Assembly (NCBI GenBank): GCA_001599295.1
Contig: BCGN01000007.1
Span: 1,105,791-1,169,790, forward strand
Source of the DNA: Sporopachydermia quercuum
Taxonomy: Eukaryota
Direction: 5' to 3'
DNA length: 64,000 nucleotides
The translations under genes were made by a program, and so were the position numbers. Below, in pieces: positions 1 through 64,000 of the stretch (position 1 is its first letter; every line of letters starts with the position of its first letter). The notes below the pieces were generated by a model that was not told where the DNA came from, searched no databases, and saw only the letters and a list, made by a program, of their open reading frames with translations.

Positions 1-104
1 GGTGGTGGATTCCATCATCTGCTGAGGATAGGAAAACAAGAAGAATTAGTACTAAAGGAAGAGGTAAGTACTCTTCTCAAGTTAGTCTTACCAGACTCTG
101 GCAT
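1..104 (-). CDS. Possible 5' end of an intron-containing gene running off the left edge (MPES|ADDGIHH...)
   Basis: ATG at 104; donor GTAAGA at 91; branch TACTAAT (51-45); pyrimidine tract and CAG acceptor at 24-22; frame open to position 1; poly(dA:dT) tract about 140 nt upstream. Too short to identify. Confidence 0.3.
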
Positions 105-242
105 ATCGATTAATCTACCAGGAGTTAACACTAATTTGAACACCAGCTAAAACACGAGCTAAAATAAGAGCCAAGTCCACCATAACACAAGTATTATGGA
201 TTCCTGATATTTCAGCGAGTTTGTCACGCTCTTTTTGGGGCC

Positions 243-248
243 AAAANN

Positions 249-276
<28 letters not shown>
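243..276. repeat. Poly(dA:dT) tract of about 34 nt containing 2 N
   Basis: Direct reading of the sequence. Confidence 0.9.
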
Positions 277-279
<3 letters not shown>

Positions 280-826
280 GACCATCACCTGGTGACAATA
301 ACACTTGAGCGTTGATATGGACAATGTATGTAAAGTATGACCAAGAGTTTTCCCTGAGCCGTACCTGCGAAACCCCTACGTCTCTACCGCCTAATGCAAT
401 GTACCAACGCTGTACTCTTGACTTTGAATAGCAGAAGGATTAGGATTGGAGAAACCTTGTTTCTCATCTCCTTCATAACGTAACTTTGGAATCCTGGAAA
501 TCCTAGGAATCCCTCTAAACTAGCTGAGAACGAAGAACANCAGAAGTTGTCCAACGAAGCATGAAGCTGGAGCTATTTGGCGGATACGTAAGTTGATATC
601 AACAAGTCAATATTAGTGGGGGGTTGGATGAAAATTCACATTTACTTATATTTCCTTGTACTTACTTCATTTCCTTATATTTACTTTATTTCCTTATAGT
701 GACTTATATTTACTTCTTACATATATGAATATATTATACTATATTCACTTCATTTCCTTATGTTTTCCTCCTTTTACTTCTTTTCCTCCTTTTCCGTATG
801 CTTCCTCCTTTCCTCATTTTCGTATG

Positions 827-3800
827 TCATAAACAATTTCTCAGCAGGTTCAGTCTCTGCTCCATTATTTGAATATATTGCTCCAAATCCTTTGCCGAAA
901 TGTCTGTTCCGTTGTTGTCGTTTATGCTTTTGGTGTTGTCGTAAATAGCTTTAAGCCATTTGGTCTTATCAATTGAGCCATTTCCATGCAAATTTCCGAT
1001 CTCCTGCNGGTTTTCATTCAAATTGGTTCTGGTGGTTATCCAATTCCACATTTCTTCTTCTTCTCGTATCAACAGCCCGCTGTTATTGGTCAATTGAACT
1101 GAACCATTCAATCCATAAGGAGTTCCATAGAGATTGCCAAGGATTCCANAAGAAATTCCATGATTTCCCCTCAAAAGCTCAAGAAGCTCAGTTATCAACA
1201 CGATTCCAAACACTTGCAGGCCAATTATAACTATCACGGCAAGAAACCACACATTTCTGTCAGTGAAAAGCAGTTTATACCCAGCGGCAATCAAACTGGC
1301 GATAAAACTGATAATTGACTCAAAAATCCGCAGTTCTTTGCCGACAACCTGTTCGATCTGCTCCACGGTATGCGCGGCGCCGATTCCAGCTTCCTCCACG
1401 GCNTTTCCAACTACCTCTTCCACTATTTGCAAGGATTCCTCAACAATTGACTGTTTCCTGCTGCCAGCAAGAGAAGTTCTACGGGTGCCGGCTTGGATGT
1501 CGCTGGTAATAGTAGGGGAAGACTCAGTAGGAGCCAAACCGGCTCCGGCCAGAGTGTTCTCGGCCTCAGTGCCTAACTGAGAAGCCGAGCCGAGTTCGTG
1601 TTCGAGCATTTCCCCGAAAAGTTTCCCTGCCGCGGACTGCGCCTCCCGAGTTCCCTTTTCAATCATCCCTTTTACCCAGCTGGAACCAATCCAGGTTATA
1701 TAAGAGGAAATCACGAGCCGAGTTTTATTATTCTCGGCCCAACAGAGCATGTACCGAGAATTCACTAAAAATGCATTCCCGCTCGGAACGTCAGGAGAAG
1801 ATGTGGTGGAGACGATATGCACCCAATCATCCAAGTTATATTCAAGTCTCTTTTCGGTAACTAGAACCCTGGTTTGCTTTGGCCCGATTGGGAAATGGAG
1901 TTTCTTAATGTATTGGAATTTTCTCTCCTTGTCGGTAAATTCGCCTAATGGAGAAATGTCGAAGGAATCAAGCTTTATAAGATACTTTTTCAGGAAAGCG
2001 GAATCTTTTCCAAAGACGGCGTTTACTACTTTGGGTAAAGGGGCGGAAAGTATTCCGTCATAGATGCTTTGTTCTTTCTTTCTGTCGATTTTGTAGGGGA
2101 TTTCGGTTGGTTTGTGGGTTGCGAGCTCGGGAAGACTTGATATAGTTTCTGCAATTGANGGTTGAACTGTTATTTTCTCGGAAGTGGCTTCGGATATTGA
2201 TTTCGAGATGCTGTTGGTTTCATCCTGGTCAAATTTCCGATTACTCTGTCCAGCTACAGTTCTCAAAGCAGGAGTGGGGGAAGCATTTTCGTCGGAACTT
2301 TTCGTTCTCGATTTCTCCGCTCCGTCCTTGTATAGCATCCCAGTTAGGAAAGAGAGTCCAAACCGGCTTTTCCCGTCTCCTGTTTTCTCCGTCTCGGATA
2401 CATCCGCTGGTTCAGCGGCTTTGGCAGCTTCGGAAATCTCTACTTCTGCTTCTGCTTCTGCTTCTGTAGGTCCCGCTGGTTCCGCCTCGATCGGCTCTAA
2501 AACTTCGTCTTCCGAATCTTGTATATCCTCTTCTTCCAATAGTATTTCTTCATCAGTTGTTATTCCACTATCCTCATCGTCCAGTTCCCGATATTCTCCG
2601 CTCTTCCGATATTCTCCTATTCTGGTTCCGTCTTCACTTTCAGTTCCGTTGCCAATTCTAGTTCCGTTCTCAACTCCAGTGCCGACAATATTCATAGTAG
2701 AACTATTACTATGGCTCAAACTNAACCCTCCAAGCAAAGCTCGGCTTTTGCTGTCCCGATTCCGCTTAGAATAAACCCAAATTTCAGTAAGAAAGTTAAA
2801 CGTACTGTCCCGAGATATAAAGCTAGCAAANATATGCTTCCCAAGCCGAGTCTCTATAATTATTCCGTTCGGGAATAACCCAGCAGTAGTCTTTTTTTCA
2901 AAGCGGATAACATCTTCTAACGAGACAATAAGGTTGGTGACCCAGCCGAGGATGTTAGAGTTAAAACAGGCGTAGTTCTCAGAGATGTACAATCTGCCTT
3001 GGAGGAGGATTTCTCGGGATAATGCGCAGCTGAAATCGTCGATAAGCCGGTCGTCTAGCGGGACGGATTTGAACAATTGGTGGAAATCCGTGTTCCGCTT
3101 TGAGGAGGCGAATTTAAAGCTTACGGCCATTTTTGTTTCCGCGAGCCGAAGCAAATCGGCCTCGTCCAGAGATTCCGAGACAGAACCGATTCCGGAAGAA
3201 GAATCGGAAGAGGAGACTGATGCAGAAGGGGGGCGTTTAGCTTTATCTGTTCCAGGCTCTTCCGATTGGAGAGAAAAAATTTCACTAACAGTTCCGATGC
3301 TCCCGCTTGAGGAATGACTTCCTGGGGTTGTTTGTGATTGACCCGATTTCCTATTATTTCGGTTCTTTTTCCTATATGTCATCATATCCGGAGTTTTCAC
3401 TTCGATACCGTTTTCTCGGAACTCGGAAAAATNGTTTCCGTCTATGGGGGTAGTGGGTGTTTTCGGAACTTTGTATCCGTCTGCTTCTTCCTTTTCTTCC
3501 GGTTTACCAGCAACTTCATCCGGTTTCCCCTTTTCCCTTCCATAAAGCCGAGCAGGGCCTATTCCTGTTCCCGTTCCTGTTGCCGTTCCGACGGATACCC
3601 CGCGTTTATGCCAATTCACATGGACGCTTCCGTCGTTCACTGATGGTCGGAAAAAATCGACGGAGGCCGTCCGGTTGTGACTAGTTTTATTACCTATTCC
3701 GGTATTTAAACTGGCAGATGACTCGTTGTTCTTACCTAATGCGGTAGAAATGTTACTAGCGGCATTCTGAGCTTTATTTAGTACGGAGTTTAAAAACGAT

Positions 3801-4741
3801 GACGTAGATTGTGACTCATGGAGACTTACCCCATTAGGCATATCCAACGGAGGCACAATCTGAGCCAGCTTTCCTGTTTTCTTCCCCTTTCCAGTTCCGC
3901 TGCCGTTGCTTTGCGATGATGTAATGGAATCAGTGTCAAACACAAAGTATGGTGGCTCGTTATGCAGTTGGGAGCTCACGGTGCTTGCTATTGAGCTCGC
4001 GGCTATTGATTCGGAATCATCCGGATTTACTTTTGCTTCAAATTCTCCCCAATCCTCGGTTGAAGAGGAAGCCGGGCTTTCGCTTCTTCTTGACGCGTTC
4101 ATCATGTTCCGAAGATTTCCGATATTAACCCCGTTCGAGCCGTTCGAGCCATTAGAGACCCCAGAAGCCGCAACCGAAGCCGAAGCCGAANCCGCCAAGG
4201 AGTCCGAGCTCGAGCCCGAGCTTGAACTTGGCCTCGGTGTGTCTTCCATATTAAGATAAATGTCTCGCGGAGATTCCGAATAGGAATGTGTTTCAGTCAC
4301 TATTGGCGGTGCAATCAACGATTTTTTATTTCGCGTGATTGATATCGGAGATGTCATGCCCGAAAGGGAAGTCGGCGCCGAAGTCACAGATACTAGATCA
4401 TCCGAGCTTTGCTGCAACGATGCATGCAGTTTACTTAGTTTGCTGAGTTTACCAGCTGATTCCGGATCCGATTCCGATTTGGATTCCGGGATGATTTCTA
4501 ATTCTGTTTCTGTATCCGTTTCCGGATCTGTCCGTTTTTCTATTACTTTTTCTGATTCCTTCTTCCCCTCTTTTTCCTCTTTTTCCTCTTTTTCCTCTTT
4601 TTCCTCCTTTTCCGTTATCTGTTCTGGTTCCGGGTCTGTTCTGCTGTCTTCTTCTATACAGTTCGCCTCAAAACCCGGTCCTAGTTCTCTCGGTTCCGGC
4701 GCCTTCACGGTTCCTAAATCTTCCGAGCTTGCGGTCGACAT
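827..4741 (-). CDS. LAM/LTC-family membrane contact-site sterol transfer protein (GRAM + VASt/StART-like + C-terminal TM), Lam5/Lam6-like, 1304 aa
   Basis: GRAM motif KRNTDFHQLFKSVPLDDRLIDDFSCALSREILLQGRLYIS...KKTTAGLFPNGI; VASt motif PIGPKQT...SPDVPSGNAF...SWVKGMIEKG; hydrophobic segment WFLAVIVIIGLQVFGIVLI; long disordered N-terminus. Confidence 0.9.
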   Translation of the reverse strand: MSTASSEDLGTVKAPEPRELGPGFEANCIEEDSRTDPEPEQITEKEEKEEKEEKEEKEGKKESEKVIEKRTDPETDTETELEIIPESKSESDPESAGKLSKLSKLHASLQQSSDDLVSVTSAPTSLSGMTSPISITRNKKSLIAPPIVTETHSYSESPRDIYLNMEDTPRPSSSSGSSSDSLAXSASASVAASGVSNGSNGSNGVNIGNLRNMMNASRRSESPASSSTEDWGEFEAKVNPDDSESIAASSIASTVSSQLHNEPPYFVFDTDSITSSQSNGSGTGKGKKTGKLAQIVPPLDMPNGVSLHESQSTSSFLNSVLNKAQNAASNISTALGKNNESSASLNTGIGNKTSHNRTASVDFFRPSVNDGSVHVNWHKRGVSVGTATGTGTGIGPARLYGREKGKPDEVAGKPEEKEEADGYKVPKTPTTPIDGNXFSEFRENGIEVKTPDMMTYRKKNRNNRKSGQSQTTPGSHSSSGSIGTVSEIFSLQSEEPGTDKAKRPPSASVSSSDSSSGIGSVSESLDEADLLRLAETKMAVSFKFASSKRNTDFHQLFKSVPLDDRLIDDFSCALSREILLQGRLYISENYACFNSNILGWVTNLIVSLEDVIRFEKKTTAGLFPNGIIIETRLGKHXFASFISRDSTFNFLTEIWVYSKRNRDSKSRALLGGXSLSHSNSSTMNIVGTGVENGTRIGNGTESEDGTRIGEYRKSGEYRELDDEDSGITTDEEILLEEEDIQDSEDEVLEPIEAEPAGPTEAEAEAEVEISEAAKAAEPADVSETEKTGDGKSRFGLSFLTGMLYKDGAEKSRTKSSDENASPTPALRTVAGQSNRKFDQDETNSISKSISEATSEKITVQXSIAETISSLPELATHKPTEIPYKIDRKKEQSIYDGILSAPLPKVVNAVFGKDSAFLKKYLIKLDSFDISPLGEFTDKERKFQYIKKLHFPIGPKQTRVLVTEKRLEYNLDDWVHIVSTTSSPDVPSGNAFLVNSRYMLCWAENNKTRLVISSYITWIGSSWVKGMIEKGTREAQSAAGKLFGEMLEHELGSASQLGTEAENTLAGAGLAPTESSPTITSDIQAGTRRTSLAGSRKQSIVEESLQIVEEVVGXAVEEAGIGAAHTVEQIEQVVGKELRIFESIISFIASLIAAGYKLLFTDRNVWFLAVIVIIGLQVFGIVLITELLELLRGNHGISXGILGNLYGTPYGLNGSVQLTNNSGLLIREEEEMWNWITTRTNLNENXQEIGNLHGNGSIDKTKWLKAIYDNTKSINDNNGTDISAKDLEQYIQIMEQRLNLLRNCL

Positions 4742-5954
4742 TATTCCGCTATCCTTTCCGGTATTCCCAGTTTCTCCTACTTTACTTCCNCTCTTATTGT
4801 CCTACACCAAAACACTTAATCTCACTTGCCTTTCCCTATGCGGCTTCAATGTTGCTTCAAGCTGTTCCTACAATTATACAAACCTCACACATCTATTCCG
4901 ATAGATCCTCTTTGTCTTCAAAACTTCCTATTTTATCTGTTGCGAACACCTAGACGTCTTCCGAACTGTCAAACATCTCCGATAATCAGCAGCAAACAGC
5001 GGAACGAGGCTTTGTTAAGAAGCCACAAAGTTGATTCGGGAAGGGGCGGTTCTGGAGATTATGCACCAGAGGGGTATTTCTGGAGATGGTGATTCCTGGA
5101 ATGAAGGGAGAAATAAAGGGAATACAGGAGGGGAACTGCGAGGTCTGAGGAGGGAAATTAGGAGGAACAGCCGTGGGGAGTAAGAAGGCCAATCTTGGGT
5201 GGGAATTAGTGGTAATTGTTGTAGATTTTGTAGGAAATTGACTGAATGAAGATGAGACGAGGATATGAGATAATGTAGTTCTGCAATAAATGCATACTAA
5301 TGCATAGTGATGCATACTCGTAATTCCCATTACGAAGATGACACTAAACCAGCACAGAATTAACTATGAAAGACATAAATAAGTTCTTAATAAATATTAT
5401 TGCACCAATACTCTCTCAAGTTTTATATGGTAAAGCAACTATTTGAGCAAAATACGTCAGAATTCAAGCAATTCTCTTAGCTATGTAAACCATTGTCACA
5501 TTACATCATACTAACCAGTATATGCATACACATGCATNATTATGCACTATTCTATATCATGCAGCATAGGACTAATATTCAACCTCATTCCGCTATTCAA
5601 GTCACAATACGTACAACTTAATAACTATATAAACAGGGACATTTTTTGTTATTCAATCAATAAATTTATAATAAAAGTGTAGTTGTATAAAATGGTTAAC
5701 TTTATAAACAAACTGTCTTTTAATTGAAGTTTGATTACAGCGTTGTTTGGCTCTTAACTCTATGAACTTGCTAGCTATTGGTTAAATCGACTATTAGCAA
5801 GTTTGTATAAGCAGATTGAACAGCTTGACAGCTTACATCTCTGAACAACTATACTAACGCTATTACTATTACGGCTTATCAAGTACCGAATATCACATCA
5901 TTTATATCATTTGATCCATCAGCAATCTTTCCTTTCTATCTATCATATTTTCTC

Positions 5955-6004
5955 ACCTCAGCTTCCCGGCGCAACTATCTCCCTACTACCTCAGCTTCCC
6001 GGCG
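5955..6004. repeat. Perfect 17-bp direct repeat ACCTCAGCTTCCCGGCG, 33-bp period
   Basis: Copies at 5955-5971 and 5988-6004. Confidence 0.9.
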
Positions 6005-6725
6005 TATTTGGGAGAACATGAGAATTCAGAGCACATAATTAACCATTCTTATCTGAATGCTTTTCATTCACTTTCTATCCTTCCGGTTGGAATTGATGGC
6101 TCCACCTTCAATTTCATTATTGGTCTTTTGAGCTCAGCCAATTTCTTCGTGAGACCATTAAACAGAACAGAACNATGAATATCAACGAATTCAAACATAG
6201 CTTGTAGCTCAAAATTCTGTTAAATTGGTTTATAAACGTTTGCGGTTATTTTTTTAGTCTCCTAGTGGTCTATAAAGCCACTATTGTCCTATCCTACTTT
6301 CCTTCATATCCACTGGTTATCATGCTATCTGTTTCAACAGACTGCAAGTCTTGCTTGTTTATTTGAGGCCTAGAATCTCTATATCGGCCGAAAAGTATCT
6401 ACCGTNTTTTATTTAAATACTAAGCATGTAATTGAGTATTAATTGCCTATTTACTTGACTAAAAAGGCATAAAACTCCATTTATATGGAATCTTGAGTGA
6501 GCATAGAAGCCTGCTTAGTGCGTACATGTAACGTCTTGATAACCNCATGCGTTGATATGCATAAATATGCGATTTCTCAACTTTAATTATAGATGCCCAT
6601 TTGGACTCAATCCCGCTTTTTGAGCACAGTTCCAGCACAGGTTCCGCTATTTTCCAATCTCAGCTGACATACTAGCTTACCCTGCATCTCCACTTCGTTT
6701 ATCACATCCACCGCTATTCCCTCCG

Positions 6726-9362
6726 CTATCCTTCAAACTTAACCTTAGTCTCACTATTTGCCTTCCGAAACTTCTTGCTCTTCCGCATCTTTGGCTTGAT
6801 CGTCTGTGGCATCAGATACCGAATAATTACCCGTTTCACAGCCTTACAGTACCAAATTACCCATTGCCGCATCACAAGAGCAATAAACCCTATCGAAAAC
6901 GGAATAGCAATCTCCCAATAGAAGAAATCAGAGTTTTCCAACGAGGGGAAATGAATAAAATTCATTCCGAAATATCCCGTTAAAAAGGACAACGGAAGAA
7001 AGATTACCGTAACCAACGACAATTGCGTCATCGCATAGTTCGACTCGGCCGAAATCGTATTGAATATCATTTGTATCATGTTTTCCGTTGTGTATAGCAT
7101 TATATCTGTATCATCGGCATATACTTGGCAATGATCGGCTACGTCAGCAAGGTATAGGTCGCATATTTCCGAAATCAAGCCGGCTCCGGTGCTCATTTGA
7201 AGTTTGGATAACGCCGTTGAGTGTTTGTTTGATCCGGTTCCACGCTTGTGCTTGGAATAATTAGGGTTTGGAGTACCCGGCAAGGGGCTGGGGCTTCTGG
7301 GTTGAACCGGGTCGGATGGCTGTGGCTGCGACTCCGGAGACTCCCGGGGCTCATTAGGGATCTTTGCATAATCACGCAGCGAATTTATCAACCCCGTGAT
7401 CGGAGTTATCACCCGCTTCAACAAAGAAAGCTCACTAATCATTAAATGCATATCCCGCGTGCTCGCCATGCTGGCGCCCACAAGAACCTCCAATTCCATC
7501 TCCGCTACCCGCTGTCTGTACGCTGTTATCACCGGATACGTCAAATCTACCCCGGCGTCCAGTATGGCCTGAAGCAGAATAGACGCGTCTTCCGACTCCC
7601 GGAGAATCGTTCTCCGGGATGTGAGCCGGGCGAAAATTGGTCGTTCCACATCCATTGCCGAGTGTTCGAAAAAGGAAATAACCGTGTTATCCCGGGTAAT
7701 AAACAGCGAGACCTGCTCAACTCCTACTTTGAGCCTTCTAGTGCCGAGCGGCCTATGAGCTTCTACCAGCGATGACCGTTTACTGTCAAATTGAATAGAA
7801 GGATTATTCCATTCCTGTAGAGACATCATGAACTCGGTTTTAGCGAGATATTTGGTAAGGGAAGTTTCGTCATCGGGGGAAGAGTCTTTTAGGGCGGGAT
7901 TAGCGTTAGTGTTAGTTAGAGTTCGGAGATAGGGGTCGGATGTAGATATGGTTCGGGATAAGGTTTGGGATAAAGGTTGGGGTTTCCCAATTGGGGAACC
8001 CGTCGCTGATTCGACGTCGATATCGCCTTTTTCGGAAAGAGGCTCAGCTCCAGGCGGTGGAGGCCAAGGCGTAGCTTCAGGCCAAGGTTTCGGTTCGGTG
8101 GTCCCTTTTAGCTTCATTTTCACCCGTTCCAGCAAACTCAATCTCCCCATTCGACTCTTTTTCACCCGAATTAGCTTCAAAAGCGGGAAACAACAGAATG
8201 CATGCTGCGGGTAAATATCTAGTTTCGTCCTTTGTGGAATATCTACCATATCTTCTATTGCCAGATTATGTAATCCATAATGCTCGGCTAACAGCTTAAT
8301 GCAATTCCACGATAATCCGTTCACATTTATCCACCGAACTTTGGACCATTTTGGCCGATTTTTGAGTAAAGATTCGAGTTCATCTGTTCCGGCGATATCC
8401 ACGACCGGGTAAGCGTCACCGGAATGAGGTTCCTCTTCTGGTGATTTGGGGTCGGGTATTTTTTCCGGAATTGTGTCTTTTGCAGAACTGGAATTAGAGC
8501 CGGAGTTGGGGCCAGGGCCTCGGCTAATAGGATCTGTCGGATTTTCGTTAAGATCTTCATTGCTCCTGATAAATCGATCTTTCGGAATTACCTCAGTATG
8601 CAAAACTCGATATCGGTCTTTTGAGTAATCGGTTATTGTAACTGCCGATCCTGGAGCATTCAGGATTACGTTTGTGGTATGAATATCAATTCCCGGTTCC
8701 CATCCTGCCGAGATTCGGGCGGCGGAAGGCGATGTCTTTGTCTGGAAGTAAGCCCTCTTGGACTTCCTTTTGCGTCTCTTCTTTTCCGGCCTAATCTCGG
8801 CATTATTTCCCAATTTGGCATTGTTTTCCGGAGACGGAGCATTTATTCCCGTTCTGGACGCTCTCAATTGCTTTTTTATAGATTGGACGGGTGATAACGG
8901 CTCACCGAGCGATTGGAAACTATTCCTCTCAGTTGCAGTTCCTAATCCGGCAGAAGAACCAACGCTCTCTTCTTCCGATTCCGTAGATTTGTCCTCATCC
9001 GAAAACTCCTCTTCTGATTCCGATCCGAAGTCGTCCAAAGATCCACTCCTCCTACGGTTTTTCCCCAATCGCGACCTTCCAATGCCAAGATACTTCTTCC
9101 CAAATCTCTTTAAATCTTCGGGAATTTCTTCCGAGGTACTATCAAAGTATCTGAAATCCGATTTCGGCTTTTCCGAATCGGAAAAGNAATCTTCCTCGTT
9201 CCGATTGGCAAATAAATCACCGGGAAGATCCGGTAAAGTTGGATCTCCCGAGTCAAACACTCGAGTGTTAAATGCTCCAACAGAGCTACTTTTCCTTTGT
9301 CTCTTTGGCTTTGATCTCGGCTTCGATTGCCGAGGACTTTGCTTTCTATATCCGTCCGACAT
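6726..9362 (-). CDS. CorA-family (2-TM-GxN) divalent cation/Mg2+ transporter, 878 aa
   Basis: VTVIFLPLSFLTGYFGMNF signature followed by a second TM; VRWINVNGL, LHNLAIEDMV, EQVSLF and LLQAILDAGVDL motifs. Confidence 0.9.
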   Translation of the reverse strand: MSDGYRKQSPRQSKPRSKPKRQRKSSSVGAFNTRVFDSGDPTLPDLPGDLFANRNEEDXFSDSEKPKSDFRYFDSTSEEIPEDLKRFGKKYLGIGRSRLGKNRRRSGSLDDFGSESEEEFSDEDKSTESEEESVGSSAGLGTATERNSFQSLGEPLSPVQSIKKQLRASRTGINAPSPENNAKLGNNAEIRPEKKRRKRKSKRAYFQTKTSPSAARISAGWEPGIDIHTTNVILNAPGSAVTITDYSKDRYRVLHTEVIPKDRFIRSNEDLNENPTDPISRGPGPNSGSNSSSAKDTIPEKIPDPKSPEEEPHSGDAYPVVDIAGTDELESLLKNRPKWSKVRWINVNGLSWNCIKLLAEHYGLHNLAIEDMVDIPQRTKLDIYPQHAFCCFPLLKLIRVKKSRMGRLSLLERVKMKLKGTTEPKPWPEATPWPPPPGAEPLSEKGDIDVESATGSPIGKPQPLSQTLSRTISTSDPYLRTLTNTNANPALKDSSPDDETSLTKYLAKTEFMMSLQEWNNPSIQFDSKRSSLVEAHRPLGTRRLKVGVEQVSLFITRDNTVISFFEHSAMDVERPIFARLTSRRTILRESEDASILLQAILDAGVDLTYPVITAYRQRVAEMELEVLVGASMASTRDMHLMISELSLLKRVITPITGLINSLRDYAKIPNEPRESPESQPQPSDPVQPRSPSPLPGTPNPNYSKHKRGTGSNKHSTALSKLQMSTGAGLISEICDLYLADVADHCQVYADDTDIMLYTTENMIQMIFNTISAESNYAMTQLSLVTVIFLPLSFLTGYFGMNFIHFPSLENSDFFYWEIAIPFSIGFIALVMRQWVIWYCKAVKRVIIRYLMPQTIKPKMRKSKKFRKANSETKVKFEG

Positions 9363-10809
9363 ATTTCACAGAATATTTGACTATTTAGCCGTGAAATCCA
9401 GATGCTTAAGTGCGAAATCCTCTTCTCTTCCGAGTAATCATTATGGTGATTGTGTGGAAGCATAAGACGCCCAGAGCAAGGACAGACGAACAATGGATTT
9501 CTATGGATTTAATGCTTTTCCAATCAATGAAGAAAATACTATGTTTTAATATATGAGTTTTTGGCTCATTAGAGAGGTNTTATAGTAGTTTCATAGGAAT
9601 TTATTGCACTATTTATTGCTTGATTGTACATTGTTTAGCTGGTGATGCGCAGGAAAAAAAAAAAGACAATTAGTATGGTGAAAGGTTAAATCTGGAATAG
9701 GAATGAAGATGCAAGAGTTTGTGCAAGATGGAATGTTATGCATGTCTGTGCATGAGAAAGGAGGAACAATAGGATGAGATAAAGAAATAAGGAGAGATAT
9801 GGAGGTTCAACGAGAGGGAAAAAGAGATTTATCAGTTACTTTAAAGTTCAAATCTTTTTGGAATTGAATCGCTGGAAAGTGCAAGATCTCGATATTACCT
9901 TTAGTGATTTTTCAGGAAATGAATGTGGGAAAACTGAANTGCCAATATGCAGTTATANGTAGAATTTCTGCGGTGTGCTATTTAAGGTTTAAGGTTTTTA
10001 TCGGTCAGAAAACACATTTGAACCTTCATTGAGAGAATGCAATTGTTATTCTCTAGACAGCAATGTAAATAGTAGCTATAGATCTCAAAGCGCTTAGTCA
10101 CCACCTTCAGGCTACATTTTAATAATTTATTTATTGGCATTTTCCTACCGTATAAACCGTTTCATATAGCATTTAGTACCAATCTCAATTCCACTCTCTA
10201 ATCAGTTATACAGTTAAAGTTGTACCTATATTACCAAATGTTTACCCCCATGCATGTTTTCTGCAGCAGTCTGCATTAAACAAGCATACTTCACGGTCTC
10301 TCCCTCCTTCAATCTAGCACTACATTCTCCGCTTTTCCACTAAACCTCAACCTCTACTTTTATACCCAGCTAAACAGGCCTTTCGAAACAATCACTTTAT
10401 CCCAAAAATTCAGTGTTTCTCTCATTTTTTTCCTCTATTTTACCCTTTTTCTCTGACTTTCCTCCTCCTAAAAACCAGTCTCTCACCTTNCCCCGTACAT
10501 GGCTACCTTCCTGTTTCGGCTAAAACCTTAACGTTATTCCTCTCAATCTGTGGCAAGCAAATATCATCTCATCACGTAGATTTCCAATGCCTTTTTATGT
10601 CTATCAATGGTTATTTATATCTATCAACAGTTGTTTCATTGTATATAAACCTGAGAAATAAAGCCAATAAATGCATACAATCGTATATTAACACTACAGC
10701 CAGTTCAACGAACTCATTTGCGAGTTTTTCACTTAGCTCGTCATTGATTTACAGCTGACCATCAACGTTCTCATTGTCATCCTATAGTCACTCTGTTCTT
10801 GATGCCAAT

Positions 10810-11982
10810 ATGATGTGCCCATTGCTAAGATCTTCCTCTCATTTGCTTGCTACGAAACCACCGAAAGCCGTTTTAGTAAATCCAACGCTCCCCATAATGA
10901 ACAGGCCATTTAATTTACTATTAACACCAGTGCTATCAACCAGACAATTCCATCAAAATACCTATCTGAGCCAGTATTCCCCTAACAGACTGCTACAGGA
11001 ACGAAAAGCTAACATTGGCAAGCTTGTGATGGAATTAAAGGAGTCAGTACCTAATTTATTACAGGAACATCTACCAAAACATTTACTTCATTCTAATATT
11101 ATTCTGAAAATATGTCCTATTAGTTATCCCCATTTGCCTACCATCAGAGGATACATCAGCTATGTAGCAGCTACCTCATTGATACAACTAGCATTGAGTA
11201 CTCTGGTGCTGAGCCCAAAGGTCAAACTGCATATAAGCTCAATTCAAGTTGATGAAGGCACATTTCCTGAAGGATTTGATGAATTTGGTCCGGATTTCGA
11301 TTACGAGGGAATCCTTGGTAGCTCTATTGGTAAGAATGGGGACAATTTGCATATGTTTGATTGGACCACCAAGGTTTCCATGCACTGGAGAACTTGTGGC
11401 GATGGGTGTGTTCATTTGAGTGAGAACAGCAGTAAAGATGTTCAAGAGACGTCGAAAGAGGATTCCAGCTCATTTGATCAATCGGTTTCATCGTCGGTTA
11501 GGGATTTACAAGGTTTAGCTACTGACACGGGTATGGCGATGAATGGTGATATTGTTGGTTGTGTTGAGACCAGCAGGACAAATGGTGGAAAAAACATAGC
11601 ATTTGCCAGCGGTAATAGGAGTAATAGCAGTAACACTAAAGATCCATCAGCAGGAAAACAAGCAGGGACATCCACTGGAACAACAGCAAGTTTATCGTCA
11701 TCTACTGTTCAAGCAGCAAAACATCAGTCTCAAAATGAATCTCAGCCTCCTTCAAGTGCTCATAACGCCCCTGACGTTCATGACACTACAGATGTAACTA
11801 AAACAGACATTGACGTCGATTGCGATAAGATGATTTCTGGGATTTTCGTGTTTGAGCTTACTCCCCTGTGTGATCAGGTCCTGGTTCATTCTATTGAGAA
11901 TGTAGAGCTGATTGATCAGTCAAGAATGCTTTATAATGAAGAAGATGGCACCCGGATTGGCAGATTCAGANTTACAAGCTAA
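10810..11982 (+). CDS. Uncharacterised protein, probably mitochondrial (loosely DUF2358/C6orf136-like)
   Basis: Long ORF with first ATG at 10810; basic, acid-free N-terminus (STRQFH); two ordered blocks split by a Ser/Thr-rich linker. The family call is tentative. Confidence 0.65.
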   Translation: MMCPLLRSSSHLLATKPPKAVLVNPTLPIMNRPFNLLLTPVLSTRQFHQNTYLSQYSPNRLLQERKANIGKLVMELKESVPNLLQEHLPKHLLHSNIILKICPISYPHLPTIRGYISYVAATSLIQLALSTLVLSPKVKLHISSIQVDEGTFPEGFDEFGPDFDYEGILGSSIGKNGDNLHMFDWTTKVSMHWRTCGDGCVHLSENSSKDVQETSKEDSSSFDQSVSSSVRDLQGLATDTGMAMNGDIVGCVETSRTNGGKNIAFASGNRSNSSNTKDPSAGKQAGTSTGTTASLSSSTVQAAKHQSQNESQPPSSAHNAPDVHDTTDVTKTDIDVDCDKMISGIFVFELTPLCDQVLVHSIENVELIDQSRMLYNEEDGTRIGRFRXTS

Positions 11983-14104
11983 ATAGGAACGGTAAGGAGA
12001 AGCGTTTCAACTAGAGAATGAACTAGAAAAGAATTGGAAATAGCAAGCACACATGATATAGTTCAATTACTTGAGAACTTAATGCCAAACCAGTATACTA
12101 GTGATAATGCTGTCATGTATTGNTTAATTCATTGATTAAGATATCTATTATGTACAGACAATGCTGGAATTAGTTGTTTAGTTACACACAACTGAAAATC
12201 AGCAATGCTTCAGGAATCGGCAGTACACAGCGTTCTGCTCATTATTCATTATTCATTGTTCNTTGTTCTTTGTTCATTGTTCATATTACTGCAGTGACAT
12301 TGCAATCATTTAGGAATGGAATGAAATAANAATCAACGTCTCGATATTTAACAATAATATCGTCACAATGTCAAGGTTATTTGATATCATTACTTCCTGA
12401 ACATTTGACACTTGGTGATCTAATAGCAACAATGGTATCATATTCTTTGTATAAATGCTTAAGACAATCAAGTGAATTGCTAGCTGTTGGGATCTGGAGT
12501 TCAATTTACCTAACAAGTGATTGATTTTTTTGATTTCTATGTTGGACTCAGCAGCATTTACTGTGTTCTGTGTTGATGGNTATCTGGCCTGCTGGTTTTA
12601 CGATTTCATCGTTTTCTTGGATTTATTTTATGGATGTTTACTTTGCTGTTTTATTTAAATNAAAAACTCCTCCTTGCTTCTACTTCCTTCTTTCTCCTCT
12701 TCTTTCCTTTTAACTGTTTGATTTTCAGTTGTTTCTTGTAAATATGTCAATACAATTTGAATAATACTAACAAAGGCTATCGATATCTTTGATTGCTAGA
12801 AAGTTAACCAGAAAAGTCAAGGGATTTGATCAAATACTCAATCTTATTTCCTTTTCAATCACCTTCGGAACGATACAAGAGAGCAAATAATTATGCAAGT
12901 AAATGTTTACTTACTACACGGCACATGGCATTTAGGCCTTACAGAACCTTCCCATGTTGAAGACCTTCAGAATTAGTTTTCATAGTTATTATAGTACAAC
13001 TAGTTATTAAATATTATGTTAAATTAAATATTATGCTATATAAATTGCTTATCCCCTAATAAGACAAATGATACTAGTAATGCAGGTAGTTCTACCTATA
13101 CCATCAACTATTCTTGTTTTTGTAGATAATTCACTATCTTGAGAAATAGTTCCTTGTTGTTCCTCTTAGATATAGTGTAAGGAAAGTCCGGGTTGACCTT
13201 CTGAGTGATCACTATCACCATACCATACCAATGTTGTTTGATGCTGATCGCTTTTCGCTTGTCTGTTTTCTTCTCCATTTCGTTTGCCAAAGTCACTTCT
13301 TACTCTTGGGCATCTAGATTGACCGACAGTGTATTAAGATCGAAAACCTATCATACTATAAAGTACTACTGACAATAACATAACAGGTGGCTTCTGAAAA
13401 TTCTATTGCTTTTCAATAGCCACCAGTTGACAGAAGCTAAAAACTCTGTCAAATGCCTCCGTGCATGCTGAGGGCACTCCTGAGAAGCACTCTTAGTTGT
13501 ATGCACTTATATAGTAGCCAGCTGAAGTGAAGATTTCCTCGTTTTAATTGTTACTCCTCTATTCTACAACCGTTTAAAACTATCAAGTGAAAAAAAAAAA
13601 ATTTAGATTGATGTAGAACAACTAAAAACTATCAAGCAAGTATAAGTTATTGATGAATCAACAACAGAACAAACTTGTAATAGTTGGCGATGAACTAGTA
13701 TGAGATGAGATAAGATGAGACATATGAGAATACTAGTTGTTATCACAGCACTCATGCCATGACGATATAAGACAATAGTAAGTGCAAATAGTTAACAGCG
13801 ATAGAAATAATTAAATCAGAATAAAACAGGAATATGCAACTAAGACAAATTAANAAAGAAAAAAATTGAGGNATGAATAAATAGGAATAACAGGAAAGGA
13901 AGAATTAATCAAAACTAACACCAAATACCTAATTCAAAATCATTAAAACCCTTATCAAAATACTAATCCCGGCTCCGACTGTTAAACCATAAAAATAAAT
14001 GATATAAATGAAGATAAAATAAAGGTACAAATAACCATAAATATGAAAGTGAATAGAAAATTATTTATCATAACGTAACTGATCATTAAGTTGTTTTCTG
14101 TTAA

Positions 14105-15655
14105 CTAATTAACAGGGATTGAAATATTCAACTCTTCGTCATCGAAATCGTCCCAGTTGAACTTTTCTTGATAAGAAGTGAAATCAAAGAACTCTTCATT
14201 CTTAATTGGTTTCTCATGAATGTTAAGAGACATCACCATGTTAGAAATATCATGATCAACATAATTTGCGAGCCTTTCATTACCTAATACTGAAAGATTG
14301 ATTTCGGATCTCTTAGGAATGGCAATTGGCTTCAAATCTGTTGTTGATTTAGTACTAATAATCTTGCTAGTATGAGCGTTGGATTCGGTTCCTCGTCTCT
14401 CCTTCTTTAATCCAGTTTCGGAACCAATGCGTGGTAAGGCGTTGATTGGATTGGTGTTGAAACTGACCCTTGAGTCAGCAACCTCGCCATAAGAAGAGTA
14501 AGTGTTATTGGAAGCACCAGATAACCCACCAGCAGACAATAAAGAAGGCACCGAAGAAACATTGGTGCTAGACACATAATGGTGCCCATTTTCCAAATCA
14601 CCAAGCAAATTGGCTTGTTTGTAATCTCTATCATCCATAACAAACATTTCATCTTCTTTATCATCAACAACGTCAGATACAGCGGTAAAGTTACCATCAT
14701 CACTGTAACAATCATAATCAGCAACAGCATCATCAATGGTGAAGGTCTCCAACTTGTCTAAACATTCAACCATTCTTTCAAGTGATCTCTGTTCCGGATC
14801 AATAACTAAACCACATCTAACAACATTTAAGCAGTCAGCTGTCATTGATGGGTAAATATCGTACAAAATTTCGTAGTTAGCTTCATAATGTTGGAACATC
14901 TTTTCTTCTTCTTCGTTAGCCCCATGAACAAACGGGCATTTTCCAAAAANAATGTATAAAATAGTCACAGCAACTGACCAGATGTCCAATTTCGAGCTGT
15001 CATATCCACCCAAAACTTCACGATTAAATGATTCCTGAAATGAGCCTCTTAAATTGTTTTCTTTAAACATCTCAGGGGCCATGTACTTACTGGTACCGAC
15101 TTCAAGATCACCAGATACTCTATTGGTAGTGGCAAGACCCCAATCGCATAACTTCAATGATCCATCATCAGTAATCAAAATGTTCTCTGGTTTGATATCA
15201 CGATGATAAATACCTTTAGAGTGGGCATATTGGACAGTAGAGATCAATTGCTTAATGAAACTAACTGCATCATCGGTGGTTTCAATCAAACCTTCAAGTC
15301 CATTAGTCTTCAAGTACTCATACAAGTCACCAGTCGACTCGTACTCTAAAACAATATATTGGTTCAATTTAGTATCAAAATGGTCCAGCATTGTAACGAT
15401 GCCGGGGTGATCACCAAGAATCTTATGAATTTCAATTTCATGATTAGCTCCAAATTGGTAGGTCTCAATTGATGACTTAATTTGGCATTTAATAGCAACA
15501 AATTTATCATCAATAACTCTTTTAGCCAAAGTAACATCTCCAAACGACCCAGTGTTGAGGTTGGAAATATACTGGTACTTAGAATTCAGTAATAATCCAT
15601 GGTTCAAATACTGAGAGTACGTGAGATCGTCAGTGGTGCAAGCTTCTACTGACAT
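14105..15655 (-). CDS. Ser/Thr protein kinase, Ran1/Ksp1/Fmp48-like, 516 aa
   Basis: GSFGDV, VAIK, HRDIKPEN, DWGLA, YMAPE and DIWS kinase motifs; N-terminus resembles Ksp1. Confidence 0.9.
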   Translation of the reverse strand: MSVEACTTDDLTYSQYLNHGLLLNSKYQYISNLNTGSFGDVTLAKRVIDDKFVAIKCQIKSSIETYQFGANHEIEIHKILGDHPGIVTMLDHFDTKLNQYIVLEYESTGDLYEYLKTNGLEGLIETTDDAVSFIKQLISTVQYAHSKGIYHRDIKPENILITDDGSLKLCDWGLATTNRVSGDLEVGTSKYMAPEMFKENNLRGSFQESFNREVLGGYDSSKLDIWSVAVTILYIXFGKCPFVHGANEEEEKMFQHYEANYEILYDIYPSMTADCLNVVRCGLVIDPEQRSLERMVECLDKLETFTIDDAVADYDCYSDDGNFTAVSDVVDDKEDEMFVMDDRDYKQANLLGDLENGHHYVSSTNVSSVPSLLSAGGLSGASNNTYSSYGEVADSRVSFNTNPINALPRIGSETGLKKERRGTESNAHTSKIISTKSTTDLKPIAIPKRSEINLSVLGNERLANYVDHDISNMVMSLNIHEKPIKNEEFFDFTSYQEKFNWDDFDDEELNISIPVN

Positions 15656-18600
15656 TCTTTATTATTTCGTTTCTTTATTTATCAATTGATTTCTGAGGGA
15701 CTAAATTTGAAACTCAAACAAAAGATACTCAATACCAATCAAAAACACACACTTAGTTCTTCAGTGTTCCAAACCTGCTATAAAAACAAGCGATGTCTTT
15801 GAAGCAATAATTATCTTCTTCAAACTAAAAGGCAGTTTTGATGTGTATTGTAATGTTTTCAGATTAGAACTGGTTGTTATGTTAACTCATTTAATGTGTC
15901 GCGGTTTTACTTGTATTGGGTGTTGTTCCTCTGTTCCGTTTTTCTTTTGCTTCTTTGAAAATATTTCAATTTGATTTCCAAGCGCTTCGTGTCTTCTTAA
16001 TATATTCTAAAATAGTATGATCTTGTAAGAATTACTGAACTGCTTTCAATCTTTGATATTCTTCGCTTTGTTTGCTTATCGCTTCAACAAGTTGCTATAG
16101 GTTTATAAGTGAGTGTGATGTTTCTGACAACATAATCCAAATAGTGGTGAATAAAAATCTAAACTTGATATTATAGTCTCTTAGACATTAGTTTACTGTT
16201 ATAATTGTTTAATATTAGTTATTAATAACAATGTATAATAATATAGCATGAGCGAAAAAGCCATTATATCTGTATCGATAAGGATAAGAAGCAGGAAGTG
16301 AGAAACTGAGTGTTTCGGTAGTGTATATAAAGGATCTGTGGTTTTGGGTGGTTCTGGGATTTGATTTCAAAATCTCCATGTGAATTTGCCATTGATTTTA
16401 GCCTTTGTCCGGATAATAAGGTTAAGAATTCGACACTGGTTCCCACTACTGGAAGTTAATGAGGATATGCCTTACAAGGAAGGAGCAAAATAGACTTACA
16501 TGTGCATTTCTAACAGGAATGACTAATTCTGGGACTAAACCATATATGCACAATTAGCGGTTAAGTTTGGTGACTGATCAAAGAGCTGGCAGAAGGAAGA
16601 CTTTTTGGTTGTGGAGTGAAGGCAATAGAAACGACCCTAATGTGTTAAGTTTGGTTATTTTAGTGAAGAATCTTGAAATATAGAATGAGAAATTTTTCAG
16701 CTTTCAAGNTAAATGACTGAGTTCAAATCTTATGCGCTGTATAGTATTAAACAGTTCGAGTTAGTTCTGACAATAGAGAGACTTCACCTTGTCTAATTGA
16801 CTCAAATTGGGAGGTAGTACAAGAGACTCAAGTAATTTAGCGTGATTTGTTACAAGAACTAAGGTTAAGATCAGAGATTAAGGCAGACCTGAGCTTCTTA
16901 GTCCAATCTTAGTCGAATGTCCCCCCACTCCCGGACAGGTTCTTTCATTTGTGGTAGCCATAACATAATTCACGTGAAATGTCTTGCTGTTGGTTGGCCA
17001 TCTTTCGAATCGTTTAATAGACCAAGTAGTTCGAGATAGTTATCTACTGATAAATACTATTTGACATTTCTTACTCGATCAAACCTTGTAAGACATTAGC
17101 TCTTGAATCGCAATTTCAATATGCTATTGTGGTTTTCGGTATCAGAGTTATTGCATACAATTCCCCATTTCAGTCTCATCGTTATCTAGGACCCAATTGC
17201 CAATTGTCCATGTTACATACCACAACAAATTACTAAAACGGACTTCAAACTGGACAGCTGTACGATTTTGGAAACCCCAAATTTTAGTCCACAAGAACGC
17301 TGCATTCCCAAACCTGGTTCATTCTGGAGATAAAGTTCCATTTTAGATGGTGTTATTTTCGTTCTGAGCAACGAAAATTACCACTCAATATGTCATTGGG
17401 ATCATCAAATTTATGACTGATTTCTTATCAAAAACTAAGATGCGTTGCGCTATTTTGAGAAATCTTTTCTTTGATAAAAGAGAAGTGAGCCCGGAGAATA
17501 TTAATTATGTGGCAATATCACTTACATTAATCCCTCACCGTTATCTCGGTATTTGACCACGCATTTATTTATTTATACAAACTCTTCAGACCATTATTAT
17601 AAAANTCATGCACACTTCATGCATGATCCGTTATTCCTGCGTCATAGGCCATAGCTTCAATCAATAATAAATCACCCCCCTCTTTGTCCACAAACACACT
17701 ACTCATCATCATATCTCTGTCCAGTATCTCTTTTTGGAATGTCCGTTATTCTAGAACTTTCTCTCTTAGACTGGCAAATTGCTTGGTCAAATGACCCCAT
17801 TACCCATCTGCAAAAATACCTGATTGGGTTGCGATAACAAGTCCTGTTGCAAAATTTATTTCATAACGAAAAATGGCGTTTGTTAACAACGGAGAAGGAA
17901 GCAACTAGGATGGCAAATTTTACTGTCATAATTGACTTCAAGTATGGTAAAGAATTTTCAGGAAATGGGTTGAATAAGGATGGAAAATCGTAATGGCAAA
18001 AAAGGAATAAACTAGTGGGGTGAGAAATCCAACAACTCTATACGACAGGACTACAGGTGCCTAGAATAAGTTACCCTCATTGAGAATATGGTTAGGAGGT
18101 AAGGAGATAAAATTTTGTTTATTACGAATCACACGACCATTCAGATCTTTCTTGTAGATTTCACACGCCGCAGCCATAAAGCACTCTTATGAACTGGTTC
18201 TTAATACTTAACAACCGTTAGTGTTACTTTCTGGTAATACAACTCACTAAACCAAATAGGGGTTGGGTTAGTAATTAATGTCTACCTGAGAATAATGTAA
18301 TAAAGTGTGAATTTAAGTGATTCTCCTGAAACTTTGCATTCTTTCTGCTTGACTCTTTCAGTTCAGATTCCAGTTTGCTCCTAATAACCAATCAGCCAGA
18401 TGGCAACCTTTCTATCACCAAAGCGCGTAGTTTGTTTTTACGTAATTCTTTTGAAGTTNCAATCAGTAATCTGCTCGGGTTTAGTACCTTAAGATTGGCA
18501 TCAATATCTCAATATTTCATANTTCCTGTAAAGTATTTTCATCATACAGATATATTTTTAGAAACTGCTCCGTGGCTATCACATCACAAATCTTCTAACA

Positions 18601-18806
18601 TTTACCCCATAATTCGTGAAAACCTTAATTTCCAGCCATTGAGATGTGATGTCTATTCCCGGAAAATGCTAGATTNCTATGAAAGGTGGGGAAACGAAGA
18701 TAAAGGTTATAATCAGAATATGACAGAGGGGCAAAGTGAAAATAGTAACGTTGAACACTGACACCGTCAGAAGAAATGTAAGTGAGAGTAGTATTATCAC
18801 AATTTT

Positions 18807-20236
18807 TCAGTTGTCATATTCTATTTTGGTATCATTCAAATGTCCGGTCAATATGGTCTTCGCTGGAGCCAACGAAGATATCTTTCTCAATATGTATTGG
18901 GCAGTGCTGTAACCCAAATCTTTATTCCCTACAACATTCATTTCAGCCTTAACTCCCATGAAAAGAATACGTTGCAATTGTTTGCTAGAATGTTCTTGTG
19001 AGTATCAAATAGGGCTNATGCATAAAAACTCGTATGTAAACTGCGATTTGGGTATTGCAACTAACTGTGCATTAAAGATTGTTGGTATGAACATACATTT
19101 CGATACTCGCGAGAGGTTTGATAGGTTGTTTCCTCAACATAGACATTGACAAACGAATATCAGCTTCTTTGACATATACCCACCCTCTTTTGAAGTCTGT
19201 AAGCTGTAAGCCAAGGTAGTTTATTGCAAGTGCATTATTTTGTCTGTAAACATTGAGGATTGATATACCATGAGGGTCACAGTCAACAATACATTGAATT
19301 GGTATTTGAGGGTATGATGCCTGAAATAGAATCAGGAATTGTCTTGTTAACCTNTCAGGAAACCCTTTGCCCTAGTGATACATATTAGCGATTCAACCAC
19401 CTTCAAGTACTTTGAACCAATTCCGTCGTATCAAAGCAAAATTTGAGTAGGTTGATTCTTACTGTTACCACAATCAATTTTTTATTCACAAGTCGACACA
19501 ATTCTCTAAAACAAGCTTCTTTCTCTATAACCAAGACGCATTCTATGGCATCTACTAGTTCTATTGAGCGAGCCTGATGTAGTAAAGGGATCAAAACACC
19601 AGAACAATCGGGATCTCTGGAGATACTTAGGTTTTCATGGTGCAAATAATGAATTTTCAAGTCGCCATATACTAGTCCTTTCTGAGCTGGTATTACTGAA
19701 AGATCAGTTACTGATACTCCAAGACGTTTTGAGAACAANTCGACTATGTTATCGACGGTCTTCTGAGTTTTGAATAATCCTACGTCTCGATAGTAGAGAT
19801 CTCTCTTTGAAGAGTGTGTTCCCAGTACCAGGTTAGCATGAATCATTTGGAGCAGTTTGATTGACATTGCTATCAATGTCTGTTAGTATGTGAAACAAGT
19901 GGACATTGCAGGTTGTCGCNTTGTGAATCAATAAAGATCAAGGTAAAAGTGGCACAGACCAAATTTCCAGGGTGATTCTAGTAAGCTAATTGAGGATGCA
20001 TCATTATTCTTTTTCAATTTTTTGATACTTGGTGACTTATCTACATCGCCATTATTATTGCAGCAAGGAGTAAGGTTGATTGATATATCACCGTTACTAT
20101 TCTGCAGTCCTAGTGACAGTGAACGAATTTGTTTCATTACATCCCAGAGAATATTCTCAATAGTTTCACGACAATTTCTTCCGGTTTCTAGGGAGTGCAC
20201 TACCGTGCATATTTCAGACTTTAGTGAAGAGCTCAT
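18807..20236 (-). CDS. SPO11: Meiotic recombination transesterase Spo11, 4 exons (20236-19960, 19869-19463, 19371-19097, 18984-18807), about 378 aa
   Basis: KRDLYYRD catalytic-Tyr motif, VIEKEACF, T|GKGFP, VDCDPHG and LQRILFMGVKAEMN. Three GT-AG introns restore the frame (1137 nt). Start codon uncertain. Confidence 0.92.
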
Positions 20237-22222
20237 TACTCTAATGCTCTTGATTATTAACATACAACGTCCTAGATGTACAACTTGGACCTGGCAATTA
20301 CCGTTTGGTTCTTTCCANACGACCAACTACAACCATTGGTAAAAGGACTCATCCAAACATAAACTTGTAAGCTTTTGATCCAATGAATCCACTGAGGCAA
20401 GTTAATGTTGAAATTTTTCAAAGAAGGAGCCATCATGTAAATCAGTTTGCTCATATCACTTTTATTTTATTGTATGTGTTTTCTTACCGATTGTACCATA
20501 TGATCTATAAAGTGCACAAATTTGAACTGATAAGAGAATTTATCCATTAGGTAATCAATGATAATATGCTCTTATAAGCTTACATAATCTAGAAGTGATT
20601 ACTAGTAGTGTATGTACTTCTATGGCTTACCAAGGACAAAGAGTTATCAGTTGGCTCTATCATAGGATCTCTCGTCTTCAATCATATTTTTTGAGTAGTT
20701 TATATCACATATATTAATACAGAGTAATGTATTAGACTGAATAGAATCACTCACTCNGAAATTGGCAAGAAAACGGAACGGTTTATGCAATCATCTTGTC
20801 TGAATGTTTATCGAAGCAACTATATAAGATATGTTCCGACAGTCATTGAGTTCATCCAAATTCTCAATCCAACCCCAACTACTTATTACCGTATTATTTC
20901 GTTCATTCAGAGTATATAAGAGCAATCTAATAAACCAAACAATAATAACAAAATATTGGTATCATAGGTAAAACATACTTTTTTAATAAGTCCTTTACCC
21001 CGTATATAAACTCTATCCCCAGCTTATCTCAGCCGCTACTCTACCAGGAAAGAGTCACTCGTACCTGAAAAAATTATGGCCTGATGAGAAGAGTGACAAT
21101 TTTTGATGAGCGTAGTAATATCACTAGGAATCAAAGATTATAAAGACTAAATGCAAAATAGGAAATATCGTATTTGGCAATAGATCAGTAGGAATTTATC
21201 GCTTAATAGACTTGCGGTAGAAGTTATTGGGAACAAGTAGAAGCCGTCTTTTCGTTCTTTCCAAGTACTTGTCATTTCGCAAATCTCTTTTTATGTTATA
21301 GACGTGATACATACGACATACATTTCTACAGTCAAGACTCTATCCTNCACCTGTTTGTCTAATCATTCAACAGCTAATAATTAAATAATCAAGAAAAACT
21401 ACTCTGAATCCTGTTATTNGGTGGCTTTTGATTTGAAAATAGCCCTCCAGTTAAGATACTAGTCTATTCTCACTCGGTAAGTAAAGACTCTCTTGTTGTC
21501 TACCATGGAATCACCAATATGAGCCATTCTTTCAGAATGACTAGACAATTTTTTCTTCAGCTAATGCTTTGCTAAGCATCAATATGTTATCCCCAGAAAG
21601 ATTCATTATAGCTTTTTCGTCTTCATCTTACCCCACAGATTCTCTGGACGCATCATATGGTTCTAAATCTTTCCGGTTTTATCAGCAAACAGTGAAGTCG
21701 ATCACTCTTGAACATAACACCATTTCTCTTAAGAGCAACCATTAATCAGAAAAGATATATTCTCCATCGGCATTAACTGCCAACTGCAAAATGTCACCAA
21801 TCAGCATGCTCTCTCTGTCTTTCTCTATCACAATTGTTCACTATATTCACAATCAGCAAGCCTTACCACCTTTATTGTTTTATTATTTGTGTTNACCATC
21901 CCATTTTTCTCATTCCTATTATTTCCGAAGCTTATTTTCGGATTTAGACATTGTGTTCCCACCAGTGAGTGACTGAGTTATTGTGTATATGTTCACGTCA
22001 TCAAAAACATTNTTGGCACTCGGTACATCTCGGAGCTGATATAAGGCTGATAGACATACTTAATGAGCCTATGAGACATCTACTGAATGTGTAAGCATTC
22101 CAAATGAGATATGTCTGGGTTCTATCAATTGTTATTTGTTTGATGGTAGCTGACAATTGGTTTTATCTTGAATGGTTGACTAACAGCTGATTTTAGTATA
22201 AAACCTTGCCAAAGAAAGAAGA

Positions 22223-23698
22223 ATGCTAGGCAGATTCCGAACAGTACCAGTAAAGCAATTGAGCTTGAGGCAACTCGATAAAGTGGGGCAAGCAAGGCGA
22301 TGCATTGCTGGAAACCATGTTGGTCTCAGATACTATTCAGATGCTAACCAATGTCCTCAAATTGAGCTTTTGAACTATTCTGATCATTCTATTGAGGTTC
22401 AATTGAAAGATCCTAAAGATAATCTTCTAGCTTCCCAAGGAGTTAATGTTAAATTCAGAAACTTCTTTTTGAGAGATGCATCCNTAGATAAGGATTCCGT
22501 TGATCCAAGCTCTGGTCAGAAATACTTCTCTTCGGCTCAAATCCCTTTGAATGTTAGGCCTTGCTCTGTGCAAGTGATCTCTGGTGAAGGAAATGAAGCT
22601 GATAGTTTAGAGGTTTTGTGGGCACCTAACGAATTTGATAAGAAAGTGAAAAAATCGGTTTATCCATTCTCATTTCTAAAGGCGTACTCAAGCTTAAGGA
22701 ACAGAAGGTCTCTGCGATATCTAGAGAAGCCTGTGATCAAATGGGATAAAAAATTGATTGAAAACACAGTTGCTAGAATCTCATACAATGACTATATGAC
22801 TGATAGCGCTGCACTGTTGGAAGCTTTACAATCTCTTCACTACTATGGTCTTGCATTTATCACCGATATGCCTGTACAGGCTCTCAATAGTGATGCATCC
22901 GAATTAGAATCTCCAATTCTAGTTGAATCACTAGCTAAAAGAGTAGGTAATGTTAAAGAAACATTCTATGGTGTTTCATGGGATGTGAGATCTGTCCCTA
23001 ACGCGAAAAATATTGCTTATACCTCAGTATACTTACCNCTTCANATGGACTTACTCTATTATGAATCACCACCAGGATTGCAATTTTTGCATTGTGTGAA
23101 GAATGAAGCTACTGGTGGAGAATCAGTATGGGCTGATTCTTTTAATGCTGTTAGTAAGATCTCTGATGAAGATCCTGAAGCATATAAAGCTCTATGTGCT
23201 GTCCCAATCACGTACCACTACGATAATGATGGACAGCACTACTATCAGTCTCGCCCTTTGATCGTTGAAGATATATATGGCACTAGGGACGCTAAAGGAA
23301 GACTACCAATCAAAGTAGTGAACTATTCTCCACCATTCCAAGGGCCATTTGACTTTGCTGTTACTACACCTAACTATCGAATTGAATCTGAAAAGACATC
23401 ACCAGGTTTAACCACTGTCTCTGAACACGATAGTCTTCCTAGTGAAGAAAAGTTCAATGCTTTTCATCGTGGTTTAAGGCGATTTGAAGAATTGATCAAT
23501 GATGAAAGCAATCAATTAAAGGCATCATTAGAAGACAACACATGTGTTATTTTCATGAACCGTAGAACTTTGCATTGTAGAAAAGAGTTTGATGCTGATA
23601 GTGGCGTTAGATGGTTAAGAGGTACCTACAGTGACATTGATACTTTTTATTCCAAGTTGAGGGTTTTGGAGAAGAAGTATCAACGGTTGCGTACGTGA
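22223..23698 (+). CDS. AIM17: Mitochondrial Fe(II)/2-oxoglutarate dioxygenase, TauD/gamma-butyrobetaine hydroxylase family (Aim17-like), 491 aa
   Basis: FLRDA, ETFYG.SWDV, NIAYT, L(P)L(H)MDLLYYESPPGLQFLH, NRRTLHCR and RWLRG motifs; presequence-like N-terminus; adjacent to SPO11 as in S. cerevisiae. Confidence 0.82.
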   Translation: MLGRFRTVPVKQLSLRQLDKVGQARRCIAGNHVGLRYYSDANQCPQIELLNYSDHSIEVQLKDPKDNLLASQGVNVKFRNFFLRDASXDKDSVDPSSGQKYFSSAQIPLNVRPCSVQVISGEGNEADSLEVLWAPNEFDKKVKKSVYPFSFLKAYSSLRNRRSLRYLEKPVIKWDKKLIENTVARISYNDYMTDSAALLEALQSLHYYGLAFITDMPVQALNSDASELESPILVESLAKRVGNVKETFYGVSWDVRSVPNAKNIAYTSVYLXLXMDLLYYESPPGLQFLHCVKNEATGGESVWADSFNAVSKISDEDPEAYKALCAVPITYHYDNDGQHYYQSRPLIVEDIYGTRDAKGRLPIKVVNYSPPFQGPFDFAVTTPNYRIESEKTSPGLTTVSEHDSLPSEEKFNAFHRGLRRFEELINDESNQLKASLEDNTCVIFMNRRTLHCRKEFDADSGVRWLRGTYSDIDTFYSKLRVLEKKYQRLRT

Positions 23699-24929
23699 AT
23701 AAGCATGCGTTCACATATGAGGGTTCGTTTCTCATGCTGATGTGAAAACTGTATGGCCAAGTACGATATATAAAGAGTAATGTCTATGTTTTTANGTTTA
23801 TTTATATTTATCCCTAAGCTAGAGTATTTGTAGTTTCTGGATATCGTCATTGTTGATTTATATTTGTAGGTAGGGCGATACTTAATGCGTTACTTATGGT
23901 TCTTTAGCGTTAGAAATACAGGAATTATAATGCATTCTATGCATAATGTAGGAGCATTAAACAATCTTTCATTATTTGGTTCTTCATTGACATATTTTCT
24001 GTACTCTGTTCATCATCTTTCAAGTTTTCAATGAAATCATACGATGAGCAGTCATGTGAATCGACCGTATAAATGAATGTTCAAACATTGTTTTCTATAC
24101 TTTATCTTATCTTCTTGTCAAACGCGAAGAATATATCATATTTACCTGATATGTGGTAGTTCTTTGAGGTGTGTTCTTTGTAAGTTAAATAGTTAATACA
24201 AAAAACATTCTGTAGTATTAATGGTGGTAACATATTCAGAATTTTCTACAATTGATACATCAATTGTAGAATCTGATCAGTTATTAAAAAATACTACATG
24301 AAAACTCTTGAAATCTAATAGGTGGCAGTATTTCACATAGGATTCTTGATAACATATGTACAGTAATAATAATAGGTATCATGCAGATAATGATCCCTAC
24401 CTGGATAGCAGTTTATTCTATATTATACTTCATATACCTATTTTATACCTTATAGTGCAGATAATTCTACTTCATAGTTTTCTGATGATATATATAGCAG
24501 TTTTTGGAGCCATATATTTCTGTGCCTATGCTTAAGTATCAATCGTCATTACCAGTTCCTGTTACTATTGTAGATAAAAGTAGGGCAAAAAAAATTAAGT
24601 AGGATAAGTGATTGGTAAATAATAAATAATCTCTTAATAAAATACAATGCAAATATGCCTCTTAAGCTTCTAGTAATCAGTCATGGAGCATATGCAGTTG
24701 AAATATTTTATTGTGGTGGTATAATTTGAATTCAAGCATTTAACCAGCCTTGATTATTTATCATACTGCATACAACTGCACTCATGGCACTTATGACACG
24801 GCCTACGTTACATCTCCGACTACATCTACGTTTAATGATAGCACAAATAAATATATCAGTTCACTTAGAAATTAAAGTGCAAGATGGAGTCAATAATGAT
24901 AATCTATATAATTATTAACGACTTCTTAT

Positions 24930-26698
24930 TCAGATATTAACAGACTTATGGAAGTCCTTACCGGCGTAGATGGCCTTATCACCGAGTTCTTCCTCAATTC
25001 TCAAGATTTGATTCAACTTGGCCAAACGTTCGGATCTAGCAGGGGCACCAGTCTTGATTTGACCGGATCTCAAACCAACAGAGATATCGGCTATAGTGGT
25101 ATCTTCGGTTTCACCAGATCTGTGGGAAACCATGACACCCCAACCAGCAGCATAAGAGTCCTTGGCGGCTTGAATAGATTCAGTAAGAGTACCAATTTGG
25201 TTGACCTTCAGTAATAAACCATCAGCACACTTCTTTTCAATGGCTTCCTTAATTCTGAGAGGGTTGGTGACGGTCAAATCATCAGCAACAATTTGGATGT
25301 CAGTGTTGGCGAAGAAATGGGTCCAGGCATCCCAATCGTCTTCAGCGAAAGGATCTTCAAGGGAAACGATAGGATAGTCCTTGATTAATTCAAGGTATAA
25401 ATCAGACAATTGCTGACCAGTCAACCACTTGGAAGGGTCAGAGTTAGGGTTCTTGAAGTCTAAATCGTACTTTCCTTCCTTGTAAAATTCAGAAGAGGCG
25501 GCATCAAGAGCAATACCGACCTTTCCTTCGTAACCAGCTTGCTTGATAGCGTTGAAAACGAGATCAAGAGCTTCTCTTGGGGATTCGATATCAGGGGCAA
25601 CACCACCTTCATCACCAACGTTACCAGCAGAAGTACCGTAGGTCTTCTTGGCCAAAGACTTCAAGATTTGGTAAACTTCAGCGCCGTATCTAAGACCTTC
25701 AGAGAAAGAAGGAGCACCAAAAGGAACAATCATGAATTCTTGGATGGCAAGGGCACCGCCAGCGTGGGAACCACCGTTAAGAACGTTTTGGAAAGGAACA
25801 GGTAAAACGTATGGCTTAGGAGAATCAGCCAAGTCAGAAATATGAGCATACAATGGGACACCCTTTTGAGCAGCACCAGCCTTAGCAGCAGCAAGGGAGA
25901 TACCGAGGATGGCATTGGCACCGTACTTACCCTTGTTAGGAGTACCGTCGAGCTTGATGAGGAATTCATCGATGGCCTTTTGGTCAGTGACAGGGATGTC
26001 AGCCTTGATCAAAGCAGGTCCCAAAATGTCGTTGACGTTGGCAACAGCGGTGAGGACACCCTTTCCGCCCCACTTGGTCTTGTCACCATCTCTGAGTTCC
26101 AAAGCTTCGTGCACACCAGTGGAGGCACCAGAGGGAACAATAGCTCTGAATAAGCCTTTTTCAGTGGTAAGGTCAACTTCAACAGTTGGATTTCCTAGAT
26201 TATTGTTAGCTTGAATGTTTGAATGGTGACTTTCACTTTTGGAAGTTCTATTTTCCGGATTTCCTCACTCAATTGCTTTTCCTTCGGTGAATTTTCATGA
26301 TAAATCGATTAGCTCTCGTTCAACCGAAACCTCAATTCCGTCTAATATCAGGTGTCAGATATTTCCTATTCCTATCGTAGTGACTTCTCCAGAATATTCT
26401 TGAGACATGCATTATTCCTGCGCAATTATACACATCCACTGCCAGCTATAATAAGTAGTCGCTGCAGGTAGTCAAATGATACACCAAGAGCAATTGCAGC
26501 TCTGGACTCAATTGACAGGCGGACGGTGAACAATTGAACATACAATAAAATAAGTCTCCGATGAAAGCAGAAAAGAAGTAACAAATAAGCAAGTGGAGGA
26601 AAATGGCCTATTCTCAGTTAGATCATCAATAGATCGAGCAATTCAAACTTACCACGAGAGTCGTAGACGTATCTGGAGTGAATCTTTTCAATAGCCAT
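24930..26698 (-). CDS. ENO1: Enolase, 2 exons (26698-26653, 26194-24930), 436 aa
   Basis: [32 protein letters not shown] and SHRSGETED; 458-nt intron GTAAGT...GCTAAC...TAG; strong codon bias. Confidence 0.98.
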
Positions 26699-26875
26699 TT
26701 TTATATAGTGTTATGTCGATAAGTAAAGAATAAGATGATTACAATGTAAAATGAACCTCAATCTTTGCTGTAATACTGTAAACATGAAAAGGAAAAGAAA
26801 AAGAAAAATAAAAGAAAGAAAAGAAAAAGAAACCAAAGGACAACGAGGTTAGAAGAAGAGAAGAGGAGTTCTGAT

Positions 26876-26990
26876 GGAAGTGGATGCGAGAATGCAGGAA
26901 GAATAAGTGATTTTATAGTGACAGATTATGTACGCAACAAGGGGTCAATTGTACGCAACAGGAAGAATGTGTCGTAGGGTAGTGGATGAG
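26876..26990 (-). promoter_or_regulatory. Enolase promoter: TATA box, duplicated 11-mer and CWTCC boxes
   Basis: TATAAAA on the minus strand at 26917-26911; TGTACGCAACA at 26929-26939 and 26950-26960; GGAAG/GGATG at 26876, 26882, 26897, 26961 and 26984. Confidence 0.5.
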
Positions 26991-29161
26991 TGAGAAGCAG
27001 GTGATTGATTGAACTGAAATAGAGGAAGAACAAAGGATTTGATAATAGTACAACAAATGCGTTGTTTGTTCTTTATAGTCAAAACAGCTTACGGTTTTGA
27101 CTGTCTGTTAGCGACTCCTTCCTTTTGCAATCGGAGAAACTGAAACCATGAAGGTGATTCATCCACATTTGACAACTGATTGTTCCTCTAATGATCTATA
27201 AGGTATGCCACTTGTTAACTTATTCCATATTACATTCAATTGCTACAAGTATACTTTACTAGATCAATTTCGCCTTGTTGCTCATCATTTTCATCTTCTC
27301 TAAGAGATTCTTCACTTGTATGTCATACCTACAGTTATTACGCTATATCCAGTCCGTTGCCATTAACTGTATAAATCGTATTTATGTCAATAGATAATTC
27401 ATTACTCACTGTAATATTTTCTTCATATACTAAAACAGAGTAGTTTTCTTCTCCTCTTCGTTTCATTAAAAGTTCCTAGTCATTTAATTATACCGCAATG
27501 CAAACCCGGATGAATAGAGGGTCGATCGCAGCAGTGATCCAATTTCAATGGCACCCCATTTCGGAATAATTAAGTGAAAAAAGACAAAAATGGTGGAAGG
27601 ATTGAACTCAAATGTGGATTAATGAATAAATGTAGAAAAGAAAAACTAATAGATGGAAAGAATTAAATTAAAAAAAATAAAGAGTCAAGTAAATTCGTAT
27701 AATAGGTGAAAGAGACAAGTTTTCAAATATTCGATTGTTCTGTTCCATTTATATTGTTGCTTTGCTTGAAAATGGTTCTCAATGGATTCTGCACTCTGGT
27801 CATTTGATAGCATGTAATACCACATATAGTATAATAATATGCGGTAACTTAGGGTGATTAGCAAAGAACACGATGTTTGAAAAGCTTAAGGAGCTAATAA
27901 TGAAGGCAAATCATTAGGACAGGCCGCATGAAAATGACAAAGAAATGAACAAGGATTCATGTGGGTTCTATTTGATACTTAAGCCTGACAAGGGAAATTA
28001 GCGGTTTGACCCCTACTTGGTCAGACACATCGAAACCTATCACCGTCAATTGACTGGGATAAGACAATACACTACAATACAGAATGCTATGAAAATGTGA
28101 CAGAAGGCACTTCCAATTGAATGAGAAATGAATCAACTATTACTATTTCAAAGAATATCATCATATATATTTATAGGAGAAACAGAGAAAATGAGGTACT
28201 TCGACTCCATAGCCAGGCTAATTCTAGCTAGGTCAACTGTAGCCATCATACCAATTGTAACTCGCAATTCTATCTGTCACTTTGTCACCGCTCGCTAACT
28301 ACCCAAGAGAAACAAATCAATTCTCATCAACTCCCTTGCATAGTTCATTTGATCCAACTGAATCAACCTTTGTCTCTACATCATATTAGATACCTGCTTA
28401 CTTTATCAACCATCTGATCCAACATGACTCGATTCTGTATAAAGTGCTTTTCCTTCTAATTTGCACATCGTGCACTCTTATGCATGATTCATGGATCTTG
28501 CTGCATTATGAAATCTAAACTGAAACTTCCGTATATTTTTTAAACTTACTCTTGTTGCAACCATGCTAGACTGAATTGAATAGGAGATGCAACGTTGTGA
28601 TTAAAATCAATTTTAGTAACAAATAACGCTGCCGAATGGTTAACTATTCTATATTTGAAACTTACAATCTTTTTCTTTATTCATGTTTTTACTTTTCCTT
28701 TATTATGCTCTAATATATTTACAAAGCAAGACAATCTTCAGTAGGATATCGGAAATATGTACCGTATATTTATATTAGAAACTTCACACATAGTTTCCGA
28801 TATTGTCCATTTCCAGTCCCAATTAGAATCCGAATAGATTCTCCCTCGAACAGGTCTTATTCGGTCTAAGGGACTGAGGAAATTTTCAGGAAAACATCAA
28901 ACTATCATGCAATTGCAAAGTCACAATATATAAACCCCACATTTGAGGAAATTCCTTTTGATTCCTTTCGATTGCTCCATAGTTTACTGTTCTGGCTCAT
29001 CTCATCAACTCAATTTAAGATTAATTCCTGATCTTACCGCTTTTACCCTACCTTTTCCGGAACTCGAAAATAATTCGGAGAGCGAATACAAAGAGTTGAA
29101 CAGTGACAATCAATTACCATACTAACAACTCCCAATCAGTCTATTTTGATAATAAAGTGAG

Positions 29162-30286
29162 TTAATCGGTGAACTTGAAACTTCCACTTGCCATTGTAAT
29201 GGATCCTCCACGATAGGAGCCTTTCTTCATCTTATTCTTGGCCTTAGTAAAGCCTTTACCTCGGGTTTGCATTAACTTATCATTGGCCACTTCACCCCAA
29301 TTTCCAGCAGCTCCTTTATATGTATTATCTTTGACTACTTCACTAGCAAAAACAACTTTCTCACGTTCAATTCTGGAAAAATGTTTTCTCTTTTTACTAG
29401 AACTTTCATTACCAGGTTCTGGTGATGTAGATGTGTTATCAGAGGTATCACCGTAGGATCGTTTCAATGATTTAGATTTTGCTTCTGTTGAATTGGATTC
29501 GGATTTACTGGATTTTGTTTTGGGATTTGAGTCAGAATCAGAGTCAGAGTCAGAGTCAGAGCCAGATGTTGAATCAGAGTCAGAGCCAGATGTTGAATCA
29601 GAGTCAGAGCCAGAGTCGGAATCAGAGCTCGAGTCGGAACTGGAGGAATCAGAAGAGCTTGAGCTGGAGCCAGATTCGGAGTCAGATTCGGAGTCAGATT
29701 CGGAGTCAGATGAACTGGAGTCCGCTTTTTTCCCTTCTTTCTTTAGTGTAACAGCTTTTGATTTTGGCTTTTTCGTCTCAGGTTCAGATTCATGTTCAGA
29801 ATCTGAGGAGTCGGAATCAGAATCGGATTCAGAGTCCGACGAATCGGAACCCGAAGAATTAGAATCAGAATCAGAATCGGAATTGGAATCAGACTTTTTA
29901 CTTGCTTTATTGCTTTGTTCCTTCTTCTTATCATCTTTCTCATTTGTCTTTTTATCCTCGTCTTCGCCACTGTCACTGTCGCTATCACTGTCGCTTGAGC
30001 TAGAACCACTATTGCTGTCGCTGTCGGTATCACTTGAGCTATCACTATCATTTTCTTCACCTTTCTTCAGATCCTTAACAGTTTTGTTTTCCTTCCACAT
30101 ATGATAGATTCCTTCCAAAGGAAACAAATCATTTCCCATATCTCCAACTTCTTCATCATATTTCTCAACTTCCTTCTTCAATGCTTTATATGCTTTTGGA
30201 TAGCTTCTTTGTAAGAAGTCCAATACATATGGAGCAAGCTCTTGCTTGCTTGCTAATGCTGTATAATCAATCTTAGATTCAACCAT
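29162..30286 (-). CDS. SRP40: Nucleolar Ser-rich protein Srp40 (Nopp140 homolog), 374 aa
   Basis: LisH-like N-terminus; Ser/Asp repeat tracts; C-terminal HFSRI...RGKGFTKAKNKMKKGSYRGGSI motif. Confidence 0.95.
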   Translation of the reverse strand: MVESKIDYTALASKQELAPYVLDFLQRSYPKAYKALKKEVEKYDEEVGDMGNDLFPLEGIYHMWKENKTVKDLKKGEENDSDSSSDTDSDSNSGSSSSDSDSDSDSGEDEDKKTNEKDDKKKEQSNKASKKSDSNSDSDSDSNSSGSDSSDSESDSDSDSSDSEHESEPETKKPKSKAVTLKKEGKKADSSSSDSESDSESDSESGSSSSSSDSSSSDSSSDSDSGSDSDSTSGSDSDSTSGSDSDSDSDSDSNPKTKSSKSESNSTEAKSKSLKRSYGDTSDNTSTSPEPGNESSSKKRKHFSRIEREKVVFASEVVKDNTYKGAAGNWGEVANDKLMQTRGKGFTKAKNKMKKGSYRGGSITMASGSFKFTD

Positions 30287-30433
30287 TTTGAACTTTTCCC
30301 CACTCTATAAATCCATCGTAGGTTGCGATTGCAAATGTGATCTATCTATGTAGAGATTAATTGTTCGGTTCTATAGAACAATAAGCAACCCCAAACAACA
30401 GATACAACGAGCTTTATCTTTTTGTATAATAAA

Positions 30434-30625
30434 GAAAATTTTTGAAAAAAAAAAAAAAAAAATGCAATGGTTGAACAGAGTTGCTTTTTTGGGAAGCAAG
30501 AACTTAAGCTCTTAAACAGATTACCTAATCAACTAACAATAATATTTGTTTATGACATAATCAAGGAAGAAGAATTGATTTGAAATCACGAAATCCTTGA
30601 AACCTGAGTATATTGGTGATGAGAT
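30434..30625. promoter_or_regulatory. RRPE-like and PAC-like ribosome-biogenesis elements with a poly(dA) tract upstream of SRP40
   Basis: GAAAATTTTT at 30434-30443; A-tract at 30445-30462; GTGATGAGAT at 30616-30625. Confidence 0.5.
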
Positions 30626-32169
30626 CAGTTAGTAGTTCAGTATGAAATGCAGAACATTGATCGAGAAAATGTTGTCTATGTTCCCATCAAAGTATCTAGA
30701 TAGTGAACATTCGATCCATCATACTGTTGTATAACAAATAATAGTACCCATTACCCATATTTGCATTGTGATCTTTTAGCTGCCTCGTTTTTAAACATTG
30801 AATGTTCCAATTACATGGATCTCACACCAACACTTGATTCCCCAACCGCCAACACTCTAGCACTAACAAGAGAATCAAGCAAAATGCTTCCGAAGGAAGT
30901 TATAGATATAGAGACTCCAAATAGCTATTTCAATTTTCACATCAAGAAATCTCTAACCGAGGCTTCAGTTGATGCCATAAACCGTTTTAGTGTTAGGGTA
31001 TATGCGGTATTAACTTCGCTCGCATGTTGTTGCAGGTCGTCACTTGTAGATTAATGGTGATGAAAGGCATCCATGATAAATCGGAGCTTCAACAGAAAGC
31101 ACTTGAATACTCAGAAGCACCTATTGAAAACTCCTGAAAGTAAGAAATCTTTTCTAATGGTACGTTTACCAGGTATCCTTTCNATGACCCTTTTAGGCGC
31201 TCTCTTAATGATCTTTTTCCATCTCTATCTCTCCTTTAATGGTGAGACTTCTAATCTTCTTCAGTAGTAGTGTAGTTTTTTGGCGATTCAGTTCCACGAG
31301 TATTTCATTTTCATGTCAAACCTTTAGGTCTACAAGCATCATCTACTTTAACCCATATTTTGCTTCAAAAAACATCCCAACCTCTGGTTGTCCACATTTC
31401 ATAACAGCTATCAAGCAGTTCAATCTCTGAGAAGACCTCTACTACCAATGTTGTTTTCCTTATCAAGCAACTAATCACTCTTCAACATATATAACCATCA
31501 ACGGATCTTCTATTATTAGTCTAGCTTCAAATTCCAGTGACACAGCTCATGAACGGCGCTCTCTTATATCAACCGCCCGTCGTAACAAATCATTTCCATT
31601 CCAACAAACCATCTCTTTTATCAATGGCATTCTGAATGGCATTCTTCCCGTCTATCAATAATTCACAATCTTCCTTCTGAGTGTTCATGTACCTCTTATC
31701 GCGCATATTCATGCATACTTTTCTTCACATGCATTTCCTATTCGATACAGCAGCAGTAGACGAATTCAGTTGCTGCTTGACTAATCCATTTCCTTGTGTT
31801 GTTCTACTCGCTGCTACGATAGAGCTATTTCTTAGTAAAGGAAGAAAATATACAATTATATAACATATGTACTGGTCTTGTTTGCTTGTTGTTTGCATAA
31901 GTTGCGCTATTGGCTTTCTGGTTAGCACTACCACTGTTTCACGAGTTTACTTGTAATAACAAGGTGCGGCAGACACCGTTATCTATCCTAACGCAGACTT
32001 AATTATTTGGACCTACATAAGATAAAACTACACTTACATCGAGAAGCAAGTTTTGTATACGTTGTTTTTAGATGATTGATAGCAACAGCAGTGGTTGAAA
32101 AAATAGAACTAAAGAGGAATTAAGAGGAAAAGCAGGTTGCTAGATTATAGAGTATATCAAGTGCTAGCA

Positions 32170-33424
32170 ATGGGTCAACCACATTCAATTGAGCGATTAG
32201 AGCAAATCAGCGTAAGTAAATGCATGAACACATTATTGATGGTACCACATTTTACTTGAACTGTTGTATATCAACTTTCATCCCAACCTTGTAAAAGACC
32301 TCATACTAACTATCATCATACAGGCTCAATTGACTCCTAATCCTACTTCTAGTGAATCGCCAGTGGCTTTCACTGGAGGATGGGTCAAACTGAAGGTATG
32401 TGAATAAAGCTGAAGTAATATAGTAAGAGAAATATGTTTTACAACTGTAAATATGGAAGCCCTTCAACTGACGAAAACTAACGATTGAAGCTCATTAAAA
32501 TAGAAAAACTGACTAGAAACGTAAGTTGCAACAAGTGATTATATAATACTATAGATCGTACACTCTATTTCCAGGTACCTTTGTTTGCAACGAAATCTCT
32601 TATACTAACTATCAATACAGACAAATCGGTTCACATTTGAACTGCCATCACCGGACCAAGTAGCTGGGCTTCCTGTCACATCTTCATTAAGCATTCGATA
32701 TAGAACACCAGATGGGCAAACTATCACCAGATCATATACTCCAGTGAACAATTTACATGATAAAGGATTTATTCAGTTGATCGTCAAATGGTACATTCGT
32801 GGTCTGATGTCTACCTATTTATTTTCTAGACGAGTGGGCGATTATGTTGAGTTTTTCGGTCCTAAGAAGAAGTATCCATGGAAAGCAAATGCCTTAAAGG
32901 AAGTTGCATTATTAGGCGCTGGAACGGGTATCGCTCCANTATACCAACTGATTGAGGGTATATTATCAAATCATGATGATAAAACCAAAATTTCATTGTA
33001 TTATGGTAATGTATGTATTTTTGTTGGCTGATATGACAGATAACTATTGATGCATTTATTGTCGATCTTGATTTTTTGAGCTTCATTACTTCATATACTA
33101 ACAGTACCCTTCTAGCTGTCTGAAGATGACATTCTACTGTCTGAGAGTTTAGACCAACTAGCTTCTGTTTTTCCTGATCAATTCTCAGTGACATATTTCA
33201 TTGATAGACCCAAGAACAAAGAAAGCTGGACTCATGAGGTAGGATTCATTACTAAAAGCTATCTGAAGAATCATCTATTTAGCCCTAGCATTGGAAATCA
33301 AGGGCTTATCTTTGTATGTGGCCCTGGACCATTCCAAGAGGCATTCTTGGGAGATGGTACCAACGAGAAGCCTGGTATTCTGTATGAATTGGGTTATTCT
33401 GACGATCAAATATATGAATTCTAA
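32170..33424 (+). CDS. NADH-cytochrome b5 reductase (Mcr1-like), 5 exons (32170-32211, 32324-32395, 32491-32520, 32621-33010, 33116-33424), 280 aa
   Basis: TNRFTFELP, RSYTP (FAD), GLMS, GAGTGIAP, YGN|LSEDDILL, CGP and terminal YEF. Four phase-0 introns with ACTAAC branch points. Confidence 0.88.
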
Positions 33425-33684
33425 ATTTGTCATTGTCACATTCACTTTCAATGTATGCTATTCGTTTGATAGTTGCTTTACTTGCTAGGAATGCAGTTTT
33501 AGTTTACTCATCATACGCTGACAAACAGCACAACATAACCCTTAGGTGTAAAGCATCCAATGCTTGAAATTTTTTCAAATAATAATAATATTACTAATAC
33601 TAATATATATATAATCATAATATATAATACATGAATACCAGAGGGTATTTACCTTATCTCTTCCTCAATTACTGATTAACAAGC

Positions 33685-35748
33685 TTATTTATCAGAATTG
33701 TCTTCCTTTTCTAATTCATTCAGAAAGAAAGTCTCGTGTGATTCTAAGCTTGATTGAACGTGTAGTTTGAAATTAATAATAAATTCAATCATACTTTGAA
33801 CTTCACGATGCATTGCCTCTCTGACCGATTTTAGATTTCGTTCAAGCTTATTATACTCCATAGTTACTGTTTGATACCTTTGTTCAATGCTCATGTTGCT
33901 TTTCTGGAGATCTTTACTCATTTTACTTAGTTCTCTCTCCAAACGTTCAATCTCAGCGTTGGATGATGATAAATCAGCGCTAGTTGTTTCGTATAATTCT
34001 TCGTAGGAAAGCTTTTCGCTATTCAGCTTAGCTTCCAGTGCTTCAACTCTTTCCTTCTTGTCAATGAAAGACTCATTCATCAAATCTAGCGTTTCCTGAA
34101 GTTTGATTGAATCATCTTGTAGTCTATGAACAACATTTGCAACTTCATTTCTAATATTCTGTAGTTTAATTCGGAAATCCCGGGTTAAGTCTTTTCCTTG
34201 TAAGAGTTGATCAGGCTTTAGTCCCAGTTTATCTTCAGATAACAAGTTGTCCATCGTCACTTCAAAGTTGGTATCATTTTCACCACTGAATCGTGAAATC
34301 GCTGACCGAATTTTATATATTTGAGTGTTATACTTATCTATGTGTTGGATTAGAGAACTAGCAAGCTCAGACACCTCGTTTTCCTTTCCTTGCATTCGCT
34401 TTTCCAGTTCAAAATGTTTCTCATCAATAGATTCTTTGATTTTGAGTAATCGTTCATTTTCATTGTTTATTCTGTCAATTTCGGCAGGTTGTAAGCCCTG
34501 CTGCGCTATCTGCTTATTCAACTCTTCTTTCTCTTTTTCATATTTGATTTGTAGCTGCTTGATATTCTGGATTTCTTCTTCAATACTGCGGATGGTATTT
34601 TCTGTTTTATTCTTCTTGGACTCCAGTAGTTCAGTAAAAGCTTGGAATTTTTCAATATCACCTTCCAAAGTCTTTGCTTTCTTTTCTGCGGCCTCTAAGA
34701 ATGACGAGTATTTAGAGATTTCCCTTAGTTCATTCTCCAACGCAGTGTTTTCTTCGTTCAATTCCTTTATCATATCATTCAGGGGCCCATTGATTTGATT
34801 CAGTTCTTGTTCCAACTCTTCTAAATACAGCTGTGACGATCCTTCTTCGTCCGCCATGTAGCTGGCGTATGAGTTAATGAAGTACTGGGTTATTAGTTGG
34901 TTGGTTCTAGTAGATTCTGTTTCATCGTCCAGTTCATAATCATGGTTATCGAACTTATCCATAGTAGTATTGAGTTCCACCAGCCAGTGCAACACACCTA
35001 GAAATATATGCCAGTTTTGGCCGCCCACTGCGGAGATTTGGGACTTGTTTATGCTTTCTAAGTAAGGATAACAAATAGATTTCAAAATGAAAAACACTTC
35101 GAAATCAATTGATCGCGTAAACTTATAGCCAGGGTCTAGTTTCCTGTAGAGCCATTGAAAGATGATGACAAAATCCTTTTGCGTGGGACTTCTAAGCGTT
35201 TTCTGGTTTAAAGGATACTTCATTTCTAACTCAAATCGATGAGACTGTAAAAATGCCATAATTTCTTCTTGCATCATCTGTTGATATTGCTTATCTCTTA
35301 GTGGTCTTGGATCCTTAGTAAGAGTGCTGCCAGAACCAATGATGGTTCCAACACCTATTCCCATATTTATATTTCCATTGCCCATCCCAAACGACGACGG
35401 TCGCTTCTTTGCTGATGAAGGAGCATAACTATTTCTGAAACTACTTCTTTTGGTAAGATTGGCCCCACTGTTATTCTCTTTATCTATGTCCATTGACATA
35501 TTACCTCCAGAGCTATTTNTAGGTATTCCCATAGACTTCTGAGGTAGAACAGATAGCCTGCTGTTGGTGCTAAACACTGGGGCTCCAACTGTGCTCTGTC
35601 TCATGTTGACAGCTAAAGATCGACTGGAGTTTGAAGCCGAGCGCTTGAGGGATGATGTTGGCTGTGGGATATGAGATGTGTTTTGGTCTAATGGTTGCAA
35701 TGGATTTGACGCTTGAGAGCGTCTGTAGTTAAATAAATCCTGTGACAT
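33685..35748 (-). CDS. NDC80: Kinetochore protein Ndc80/Hec1, 687 aa
   Basis: KDPRPLRDK, PTQKDF, YPYLESINKSQISAVGGQNW CH domain followed by a long coiled coil. Confidence 0.97.
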   Translation of the reverse strand: MSQDLFNYRRSQASNPLQPLDQNTSHIPQPTSSLKRSASNSSRSLAVNMRQSTVGAPVFSTNSRLSVLPQKSMGIPXNSSGGNMSMDIDKENNSGANLTKRSSFRNSYAPSSAKKRPSSFGMGNGNINMGIGVGTIIGSGSTLTKDPRPLRDKQYQQMMQEEIMAFLQSHRFELEMKYPLNQKTLRSPTQKDFVIIFQWLYRKLDPGYKFTRSIDFEVFFILKSICYPYLESINKSQISAVGGQNWHIFLGVLHWLVELNTTMDKFDNHDYELDDETESTRTNQLITQYFINSYASYMADEEGSSQLYLEELEQELNQINGPLNDMIKELNEENTALENELREISKYSSFLEAAEKKAKTLEGDIEKFQAFTELLESKKNKTENTIRSIEEEIQNIKQLQIKYEKEKEELNKQIAQQGLQPAEIDRINNENERLLKIKESIDEKHFELEKRMQGKENEVSELASSLIQHIDKYNTQIYKIRSAISRFSGENDTNFEVTMDNLLSEDKLGLKPDQLLQGKDLTRDFRIKLQNIRNEVANVVHRLQDDSIKLQETLDLMNESFIDKKERVEALEAKLNSEKLSYEELYETTSADLSSSNAEIERLERELSKMSKDLQKSNMSIEQRYQTVTMEYNKLERNLKSVREAMHREVQSMIEFIINFKLHVQSSLESHETFFLNELEKEDNSDK

Positions 35749-36769
35749 GATAGTGGGGATGATTTTATGTCAATAACTAAAGCACTTCAAAATGGATGTG
35801 TGATAGTTGTATTAATGGTGCTCTTTTATTGTTTGCTATTAATTTCGGGGTTATATCTTTTGACTCGAACCTGCCTGACTTCACTTCCTTCGTCTACTGT
35901 TTCCTGATCGCAATCCTGAATGGTAATACCTAGAATAGTGTCAATCTACAATATTCCCTTGACAGCAGGCAATCCAGTCTTGTAACACAGTATTGTAGAT
36001 CCTATTACTAGTATCACTACAAGTAAGTACAGTTATAGAAGCTGATCAGCACATCATGGACAAGCGATTACTTTTCATTGCAAAAAAATACGAACTGTCG
36101 CAGAGTTGATGTGAAATAGGCACAAAAGATAAACGAACACAGGTACCACAATATTTACAAAAGTCTCTTTTAGGAAACTAGCTATCAGCCCGTTGTGTTG
36201 CTACAGAAACGGTAAGAAAGTATCCCAATCAGGTACTACTCACCTAAAGTGTCAATTTTACATCATTTCCGGAATTCACGGCACTCAAAAGCTTGTTATC
36301 AATAACGTAATCATTAATCAGTTTTTCCCCACGAGTGAAAAATTATATTGATTTGTATGGAGGATCGCTGTTTCTATGGATAAACCTTCTTATTATGAGT
36401 AGTAAGGCTCTTTTGATAATTAGTCATACGGAAGAATCAGATATAATTTGTTTGTTGAGGGATTGAAATATTTGCTTGCTGAGCGTATTTCTGTGAATCT
36501 CGACTGCACTGCATTGCTAAGTATATTGTTGGCGATTATTGTTGACTTGCTCTATGGGGATATCCAACTTTTAGTGAAAAGTCACTGCTAACAGTAGATC
36601 TGTTTGATCAGTACACTAGGTTTTTGCATATTACTGGAAGGAAAATCAAAATTTTGAGGCCTGAAAAGAGGTTTATCTGGTTTGCTATTAATCCTCTACT
36701 CACCATTAGATTGCATCATCATCTATTGCTTGTCACCACATGGCACAACTACACTTTTCTACTGCCAAA

Positions 36770-37834
36770 ATGTCTGAGCCCTTGATTATAACCACGGTAG
36801 CTGAATTGAGAGCTTGGAGACGTGAAAAGCTAGTTAAAAATGAGTCTGTTGGCTTTGTAGCTACTATGGGAGCTCTTCATGATGGCCATCTATCTCTAGG
36901 TATGTTATTTCTCATTACTTCATTGTGTATTTGCGGAGTCATCTCACAGATTCTTATCTTGTACTAACAAAATACAGTCAAAGAGTCCCTGAAAAACAAC
37001 GACACCACCATTGTTTCCATCTTCGTTAATCCATCTCAGTTTGCTCCAACCGAAGATCTAGATTCTTACCCTAGAAACAACCAAGGAGACATCGATCTCC
37101 TCCAAAGGCTATCTCACACGATACCAGACAACGTCTCAAGGAAGGTCAATGCTGTATTTCTTCCTTCTGTTAAAGAAATGTATCCTTCTGGCATCACTAC
37201 CCATAAGGATAAACAGCAAGGAGCTTTCGTTGTTGTGAAAGGAGTAAGCGAGCAATTAGAAGGTGCCTCAAGACCTCAGTTTTTTTCCGGGGTTGCTACA
37301 GTTGTAACCAAGCTTTTGAACATAGTAACTCCTACCAATGCATATTTTGGCCAAAAGGATATTCAGCAAACTATTGTCGTCAAACGTTTGGTGAAAGATC
37401 TATTGCTGAATACTGTGATCCAAGTGGTAGCTACTACTAGGCACCCGTCTGGTTTAGCAATGAGTTCTAGAAACGAGTATTTGTCACAGGAAGTTCGTGA
37501 TAGAGCTAGCATAATATATAAATCATTAGAAGCTGCCGTTGGGGTTTATAGAACGAGTTCTGGGGAAAAGGTGCCCGTGAAAGACATACTTGCGGCTTTG
37601 CATAGAGTATTAGATCCAGTGGCACAGGCACCTAAGGGCAATATCGACGATGACAGTGATGGCAGTGAGTTCTACCTTGATCTAGAATATGCGTGTATAA
37701 ATGACAAGGAGACGCTTCAAGAGCTGGAATATGTTGATAAGAGCCAAGGGGCTATTTTGAGTCTTGCTGCTTTTGTTCCTAATGGTGATGGCAGCTCTAT
37801 GAGAACAAGGCTTATAGATAATATTGTGTTATAG
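36770..37834 (+). CDS. PAN6: Pantoate-beta-alanine ligase, 2 exons (36770-36899, 36978-37834); alternative in-frame ATG at 36740
   Basis: GFVATMGALHDGHLSL, SIFVNPSQF, YFGQKDIQQ, GLAMSSRN and TRLIDN; intron GTATGT...TACTAAC...CAG. Confidence 0.96.
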
Positions 37835-38781
37835 GAGTAGAATAAAGATACAGGGATATGTTGATACGAAACAAGAGAAACCAGAGGTTGTGCTGTGAGC
37901 GGCTAGTTGTCTGTTTTATGAGAACATCCAGCTGTTGATATTTGGGGCGTTGCACGAACGACAACAGTTGGAACAAATGACGACTGAAGGAGAGAAGAAG
38001 GCGAGAGAGAAAGAGTATAGAATGAAAGAGGAGATACTGGATTCCAAGGTTCTGAATTCGAAGATTGCAGGTTGTCTATTACATCCATCTTCAAAATCCA
38101 CCATGAAAATAAGAATACTAATCATTCTTCTACCACCATATTTGAGAACTATGAATGAAAAGTTTTGATTTAACTAGCATAAANCAATAAAGTAAATACC
38201 ATACAAAAAAACATGTATAACGGTTCTCTTGTTTATATTTCACTTATAATTATTTATAGTTACTTATAATGACTATTAATCATTTATAAACGAACATAAT
38301 GATGTATATATTATGGCTATCAATCGTATTGTGTGTTAGCACATTGATATGTTCCCAAGGAACTATGAATGACCTTTACGTTAATGAAGACTAATCATAT
38401 TGGCTCCTTTTATATATTCATCTACTGCAATGAGAATAATGAGACCGATTATAGCTTTTAACGCTACATAGCTAACTCGTAATTAAGCAGCTACTAATTG
38501 ATTATTTGCTAGCGCTGTTCATATTAGGTCCCTTATCATAAACTTATATTGACACTAATATCTGCTTGAATCTCTAATAGCTTTAGAGCGGTTGACACAG
38601 AAATATTGATAACATTACAGCTCCATTATGGTGTAATAAACATAACATTAAACATGATAATTCTTTAATGGAGTAAGCATAATAGGCATGGTAAACTGTA
38701 GAAATCTTCAACATATGTCATAAACAGCTACAGCAAAAAGTCATTATGTTCATTATATACTATTATGGTTCTACAAAATCT

Positions 38782-41700
38782 CTATACAATAACCCCTGAA
38801 GCTATAGACCTACCATCCTTCCGAAGAACTATACGGCCTAAATCCTTATTCTTATACGCAGACTCCAAAGGAATCGAACCATCAACGATTTGAATCTCAA
38901 CTAATGCACAGCTTCCACTACTCAAATGGCGAGCGTTCTTCTTCAATTCGTTTCCTGTTTGTTTATCCAATGTTGCTTTAATCTTAGAAATCTTGCCTGG
39001 TAAATTAACACGACCTCTATGAACCATAACAGGAGTTCCTACTAATAAAGGTCTTTTAATAGTAAACACTAGCAATTGACAGTCGAATTTTTGAACAGAT
39101 TCAACTACATTATCAGCAGGACATAAAATATCACCAGCTGCCAGTTCAACAAGGTCTTCGCTGGTTAAACCTTTCAAATCAAGCACTGGGTTCTCTCCTG
39201 ACACGGCTATTTCGCATTTCTTATCGTCAATAGTGATATCTGTTACTACAGCTTCTTTCCCACTAGGGGCAATCACGACATCATCACCGGTTTTCACTAC
39301 ACCGCAGTTTACCCTTCCCTGGACAACTAGAGTATTTCTATGTTCTTTCATGTACACATCAAACACATCTAACCTGAATGGTACATCATATTGACGATTA
39401 ATGGCCTTAATGCTTTCTAAGTTATGAAGAAGAGTTCCTCCTGTATACCATTCGCCTATATGAGTATCAGGATCAGGTTCATTTACCACGTTGAATCCCG
39501 TTAAGCCTGATACTGGTATGAAAGAAACATCACTGAGAGAGAAACCTGAAGCAACTAAGAAATCGCCTAATTTCTGTTTAATTTCTTGATACCTTTCTTG
39601 AGGAGCTGCTACAACGTCTATTTTGTTGACAGCAACAACAAGTTTCTGGATGCCTAGAGATTTCACAAGAACCGTGTGTTCTTTCGTTTGCCCGTCGAGA
39701 TCGAATCCTGATTCAAAAGCATTAGGAGAAGCGTCAATGACTAGCAGAGCAACGTCAGCTTGACTGACGCCAGCAATCATATTAGGCACGAAATCCTGAT
39801 GCCCAGGAGCATCAACAATGGTGAATTTTGTTGTTTTAGTTTCGAAAGAGCTCATACAAATGTCAACTGTGACACCGCTGTAAGATTTGTTAGTATTGTA
39901 GTATTGATCGTAAATAAGGTTCAGTAGTGCATCATAGTGCATATAGAATATGTAAATTAATACATAGACTTGCATTATCATCCATCCGCCCTCATTAATA
40001 TTCGTCAAATGGTACTTACTGAGCACGCTCATCAGCAGTTTGATCCAAAACCCAAGCAAGAGCAAAACTGCCCTTTCCAATGTTCTGGCTTTCTTTCCTC
40101 AGCTGTGCTATTGTCTTCTCGTCAACTGCACCAACATCGTATAATAATCTACCCATCATAGTAGACTTCCCAGCATCAACGTGACCAATAACAACAAAGG
40201 ATATAGTGTTTTTTTCAGCTTTACGGCTGATTTCCTTCTTCACATCAATCTTTGTGTTAGAAACATTGCCTTTCTTCTTCCGCTGGTTCCCAGTGCTAGT
40301 AGAGTTAATATCAAGCTTCTTGATTCCATCAGCTACATTGCTATTAGCATTGAAAGCAGCTTGCTGAGCCTCAAGCACTTTGGCATCTGGCGATGGATTG
40401 GAAAATCCTGCTTTTGCCTTCTGGCTTGTTTTGGACACTGGATATAAAAGACAGGATATGTTAGAAGATTGTAAATAGTTGGGATGTTCAATGGTACGAT
40501 TAATGGCTGCAGGGATATTCGATATGAGGAAAACAGAGATTGATGAGTTTGGGCTTATGGATTGCAGTTTTGGATTGGTGAATAATGTGTTATTGCACAG
40601 TTCCTCAAGCGATTTTTGTTTGTCTTTGATTACCTGATGAGGGAAACGAGTTTCAGTAGAAGTAGCTACAGAAGCTTTAGCTCCCTTAGTGCCATTAGAG
40701 CCAGCAGGGCTAGCGTCATCGAAATCAGAGGAATGTTCAGTGTGTTGTTTCCGCTTATATTTCAATTTCGCCAGACTTCGTTTCGTAGAAGTAGCAGAGT
40801 CTAATGATTCGACTGTGCTTGATGAGCTTGATTGTCTGAAAAGGCTTAGCCTGCTTTGAGAAATGGGGTTAGGATTGGTCCCTGAGGAGTCAGTGGAAGA
40901 GCGTGGCAGATCACGTGATCTGGTGATCTTTCCAGTCAAGAAAGTGTCCTCNCTGGAGCTGTCTCCGCTACTAGCATTACTATAACTATGGCTCTGGTTC
41001 TGGTTCTTATGCTTAGTTCTGAAAGCTGCTAGTCTATTTGATGGTTTCTCGGCTTTTCCTAACTCCCGGCTTCCTTTCTTTGCCAACAGCAGCTGTTCCA
41101 GTTTAGAAAGAGGTTTCTGCCGTTGATTCATTGACTCATCAGTACCAATTGACGTCTGGTGTTCTTGTAGCTCCTGCTGTTCATTATCTTTCTGTAGTAT
41201 ATCATCACCATGAGCCCCAGTTTTCTTTTTCTCTCTTAATAGCGAAAGCTTTGAAGTCAATTTCGACTTTGAAGCTATTTCTGAACTTGGAACATCTTCA
41301 CCACCTAAATAAGCCCGAAAACCCAAACCCTTTTAGAATGTGTTCCTAATAAGCAACGAAGAAGAGATAAAATAGAATAAGAATAAATGAGAAAAGGATT
41401 AAAGGCATCAACAGGATATGCTGTTGTATGCATGATTCAAAGAAATATAGAAAGGTGATTTACGCAAATCATACATACCAGTAGTTGGCTTGAGTTTTAG
41501 CTTATGTTTAGTCTTTAACACTTGGAACGACTTATTCACATCAAAGTACTGTAACCATAGAACGTCTCTCAGCTCATCGTCGGAAATTGAATGTTTATAA
41601 TCGTTTAATTTTGCCTTCAAGCTTGGCAAAAGCTTGTTTATTTCTTCTTCATCTTCAGGGGTTATTTCTATAGTTGTTAGTACTGACCGTCCAATGNAAC

Positions 41701-42019
41701 GAGACACTAGAGATGTTGATGCAGAATGTGACATGCTGCAAATCACTCAACAGTCTAATAGTGAATATTTGTTGCTTATCTTATTATCCAACGGCACTTA
41801 CCGTTCTCGTCGCTATAGTGATCATCGCTATAGTATTCCAAGTCTAAATAATGTAAATAGTTAGCAAAGGCAAATTAGACACTATACATCTCTAACTATT
41901 TACTAACAATGATGCTCATTGCAATAGCTTTCATCTTCGTATACTCAGCTATTTCTATCCTTATTTCACCAGCTCACTTTTGCATACATACCATCATCGT
42001 CATAATCAAGTTTACCCAT
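38782..42019 (-). CDS. HBS1: HBS1/SKI7 translational GTPase. Exons 42019-41992, 41843-41802, 41667-41479, then 41304-40020 (long, about 879 aa) or 40332-40020 (short, about 555 aa), and 39877-38782
   Basis: Hbs1 N-domain (DDELRDVLWLQYFDVNKS); GHVDAGKST, DAPGH, NKID and SGLTG; EF-Tu-like domains II and III; Ski7-like FSNPSPD..V.EAQ in the long exon; all junctions GT-AG and in frame. Confidence 0.93.
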
Positions 42020-42591
42020 TATACTAGATCACTGTGAATGCAATGTCAATACAATATGATATGTGATGTGTTGATTCAATTCCTACCATACAGTGCTATC
42101 CGTCAGTAAAATAACCAAATAGCAACTTCTTCGTCAGCTTCTAATTACTAGATTTATAGTTATCTTTTCTTCTATATGATCCAGTTAGATCTTCTATTTA
42201 ACTGTCGATACCTTTTTATTCCTTTTATCACTTATTACAAGAACCAGACAGAATGAATGATCGAGTTGATGGACATTGAAAATACACAGACCACATGTCC
42301 CATGATAGGTACCCTGATTTATTACAATCTGGCTGAACCTCGGAAAATATGCAATTAGTCATCTTCTCCGATACATGTTCATATCGGAAATTATTTAAAC
42401 CCTCTTCCTTATAATATCCGGAGTTTCCTTTTAGGAGTAAAGTACCCGAAATCGGATAATTAATCCCAAAATAGCAATTGGATTAATTAGGCTGATAAAT
42501 AGCTGATAAATGCCTGATGAAATAATCAATCAATCATTGATCATCACGTTAGCTACTGTTACTTAATTTTCTACGCTATGTTAAATATTAT

Positions 42592-42609
42592 TATATATAT
42601 ATATATATA
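42592..42609. repeat. (AT)n microsatellite
   Basis: Direct reading of the sequence. Confidence 0.85.
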
Positions 42610-43053
42610 AATATATCATCTTTACTCTACTTTATAGCAAGGGTAAAATCATTTTTTGAGAACCTTTAATATTCGTATAAATGAGTAATAGTTTGTTGGC
42701 ATTGTTGCAATTATCTTGTGCAGATCAAATTGAACGTTCAAATGCTCGGTCAAGTAAACAAGAGCAATTAACTGGAAAAGATCAACAAAAGATCAACCAG
42801 ATTAAAAAGCAAACTCACCATAAACAAACCAATTAATATTTAAACTAAATAGCGACAAGTAAGGACAACAAGTGAAAGCTGCCTAGGTATCGACAAGCTT
42901 TGGAGACGACGGTACTGCGGGTATAGTTTTGTGTGTTCAGTTGTAGATGTTATACAGTTTACAACAGTAAGCGCCTTGATAGTAAAGAGTCAGCGCTTAG
43001 TTTTAGGAAAAAGGAAGCTCACTAAGTTTCATATTTATAATTCTCGCTACATA

Positions 43054-43936
43054 ATGGGATTGTCATTGGATACAACGCTCGCGGTTATAAAAAACGTGAT
43101 TGTGAGCTCAATTCCGCCTCCAGATACGTGGAAACGTGAGAGAAACAAAGGAGAATTCTACGCCGCAGATTGGCTGGGTATGGAGGTACTCTGGGAAGGC
43201 ACAGTGATCATAAATCAGGTAGAAGTGTTTGAAGATGATGATCAAGGAAACCAAACAAACGATTTGGACACTTATTGCGAACTGCTATTCGTGAAGAACG
43301 TAAAATCNCCAGAAACAACAACATTTATGACAGTTCGGTACAACCCATTTGAAGAGTCAGAAGCACCGGAACTAATAGGAGTAGTGGAATGCCAAGATTT
43401 CAGAAAGAATTTTGTTGTATTCCCTCTTGTTCAAGATATTGAAGGAGATGGAGTTGTGCGATTAGCACTGTGTGCCAGACTCAAGTCTATCGGCGATGCT
43501 ACGGACTTTGAGTTCGCTTTAGAAGACTATAGAAAGTAAGTATTGAGGACACCGAGGGAACAGAGGGAACTGATAAGAAAGCTCTTTCTCGACATTTTGG
43601 AAACTGAATTATCGACGTTGTACTAACAACTTGAATTATAGCACTGCTAGATCCATTTTAAACAAGTACGAAGAACCAAGCAACACAACAACGATAAGTA
43701 AAATGTCGTCAGCGAGCAGCGACAGTGCCAGAGGACAAAACTTTGATGACGATGATGATGATGATGATGAGAGTTCTGCTATTAACATACCTTCACTAAA
43801 AGCACCTCCAACAAGCTCGGTGCAAGATGGAATAAATACACCGTTTTCTGAGCTAACAGTGCAGGTTGATACCAATTACGATGATGATGATGACGACGAC
43901 GACGATTTTGGCGACTTCAATGAGTCTGTCTCATAG
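43054..43936 (+). CDS. NECAP-like adaptin-ear-binding protein (PHear domain), 2 exons (43054-43535, 43642-43936), about 258 aa
   Basis: IPPP...YAADW...LWEG...DATDFEFALEDY pattern matches NECAP PHear; acidic C-terminal DDDFGDF motif; intron GTAAGT...TACTAAC...TAG. Confidence 0.72.
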
Positions 43937-44389
43937 AAGTGCCGGAGGGACCCTTAGAATATCTACGCTAAATATGCATGTAAGGCAGTTCTTTACAATT
44001 TGGATGGAACAAAGCAATAGCAATACAGAATAAACTGAATGTAATAATGGAACAAAGCCAAAGAAATATTGAATATTATATACAGAATTGACAATTGCTC
44101 TAAACAACTATCTCAATTACCTTTAATAGAAGCAAAAATGACAAGGGCAGTGAGATTTAAACAATGTCAAATAATCAATAGACAGCCAGTTGCACTTTTA
44201 TGTACATAATCACCAAGAAAAATGCTTCAGATCATAGCTATAAATGTTATGTTATATCAGTGCATTGTTCATCTATCATATCTTAGTGAACATATTATAG
44301 TGTAGAACATATTACACCACTAATACTATCAAATACTAATATATGCATCACCAGTATAAATAGAAACCGACTTTCGTCTATCATAACAT

Positions 44390-44995
44390 TTACTCATCCC
44401 GATACCTAAGTTTCTTTCTCTTCGCACTATCAGCCTTAGCAAGAACCTTAGATTTACCCCATGAACTCTTGATAATCTCCAGCCTTCTATTCATTTCTTT
44501 AACCTGCTCTTCACTAGCTTGTGAACATAGCGAGATGAAAAACTTGGAACAATTGAACTTTTTGGCCAAAACAGCTCGTGTGTTAGTAACAGGATCTTCT
44601 CTTCGTAGACTTCTGATCTCAGCAATGTCGGCTTCAGTTAAATGGTACTTCTTAGCTGATTCACTCAGCTTTGGCATATATTGTAGCTGTTCATCCGGAA
44701 CGACAGAGACACGAACGTTGTATTCGAATTTCTTTCTAGGGTCTGACTCAGGAATAAATAGATTTGGGGTTTCTGTTGCAGGTTTAGCTGATGGAGCTGG
44801 TGTGTAGAATAATCCATCTCGGATAATTGGATTCACGTTTGACGCTGATTTCACTGGATTGTATTTACCTTCCACTCTGTTGATTTCTGGAATAACAGAG
44901 TCATGTTTGAATCTTCTGGCGGCATTGGAGAATTTTTGCGTGACATTTGAGCTTGAAGCCAATCTCAAACTTCTCGTGCTGAATTTCAAACTCAT
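44390..44995 (-). CDS. MRPL20: Mitochondrial large-subunit ribosomal protein mL58, 201 aa
   Basis: Presequence; YTPAPS, TPNLFIPESDPR and YHLTEADIAEIRSLRREDP...LAKKFNCS; divergent from PRP16 as in S. cerevisiae. Confidence 0.9.
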   Translation of the reverse strand: MSLKFSTRSLRLASSSNVTQKFSNAARRFKHDSVIPEINRVEGKYNPVKSASNVNPIIRDGLFYTPAPSAKPATETPNLFIPESDPRKKFEYNVRVSVVPDEQLQYMPKLSESAKKYHLTEADIAEIRSLRREDPVTNTRAVLAKKFNCSKFFISLCSQASEEQVKEMNRRLEIIKSSWGKSKVLAKADSAKRKKLRYRDE

Positions 44996-45848
44996 TTTTG
45001 ATGGATTCGTTGTAGATAAGTGTATGGGATGTGAGATTGCTGTTTGTATGTTTGCACAGTTTCCTTCAGAACGTGGAATGNTGGCAAGACAAATGATAGT
45101 TATATGCTATTCTTTGGCAACGATTGTTTGTTTTCAGTCCAATATTCTCTTACCAATACTTTCTTTCCAATAATTCCTTACCAATGCTCACTCTGTTCCA
45201 CTATCTTTCCCGTACTATGTATGATATGATATTCGTTATTGAGTTCAAACCAGAGATGTACAACTGAACTGTTGAATCTATCTTCTGTCAAATACGTGCT
45301 GTTGCTGTACTAGGCAAATCGCTATCGGCGACTCTTAGAACTCCAATTATGATATGATATGATATGGTAATAATAAGTTTAAAAGACTAAGAAATGCAGT
45401 GTCATCATCATCCCATTAGCCGCTGTGCTATGCTAAGGGTCTTTTGATTTGATATTTCATTCCCAACGAATTTTTCAGTGATGAATGAAAAGGGAGTTAC
45501 CCGGAAGGTGTCTCATTTAGGGGGACAGGAATGTGAATGAAGAGAAATGGAGATAAAGGGGCTTCTCAAGACTTGACAAAATGTATGAATAACATAGAGC
45601 AAAGAATGAGTCAATTGGAAGGTTAGTAACGTGACTAATATGATCTTTTCGCTCTCCCCCTTTATATCTTTTCCGTTATTTTCAAAATGCAAACATTATC
45701 TCTTATTAACAATACTTTCATCAATTACTATCCATTTACTCCCATACACGACCAGTAAATGTTCGTACTTATGTAACTTATTACGCTGAGAATTGTCTAT
45801 TTCACCCGAATCTGCATTTTCTCCGGATTATCTTTCCGTGAAAGGAAT

Positions 45849-48800
45849 ATGACCAGTATCAACAACAATGATACCTCTGCCACTTCTGCAACTTCTGGGA
45901 ACTCTGGTAGCTCTTCTAGCAGTGACCTGAGCCAAAAGATAGCTACAATTCTCACTGATGAATCAAATGCTGTCAATACGACTTTTGCTGCTCAGATAAT
46001 GAAAATATGTCAATCCCAACAAGATGTGACCTCGTTTATCAATGTTGCAAAGGTCCTAGGAAAGTTCTCTAATGACAAGCTGAGCGCTGTATATAAGTTG
46101 GTGAAAGATAGTAGTGGAGGTTCAGGGATAAAAAAAGCTGTTGCAACAATTGAGACTGCGACTCCGACTGCTATTCCTACTGGAAACGATGATTCTACTG
46201 ACAGATATACTAAGAAAGCACTATCAACAGGGAAAAGCTCACTTTTAGATTATGATGAGCAAATCGAAGATGACGAGCTTGCGTCAACTCCAGTGATCAA
46301 GTTCAAACGGCAAAACAAATTCTTTGCTAAAACAGCGGCATCATTAACTTCAGGATCAGGAAAGAAAAGAGTGAAACTGGATTTTGACGATTCTTCTGAA
46401 CCAGAAAGTGACGTATCCTCTACAATTAATAGTCAATATATTCCTACAACTCTTCCTGCTACTAGCAGTAATGCTGACAAGCCGGGTTTATCTCAAGCGG
46501 CTTCTAAAAGACTTCAAGAGATCCAACAGAAAAGAAGGCAGAAAAACCAGGATTTCGCTGCTACTTCTACTTCAACCGCTACTTCTACTAAATCTATTTC
46601 CAGAGTGTCATCTTCTGCTAATCCAACTTCTCTGTATCATGACGGCGACACCAACACCTACGCCGACACCGACCCCTATTATCCTGGTGATATACCTGAG
46701 GAAGACACGGAAACTGCCATAGCATTGGAACGCGATTGGTACGGGGCCGATGAAACCACTGGCTCTCATGTCCCCGGTGACGATTCTCACAACCCGTTCA
46801 CGGACTCCACCATATATAACACTACAGAAGAGTCCAATTTAGAGAGAAAGTTTCAGAAGAGGATCTCTCTGGCCCGTAGAGAGAAAATACGTGATAACGA
46901 GCTGTGGGAAGACAACCAGTTACGCCAATCTGGTGTTGCAGGCACCAGAAGAGCCAATATTGACGTGAACGAGGACTCTAAAGACTCCCGGATAATCCTT
47001 ACTGTGCACCACTTGGTACCGCCTTTTCTCGATGGCAGGAACACATTCACGACTCAGAAAGACCCCGTGCCAGCGTTTCGCGATAGCCAGAGCGATCTGG
47101 CGGTGATAGCAAGGAAAGGAAGTGCGCTGGTGAGAGAACGGAAGCAGCAGAGAGAAATCCAGCGCCAAGCAAGACAGGCAGCTTCGCTAGAGGGCACTTC
47201 CCTGGGAAACATGCTAGGCGTGGAAGACAAGGTGAAAAAGGAAGTTTTACAACACGAGAGAGAAAACAACAGCGGAAAAGAAGCTGGCGATAGCAAATTT
47301 GCTGATCACTTCAAGAATAGCAGCAATTCCACCAGATTGGCCCTTATAAACCAACGGAGATCCTTGCCTGCGTTTGCTGTGCGCGAACAGCTTCTCACAG
47401 TAATAAAAGATAACCAGGTGACTATCGTCATAGGCGAAACTGGTTCAGGAAAGACCACCCAATTGACTCAATATCTCTACGAACAAGGCTACGGCAAACA
47501 GGGCATGATAGGCTGCACCCAGCCGAGAAGAGTAGCTGCTATGAGTGTGGCTAAACGGGTCAGCGAGGAAATGGACGTTAAACTGGGTTCTACGGTTGGC
47601 TATACAATTAGATTTGAAGATATTACCAGCAAAGACACCGTGATCAAGTATATGACCGATGGCGTGTTGCTTCGGGAATCTCTTATAGATAAAGACCTTG
47701 ATAAATACTCTTGTATTATTATGGATGAAGCTCACGAGCGAGCATTAAATACCGATGTACTATTGGCACTGTTTAAACGTATATTGACGAGAAGACGGGA
47801 TCTGAAGCTGATAGTAACGTCTGCTACTATGAATGCAGACAGATTCTCGGAGTATTTTGGCACGGCGCCGCAGTTTACTATCCCTGGGCGTACGTTCCCA
47901 GTTGACGTTTTGTTTGCCAAATCTCCCGTAGAGGATTATGTGGCGGCAGCTGTGAAACAGGTTCTCACGATACATTTCCAGGGATCACCGGGAGACATTT
48001 TAGTGTTTATGACTGGCCAGGAGGATATCGAGGTCACGTGCGAGGTAATAGCGGAAAAGATGTCAACTTTCGAAGATACTCCCAAACTGGAAATTCTGCC
48101 TATTTACTCGCAAATGCCCGCAGATTTGCAAGCGAAAATCTTTGATAAGGCAGAACCCGGTGTCCGGAAAGTGGTGGTGGCTACAAACATTGCCGAAACG
48201 TCTTTAACCCTGGACNNCGTAATGTATGTTGTAGACTGTGGCTATAGCAAGCTGAAGGTGTATAATCCGAAGATGGGAATGGACACTTTACAGGTTGTCC
48301 CAATATCTTTGGCTAATGCCAATCAACGGTCTGGCCGGGCTGGGAGGACGGGAAAAGGGACAGCGTATCGTCTGTACACGGAACGGGCATCTCGTGACGA
48401 AATGTACCCTCAGACAATTCCCGAGATCCAACGGACAAATTTAAGCAATACACTGCTACTGCTGAAATCACTAGGAATCAATGATTTGCTCCAGTTTGAT
48501 ATAATGGACCCGCCGCCGGAAGATACTATGACAGCAAGTTTGTATGATCTCTGGGCAATTGGAGCATTGGATAACTTTGGGCAGCTTACGCCGTTAGGCA
48601 GGAAAATGTCTACTTTCCCTATGGAACCAACCCTATCTAAGCTTTTGATAGAATCGACAAAATATGGCTGTTCAGAGGAAATGGTGATCATTGTTTCTAT
48701 GTTATCGGTACCAAATGTCTTTTATAGACCAAAGGAAAGAGAAGAGGAGTCTGATGCGGCAAGAGAGAAGTTTTTCGTACCGGAATCTGATCATTTGACG

Positions 48801-49472
48801 CTTCTACATGTTTACACACAATGGAGAGCCAATAGGTATTCAGGAGTATGGTGTAGTAGGCATTTCCTGCATAATAAATCTTTGCGGAGAGCAAAAGAGA
48901 TCAAAGAACAGCTGGAATCTATTATGGTGAAGCAACGGTTTCCCATTAAATCCTGTGGCTCCGATTGGGACGTCATAAGGAAATGTATATGCACTGGATA
49001 CTTTTCTCAAGCGGCCAAAGTGAAAGGATTTGGAGAATATTCAAGTCTGCGTACAGGGATGGAGATGAAGTTGCATCCTACCAGTGCTTTATATGGGTTA
49101 GGCTATTTGCCTGATTATGTAGTGTATCATGAATTGATTCTCACCACTAAGGAATATATGAGCGTGGTTACTGCTGTTGATGCCCGCTGGCTGGGAGATT
49201 TCGGCGGAGTGTTCTATGAAGTGAAAGAGAAGGAATTTATTGCAGGAGAAAGCGAGGCTGTTGTGAAGCAGACGTTTTCACGCAAAGCTGAGCTGGAAGC
49301 AAAGATAGCTGCTGATCGGGAGACAATGGAGCTGCGGAAATCGGTTGACAAGGTTAAAAAAAACAATAAGGATAAATCTATATCAAACAGTGTTTCGGTA
49401 GGTTATTTGACGGGTTCCAATGGCAGAGGAATTCGGAATAAACGTGGAGGCCGAGTCCGAAGAGCGTTCTGA
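45849..49472 (+). CDS. PRP16: Spliceosomal DEAH-box helicase Prp16, 1207 aa
   Basis: [16 protein letters not shown] and QRSGRAGR; Prp16-specific ERDWY, PPFLDGR and KGSALVRE. Confidence 0.97.
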
Positions 49473-49579
49473 AGTGTCTCCAGAAAAGCCCCTCGATAAA
49501 ATATTTCGGAGACTATGTAAAAAAGCGGAGATGGTATGGATGAAAATCATTATTTCCGGTTTAATTTTTATTGTTGATT

Positions 49580-50751
49580 TTAACTGACGTAATCAAAAAA
49601 TAACAATAGAAGAGCAAACACGATAGACAGAATACATATTAATCTTGTAAGCTTCTTGTTACGTTTTCTGGCCGATTCAAGCTGTTTATTACCGGAAGAA
49701 AGGTTGTCTTGTGCTTGGAAAGAGTCATCCAGTAGACTGTTGATTTGTACTGACTGAGCAGACAAGTGTTGAGACAACTCACTCTGTAATTTCATAATCT
49801 CTAATAAGGACTGCTCGGCCATCTTAGCTTTCTCTAGCTGATTCTCCAAATCTTGAAGAATCGTCGTATTTTCTGTTTCTAGTTCCTGCAGTTGTTCTGG
49901 CTGGAGACTACTCACTAGATCCTGCGACTCTTGTAGTTCTTCTTGGGTCATTTTCAGAGGTGCACTTCCATTGCTCACCATGCCAACGCTTCCTGATNCT
50001 ATGAACATATCATCACCAGTATTCTCAGGCAGCTTATGCAAAATACTTTTATCAGCTTCTTCTTTCTTCCGCAGTCTGGCTTCTTGTTGTGATGACTCCA
50101 AGTTACTCACTTCTTTCAGTAAAATCCCTAATGATGAAATGATGCCTGACCTACATCTTGTGATGGAGTCATTGCTCAGTTGAGTCTTGGAAGGACCAAA
50201 AAAGCTCAAGGCCTTACGTTTTCCGAGTTTCTCGTTTCTGTCATGTTCATACTTCTCAAGAAATTTCAGCTTGTTTATAGCTGTTTGAATGATGCTACTT
50301 GCTTCGTAGTCGATATCATCTCTTTCTTGATCTGTCAAGACTATATTGCCTTCATGCTTAGAGCCGAAACCTTTAAATGATTCTTTATGGTGAGAAAACG
50401 GCGCAATGTTAGAAAGATATGCTGTTCTTATACGCAGAAGGTTTGCTCGTAGAGTTTTCAAATGTGTGTACTATTGATGTTAGTATGAGAAATGAGAAGC
50501 AATGGAAAATCGAAAAATTCAATGCACAATGCACAACGGAAACAATAGGAGGAAGTAAGGAAATAAATGGTCTTCATCTATCGTTTTTGAAGCAGATTTC
50601 ATGTTTGACATACAAGTTCCTTGCATTCAGAAAGAAAGCTATCTTGAAATAAAGGCTCAACAGGTTCTGGCTGTTGTTGATGATAGTCAATACTGTTTGA
50701 ATCTTTGACATGTCGTACACATTCTAAGAAGGCAGTAGTTAAGTCCGACAT
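49580..50751 (-). CDS. UFE1: ER t-SNARE Ufe1/syntaxin-18, 2 exons (50751-50614, 50470-49580), 342 aa
   Basis: N-peptide MSDLTTAF, DSFLSEC, LTDQERDDID, SNARE heptads and a C-terminal TM; intron GTATGT...TACTAAC...TAG. Confidence 0.92.
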
Positions 50752-51641
50752 GATGGAAAAAAGGTTGTCAAGAACACAACTTGCAGGCTTTCAAGTGATT
50801 CCGTATCTTGAAGCAATACCCCTAGCCAGATATATGATTATTTGATGTGATTTAGTGAAATAATGTGCAAGTATGCTTGAAATTCTAGTGGGCCTTGGCC
50901 TAGCCTAATATAGGTATCACCAGTTCTTGGTTCCCCGACAATGTAGATTTTAGGCTGCTGGCTGAATCTACGGCACAGCCATACTATAATTTAGCAGTTT
51001 TATCAATGCTTGTTTTTTGAGGGATTTTTCAATTAAATACAATGGCTATCACTAGTAAAGAAGGATGGATATGCGCTTAGTAAATGATGTATTAGAAAAG
51101 AATGAAGACAAAGTATGAAGATCAAGGAATAGGGTTAAGGTTTAACAACATGCAGTAGTAAGTGCAGGATAATGCATGAGTAGCTCTAAGAAGTAGATGA
51201 TAATACATTGAAGAAAGATAAACAATTGATGGAAATTGCAAAGCAAAAGTGCTGAAGAGACTATACATTGTATATTTATTTTTTATATTTTGCCTGGTTT
51301 TGATGAAATATACAAAATATGAACTGAGTGCGCCATAGTATTAAGGTTTGTACAGCTATCCATAACCATATTCTAACATCATCTCCGCTTCTAGATATTA
51401 TCTCCGTCATCTCAAACACTCATCAGCTTGCCAGCTACAATGGCTCTTTATTTCTAGACAAAATTGAGACAATTCAATAATNGCTGCAATAAGAACCTTA
51501 ATTTCATTGTATCCCCCACTTTTCCTCCCTTTTCAAATGTCCCAAATATCTCGCATTCTTATACCAAGACAACATTTATCATCAGTAAGCCCCATCTATT
51601 ACCTCCGAAATCTGATCCATTCCAATTCGGGCTATTTATTG

Positions 51642-52734
<1,093 letters not shown>

Positions 52735-54614
52735 GAGCATAGGATTGGTAGAATAATATGCGAGAGAAGTGAATATGAATATGAAAAATGATTGAAACGT
52801 CTATACATCTACAATCTTCACAACTATAAGGAAATATGAGTATTGGTGTTACTATACAAGTATGAGGTCTTTACAATTGCAGTTATAATAGATTTTGACT
52901 AGAAACATAAATATTTCATTGCTAGATTATAAATGCCTGACTGCAGCAATTATCACCACTTGCTGAACTGAAGCCCAAACGTATAGGTTTTGTTTTCCTG
53001 GTGATTTTGGTTGATTTTGTGTAATTTGCTTATTAGAAGCTAGGCTTTCGGTTCAGTTTCTTGCCGCATGNTTTTAGCGAATCCTCCAGTGAATCGTTTG
53101 TAAGTATGCAGCAGAAAAGTATGCAATGTATAGTTCTGACTGATGTGAGAGACATTAACTCACTACTGATTACATCTTCTGCTAGTTGCAAAGGCTATCG
53201 AAAAATAAACCGCTTCTTAATATTTCATTACTAATGGAAGCTGAATACTATGTGCAGTTCCATTATGTTCCAATACTGTTTTATGTTTATCCATGTTCTT
53301 TTTACTGTGTTGATTCATACATCAGATTTGACTGTAAGTATCTTTTTATTTAGTTGTCAATATATTGGTGCCAGCTTGTCAGCTCATTAGCAACTAGCAC
53401 CCTATAAGAGCAATGACTGAGTACATTATTGCTTATCTAATGTAATGACTTCTTTCTGCATATCTGCTCATAAACTATGCATGCAATTCGTTCGGATTAA
53501 ACATCTAGTCAGAAGAAAAGCCAGTGAATTTTCATAAAATCAGTGATTTAGAAGAAATGCTAGCAGATTCATTAGTAGAATTACTAGTAAATATNTATGT
53601 ATTCCAATGAGGAAAACCTTTCAGTTAGTTTGCTTCTTCTTAGTATAATACCTTTCACACTGTAGTCTTCTTCTAGAACATACAGGGTTCTTGTAGTGTG
53701 TAACAGCAAGAAGAAAGAAGAAGAAGCAAGAAACATATAACATATATATCTTGAATGTTCACATTAACTATAGAAGTAAAAGAGAACAACAAAATAAGAA
53801 AGATCTTTGCCATTGACAAGAAAACTAATCAACTACAACAGCTATAGATTTATAATGTACATTGATTAAATAGCTAAGCATTGTTTAATACAATATTGAT
53901 AATAGTAATGTTAACGATAATATGATAATAATAACAATAACATATAAAAATTATTATACGTTAATATCAATAACAATGATAATCCAAATAATAATTCATC
54001 ATGTGCTTCCAGTCCGTTTGTTCAAACTCATCCAACGCATTTCTTCATTCATTCTTTTCCCTTTCAGGTTTTTTCAATTTTTTTTTTTTAGGAGACAACT
54101 AGCTATTTTACTTCCAGCATAAATAGACAGAAATATGTCTTTCCAAGACCATTGAGTAGACTGCCTGAATATTAATGAATACCATAGTGAATTCAAATTG
54201 TTCATGCACTCATGCTAGACAGATCAACCAAAAGGTATAGTGTAGAGTACTACTATAAACAATAATACTTCTGCTAATAGTAGTGCTATTGTTGATAACA
54301 ACAATAATATTACACCATAGTTACTGCCGTCATCACTAGTTATACTATGCTGTATTGTTGAGACCATATTGCTGCTACAGATTGTTGGTAACCTACTTTT
54401 AGTCGTTTTCAAGTTCCTCTGCCTAATTCCAGTACGTTTGTCTCGTTTGGCACGCAGAATAAGTAACAATTCACTAGGAAACTATTCCTCGGTAATTTCC
54501 ATATCCTGTGTGACTATTCCTTCAGCGATGCCCTGGGAGTTCTTTCTCATAGAATAAATAAACAATATGGCTGTAGCTACAAGTGAATGCATTTATCACC
54601 GTTCCTGTTGCTCA

Positions 54615-57395
54615 TTACATGATAGAAACTCTCCTACTTCTAGTTACCCGTTTACTGCTCTTTCTAACCGCTGCTTCCAAACCGTTCATTTTCAAGTCGT
54701 TTATTTCATCGTCGTCGAAGTCAAAGATACTTGCAGTGTTAGAAACATCTTTCAACACTTCGATTTGGCTGGATTTCCGTTTTCTTGCTGCTCTGGTCGA
54801 AATATTGCTTAGTTGTTTGATAGGAGGAAACTCAGGATCTACACTTGAAGAGTCGGACTTGTTGATAGTGTTGCTAGTATTGCTGGCATTACTGGTATCT
54901 CTAGTTACCGGATCATCGTCCTGTTGCTTCTGCTGATCACTTTCATTATCGTTATCATTATCGTTATAAACTTTCATGCTTTCTCCAGCATTTCTTCTGC
55001 TTATTCTTCTGTTTCTAGATGATTTTCTTCTAGTGATTAAGCTGTTTCTCTCTTCTAATTGGTTATAGTTTGGTTCATTTGGCTCTGAATTGTTTTCCGT
55101 TGGCTGTATAGGCGCGTTTTCTTGTTTTATAGGACTATTATTACTGTCATTACCGTTGCTGTTGCTGTTATTGTCAGAATTAGTAGGAATAGAAGTAGAA
55201 CTAGCATTACTAGTATGAGCACTACTATCTGTTCTAAAGCTATCCCTTGTGCTTCTTCTACTGTTTCTAGAGCTACTGCCCCCCCTAATATGCTTATCTT
55301 CTGGCTCTTCTTCCTTTACGACTTCCCCGTTTGCCCCTCCTGCCCCACTAGTCCTGTGTCCTGCTTTACTCTTACCCCGTTTCCTTTCCTCGTCTATCAG
55401 TATTAACTCTATTTCATCATCCGCATCGCAGATCGCGGGGGCCAAAACTGCCGTCGGTCTCCGCAGCTTCGTATTAAGACTCTGTTCCTTATAGTTCACT
55501 GGTTTTCTTTGCCTTCGAATCCGGCCTGTAAATGTGTTACTGCTGTTACTATTACCGTTATTGCTACTACCATTTGCATCATGCTCTTCATTATGTAGAC
55601 TGTTGATACTATGAGGCATTTTCTCAGTAGTCAAGGCAATAGACAATGCTTTGTTTCGTGAGCTTTTAGGTGGAGGAGGTTTTCTGGGTTGAGGTGGCTG
55701 GGAGGCGGTAGGAGAAGCGTTGATGGCGTTTAAATGGGTAGTTGAATGGATATTTAGCTTGTTGTTCGCATGGCTATAGTTGATGCATCTATCAGAAAGA
55801 GCTTTTCTAGCTGAATGGCCTAACTCGGAGTCAGTATTGTTGGTACTATTGCTACTGTTGATACTCACTGTACTGTTTTCCTTACTGTACTTTCTCCCCT
55901 TTCTATCCTTATGATTCTCCGGCTTGTTCATATTATTACCCCTATCGTTGATTCCTTTTCCCTCGCCTATGCATTCATTTTCCTTGTTGTTAAACACGGT
56001 GGAGTTCCTTCTGGCATGTTTTGAGGTTGTTTTGTTCTTCTTGGTTGTTTCTCTGTTGCTTGGTGGCAGAATGTGTATTTCCTGCCGAGTGTCGATAGGG
56101 CTGATGATAGCTAATTGGATAGGAATATCAGGAGAGTCGGGAGACTTTGTAGAAGTATCGGAAAGAGAAATAACGGAATTAATGTTATTTAGTGATTTGT
56201 TACCTTCTTTGTTTCCTTTTTTGTTTTCATCTTCATTTATTTCCTCTTCTTCTTCTATTATAACGTCTGTTGTAGATAGAGACAGTGAGTCTTGGTCGTA
56301 GATAGAGCTGTTGATAGGAATAGGAACAGAAATTACAGAAGAGTTAGAGTTAATGTTATTATCTTCATTATCGGTTGTCGTTTCCCTTAATTCATAGTGA
56401 GAACTTTCATTCCTGGACCTATTTTCATTGTTGTCAGTTTGAACATCACCTTCACTACTATTATTACCATTAGTATGCTCAGAATCTGTGGTTTTCTCAG
56501 CTATAGCTTTTTCAGTGATATCAACGCACATTTGGTATTCATTTTCCCTGTTGCCATTGCTGCAAGAATCACCATTATAGCTGCCGTCAGCATTGTCGCT
56601 ATGACCCGCATCGTTATAGCTGTTCCCACTATTTCTGTTGATTACGGTGTGGCTTATAATCTCAAGCTCCTCTTGCTGATTCGCACTTTCATTCTCAGCC
56701 TCATTTGCCATCTCGCTTTCCGTGGGAACAATGACAATTGACTTCCTTCTGCTTGATCTTCTCCTTTTAGCAATCTTATGNCACTTTTCATCTTCCGGAG
56801 AAAAAGGTTTTCCTTTGGCCATTTTATTCTCATATAATCTAGTTTCTATACTAAGATGAGAGCTAGAGATGTTCTCTCTAGTTAATTCATTGCTTGGAGG
56901 GTCCTGCGAACAGTCTTTTGCCGCTGCATTACTTGGTGATGGTCCTAGCTCTAAGCTATCCGCAAGAGCAGACCTTTGGAGCAACAAAGGTATTCCTGTA
57001 GATGGCGCACTCTTAATAGCTTTTCTTTCTTGTAATATTTCTCTAGATGTTCCGTTCCAGCTGTTTAGCCCTTCGTTTTCTCTCAATTCGGCAAACACAT
57101 TGCTTATCTCTTCGAACTTTCCAACTACAAATTCCTGTAGGTAATTTAGGTGAGCTTCAAGCTTCTGTTGCTGATGCTCCAATGCTTCATTTTTCTCACT
57201 TCGCAGTTGCAGGTTTTCCCTTATCAACTGCGAAACTCTTTCTTCCAATGAGGATATCTTAGACATCATGGAAGAGTTCGCTTTGGCAAATGCTCTGTTC
57301 TGTAGAATCAGTTTCCTTCTTGCGAGGTCCAAATGTTCTATTTCCAGTGTCTTCTGGCCTGGGATCAGTTTATTATCGATGGCTAATTTGGCCAT
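54615..57395 (-). CDS. SGO1: Shugoshin, about 926 aa
   Basis: N-terminal coiled coil RRKLILQNRAFAKANSSMMSKISSLE; basic SGO motif RRQRKPVNYKEQSLNTKLRR; convergent with CDC21 as in S. cerevisiae; first in-frame ATG at 57395. Confidence 0.9.
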   Translation of the reverse strand: MAKLAIDNKLIPGQKTLEIEHLDLARRKLILQNRAFAKANSSMMSKISSLEERVSQLIRENLQLRSEKNEALEHQQQKLEAHLNYLQEFVVGKFEEISNVFAELRENEGLNSWNGTSREILQERKAIKSAPSTGIPLLLQRSALADSLELGPSPSNAAAKDCSQDPPSNELTRENISSSHLSIETRLYENKMAKGKPFSPEDEKXHKIAKRRRSSRRKSIVIVPTESEMANEAENESANQQEELEIISHTVINRNSGNSYNDAGHSDNADGSYNGDSCSNGNRENEYQMCVDITEKAIAEKTTDSEHTNGNNSSEGDVQTDNNENRSRNESSHYELRETTTDNEDNNINSNSSVISVPIPINSSIYDQDSLSLSTTDVIIEEEEEINEDENKKGNKEGNKSLNNINSVISLSDTSTKSPDSPDIPIQLAIISPIDTRQEIHILPPSNRETTKKNKTTSKHARRNSTVFNNKENECIGEGKGINDRGNNMNKPENHKDRKGRKYSKENSTVSINSSNSTNNTDSELGHSARKALSDRCINYSHANNKLNIHSTTHLNAINASPTASQPPQPRKPPPPKSSRNKALSIALTTEKMPHSINSLHNEEHDANGSSNNGNSNSSNTFTGRIRRQRKPVNYKEQSLNTKLRRPTAVLAPAICDADDEIELILIDEERKRGKSKAGHRTSGAGGANGEVVKEEEPEDKHIRGGSSSRNSRRSTRDSFRTDSSAHTSNASSTSIPTNSDNNSNSNGNDSNNSPIKQENAPIQPTENNSEPNEPNYNQLEERNSLITRRKSSRNRRISRRNAGESMKVYNDNDNDNESDQQKQQDDDPVTRDTSNASNTSNTINKSDSSSVDPEFPPIKQLSNISTRAARKRKSSQIEVLKDVSNTASIFDFDDDEINDLKMNGLEAAVRKSSKRVTRSRRVSIM

Positions 57396-58607
57396 GGCAT
57401 TTTCAAAAGCTAGAACTGGTAGCAAGTTTGGAAGTAGTATAATAGCTGGGTTAATAGCTTGGGAGAAGTAGTCAGAAACTTTTTGTGTATGGTAAGTGAG
57501 TGTGGAGGATGTGCTGAGCTGGGTAAGTTACTATTGATAGTGCTGGAAACGTAAAATGCTGGTATTTGATAGCGATGACTGATTCTCTGGTATTTTTAGC
57601 GTTTTCTCCTTCTGCTTTTGCCGTTGTTGCTTCTATTCGCGCACTCCTCCTATAGAGGTGATCCGATGTGTGTGTGGTGATGTGCCGTCAGGCGATCGAC
57701 TGCTATAGATTTCTTGGCTAAAAACAGCTCTTGAAAAGCCTAAATTGTAGTTTTCCAGATAAAACTATTTGCCGATCAAATAAACTGCTTTAATTTCTTC
57801 TAAGCATATGGAAAATAACAGATTATCCAACAGTTGATGCTCTCTTGTATGTGGTTGAGAAAAAAAAGGGCCTTCGAAAGAATGACGGTTTTGTGTTTAT
57901 GTGCTTCCTGAATGGGATAAAAGAACGATAGGAATATATGATTATGTGATTTATATTTGGAAACTTTCTGATTATGTAATCTAGTAAGTGAATTTGCTGG
58001 AGGTCAATATAGTGAATGGCTAGTGATGTGGTATTAGGGTTCTTCTAATATTTACAGATAAATATTAATTATTAATACCAAGAATTGGATATCACTTTTA
58101 CTTGTTTTTCTTTTCATGGAGCTTTATACTCAGTAATTGATTAGCATACTGTTTACCTATTTCCATTGTCCTAGAAAAGCCGAGATAGTTGCTTTCAATA
58201 TCATCTCCGCTTTACCCAAACACGCCCTTGAAATGAGACGCAATATTATTCTTCTCTCATGTGACTTTTGTTTATCTATCCTATCTTTTCTCCTTGCCGT
58301 TTTCTTCTTTTACTGTAGCTATTCTAACTATTATTAGTGAATGTGATTACTAGCTACAACCCTTTTATTGTTGTTACTGCAAATAGATTATTTTGCAACG
58401 AATACTATTGAATAGCTACTGTTTTATCTCAGTCTTGAATCAGCGTTCCATCACCAAATAATCAACTGTTTGAAAACCTGTACCGGAAACTCTCAGTAGA
58501 CACAGTATCATATTCTCTGCATTGTATGATTCATTATTGAAGATCTGCTTGCCGGAATAAACAAACAAATACTGAGATTTCTTTCAAATATTAAAACATC
58601 CTCAACA

Positions 58608-59395
58608 ATGATGCGTCCTGCAACTCGAGCAAGAAACGAAAGAAAGAGTATGTTGAACACCGCAAGCAGTCAACAGCCAGTAATACTACAAACTAGAGAG
58701 CAAGCGTTGCGAAGCAAGATTGAAACTAAGAAGCAGGAACTAGAAGCATTGATGATCATAAAACAGCTTAGTTTGAACATGTCTAATCAAATGGAATCAC
58801 TGAAAAGTAGTCTAGAAACATTAGCTGATGGCTCAGAAGGTATGTGTATCAGGAGATGTTTATCTATGGAACGATTTGCTGTTGATTTGCAGTTAATTAT
58901 CAGCTGATTTTCAGGAACAGCTTTATCTTCGGTGCTGAAAAGGACCTGTAGGCACATTTCAGAACCATTTACTAACGAAATGGAAACAGCTGTTGCACAG
59001 GTTGTGTCGAACTGGAACAACATTCTCAGTGCCATCTCTTTAGCCTCAAGTAAGTGTTTTTTCTTGTGTGATAAATTGGCATAAATAAGTATTGATAGTG
59101 ATTTGGCAGATAATTGATTAATGTTAAGGCGCTGTTGATGATGATGTCAAATGCACTGGCCAACTAGCGCGACGATTGTATCAAGCTGGTTGACTATGGG
59201 ATATCTCTACCTACTATTCAATGTGATAAACTCCTGTTCACTCTTGGCTATCCTTTTATCTTACGCTTCATGTGCTCATTCACTAACATTCAATTAGGAG
59301 GTCTTGCTAACTATGCTGAAGATACAAACGAAGAACAAAGCGATTCTGTTCTTTTACCCGAACAACTAGTTAGAATGCGCAGAGAAGGATTGTAA
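58608..59395 (+). CDS. DAD2: DASH/Dam1 complex subunit Dad2, 3 exons (58608-58839, 58990-59049, 59298-59395), 129 aa
   Basis: KIETKKQELEAL...LADGSE|AVAQVVSNWNNILSAISLAS...LPEQLVR; two GT-AG introns with ACTAAC branch points. Confidence 0.93.
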
Positions 59396-60672
59396 GAGTA
59401 GCAAGTAAACCGTGCAACAGGCTACCTGTTCGAACATCGAGTATTGGCTGTCTCCAGGTTCAATGCTGCGGGTTCAGCCTTCAGGAACAATCAACAGCAA
59501 TTAACTCGTTTCAGTTATGGCTATTATCAGCCCTTTCAAGCTTGCATGATTGGTTCTTATTGGGCAATCCCGGTTCTCATTCCGACTAGAATTCTGTGTT
59601 CTTTCCAATAATGATTGAAACCTGAAAGTCTTGTTGAGAAGAATACTCTGGAGTACCATATTGATATAGCCAACACTAATGGTTAGCTCTAACGGAAAGA
59701 ATCCAACTTATTCTAGAAAGTACAGCATATTCAGTGCTGCTGAGAGTATAATTGAGATCATCAGAAAAGCCAATCAGCAATGGACGATTGACAATTGCCA
59801 ATTGTCAACAGATAACTTGAGTCATTTCGATAGAAGGATAGATTACAAATATTAATTATTCTGAATAGCCTCACAGTGCCATCGGAAGGAAAGAATTATA
59901 CAGGTAAATGTTACTATCTATATTCTTCTATCATAGTCTTCTATCACAGTCTAAGCGTAATATCTTCGTTGCTCAGTTATTTCTAATTGCGCTGCCCGCT
60001 CATAGCTCATAGTATGTGCTGGTAGTGTGTACTGTGAAGACTAAAGCAAGTAAATATAGTAGATCTTTGTTTTCACTTCAAGCGTTTACGTTTACTTGTT
60101 TATTCCGACAATAAACTCCTCACATTTTACTGACGATAATTATGAATTGTGCCGTACTTCTTCTACAGCTATAATTNATGAAGAGGTCAAGTGCTGATAA
60201 TCACAGCTTTGTTAAATACTACTTTACTGTGTGATCAGTTTTCTTGATTATACAATGCGTGCTATAATTATAGTGATTATACATTATAATGCAATGTCAA
60301 TGCTGCAGTAGATAGTAACAGATATTAATAGAATTAATGAACATTGTAAATATTAATAGATTCTGGCCTTTCAATAGAACTGATACATATGTTAATACCC
60401 AACTAATTAAGGTCCAGTACATATGTCGTGCAAGCATAACCCAATCAAAGAACGAACGTTGTTTGCAATTAAATTAAGTTCCTCAGGTGTATTGGTGCGG
60501 TTTATCAGTATTCTTTCGTTAATCAACATAAAGTATTCAGTTCCGGCTGTTGATAGTTACCATTGTTAGTTAATCAACGATTAGGAAGAAACCATTCTGC
60601 TGTGAGTGCTCATTATGCCCCTTATAATTCATCATCCCACACCAATTCCATCGTGCTCTCTCATCTTACCTG

Positions 60673-63600
60673 TCAAACAGCCTCCTTCGCAGCATTCTCA
60701 ACATTTGCTATGAACTTTTCCAATACTTGGCTATCAATAGATCTCACTGCATTGAAAACTGACTCAATCTCTGCTTTATACTGCTTCATTCCATTGCTTT
60801 GCTTGTCGGGATAATAGGGTGCATAAGTAGTTTCAACATCAGGCATTGAACTAATCGATTGAATAATTGCATTAGCGAATGGTTCATCTATAGATAGTAC
60901 TCCTGTTCANTTGAGTTAGTGATTGTTCGTTTTGAAGGAGAAAAGGTTAAATAGAAAGAAGAAAGCCAGCAAAGAAAAGAGGGTCGTCAGTGAATAATAT
61001 GTACTTCTAGCACTTTAAGACGTACTATGTATGATATAATGCGACGATGATGNTTGTTGCTTGCAGTTTAATAATAATAGCTATAATTATGAAACCCCGC
61101 AGTTTCTGTTCTTTCTATATTAATCAATGCTTTTATTGTCGTTATTGTCAACATTGATGATATTGTCGAATTGATTAATTAGCTGTTACATTTCTGTTGC
61201 TAGTTCAAGTAACAATAATTAATCAACTACAACTAATGCATACCGAGGTATGAACAGAAATTTGAAATCGACAGTAGTTGTACTTTTCGCACTACTACCA
61301 GAAATAGCAACATCAGTTAATGACAACACTAACTCCGCGCACGAACATTATTTTAATATACCATTGAAATAGTTGAATTTCGCATTGACATTAATTAACA
61401 TGGTATTCACACTTTCTCACCTATTTTGTCCCAAATGATTCAAACAAAATGCTTACCGTCGATATATAAGTTAACTAGTGTCTTATACAGATAGCTTGTT
61501 CTCACGTTATTCTTCTCAATGTTTTCCCTATTTATATTCCATTAGCACTTATTCACCGAATCATCAACCACCAATCATTTACCAAATCATCAACCAAAAG
61601 CTTGCCACTTACCTATCATACTCCAATACTCTTAGCCAGATAACTTCTCGTAGTGACCTTTTAACTTCCTCTCCATCACGAATATATTCCAACACTGTAA
61701 CGCCAATGCTATACAGCTTATCCATACTATCATTAAAAAGTCTTTGCAGTGTAATTAAGTCAATCAATTCTACAAGCACCAAGTCCTCCTTTTTATAGAC
61801 AATTTGGTTATACACATATTTCAAAATTGTAGCTGACAACGGTGCTTTTTTTCCTTCCTCAAGCTCAGTAGCTCTTGTTAGAATGCTCTGTTTCAAATCG
61901 TTGCCATTGATACTCTGAATAAGCGAAAGATATTGCTGTTCACCTCTCAGCAAAGGTAGTTTATGTTGAATGTACTTCATTTCAATTCTGCTGCCGCTGT
62001 TGGTGCTAGCGGTGTTACTATTATTTTTGTTGCTACTAGCAAGTAATCCAAGTTTCGCCAATGACAGTTGCAGAATCCTGTTATCCAATCCTTGCTTATT
62101 GTTCTTCCCACTCTGGAACAACCCTTTGATTCCATTTTCATATTCTCCTGCCTCTAGTCGATACTCGATGATCCATCTGATAGGTCCCACTACATCAGTG
62201 TATTTGGCCAGAAGCTCATTCCGCAACGCCTTTTCTTCAGGGAACTCCATCAGCAGATCATACAATTTCCCCTGGTTGATGAAATAGACACAGTACTGTT
62301 CAAACAGTGGTTTCCCATACAGTTTAAACAGATTACTCATAGTGCTTTGAAAATGTTGATGCTCCTCTGAATTAAATCCAAAGTTTGCTATAATGGACTC
62401 TCTCTTGATGTTGGAGATGGAAACGATAGCCGGCAGAATAGCAAACTCCTCAGCTAGAAGGAAAGCTATACTATGGTTGTTGGTAGTTGTAAGAAGTTCC
62501 AGCCAGTCATTTTGAGCTGTTTTGATCGTTTTCCAATGGCTGATAGCTCCATCTCCAGATCTATTGCTAGTACTAGTGAAATCATCACTAATCAAACGTG
62601 TCTTTTCACAAGAGACTTTCAGCATAAATCGAACAAGTTCTGGCAGCTTCTTAACCAGATTTTCATCTACTGANGTGCTACTTATTCGTTTTCTTACCCC
62701 TTCATATAGTCTTCCCAGCTGTTTGAACAGATCTATACTACTAATCCATGTTTCGGTATTCGCAACAAACTGTTCTTCGTACTCAGGAAACACTTGAGGA
62801 TAGAAAAAGCTTCTGAAGTCTCCAATAGCTTTGCTCAAACACTCAGCCAGTTTCAGCCCAATAGAAATATTGTCATTGGTCTTATTATACTCTCCTATCT
62901 CTCTATCATCTGTTTTCCTGTCTAGTACTAGTTTTAGCATATCAACAATGAACAGCATGCAATCGCTAAGCCGGAATTCAATCAGATCATCAATGGACAC
63001 TCTGCTGGACTCGTTTATATAGGAAAAAATATTGCTCAGATCGTTGTCGGCTTGGAATAAGGATAGAAGCTCCTTCAGGACAGTGACTTGTTCTAAAGCT
63101 GTAATAGCGGTCAGTCGGGAAGATGCATCTAGTTGGAACAGCAGTCCGGTGCTCTTAAGGAAATAAACCAGTCGCCACAGGGCTACTTCCTTAAACAAGG
63201 CAATATCGTCAATAGATTGCAATAATGGTGCGAAATAGATCCAGGAGCCATCGGAGATAGAAGTGATGATTTGCAGAGTTGCAGTGGTGAGCTCCGCAGG
63301 CGATTCTATCATCAGGGGGATGTTATCAAAGCGTAGGATGTTTCCTGGCTCCATTCCGTAGATTATAGCTTGACTGATTTTGCTTTTAATAAGAGAGAGA
63401 TGAGATGAGTTTGCCGGAGATGTAGTGATAGTGGCTCTATCTGTCTTGGTTGTAGAAGTACTTGTTGTAGATCTGGTGGAATCAGTTGGGTTAGTGAACC
63501 GTTCAATCTCCATGATACCGAAGCCCTGAACAAATAGCAGAACAGTGGAATTAGTAGAGCACATGCCTATAACACTAGTACCACCATTAACACTACCATT

Positions 63601-64000
63601 ACCATAGCTGCCGCCGAAAACCATCCCACTGTAAGCATCCTGAGCCCCAATGCCTACAATTCGAACTGAAGAATCAAACAGTACCAAATCCTCCCAACGT
63701 AGCTTTGAACCTTCGTCTGCTGAATTGCCATTTACTTCTGCTTGCATTCCTATGCTTGGTGGTAGAGCATCGATAAGAACTACACCGTATTCAAATACAA
63801 TATAAGCTGTGTTCCCAGGAGCAGGAAGCACTATCTGAGGAACCACTGAACCTCCAATTGCCGCTACGCAGCCTTTCAGTTCATGAGCACTACGGATATT
63901 TGAATAGGATCCTGCTTCAGTATTAAACAGCATATATACTCTCTTGTCGTTGCTATAAGTCGAAAAAGATGTGAGAAGCAGCAGACTGTCGTCGATGGGG
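60673..64000 (-). CDS. NUP133: Nucleoporin Nup133, 5' end outside the window; exons >64000-61613, 61527-61457, 60902-60673
   Basis: Frame open to the window edge; KSKISQAIIYG, AFLLAEEF, LQLSLAKL, LIDLITL, IWLRV and YLYKTL motifs; convergent with DAD2 as in S. cerevisiae. Confidence 0.85.

What the first reader, a model, noticed from the sequence alone, without database searches (positions are those of the whole stretch)
40333..41478. One gene, two mRNA-surveillance factors: alternative 3' splice sites toggle Hbs1 versus Ski7
Seen: the intron donor GTATGT at 41478 (phase 1) can join two acceptors in frame. The proximal one is ATTTAG|GTGGT (41307-41305) with only a weak branch (TTCTAAA). The distal one is TGCTAAT-AGCAATGTAG|CTGAT (40349-40333), embedded in coding sequence with the branch-to-AG spacing typical of this window. 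The 972-nt (324-aa) difference holds repeated SKLSLLR/SKLEQLLLAKK/NRLAAFR/SRLSLFR helices and FSNPSPDAKVLEAQ, and the distal acceptor lies just after that last motif. Established: these motifs resemble the Ski-complex- and exosome-binding motifs of Ski7, and pre-duplication fungi such as Lachancea kluyveri make Hbs1 and Ski7 from one gene by alternative 3' splice-site use. Inference: both isoforms are made here and the short one dominates.
Basis: partly seen in the sequence, partly recalled or inferred. Interest (0 to 1): 0.8.

Follow-up and report, generated by a model that had tools for sequence, protein, structure and literature searches.

The report
Yeast SKI7/HBS1 gene, distal acceptor misplaced

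Summary
The minus-strand gene 42019-38782 has five exons. It encodes an HBS1_N domain and an eEF1A-like GTPase.

Being in frame means little: 30 AGs between the donor and the P-loop are in frame and open.

Related loci from metagenomes show where the Hbs1 acceptor is conserved. It is a phase-1 branch box plus AG lying 26-41 nt upstream of the PSPDD (patch-4-like) motif, in 17 of 35 usable loci against 7 of 205 control windows. The window has exactly this: TTCTAAC 40466-40460, a pyrimidine tract, and CAG 40440-40438.

A profile of the Ski7-specific region hits solved yeast Ski7 and human HBS1L-SKI7 chains. For the window alone, only the patch-4 segment is significant.

The phenomenon is in print (Marshall 2013; Hurtig 2020). 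No RNA data or whole genome could be examined. Verdict: real, ordinary and already known, with one coordinate corrected.

The parts
41992..42019 (-). Exon 1 (ATG at 42019, 28 nt), the acidic N-terminus
   Evidence: followed by GTATGT at 41991.
41844..41991 (-). Intron 1 (148 nt): GTATGT, TGCTAAC box at 41866-41860, TTTAG
41802..41843 (-). Exon 2 (42 nt)
   Evidence: the reading frame continues with the acidic N-terminus.
41668..41801 (-). Intron 2 (134 nt): GTAAGT, TACTAAC box at 41682-41676, TATAG
41479..41667 (-). Exon 3 (189 nt) encoding the HBS1 N-terminal domain, common to both isoforms
   Evidence: Pfam PF08938 HBS1_N, E 8.5e-13.
41305..41478 (-). Intron 3, short version (174 nt): GTATGT donor in phase 1, weak TTCTAAA box, proximal acceptor TTTAG at 41306-41305
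   Evidence: Retaining the intron runs into a stop after 23 codons.
40438..41304 (-). Alternative, Ski7-specific coding block (867 nt, 289 codons). It is exon in the long form and intron in the short form.
   Evidence: 0 stops in 288 codons against 7-33 in the other five frames. Two SKL..L motifs, with 18 of 20000 shuffles reaching that count. BLASTP E 4e-4 to the same region of P0126.
41225..41254 (-). SKLSLLREKK, the first S1-like (Ski7 helix-1-like) motif
41078..41107 (-). SKLEQLLLAK, the second S1-like motif; it aligns to SKLQQLALAR of P0126
   Evidence: hhalign E 0.15.
40520..40540 (-). ISVFLIS, a candidate for the SKI7-like (exosome-docking) motif
   Evidence: The regex [IVLM]S.F[LIW] is found in 33 of 46 relatives. 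The window has 1, and 557 of 20000 shuffles reach that. Weak evidence.
40460..40466 (-). TTCTAAC, the branch box for the conserved distal acceptor. It is embedded in codons Ser-Ser-Asn.
   Evidence: It is positionally equivalent to the TACTAAC (Thr-Asn) boxes of L001-L004.
40438..40440 (-). CAG of the conserved distal (Hbs1) acceptor. The exon starts at 40437, phase 1, 41 nt before the Pro codon of PSPD.
40352..40405 (-). FSNPSPDAKVLEAQQAAF, the patch-4-like motif (Marshall's S3 by inference; Ski7 helix 7)
   Evidence: hhalign E 6.9e-7 against a profile of 16 relatives built without the window. The same motif aligns to yeast Ski7 and human HBS1L-SKI7 chains.
40333..40349 (-). In frame but not conserved.
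   Evidence: No counterpart in L001-L004. It lies in a lineage-specific NANSNV insertion.
40020..40437 (-). Common part of exon 4: patch 4, linker, and the start of the G domain with the P-loop GHVDAGKS
   Evidence: Pfam GTP_EFTU, E 1.9e-9.
39878..40019 (-). Intron 4 (142 nt): GTAAGT, TACTAAC box at 39895-39889, ACAG
38782..39877 (-). Exon 5: the rest of the GTPase domain plus domains II and III, with the stop at 38784-38782
   Evidence: Pfam GTP_EFTU 4.7e-30, GTP-eEF1A_C 2.9e-21, GTP_EFTU_D2 9.8e-8.

Best explanation
This is the single, unduplicated SKI7/HBS1 gene of an ascomycete yeast. After the exon that encodes the HBS1 N-terminal domain, one GTATGT donor (41478, phase 1) can be joined to either of two acceptors.

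The proximal TTTAG (exon start 41304) keeps an 867-nt block in the mRNA and gives an 879-aa Ski7-like protein. Its extra 289 residues carry short helical SKLxxL-type motifs and a hydrophobic SxF motif. In yeast Ski7 such motifs tether the Ski2-Ski3-Ski8 complex and the exosome.

The distal acceptor most likely uses the TTCTAAC box at 40466-40460 and the CAG at 40440-40438 (exon start 40437). That join gives a 590-aa Hbs1 consisting of the N-domain, a short linker that still holds the PSPD patch-4 motif, and an intact GTPase. Hbs1 delivers Dom34 to stalled ribosomes.

Shown here: the gene model, the open frames, the domains, and the conserved place and phase of the distal acceptor. Inferred: that both joins occur in vivo, and that the two products divide the Ski7 and Hbs1 functions as they do in Lachancea kluyveri.
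For: Gene model and domains:
- Searches give HBS1_N at 8.5e-13, GTP_EFTU at 4.7e-30, and eEF1A-like domains II and III.
- The G3 motif keeps its His (DAPGH in the translation). Marshall 2013 reports this for pre-duplication genes, in contrast to post-duplication Ski7.

The alternative block is coding:
- It has 0 stops in 288 codons, against 7-33 in the other five frames. The frame opens only 10 codons upstream of the proximal acceptor.

Conserved distal acceptor:
- L001-L004 have TACTAAC + 10-16 nt + TAG in phase 1, 26-35 nt before PSPDD.
- Of 35 usable, de-duplicated loci, 17 have a CTRAY box plus a phase-1 AG in the 45-nt window just upstream of the motif. Six control windows further upstream have 7 of 205.
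- The window's site is at -41 nt with 22-nt spacing, the same as L014 and L025.
- Six annotated short forms with HBS1_N keep the PSPDD motif. One is Candida dubliniensis P0166; Marshall 2013 confirmed this acceptor by RT-PCR for the clade of four Candida species that includes it.
- The paper places the alternatively spliced intron 'just upstream of motif S3' in Lachancea, Aspergillus and Saitoella.

Link to Ski7:
- A profile of the region from the window plus 16 loci has as its five best PDB matches human HBS1L isoform 2 (9g8m_E, 2.7e-6) and yeast Ski7 (8qcf_L 1.5e-5, 8qca_E 4.3e-5, 5jea_K 6.9e-4, 5g06_P 5.8e-3).
- The window's patch-4 segment matches a profile built without it at E 6.9e-7.
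- SKL..L occurs in 45 of 46 relatives and twice in the window; 18 of 20000 shuffles reach that.
- BLASTP to P0126 over the S1 region gives E 4e-4.
Against: No RNA evidence of any kind could be examined, so use of either acceptor is a prediction.

The window's 288-aa block on its own is barely recognisable:
- phmmer against PDB found 0 hits at E up to 10.
- phmmer against 1.84 billion representatives found only a spurious repeat protein.
- A profile of 196 homologous segments scored it at -12.1 bits, while shuffles reached 7.8.
- A budding-yeast-only profile scored it at -1.1 bits, with 1 of 1000 shuffles at or above that.
- hhalign of the block alone gave E 0.15.

The motif regexes were written after I had seen the window's motifs, so their shuffle counts are optimistic.

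The 22-nt box-to-AG spacing at 40437 is longer than the 8-16 nt of most candidate introns in the window. The proximal acceptor has no CTAAC box. The loci counted are related to each other, so 17 of 35 is not a probability. 19 of the 36 loci lack the feature under my filter. For seven of these with TTTGCAG directly before the motif, I infer an acceptor at -2 nt; this was not counted formally. Whether a separate SKI7 gene exists elsewhere in the genome could not be checked.
Confidence: 0.72

Rival explanations
1. One reading: the Hbs1 isoform is made by joining the donor to the TAG at 40334-40333 (TGCTAAT box, exon start 40332). This removes 324 residues, including the PSPD patch-4 motif.
For: The join is in frame and open. 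The 10-nt box-to-AG spacing fits the 8-16 nt typical of the window's candidate introns. Marshall 2013 states that motif S3 is not conserved in post-duplication HBS1, so Hbs1 function should not need it.
Against: The box is CTAAT, not CTAAC, and the 14 nt before the AG are only 43% pyrimidine. It has no counterpart in L001-L004. Only 3 of 36 loci have any box plus phase-1 AG downstream of the motif. In L008 and L032 the frame breaks after the motif, so I read those as a separate downstream intron. The six annotated short forms aligned keep the motif. The site sits in a lineage-specific NANSNV insertion. In-frame AGs are common: 30 of them.
Confidence: 0.1
2. Candida-type expression: the long Ski7-like protein is not made by the proximal acceptor. 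It comes instead from a transcript that starts inside intron 3 and uses the ATG at 41131 (MNQRQKPLSKLEQ...). The upstream promoter gives only the distal-spliced Hbs1 mRNA.
For: Marshall 2013 shows this arrangement by 5'RACE in Candida albicans, where motif S1 begins with Met. Locus L002 has M-T-T-K-P-P-SKLAQL just after an in-frame stop. In the window a Met lies 7 codons before PLSKLEQLLLAKK, and the proximal acceptor lacks a CTAAC box.
Against: The frame stays open for 58 codons upstream of that Met, back to the proximal acceptor and only 10 codons beyond it. That stretch holds another S1-like motif, SKLSLLREKK. Other frames of the block carry 7-33 stops per 287 codons, so an open stretch of that length is unlikely if it were non-coding. 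This estimate is my own and was not computed formally.
Confidence: 0.1
3. No alternative splicing: only the proximal acceptor is used, and one 879-aa protein does both jobs. The embedded box and CAG are chance.
For: No RNA data. Boxes plus in-frame AGs do occur by chance in this exon.
Against: The box and AG sit at the place and phase conserved in 17 of 35 related loci, against 7 of 205 controls. In L. kluyveri the long form does not complement hbs1 deletion (Marshall 2013).
Confidence: 0.06

Closest known systems
Alternatively spliced SKI7/HBS1 gene of Lachancea kluyveri and other ascomycetes (Marshall et al. 2013, PLoS Genet 9:e1003376; Hurtig et al. 2020, RNA 26:1464)
   Same: A single gene. 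The HBS1_N exon is followed by one donor and two in-frame 3' splice sites. The proximal site gives a long Ski7-like protein and the distal site gives Hbs1. The distal site lies just upstream of the S3/patch-4 motif. The GTPase keeps its catalytic His.
   Different: This gene has three further constitutive introns: two that split the N-terminal coding region and one in the G domain. The distal branch box is TTCTAAC with 22-nt spacing, not TACTAAC with 10-16 nt as in L001-L004. The Ski7-specific block is very diverged. Usage of the sites is unverified here.
Saccharomyces cerevisiae Ski7 (PDB 8qca, 8qcb, 8qcf, 5jea, 5g06; Keidel et al. 2023, Mol Cell 83:4093, passages read)
   Same: N-terminal SKLxxL-type helices align to Ski7 helix 1 (residues 1-12, which bind Ski3). 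The PSPD motif aligns to helix 7 (residues 212-225, which contact the Ski2 helicase) in the profile alignment.
   Different: Yeast Ski7 is a separate, intron-less gene without the HBS1_N domain, and its GTPase has lost the catalytic His (Marshall 2013). The window's own block gives no significant pairwise hit to it.
Human HBS1L isoform 3 / SKI7 (Kalisiak et al. 2017, NAR 45:2068, search listing and abstract only; PDB 9g8m_E)
   Same: One gene yields both Hbs1 and the exosome-SKI adaptor. The PSPDD-type motif and a hydrophobic PSxFA motif are shared in the profile alignment.
   Different: The human SKI7 isoform ends in an alternative last exon and lacks the GTPase domain (Brunkard and Baker 2018, PMC6143672, sections read). 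Here the long form keeps the GTPase.
Candida albicans-clade SKI7/HBS1 (Marshall et al. 2013)
   Same: The same distal acceptor upstream of the PSPDD motif (L003 and L005 resemble P0166).
   Different: That clade has no proximal acceptor and uses an internal transcription start with Met at motif S1. The window has an open frame from a proximal acceptor.

Membership tests
Alternatively spliced fungal SKI7/HBS1 gene | One gene encoding an HBS1_N domain followed by an eEF1A-like translational GTPase | tested here: met
   Pfam HBS1_N 8.5e-13, GTP_EFTU 4.7e-30, GTP-eEF1A_C 2.9e-21, GTP_EFTU_D2 9.8e-8.
Alternatively spliced fungal SKI7/HBS1 gene | The intron after the HBS1_N exon has one donor and two in-frame 3' splice sites | tested here: met
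   Donor at 41478 in phase 1. The acceptors at 41304 and 40437 (and 40332) all read through. This is a sequence prediction only.
Alternatively spliced fungal SKI7/HBS1 gene | The distal 3' splice site lies just upstream of motif S3 (patch-4-like, PSPDD), in phase 1 | tested here: met
Met for the CAG at 40440-40438, which is 41 nt before the Pro codon. 17 of 35 related loci share this place and phase, against 7 of 205 controls.
Alternatively spliced fungal SKI7/HBS1 gene | [quoted passage not shown] | tested here: inconclusive
   For: SKL..L occurs twice (18 of 20000 shuffles reach that), and BLASTP to P0126 gives 4e-4. Against: whole-block searches and profiles are not significant.
Alternatively spliced fungal SKI7/HBS1 gene | Both junctions are present in mRNA and two proteins are made | not testable with these tools
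Alternatively spliced fungal SKI7/HBS1 gene | No separate SKI7 or HBS1 paralogue in the genome | not testable with these tools
   No genome is held. There is no second copy within the 64-kb window.
Ski7 (exosome-Ski complex adaptor) | Patch-4 / helix-7 motif (PSPDD-type) | tested here: met
   hhalign E 6.9e-7 against a profile built without the window. The motif aligns to yeast Ski7 and human HBS1L-SKI7 chains.
Ski7 (exosome-Ski complex adaptor) | Exosome-docking helices (SKI7-like RxxxFxxxL-type motif) | tested here: inconclusive
   Only ISVFLIS at 40540-40520. The regex is found in 33 of 46 relatives, and chance gives 557 of 20000. MAFFT aligned a different stretch to the PSxFA column.
Ski7 (exosome-Ski complex adaptor) | Binding to Ski3 and to the exosome cap | not tested
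   The partner proteins of this organism are not available, so no complex prediction was attempted.
Hbs1 (Dom34-delivering translational GTPase) | Intact G motifs, including the catalytic His of G3 | tested here: met
   GHVDAGKS and DAPGH are in the translation. The identification of G3 follows Marshall 2013.

The most novel reading that the evidence does not exclude
All three acceptors are used. Besides the long Ski7 form and the conserved Hbs1 form (exon start 40437), this lineage has gained a third acceptor (exon start 40332) in a lineage-specific NANSNV insertion. That acceptor would strip the Ski2-contacting patch-4 / helix-7 motif from part of the Hbs1 pool. This would be a splicing-level step towards the clean Ski7/Hbs1 separation that other lineages reached by gene duplication.
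Probability: 0.07. Interest if true: 0.4.

Novelty: already known. Interest (0 to 1): 0.15.

Why it matters
It matters little as a discovery. Alternative 3' splice-site use in SKI7/HBS1 has been shown experimentally in three ascomycete subphyla. It is reported as conserved in fungi, animals and plants, and as seen by RNA-seq in early-diverging budding yeasts.

The practical value is for annotation. The gene needs two isoform models (879 and 590 aa), and the short one should start its fourth exon at 40437, not 40332.

There is also a small general lesson. In relatives the conserved peptide P-x-T-N just before the patch-4 motif is the TACTAAC branch box read as codons. A stretch that looks like a conserved protein motif is, at least in part, a splicing signal.

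Tried and rejected
Searches and tests that found nothing or were not significant:
- phmmer of the 288-aa block against 1.84 billion representatives gave 1 hit at E 2.2e-5. It is a 1162-aa tandem-repeat protein, which I rejected as spurious.
- A profile of 196 homologous pre-motif segments scored the window's block at -12.1 bits, with shuffles up to 7.8. No support.
- A budding-yeast-type profile (46 segments) scored it at -1.1 bits, with 1 of 1000 shuffles at or above that. The scores sit at a floor and are not significant as scores.
- hhalign of the block alone against the 16-locus profile gave E 0.15.

Resources that were unavailable or empty:
- The whole genome is not held, so the absence of a separate SKI7 gene is untested. 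tblastn inside the window found no second copy.
- Marshall et al. 2018 (PNAS) is not held. Its motif definitions may bear on S1-S3 naming. Figure S1 of Marshall 2013 was not seen, so equating S3 with the PSPDD motif is my inference.
- There are no tRNAs and no Rfam families in the window.
- Earlier-findings look-ups returned nothing.

Taxon placement:
- The PRP16-like neighbour gave about 75% identity to Orbilia, Lipomyces and Dipodascopsis, and nothing closer among the 120 listed hits. The species and family stay unresolved.

Considered and not done:
- Complex prediction with exosome or Ski3 partners, because no partner sequences of this organism were available.
Full report
**What is there**

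On the minus strand an ATG at 42019 opens a five-exon gene that ends at the stop 38784-38782.
- Exons 1-3 (42019-41992, 41843-41802, 41667-41479; 259 nt in all) are separated by two short introns with GTATGT or GTAAGT donors and TGCTAAC or TACTAAC boxes.
- Exon 3 encodes an HBS1 N-terminal domain (Pfam PF08938, E 8.5e-13).
- Exon 4 ends at 40020. A 142-nt intron with a TACTAAC box splits the G domain.
- Exon 5 (39877-38782) carries the rest of an eEF1A-like GTPase (GTP_EFTU 4.7e-30, GTP-eEF1A_C 2.9e-21, domain 2 9.8e-8).
- The P-loop GHVDAGKS and the G3 motif DAPGH are intact.

**Checking the observation**

The donor GTATGT begins at 41478 and the intron is phase 1. Both joins are open to the stop (879 and 555 aa) and differ by 972 nt. 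The quoted peptides are all present.

An in-frame acceptor carries little weight here. The whole stretch is one open frame, so 30 AGs between the donor and the P-loop are in frame and open. Among them, three follow a CTAA[CT] box at splice-like spacing.
That is 22 nt to the AG, 79% pyrimidine, and exon start 40437.

**Which distal acceptor is the real one**

First, protein evidence. I aligned the long translation with homologues from two protein searches. Six annotated short forms that carry HBS1_N were in that alignment: five CTG-clade yeasts and one Aspergillus. All six keep the F-x-x-PSPDD-x-V-L-x-AQ motif. The homologous junction therefore lies upstream of that motif, not after it.

Second, DNA evidence. 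I fetched DNA of relatives from metagenome contigs: 292 pattern matches, 129 confirmed, and the best 80 kept. In the four best budding-yeast loci, L001-L004, the DNA just upstream of the motif reads TACTAAC, then 10-16 nt, then TAG, in phase 1, 26-35 nt before the Pro codon. The conserved peptide P-x-T-N of these proteins is the branch box read as Thr-Asn codons.

Third, a count with controls. I took the loci that have both a P-loop and a PSPDD-type motif within 900 nt and removed duplicates. That left 36 loci, of which 35 have enough upstream sequence.
- Ten further loci had a P-loop but no motif by my regex.
- The rest of the 80 lacked a regex P-loop or repeated another locus.
- 17 of the 35 have a CTRAY box followed by a phase-1 AG in the 45-nt window at -60 to -15.
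- Six equal windows further upstream have 0, 1, 5, 1, 0 and 0 hits, 7 of 205 in all.

The window's site is at -41 nt with 22-nt spacing, identical to L014 and L025.

Only 3 of 36 loci have a box plus phase-1 AG downstream of the motif. In L008 and L032 the frame breaks shortly after the motif, so I read those as the end of a separate downstream intron.

The loci are related to one another, so these counts describe conservation and are not probabilities. Seven of the loci without the feature have TTTGCAG directly before the motif. Together with the Aspergillus short form P0154, this suggests an acceptor at -2 nt in that lineage, which is again upstream of the motif.

This agrees with Marshall et al. 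2013 (Results and one Discussion section read). [quoted passage not shown] Equating S3 with the PSPDD motif is my inference, because their Figure S1 was not available to me.

**Is the long-form block Ski7-like?**

It is clearly coding. It has 0 stops in 288 codons against 7-33 in the other five frames. The frame opens only 10 codons upstream of the proximal acceptor. Intron retention runs into a stop after 23 codons.

Its similarity to Ski7 is at the level of short motifs.
- A profile of the region from the window plus 16 loci has as its five best PDB hits human HBS1L isoform 2 (9g8m_E, 2.7e-6) and yeast Ski7 (8qcf_L 1.5e-5, 8qca_E 4.3e-5, 5jea_K 6.9e-4, 5g06_P 5.8e-3). The sixth hit, at 0.061, is unrelated.
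- In those alignments the SKLAxLAxxR column matches the N-terminal helix of Ski7, and PSPDD matches residues around 212-229.
- Keidel et al. 2023 (passages read) assign Ski7 helix 1 (residues 1-12) to Ski3 binding and helix 7 (residues 212-225) to contact with the Ski2 helicase.

Testing the window alone gives a weaker picture.
- Its patch-4 segment matches a profile built without it at E 6.9e-7.
- The 288-aa block alone gives E 0.15 at PLSKLEQLLLAKKG.
- It has no PDB hit.
- It has only a spurious hit among 1.84 billion representatives.
- It scores no better than shuffles against a broad profile.
- In its favour, BLASTP to P0126 gives 4e-4 over the S1 region. SKL..L is present in 45 of 46 relatives and twice here, with 18 of 20000 shuffles reaching that. 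One [IVLM]S.F[LIW] is present in 33 of 46 relatives, with 557 of 20000 shuffles.
- I wrote those regexes after seeing the window, so they are optimistic.

**Mechanism**

The most likely mechanism is the published one.
- One donor is used with two branch-and-acceptor pairs about 870 nt apart.
- The proximal pair is weak (a TTCTAAA box only). It gives the long adaptor that links the Ski2-Ski3-Ski8 complex to the exosome.
- The distal pair is embedded in coding sequence. It gives Hbs1, which works with Dom34 on stalled ribosomes.
- With the corrected acceptor, the patch-4 motif is in both isoforms, as it is in the annotated short forms of other single-gene fungi.
- Nothing here bears on which isoform dominates.

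**Rivals**

- A Candida-type internal start at the ATG at 41131 in place of the proximal acceptor (0.10). This is weakened by the 58 open codons and a further S1-like motif upstream of that Met.
- No alternative splicing at all (0.06).

**Context and taxon**

No genome is held. The window contains no second copy of the gene. The neighbouring PRP16-like helicase is about 75% identical to those of Orbilia, Lipomyces and Dipodascopsis, and none of the 120 listed hits is closer. The best SKI7/HBS1 relatives are about 50% identical over the conserved part. The organism is therefore an intron-rich ascomycete yeast without a close relative in the collections searched. Hurtig et al. 2020 (passages read) state that they saw alternative SKI7/HBS1 3' splice sites by RNA-seq in early-diverging Saccharomycotina.

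**Verdict**

This is a real gene and a correct general idea, but it is already known. Interest is low.

Noticed in passing
L001:2990-3030, L002:3010-3045, L003:3085-3120, L004:2985-3020: In related yeast loci the conserved peptide P-x-T-N just before the patch-4 motif is encoded by the TACTAAC branch box (ACT AAC = Thr-Asn). What looks like a conserved protein motif is, at least in part, a splice signal under dual constraint. In the window the same place reads TCT AAC (Ser-Asn).
   Followed up: partly
window 45849-49472 (+): A 1207-aa ORF is a PRP16-like DEAH-box splicing helicase (Pfam DEAD, Helicase_C, HA2, OB_NTP_bind). It is about 75% identical over the helicase core to PRP16 of Orbilia, Lipomyces and Dipodascopsis. 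None of the 120 listed hits is closer.
   Followed up: partly
window, whole (one search list): The window is intron-rich for a yeast. There are 32 GTA[AT]GT...NNCTAAC...AG candidates, with TACTAAC the commonest box (11) and 8-16 nt from box to AG in most of the short ones. Several lie in clusters within single genes, e.g. 32212-33115 (+). Gene models were not built, so some candidates are chance.
   Followed up: no
window 827-4741, 6726-9362, 10810-11982, 14105-15655, 22223-23698, 29162-30286, 33685-35748, 54615-57395: Long ORFs with Pfam domains: GRAM+VASt, CorA, MMU163, protein kinase, TauD dioxygenase, SRP40_C, Ndc80/HEC and Shugoshin. These are ordinary fungal housekeeping genes. The ORF at 61609-63933 (774 aa) had no Pfam hit at E 1e-5.
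   Followed up: no
window 40950-40952 and 41697 region: The window holds 68 N bases. One falls in the Ski7-specific block and gives an X in the translation. One falls in intron 2.
   Followed up: no
related loci, window -195 to -150 nt before the PSPDD motif: 5 of 34 loci have a box plus phase-1 AG in this control window, more than in the other control windows (0-1 each). It is unexplained. It may be a lineage with a shifted acceptor, or chance.
   Followed up: no
window 40020-40025 / 39875-39877: The junction of exons 4 and 5 gives E-R-A-H-G-V-T where most relatives have E-R-x-R-G. Some relatives (P0134, P0160, P0166) also have His at this position, so it is a variant and not an error in the model.
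   Followed up: partly
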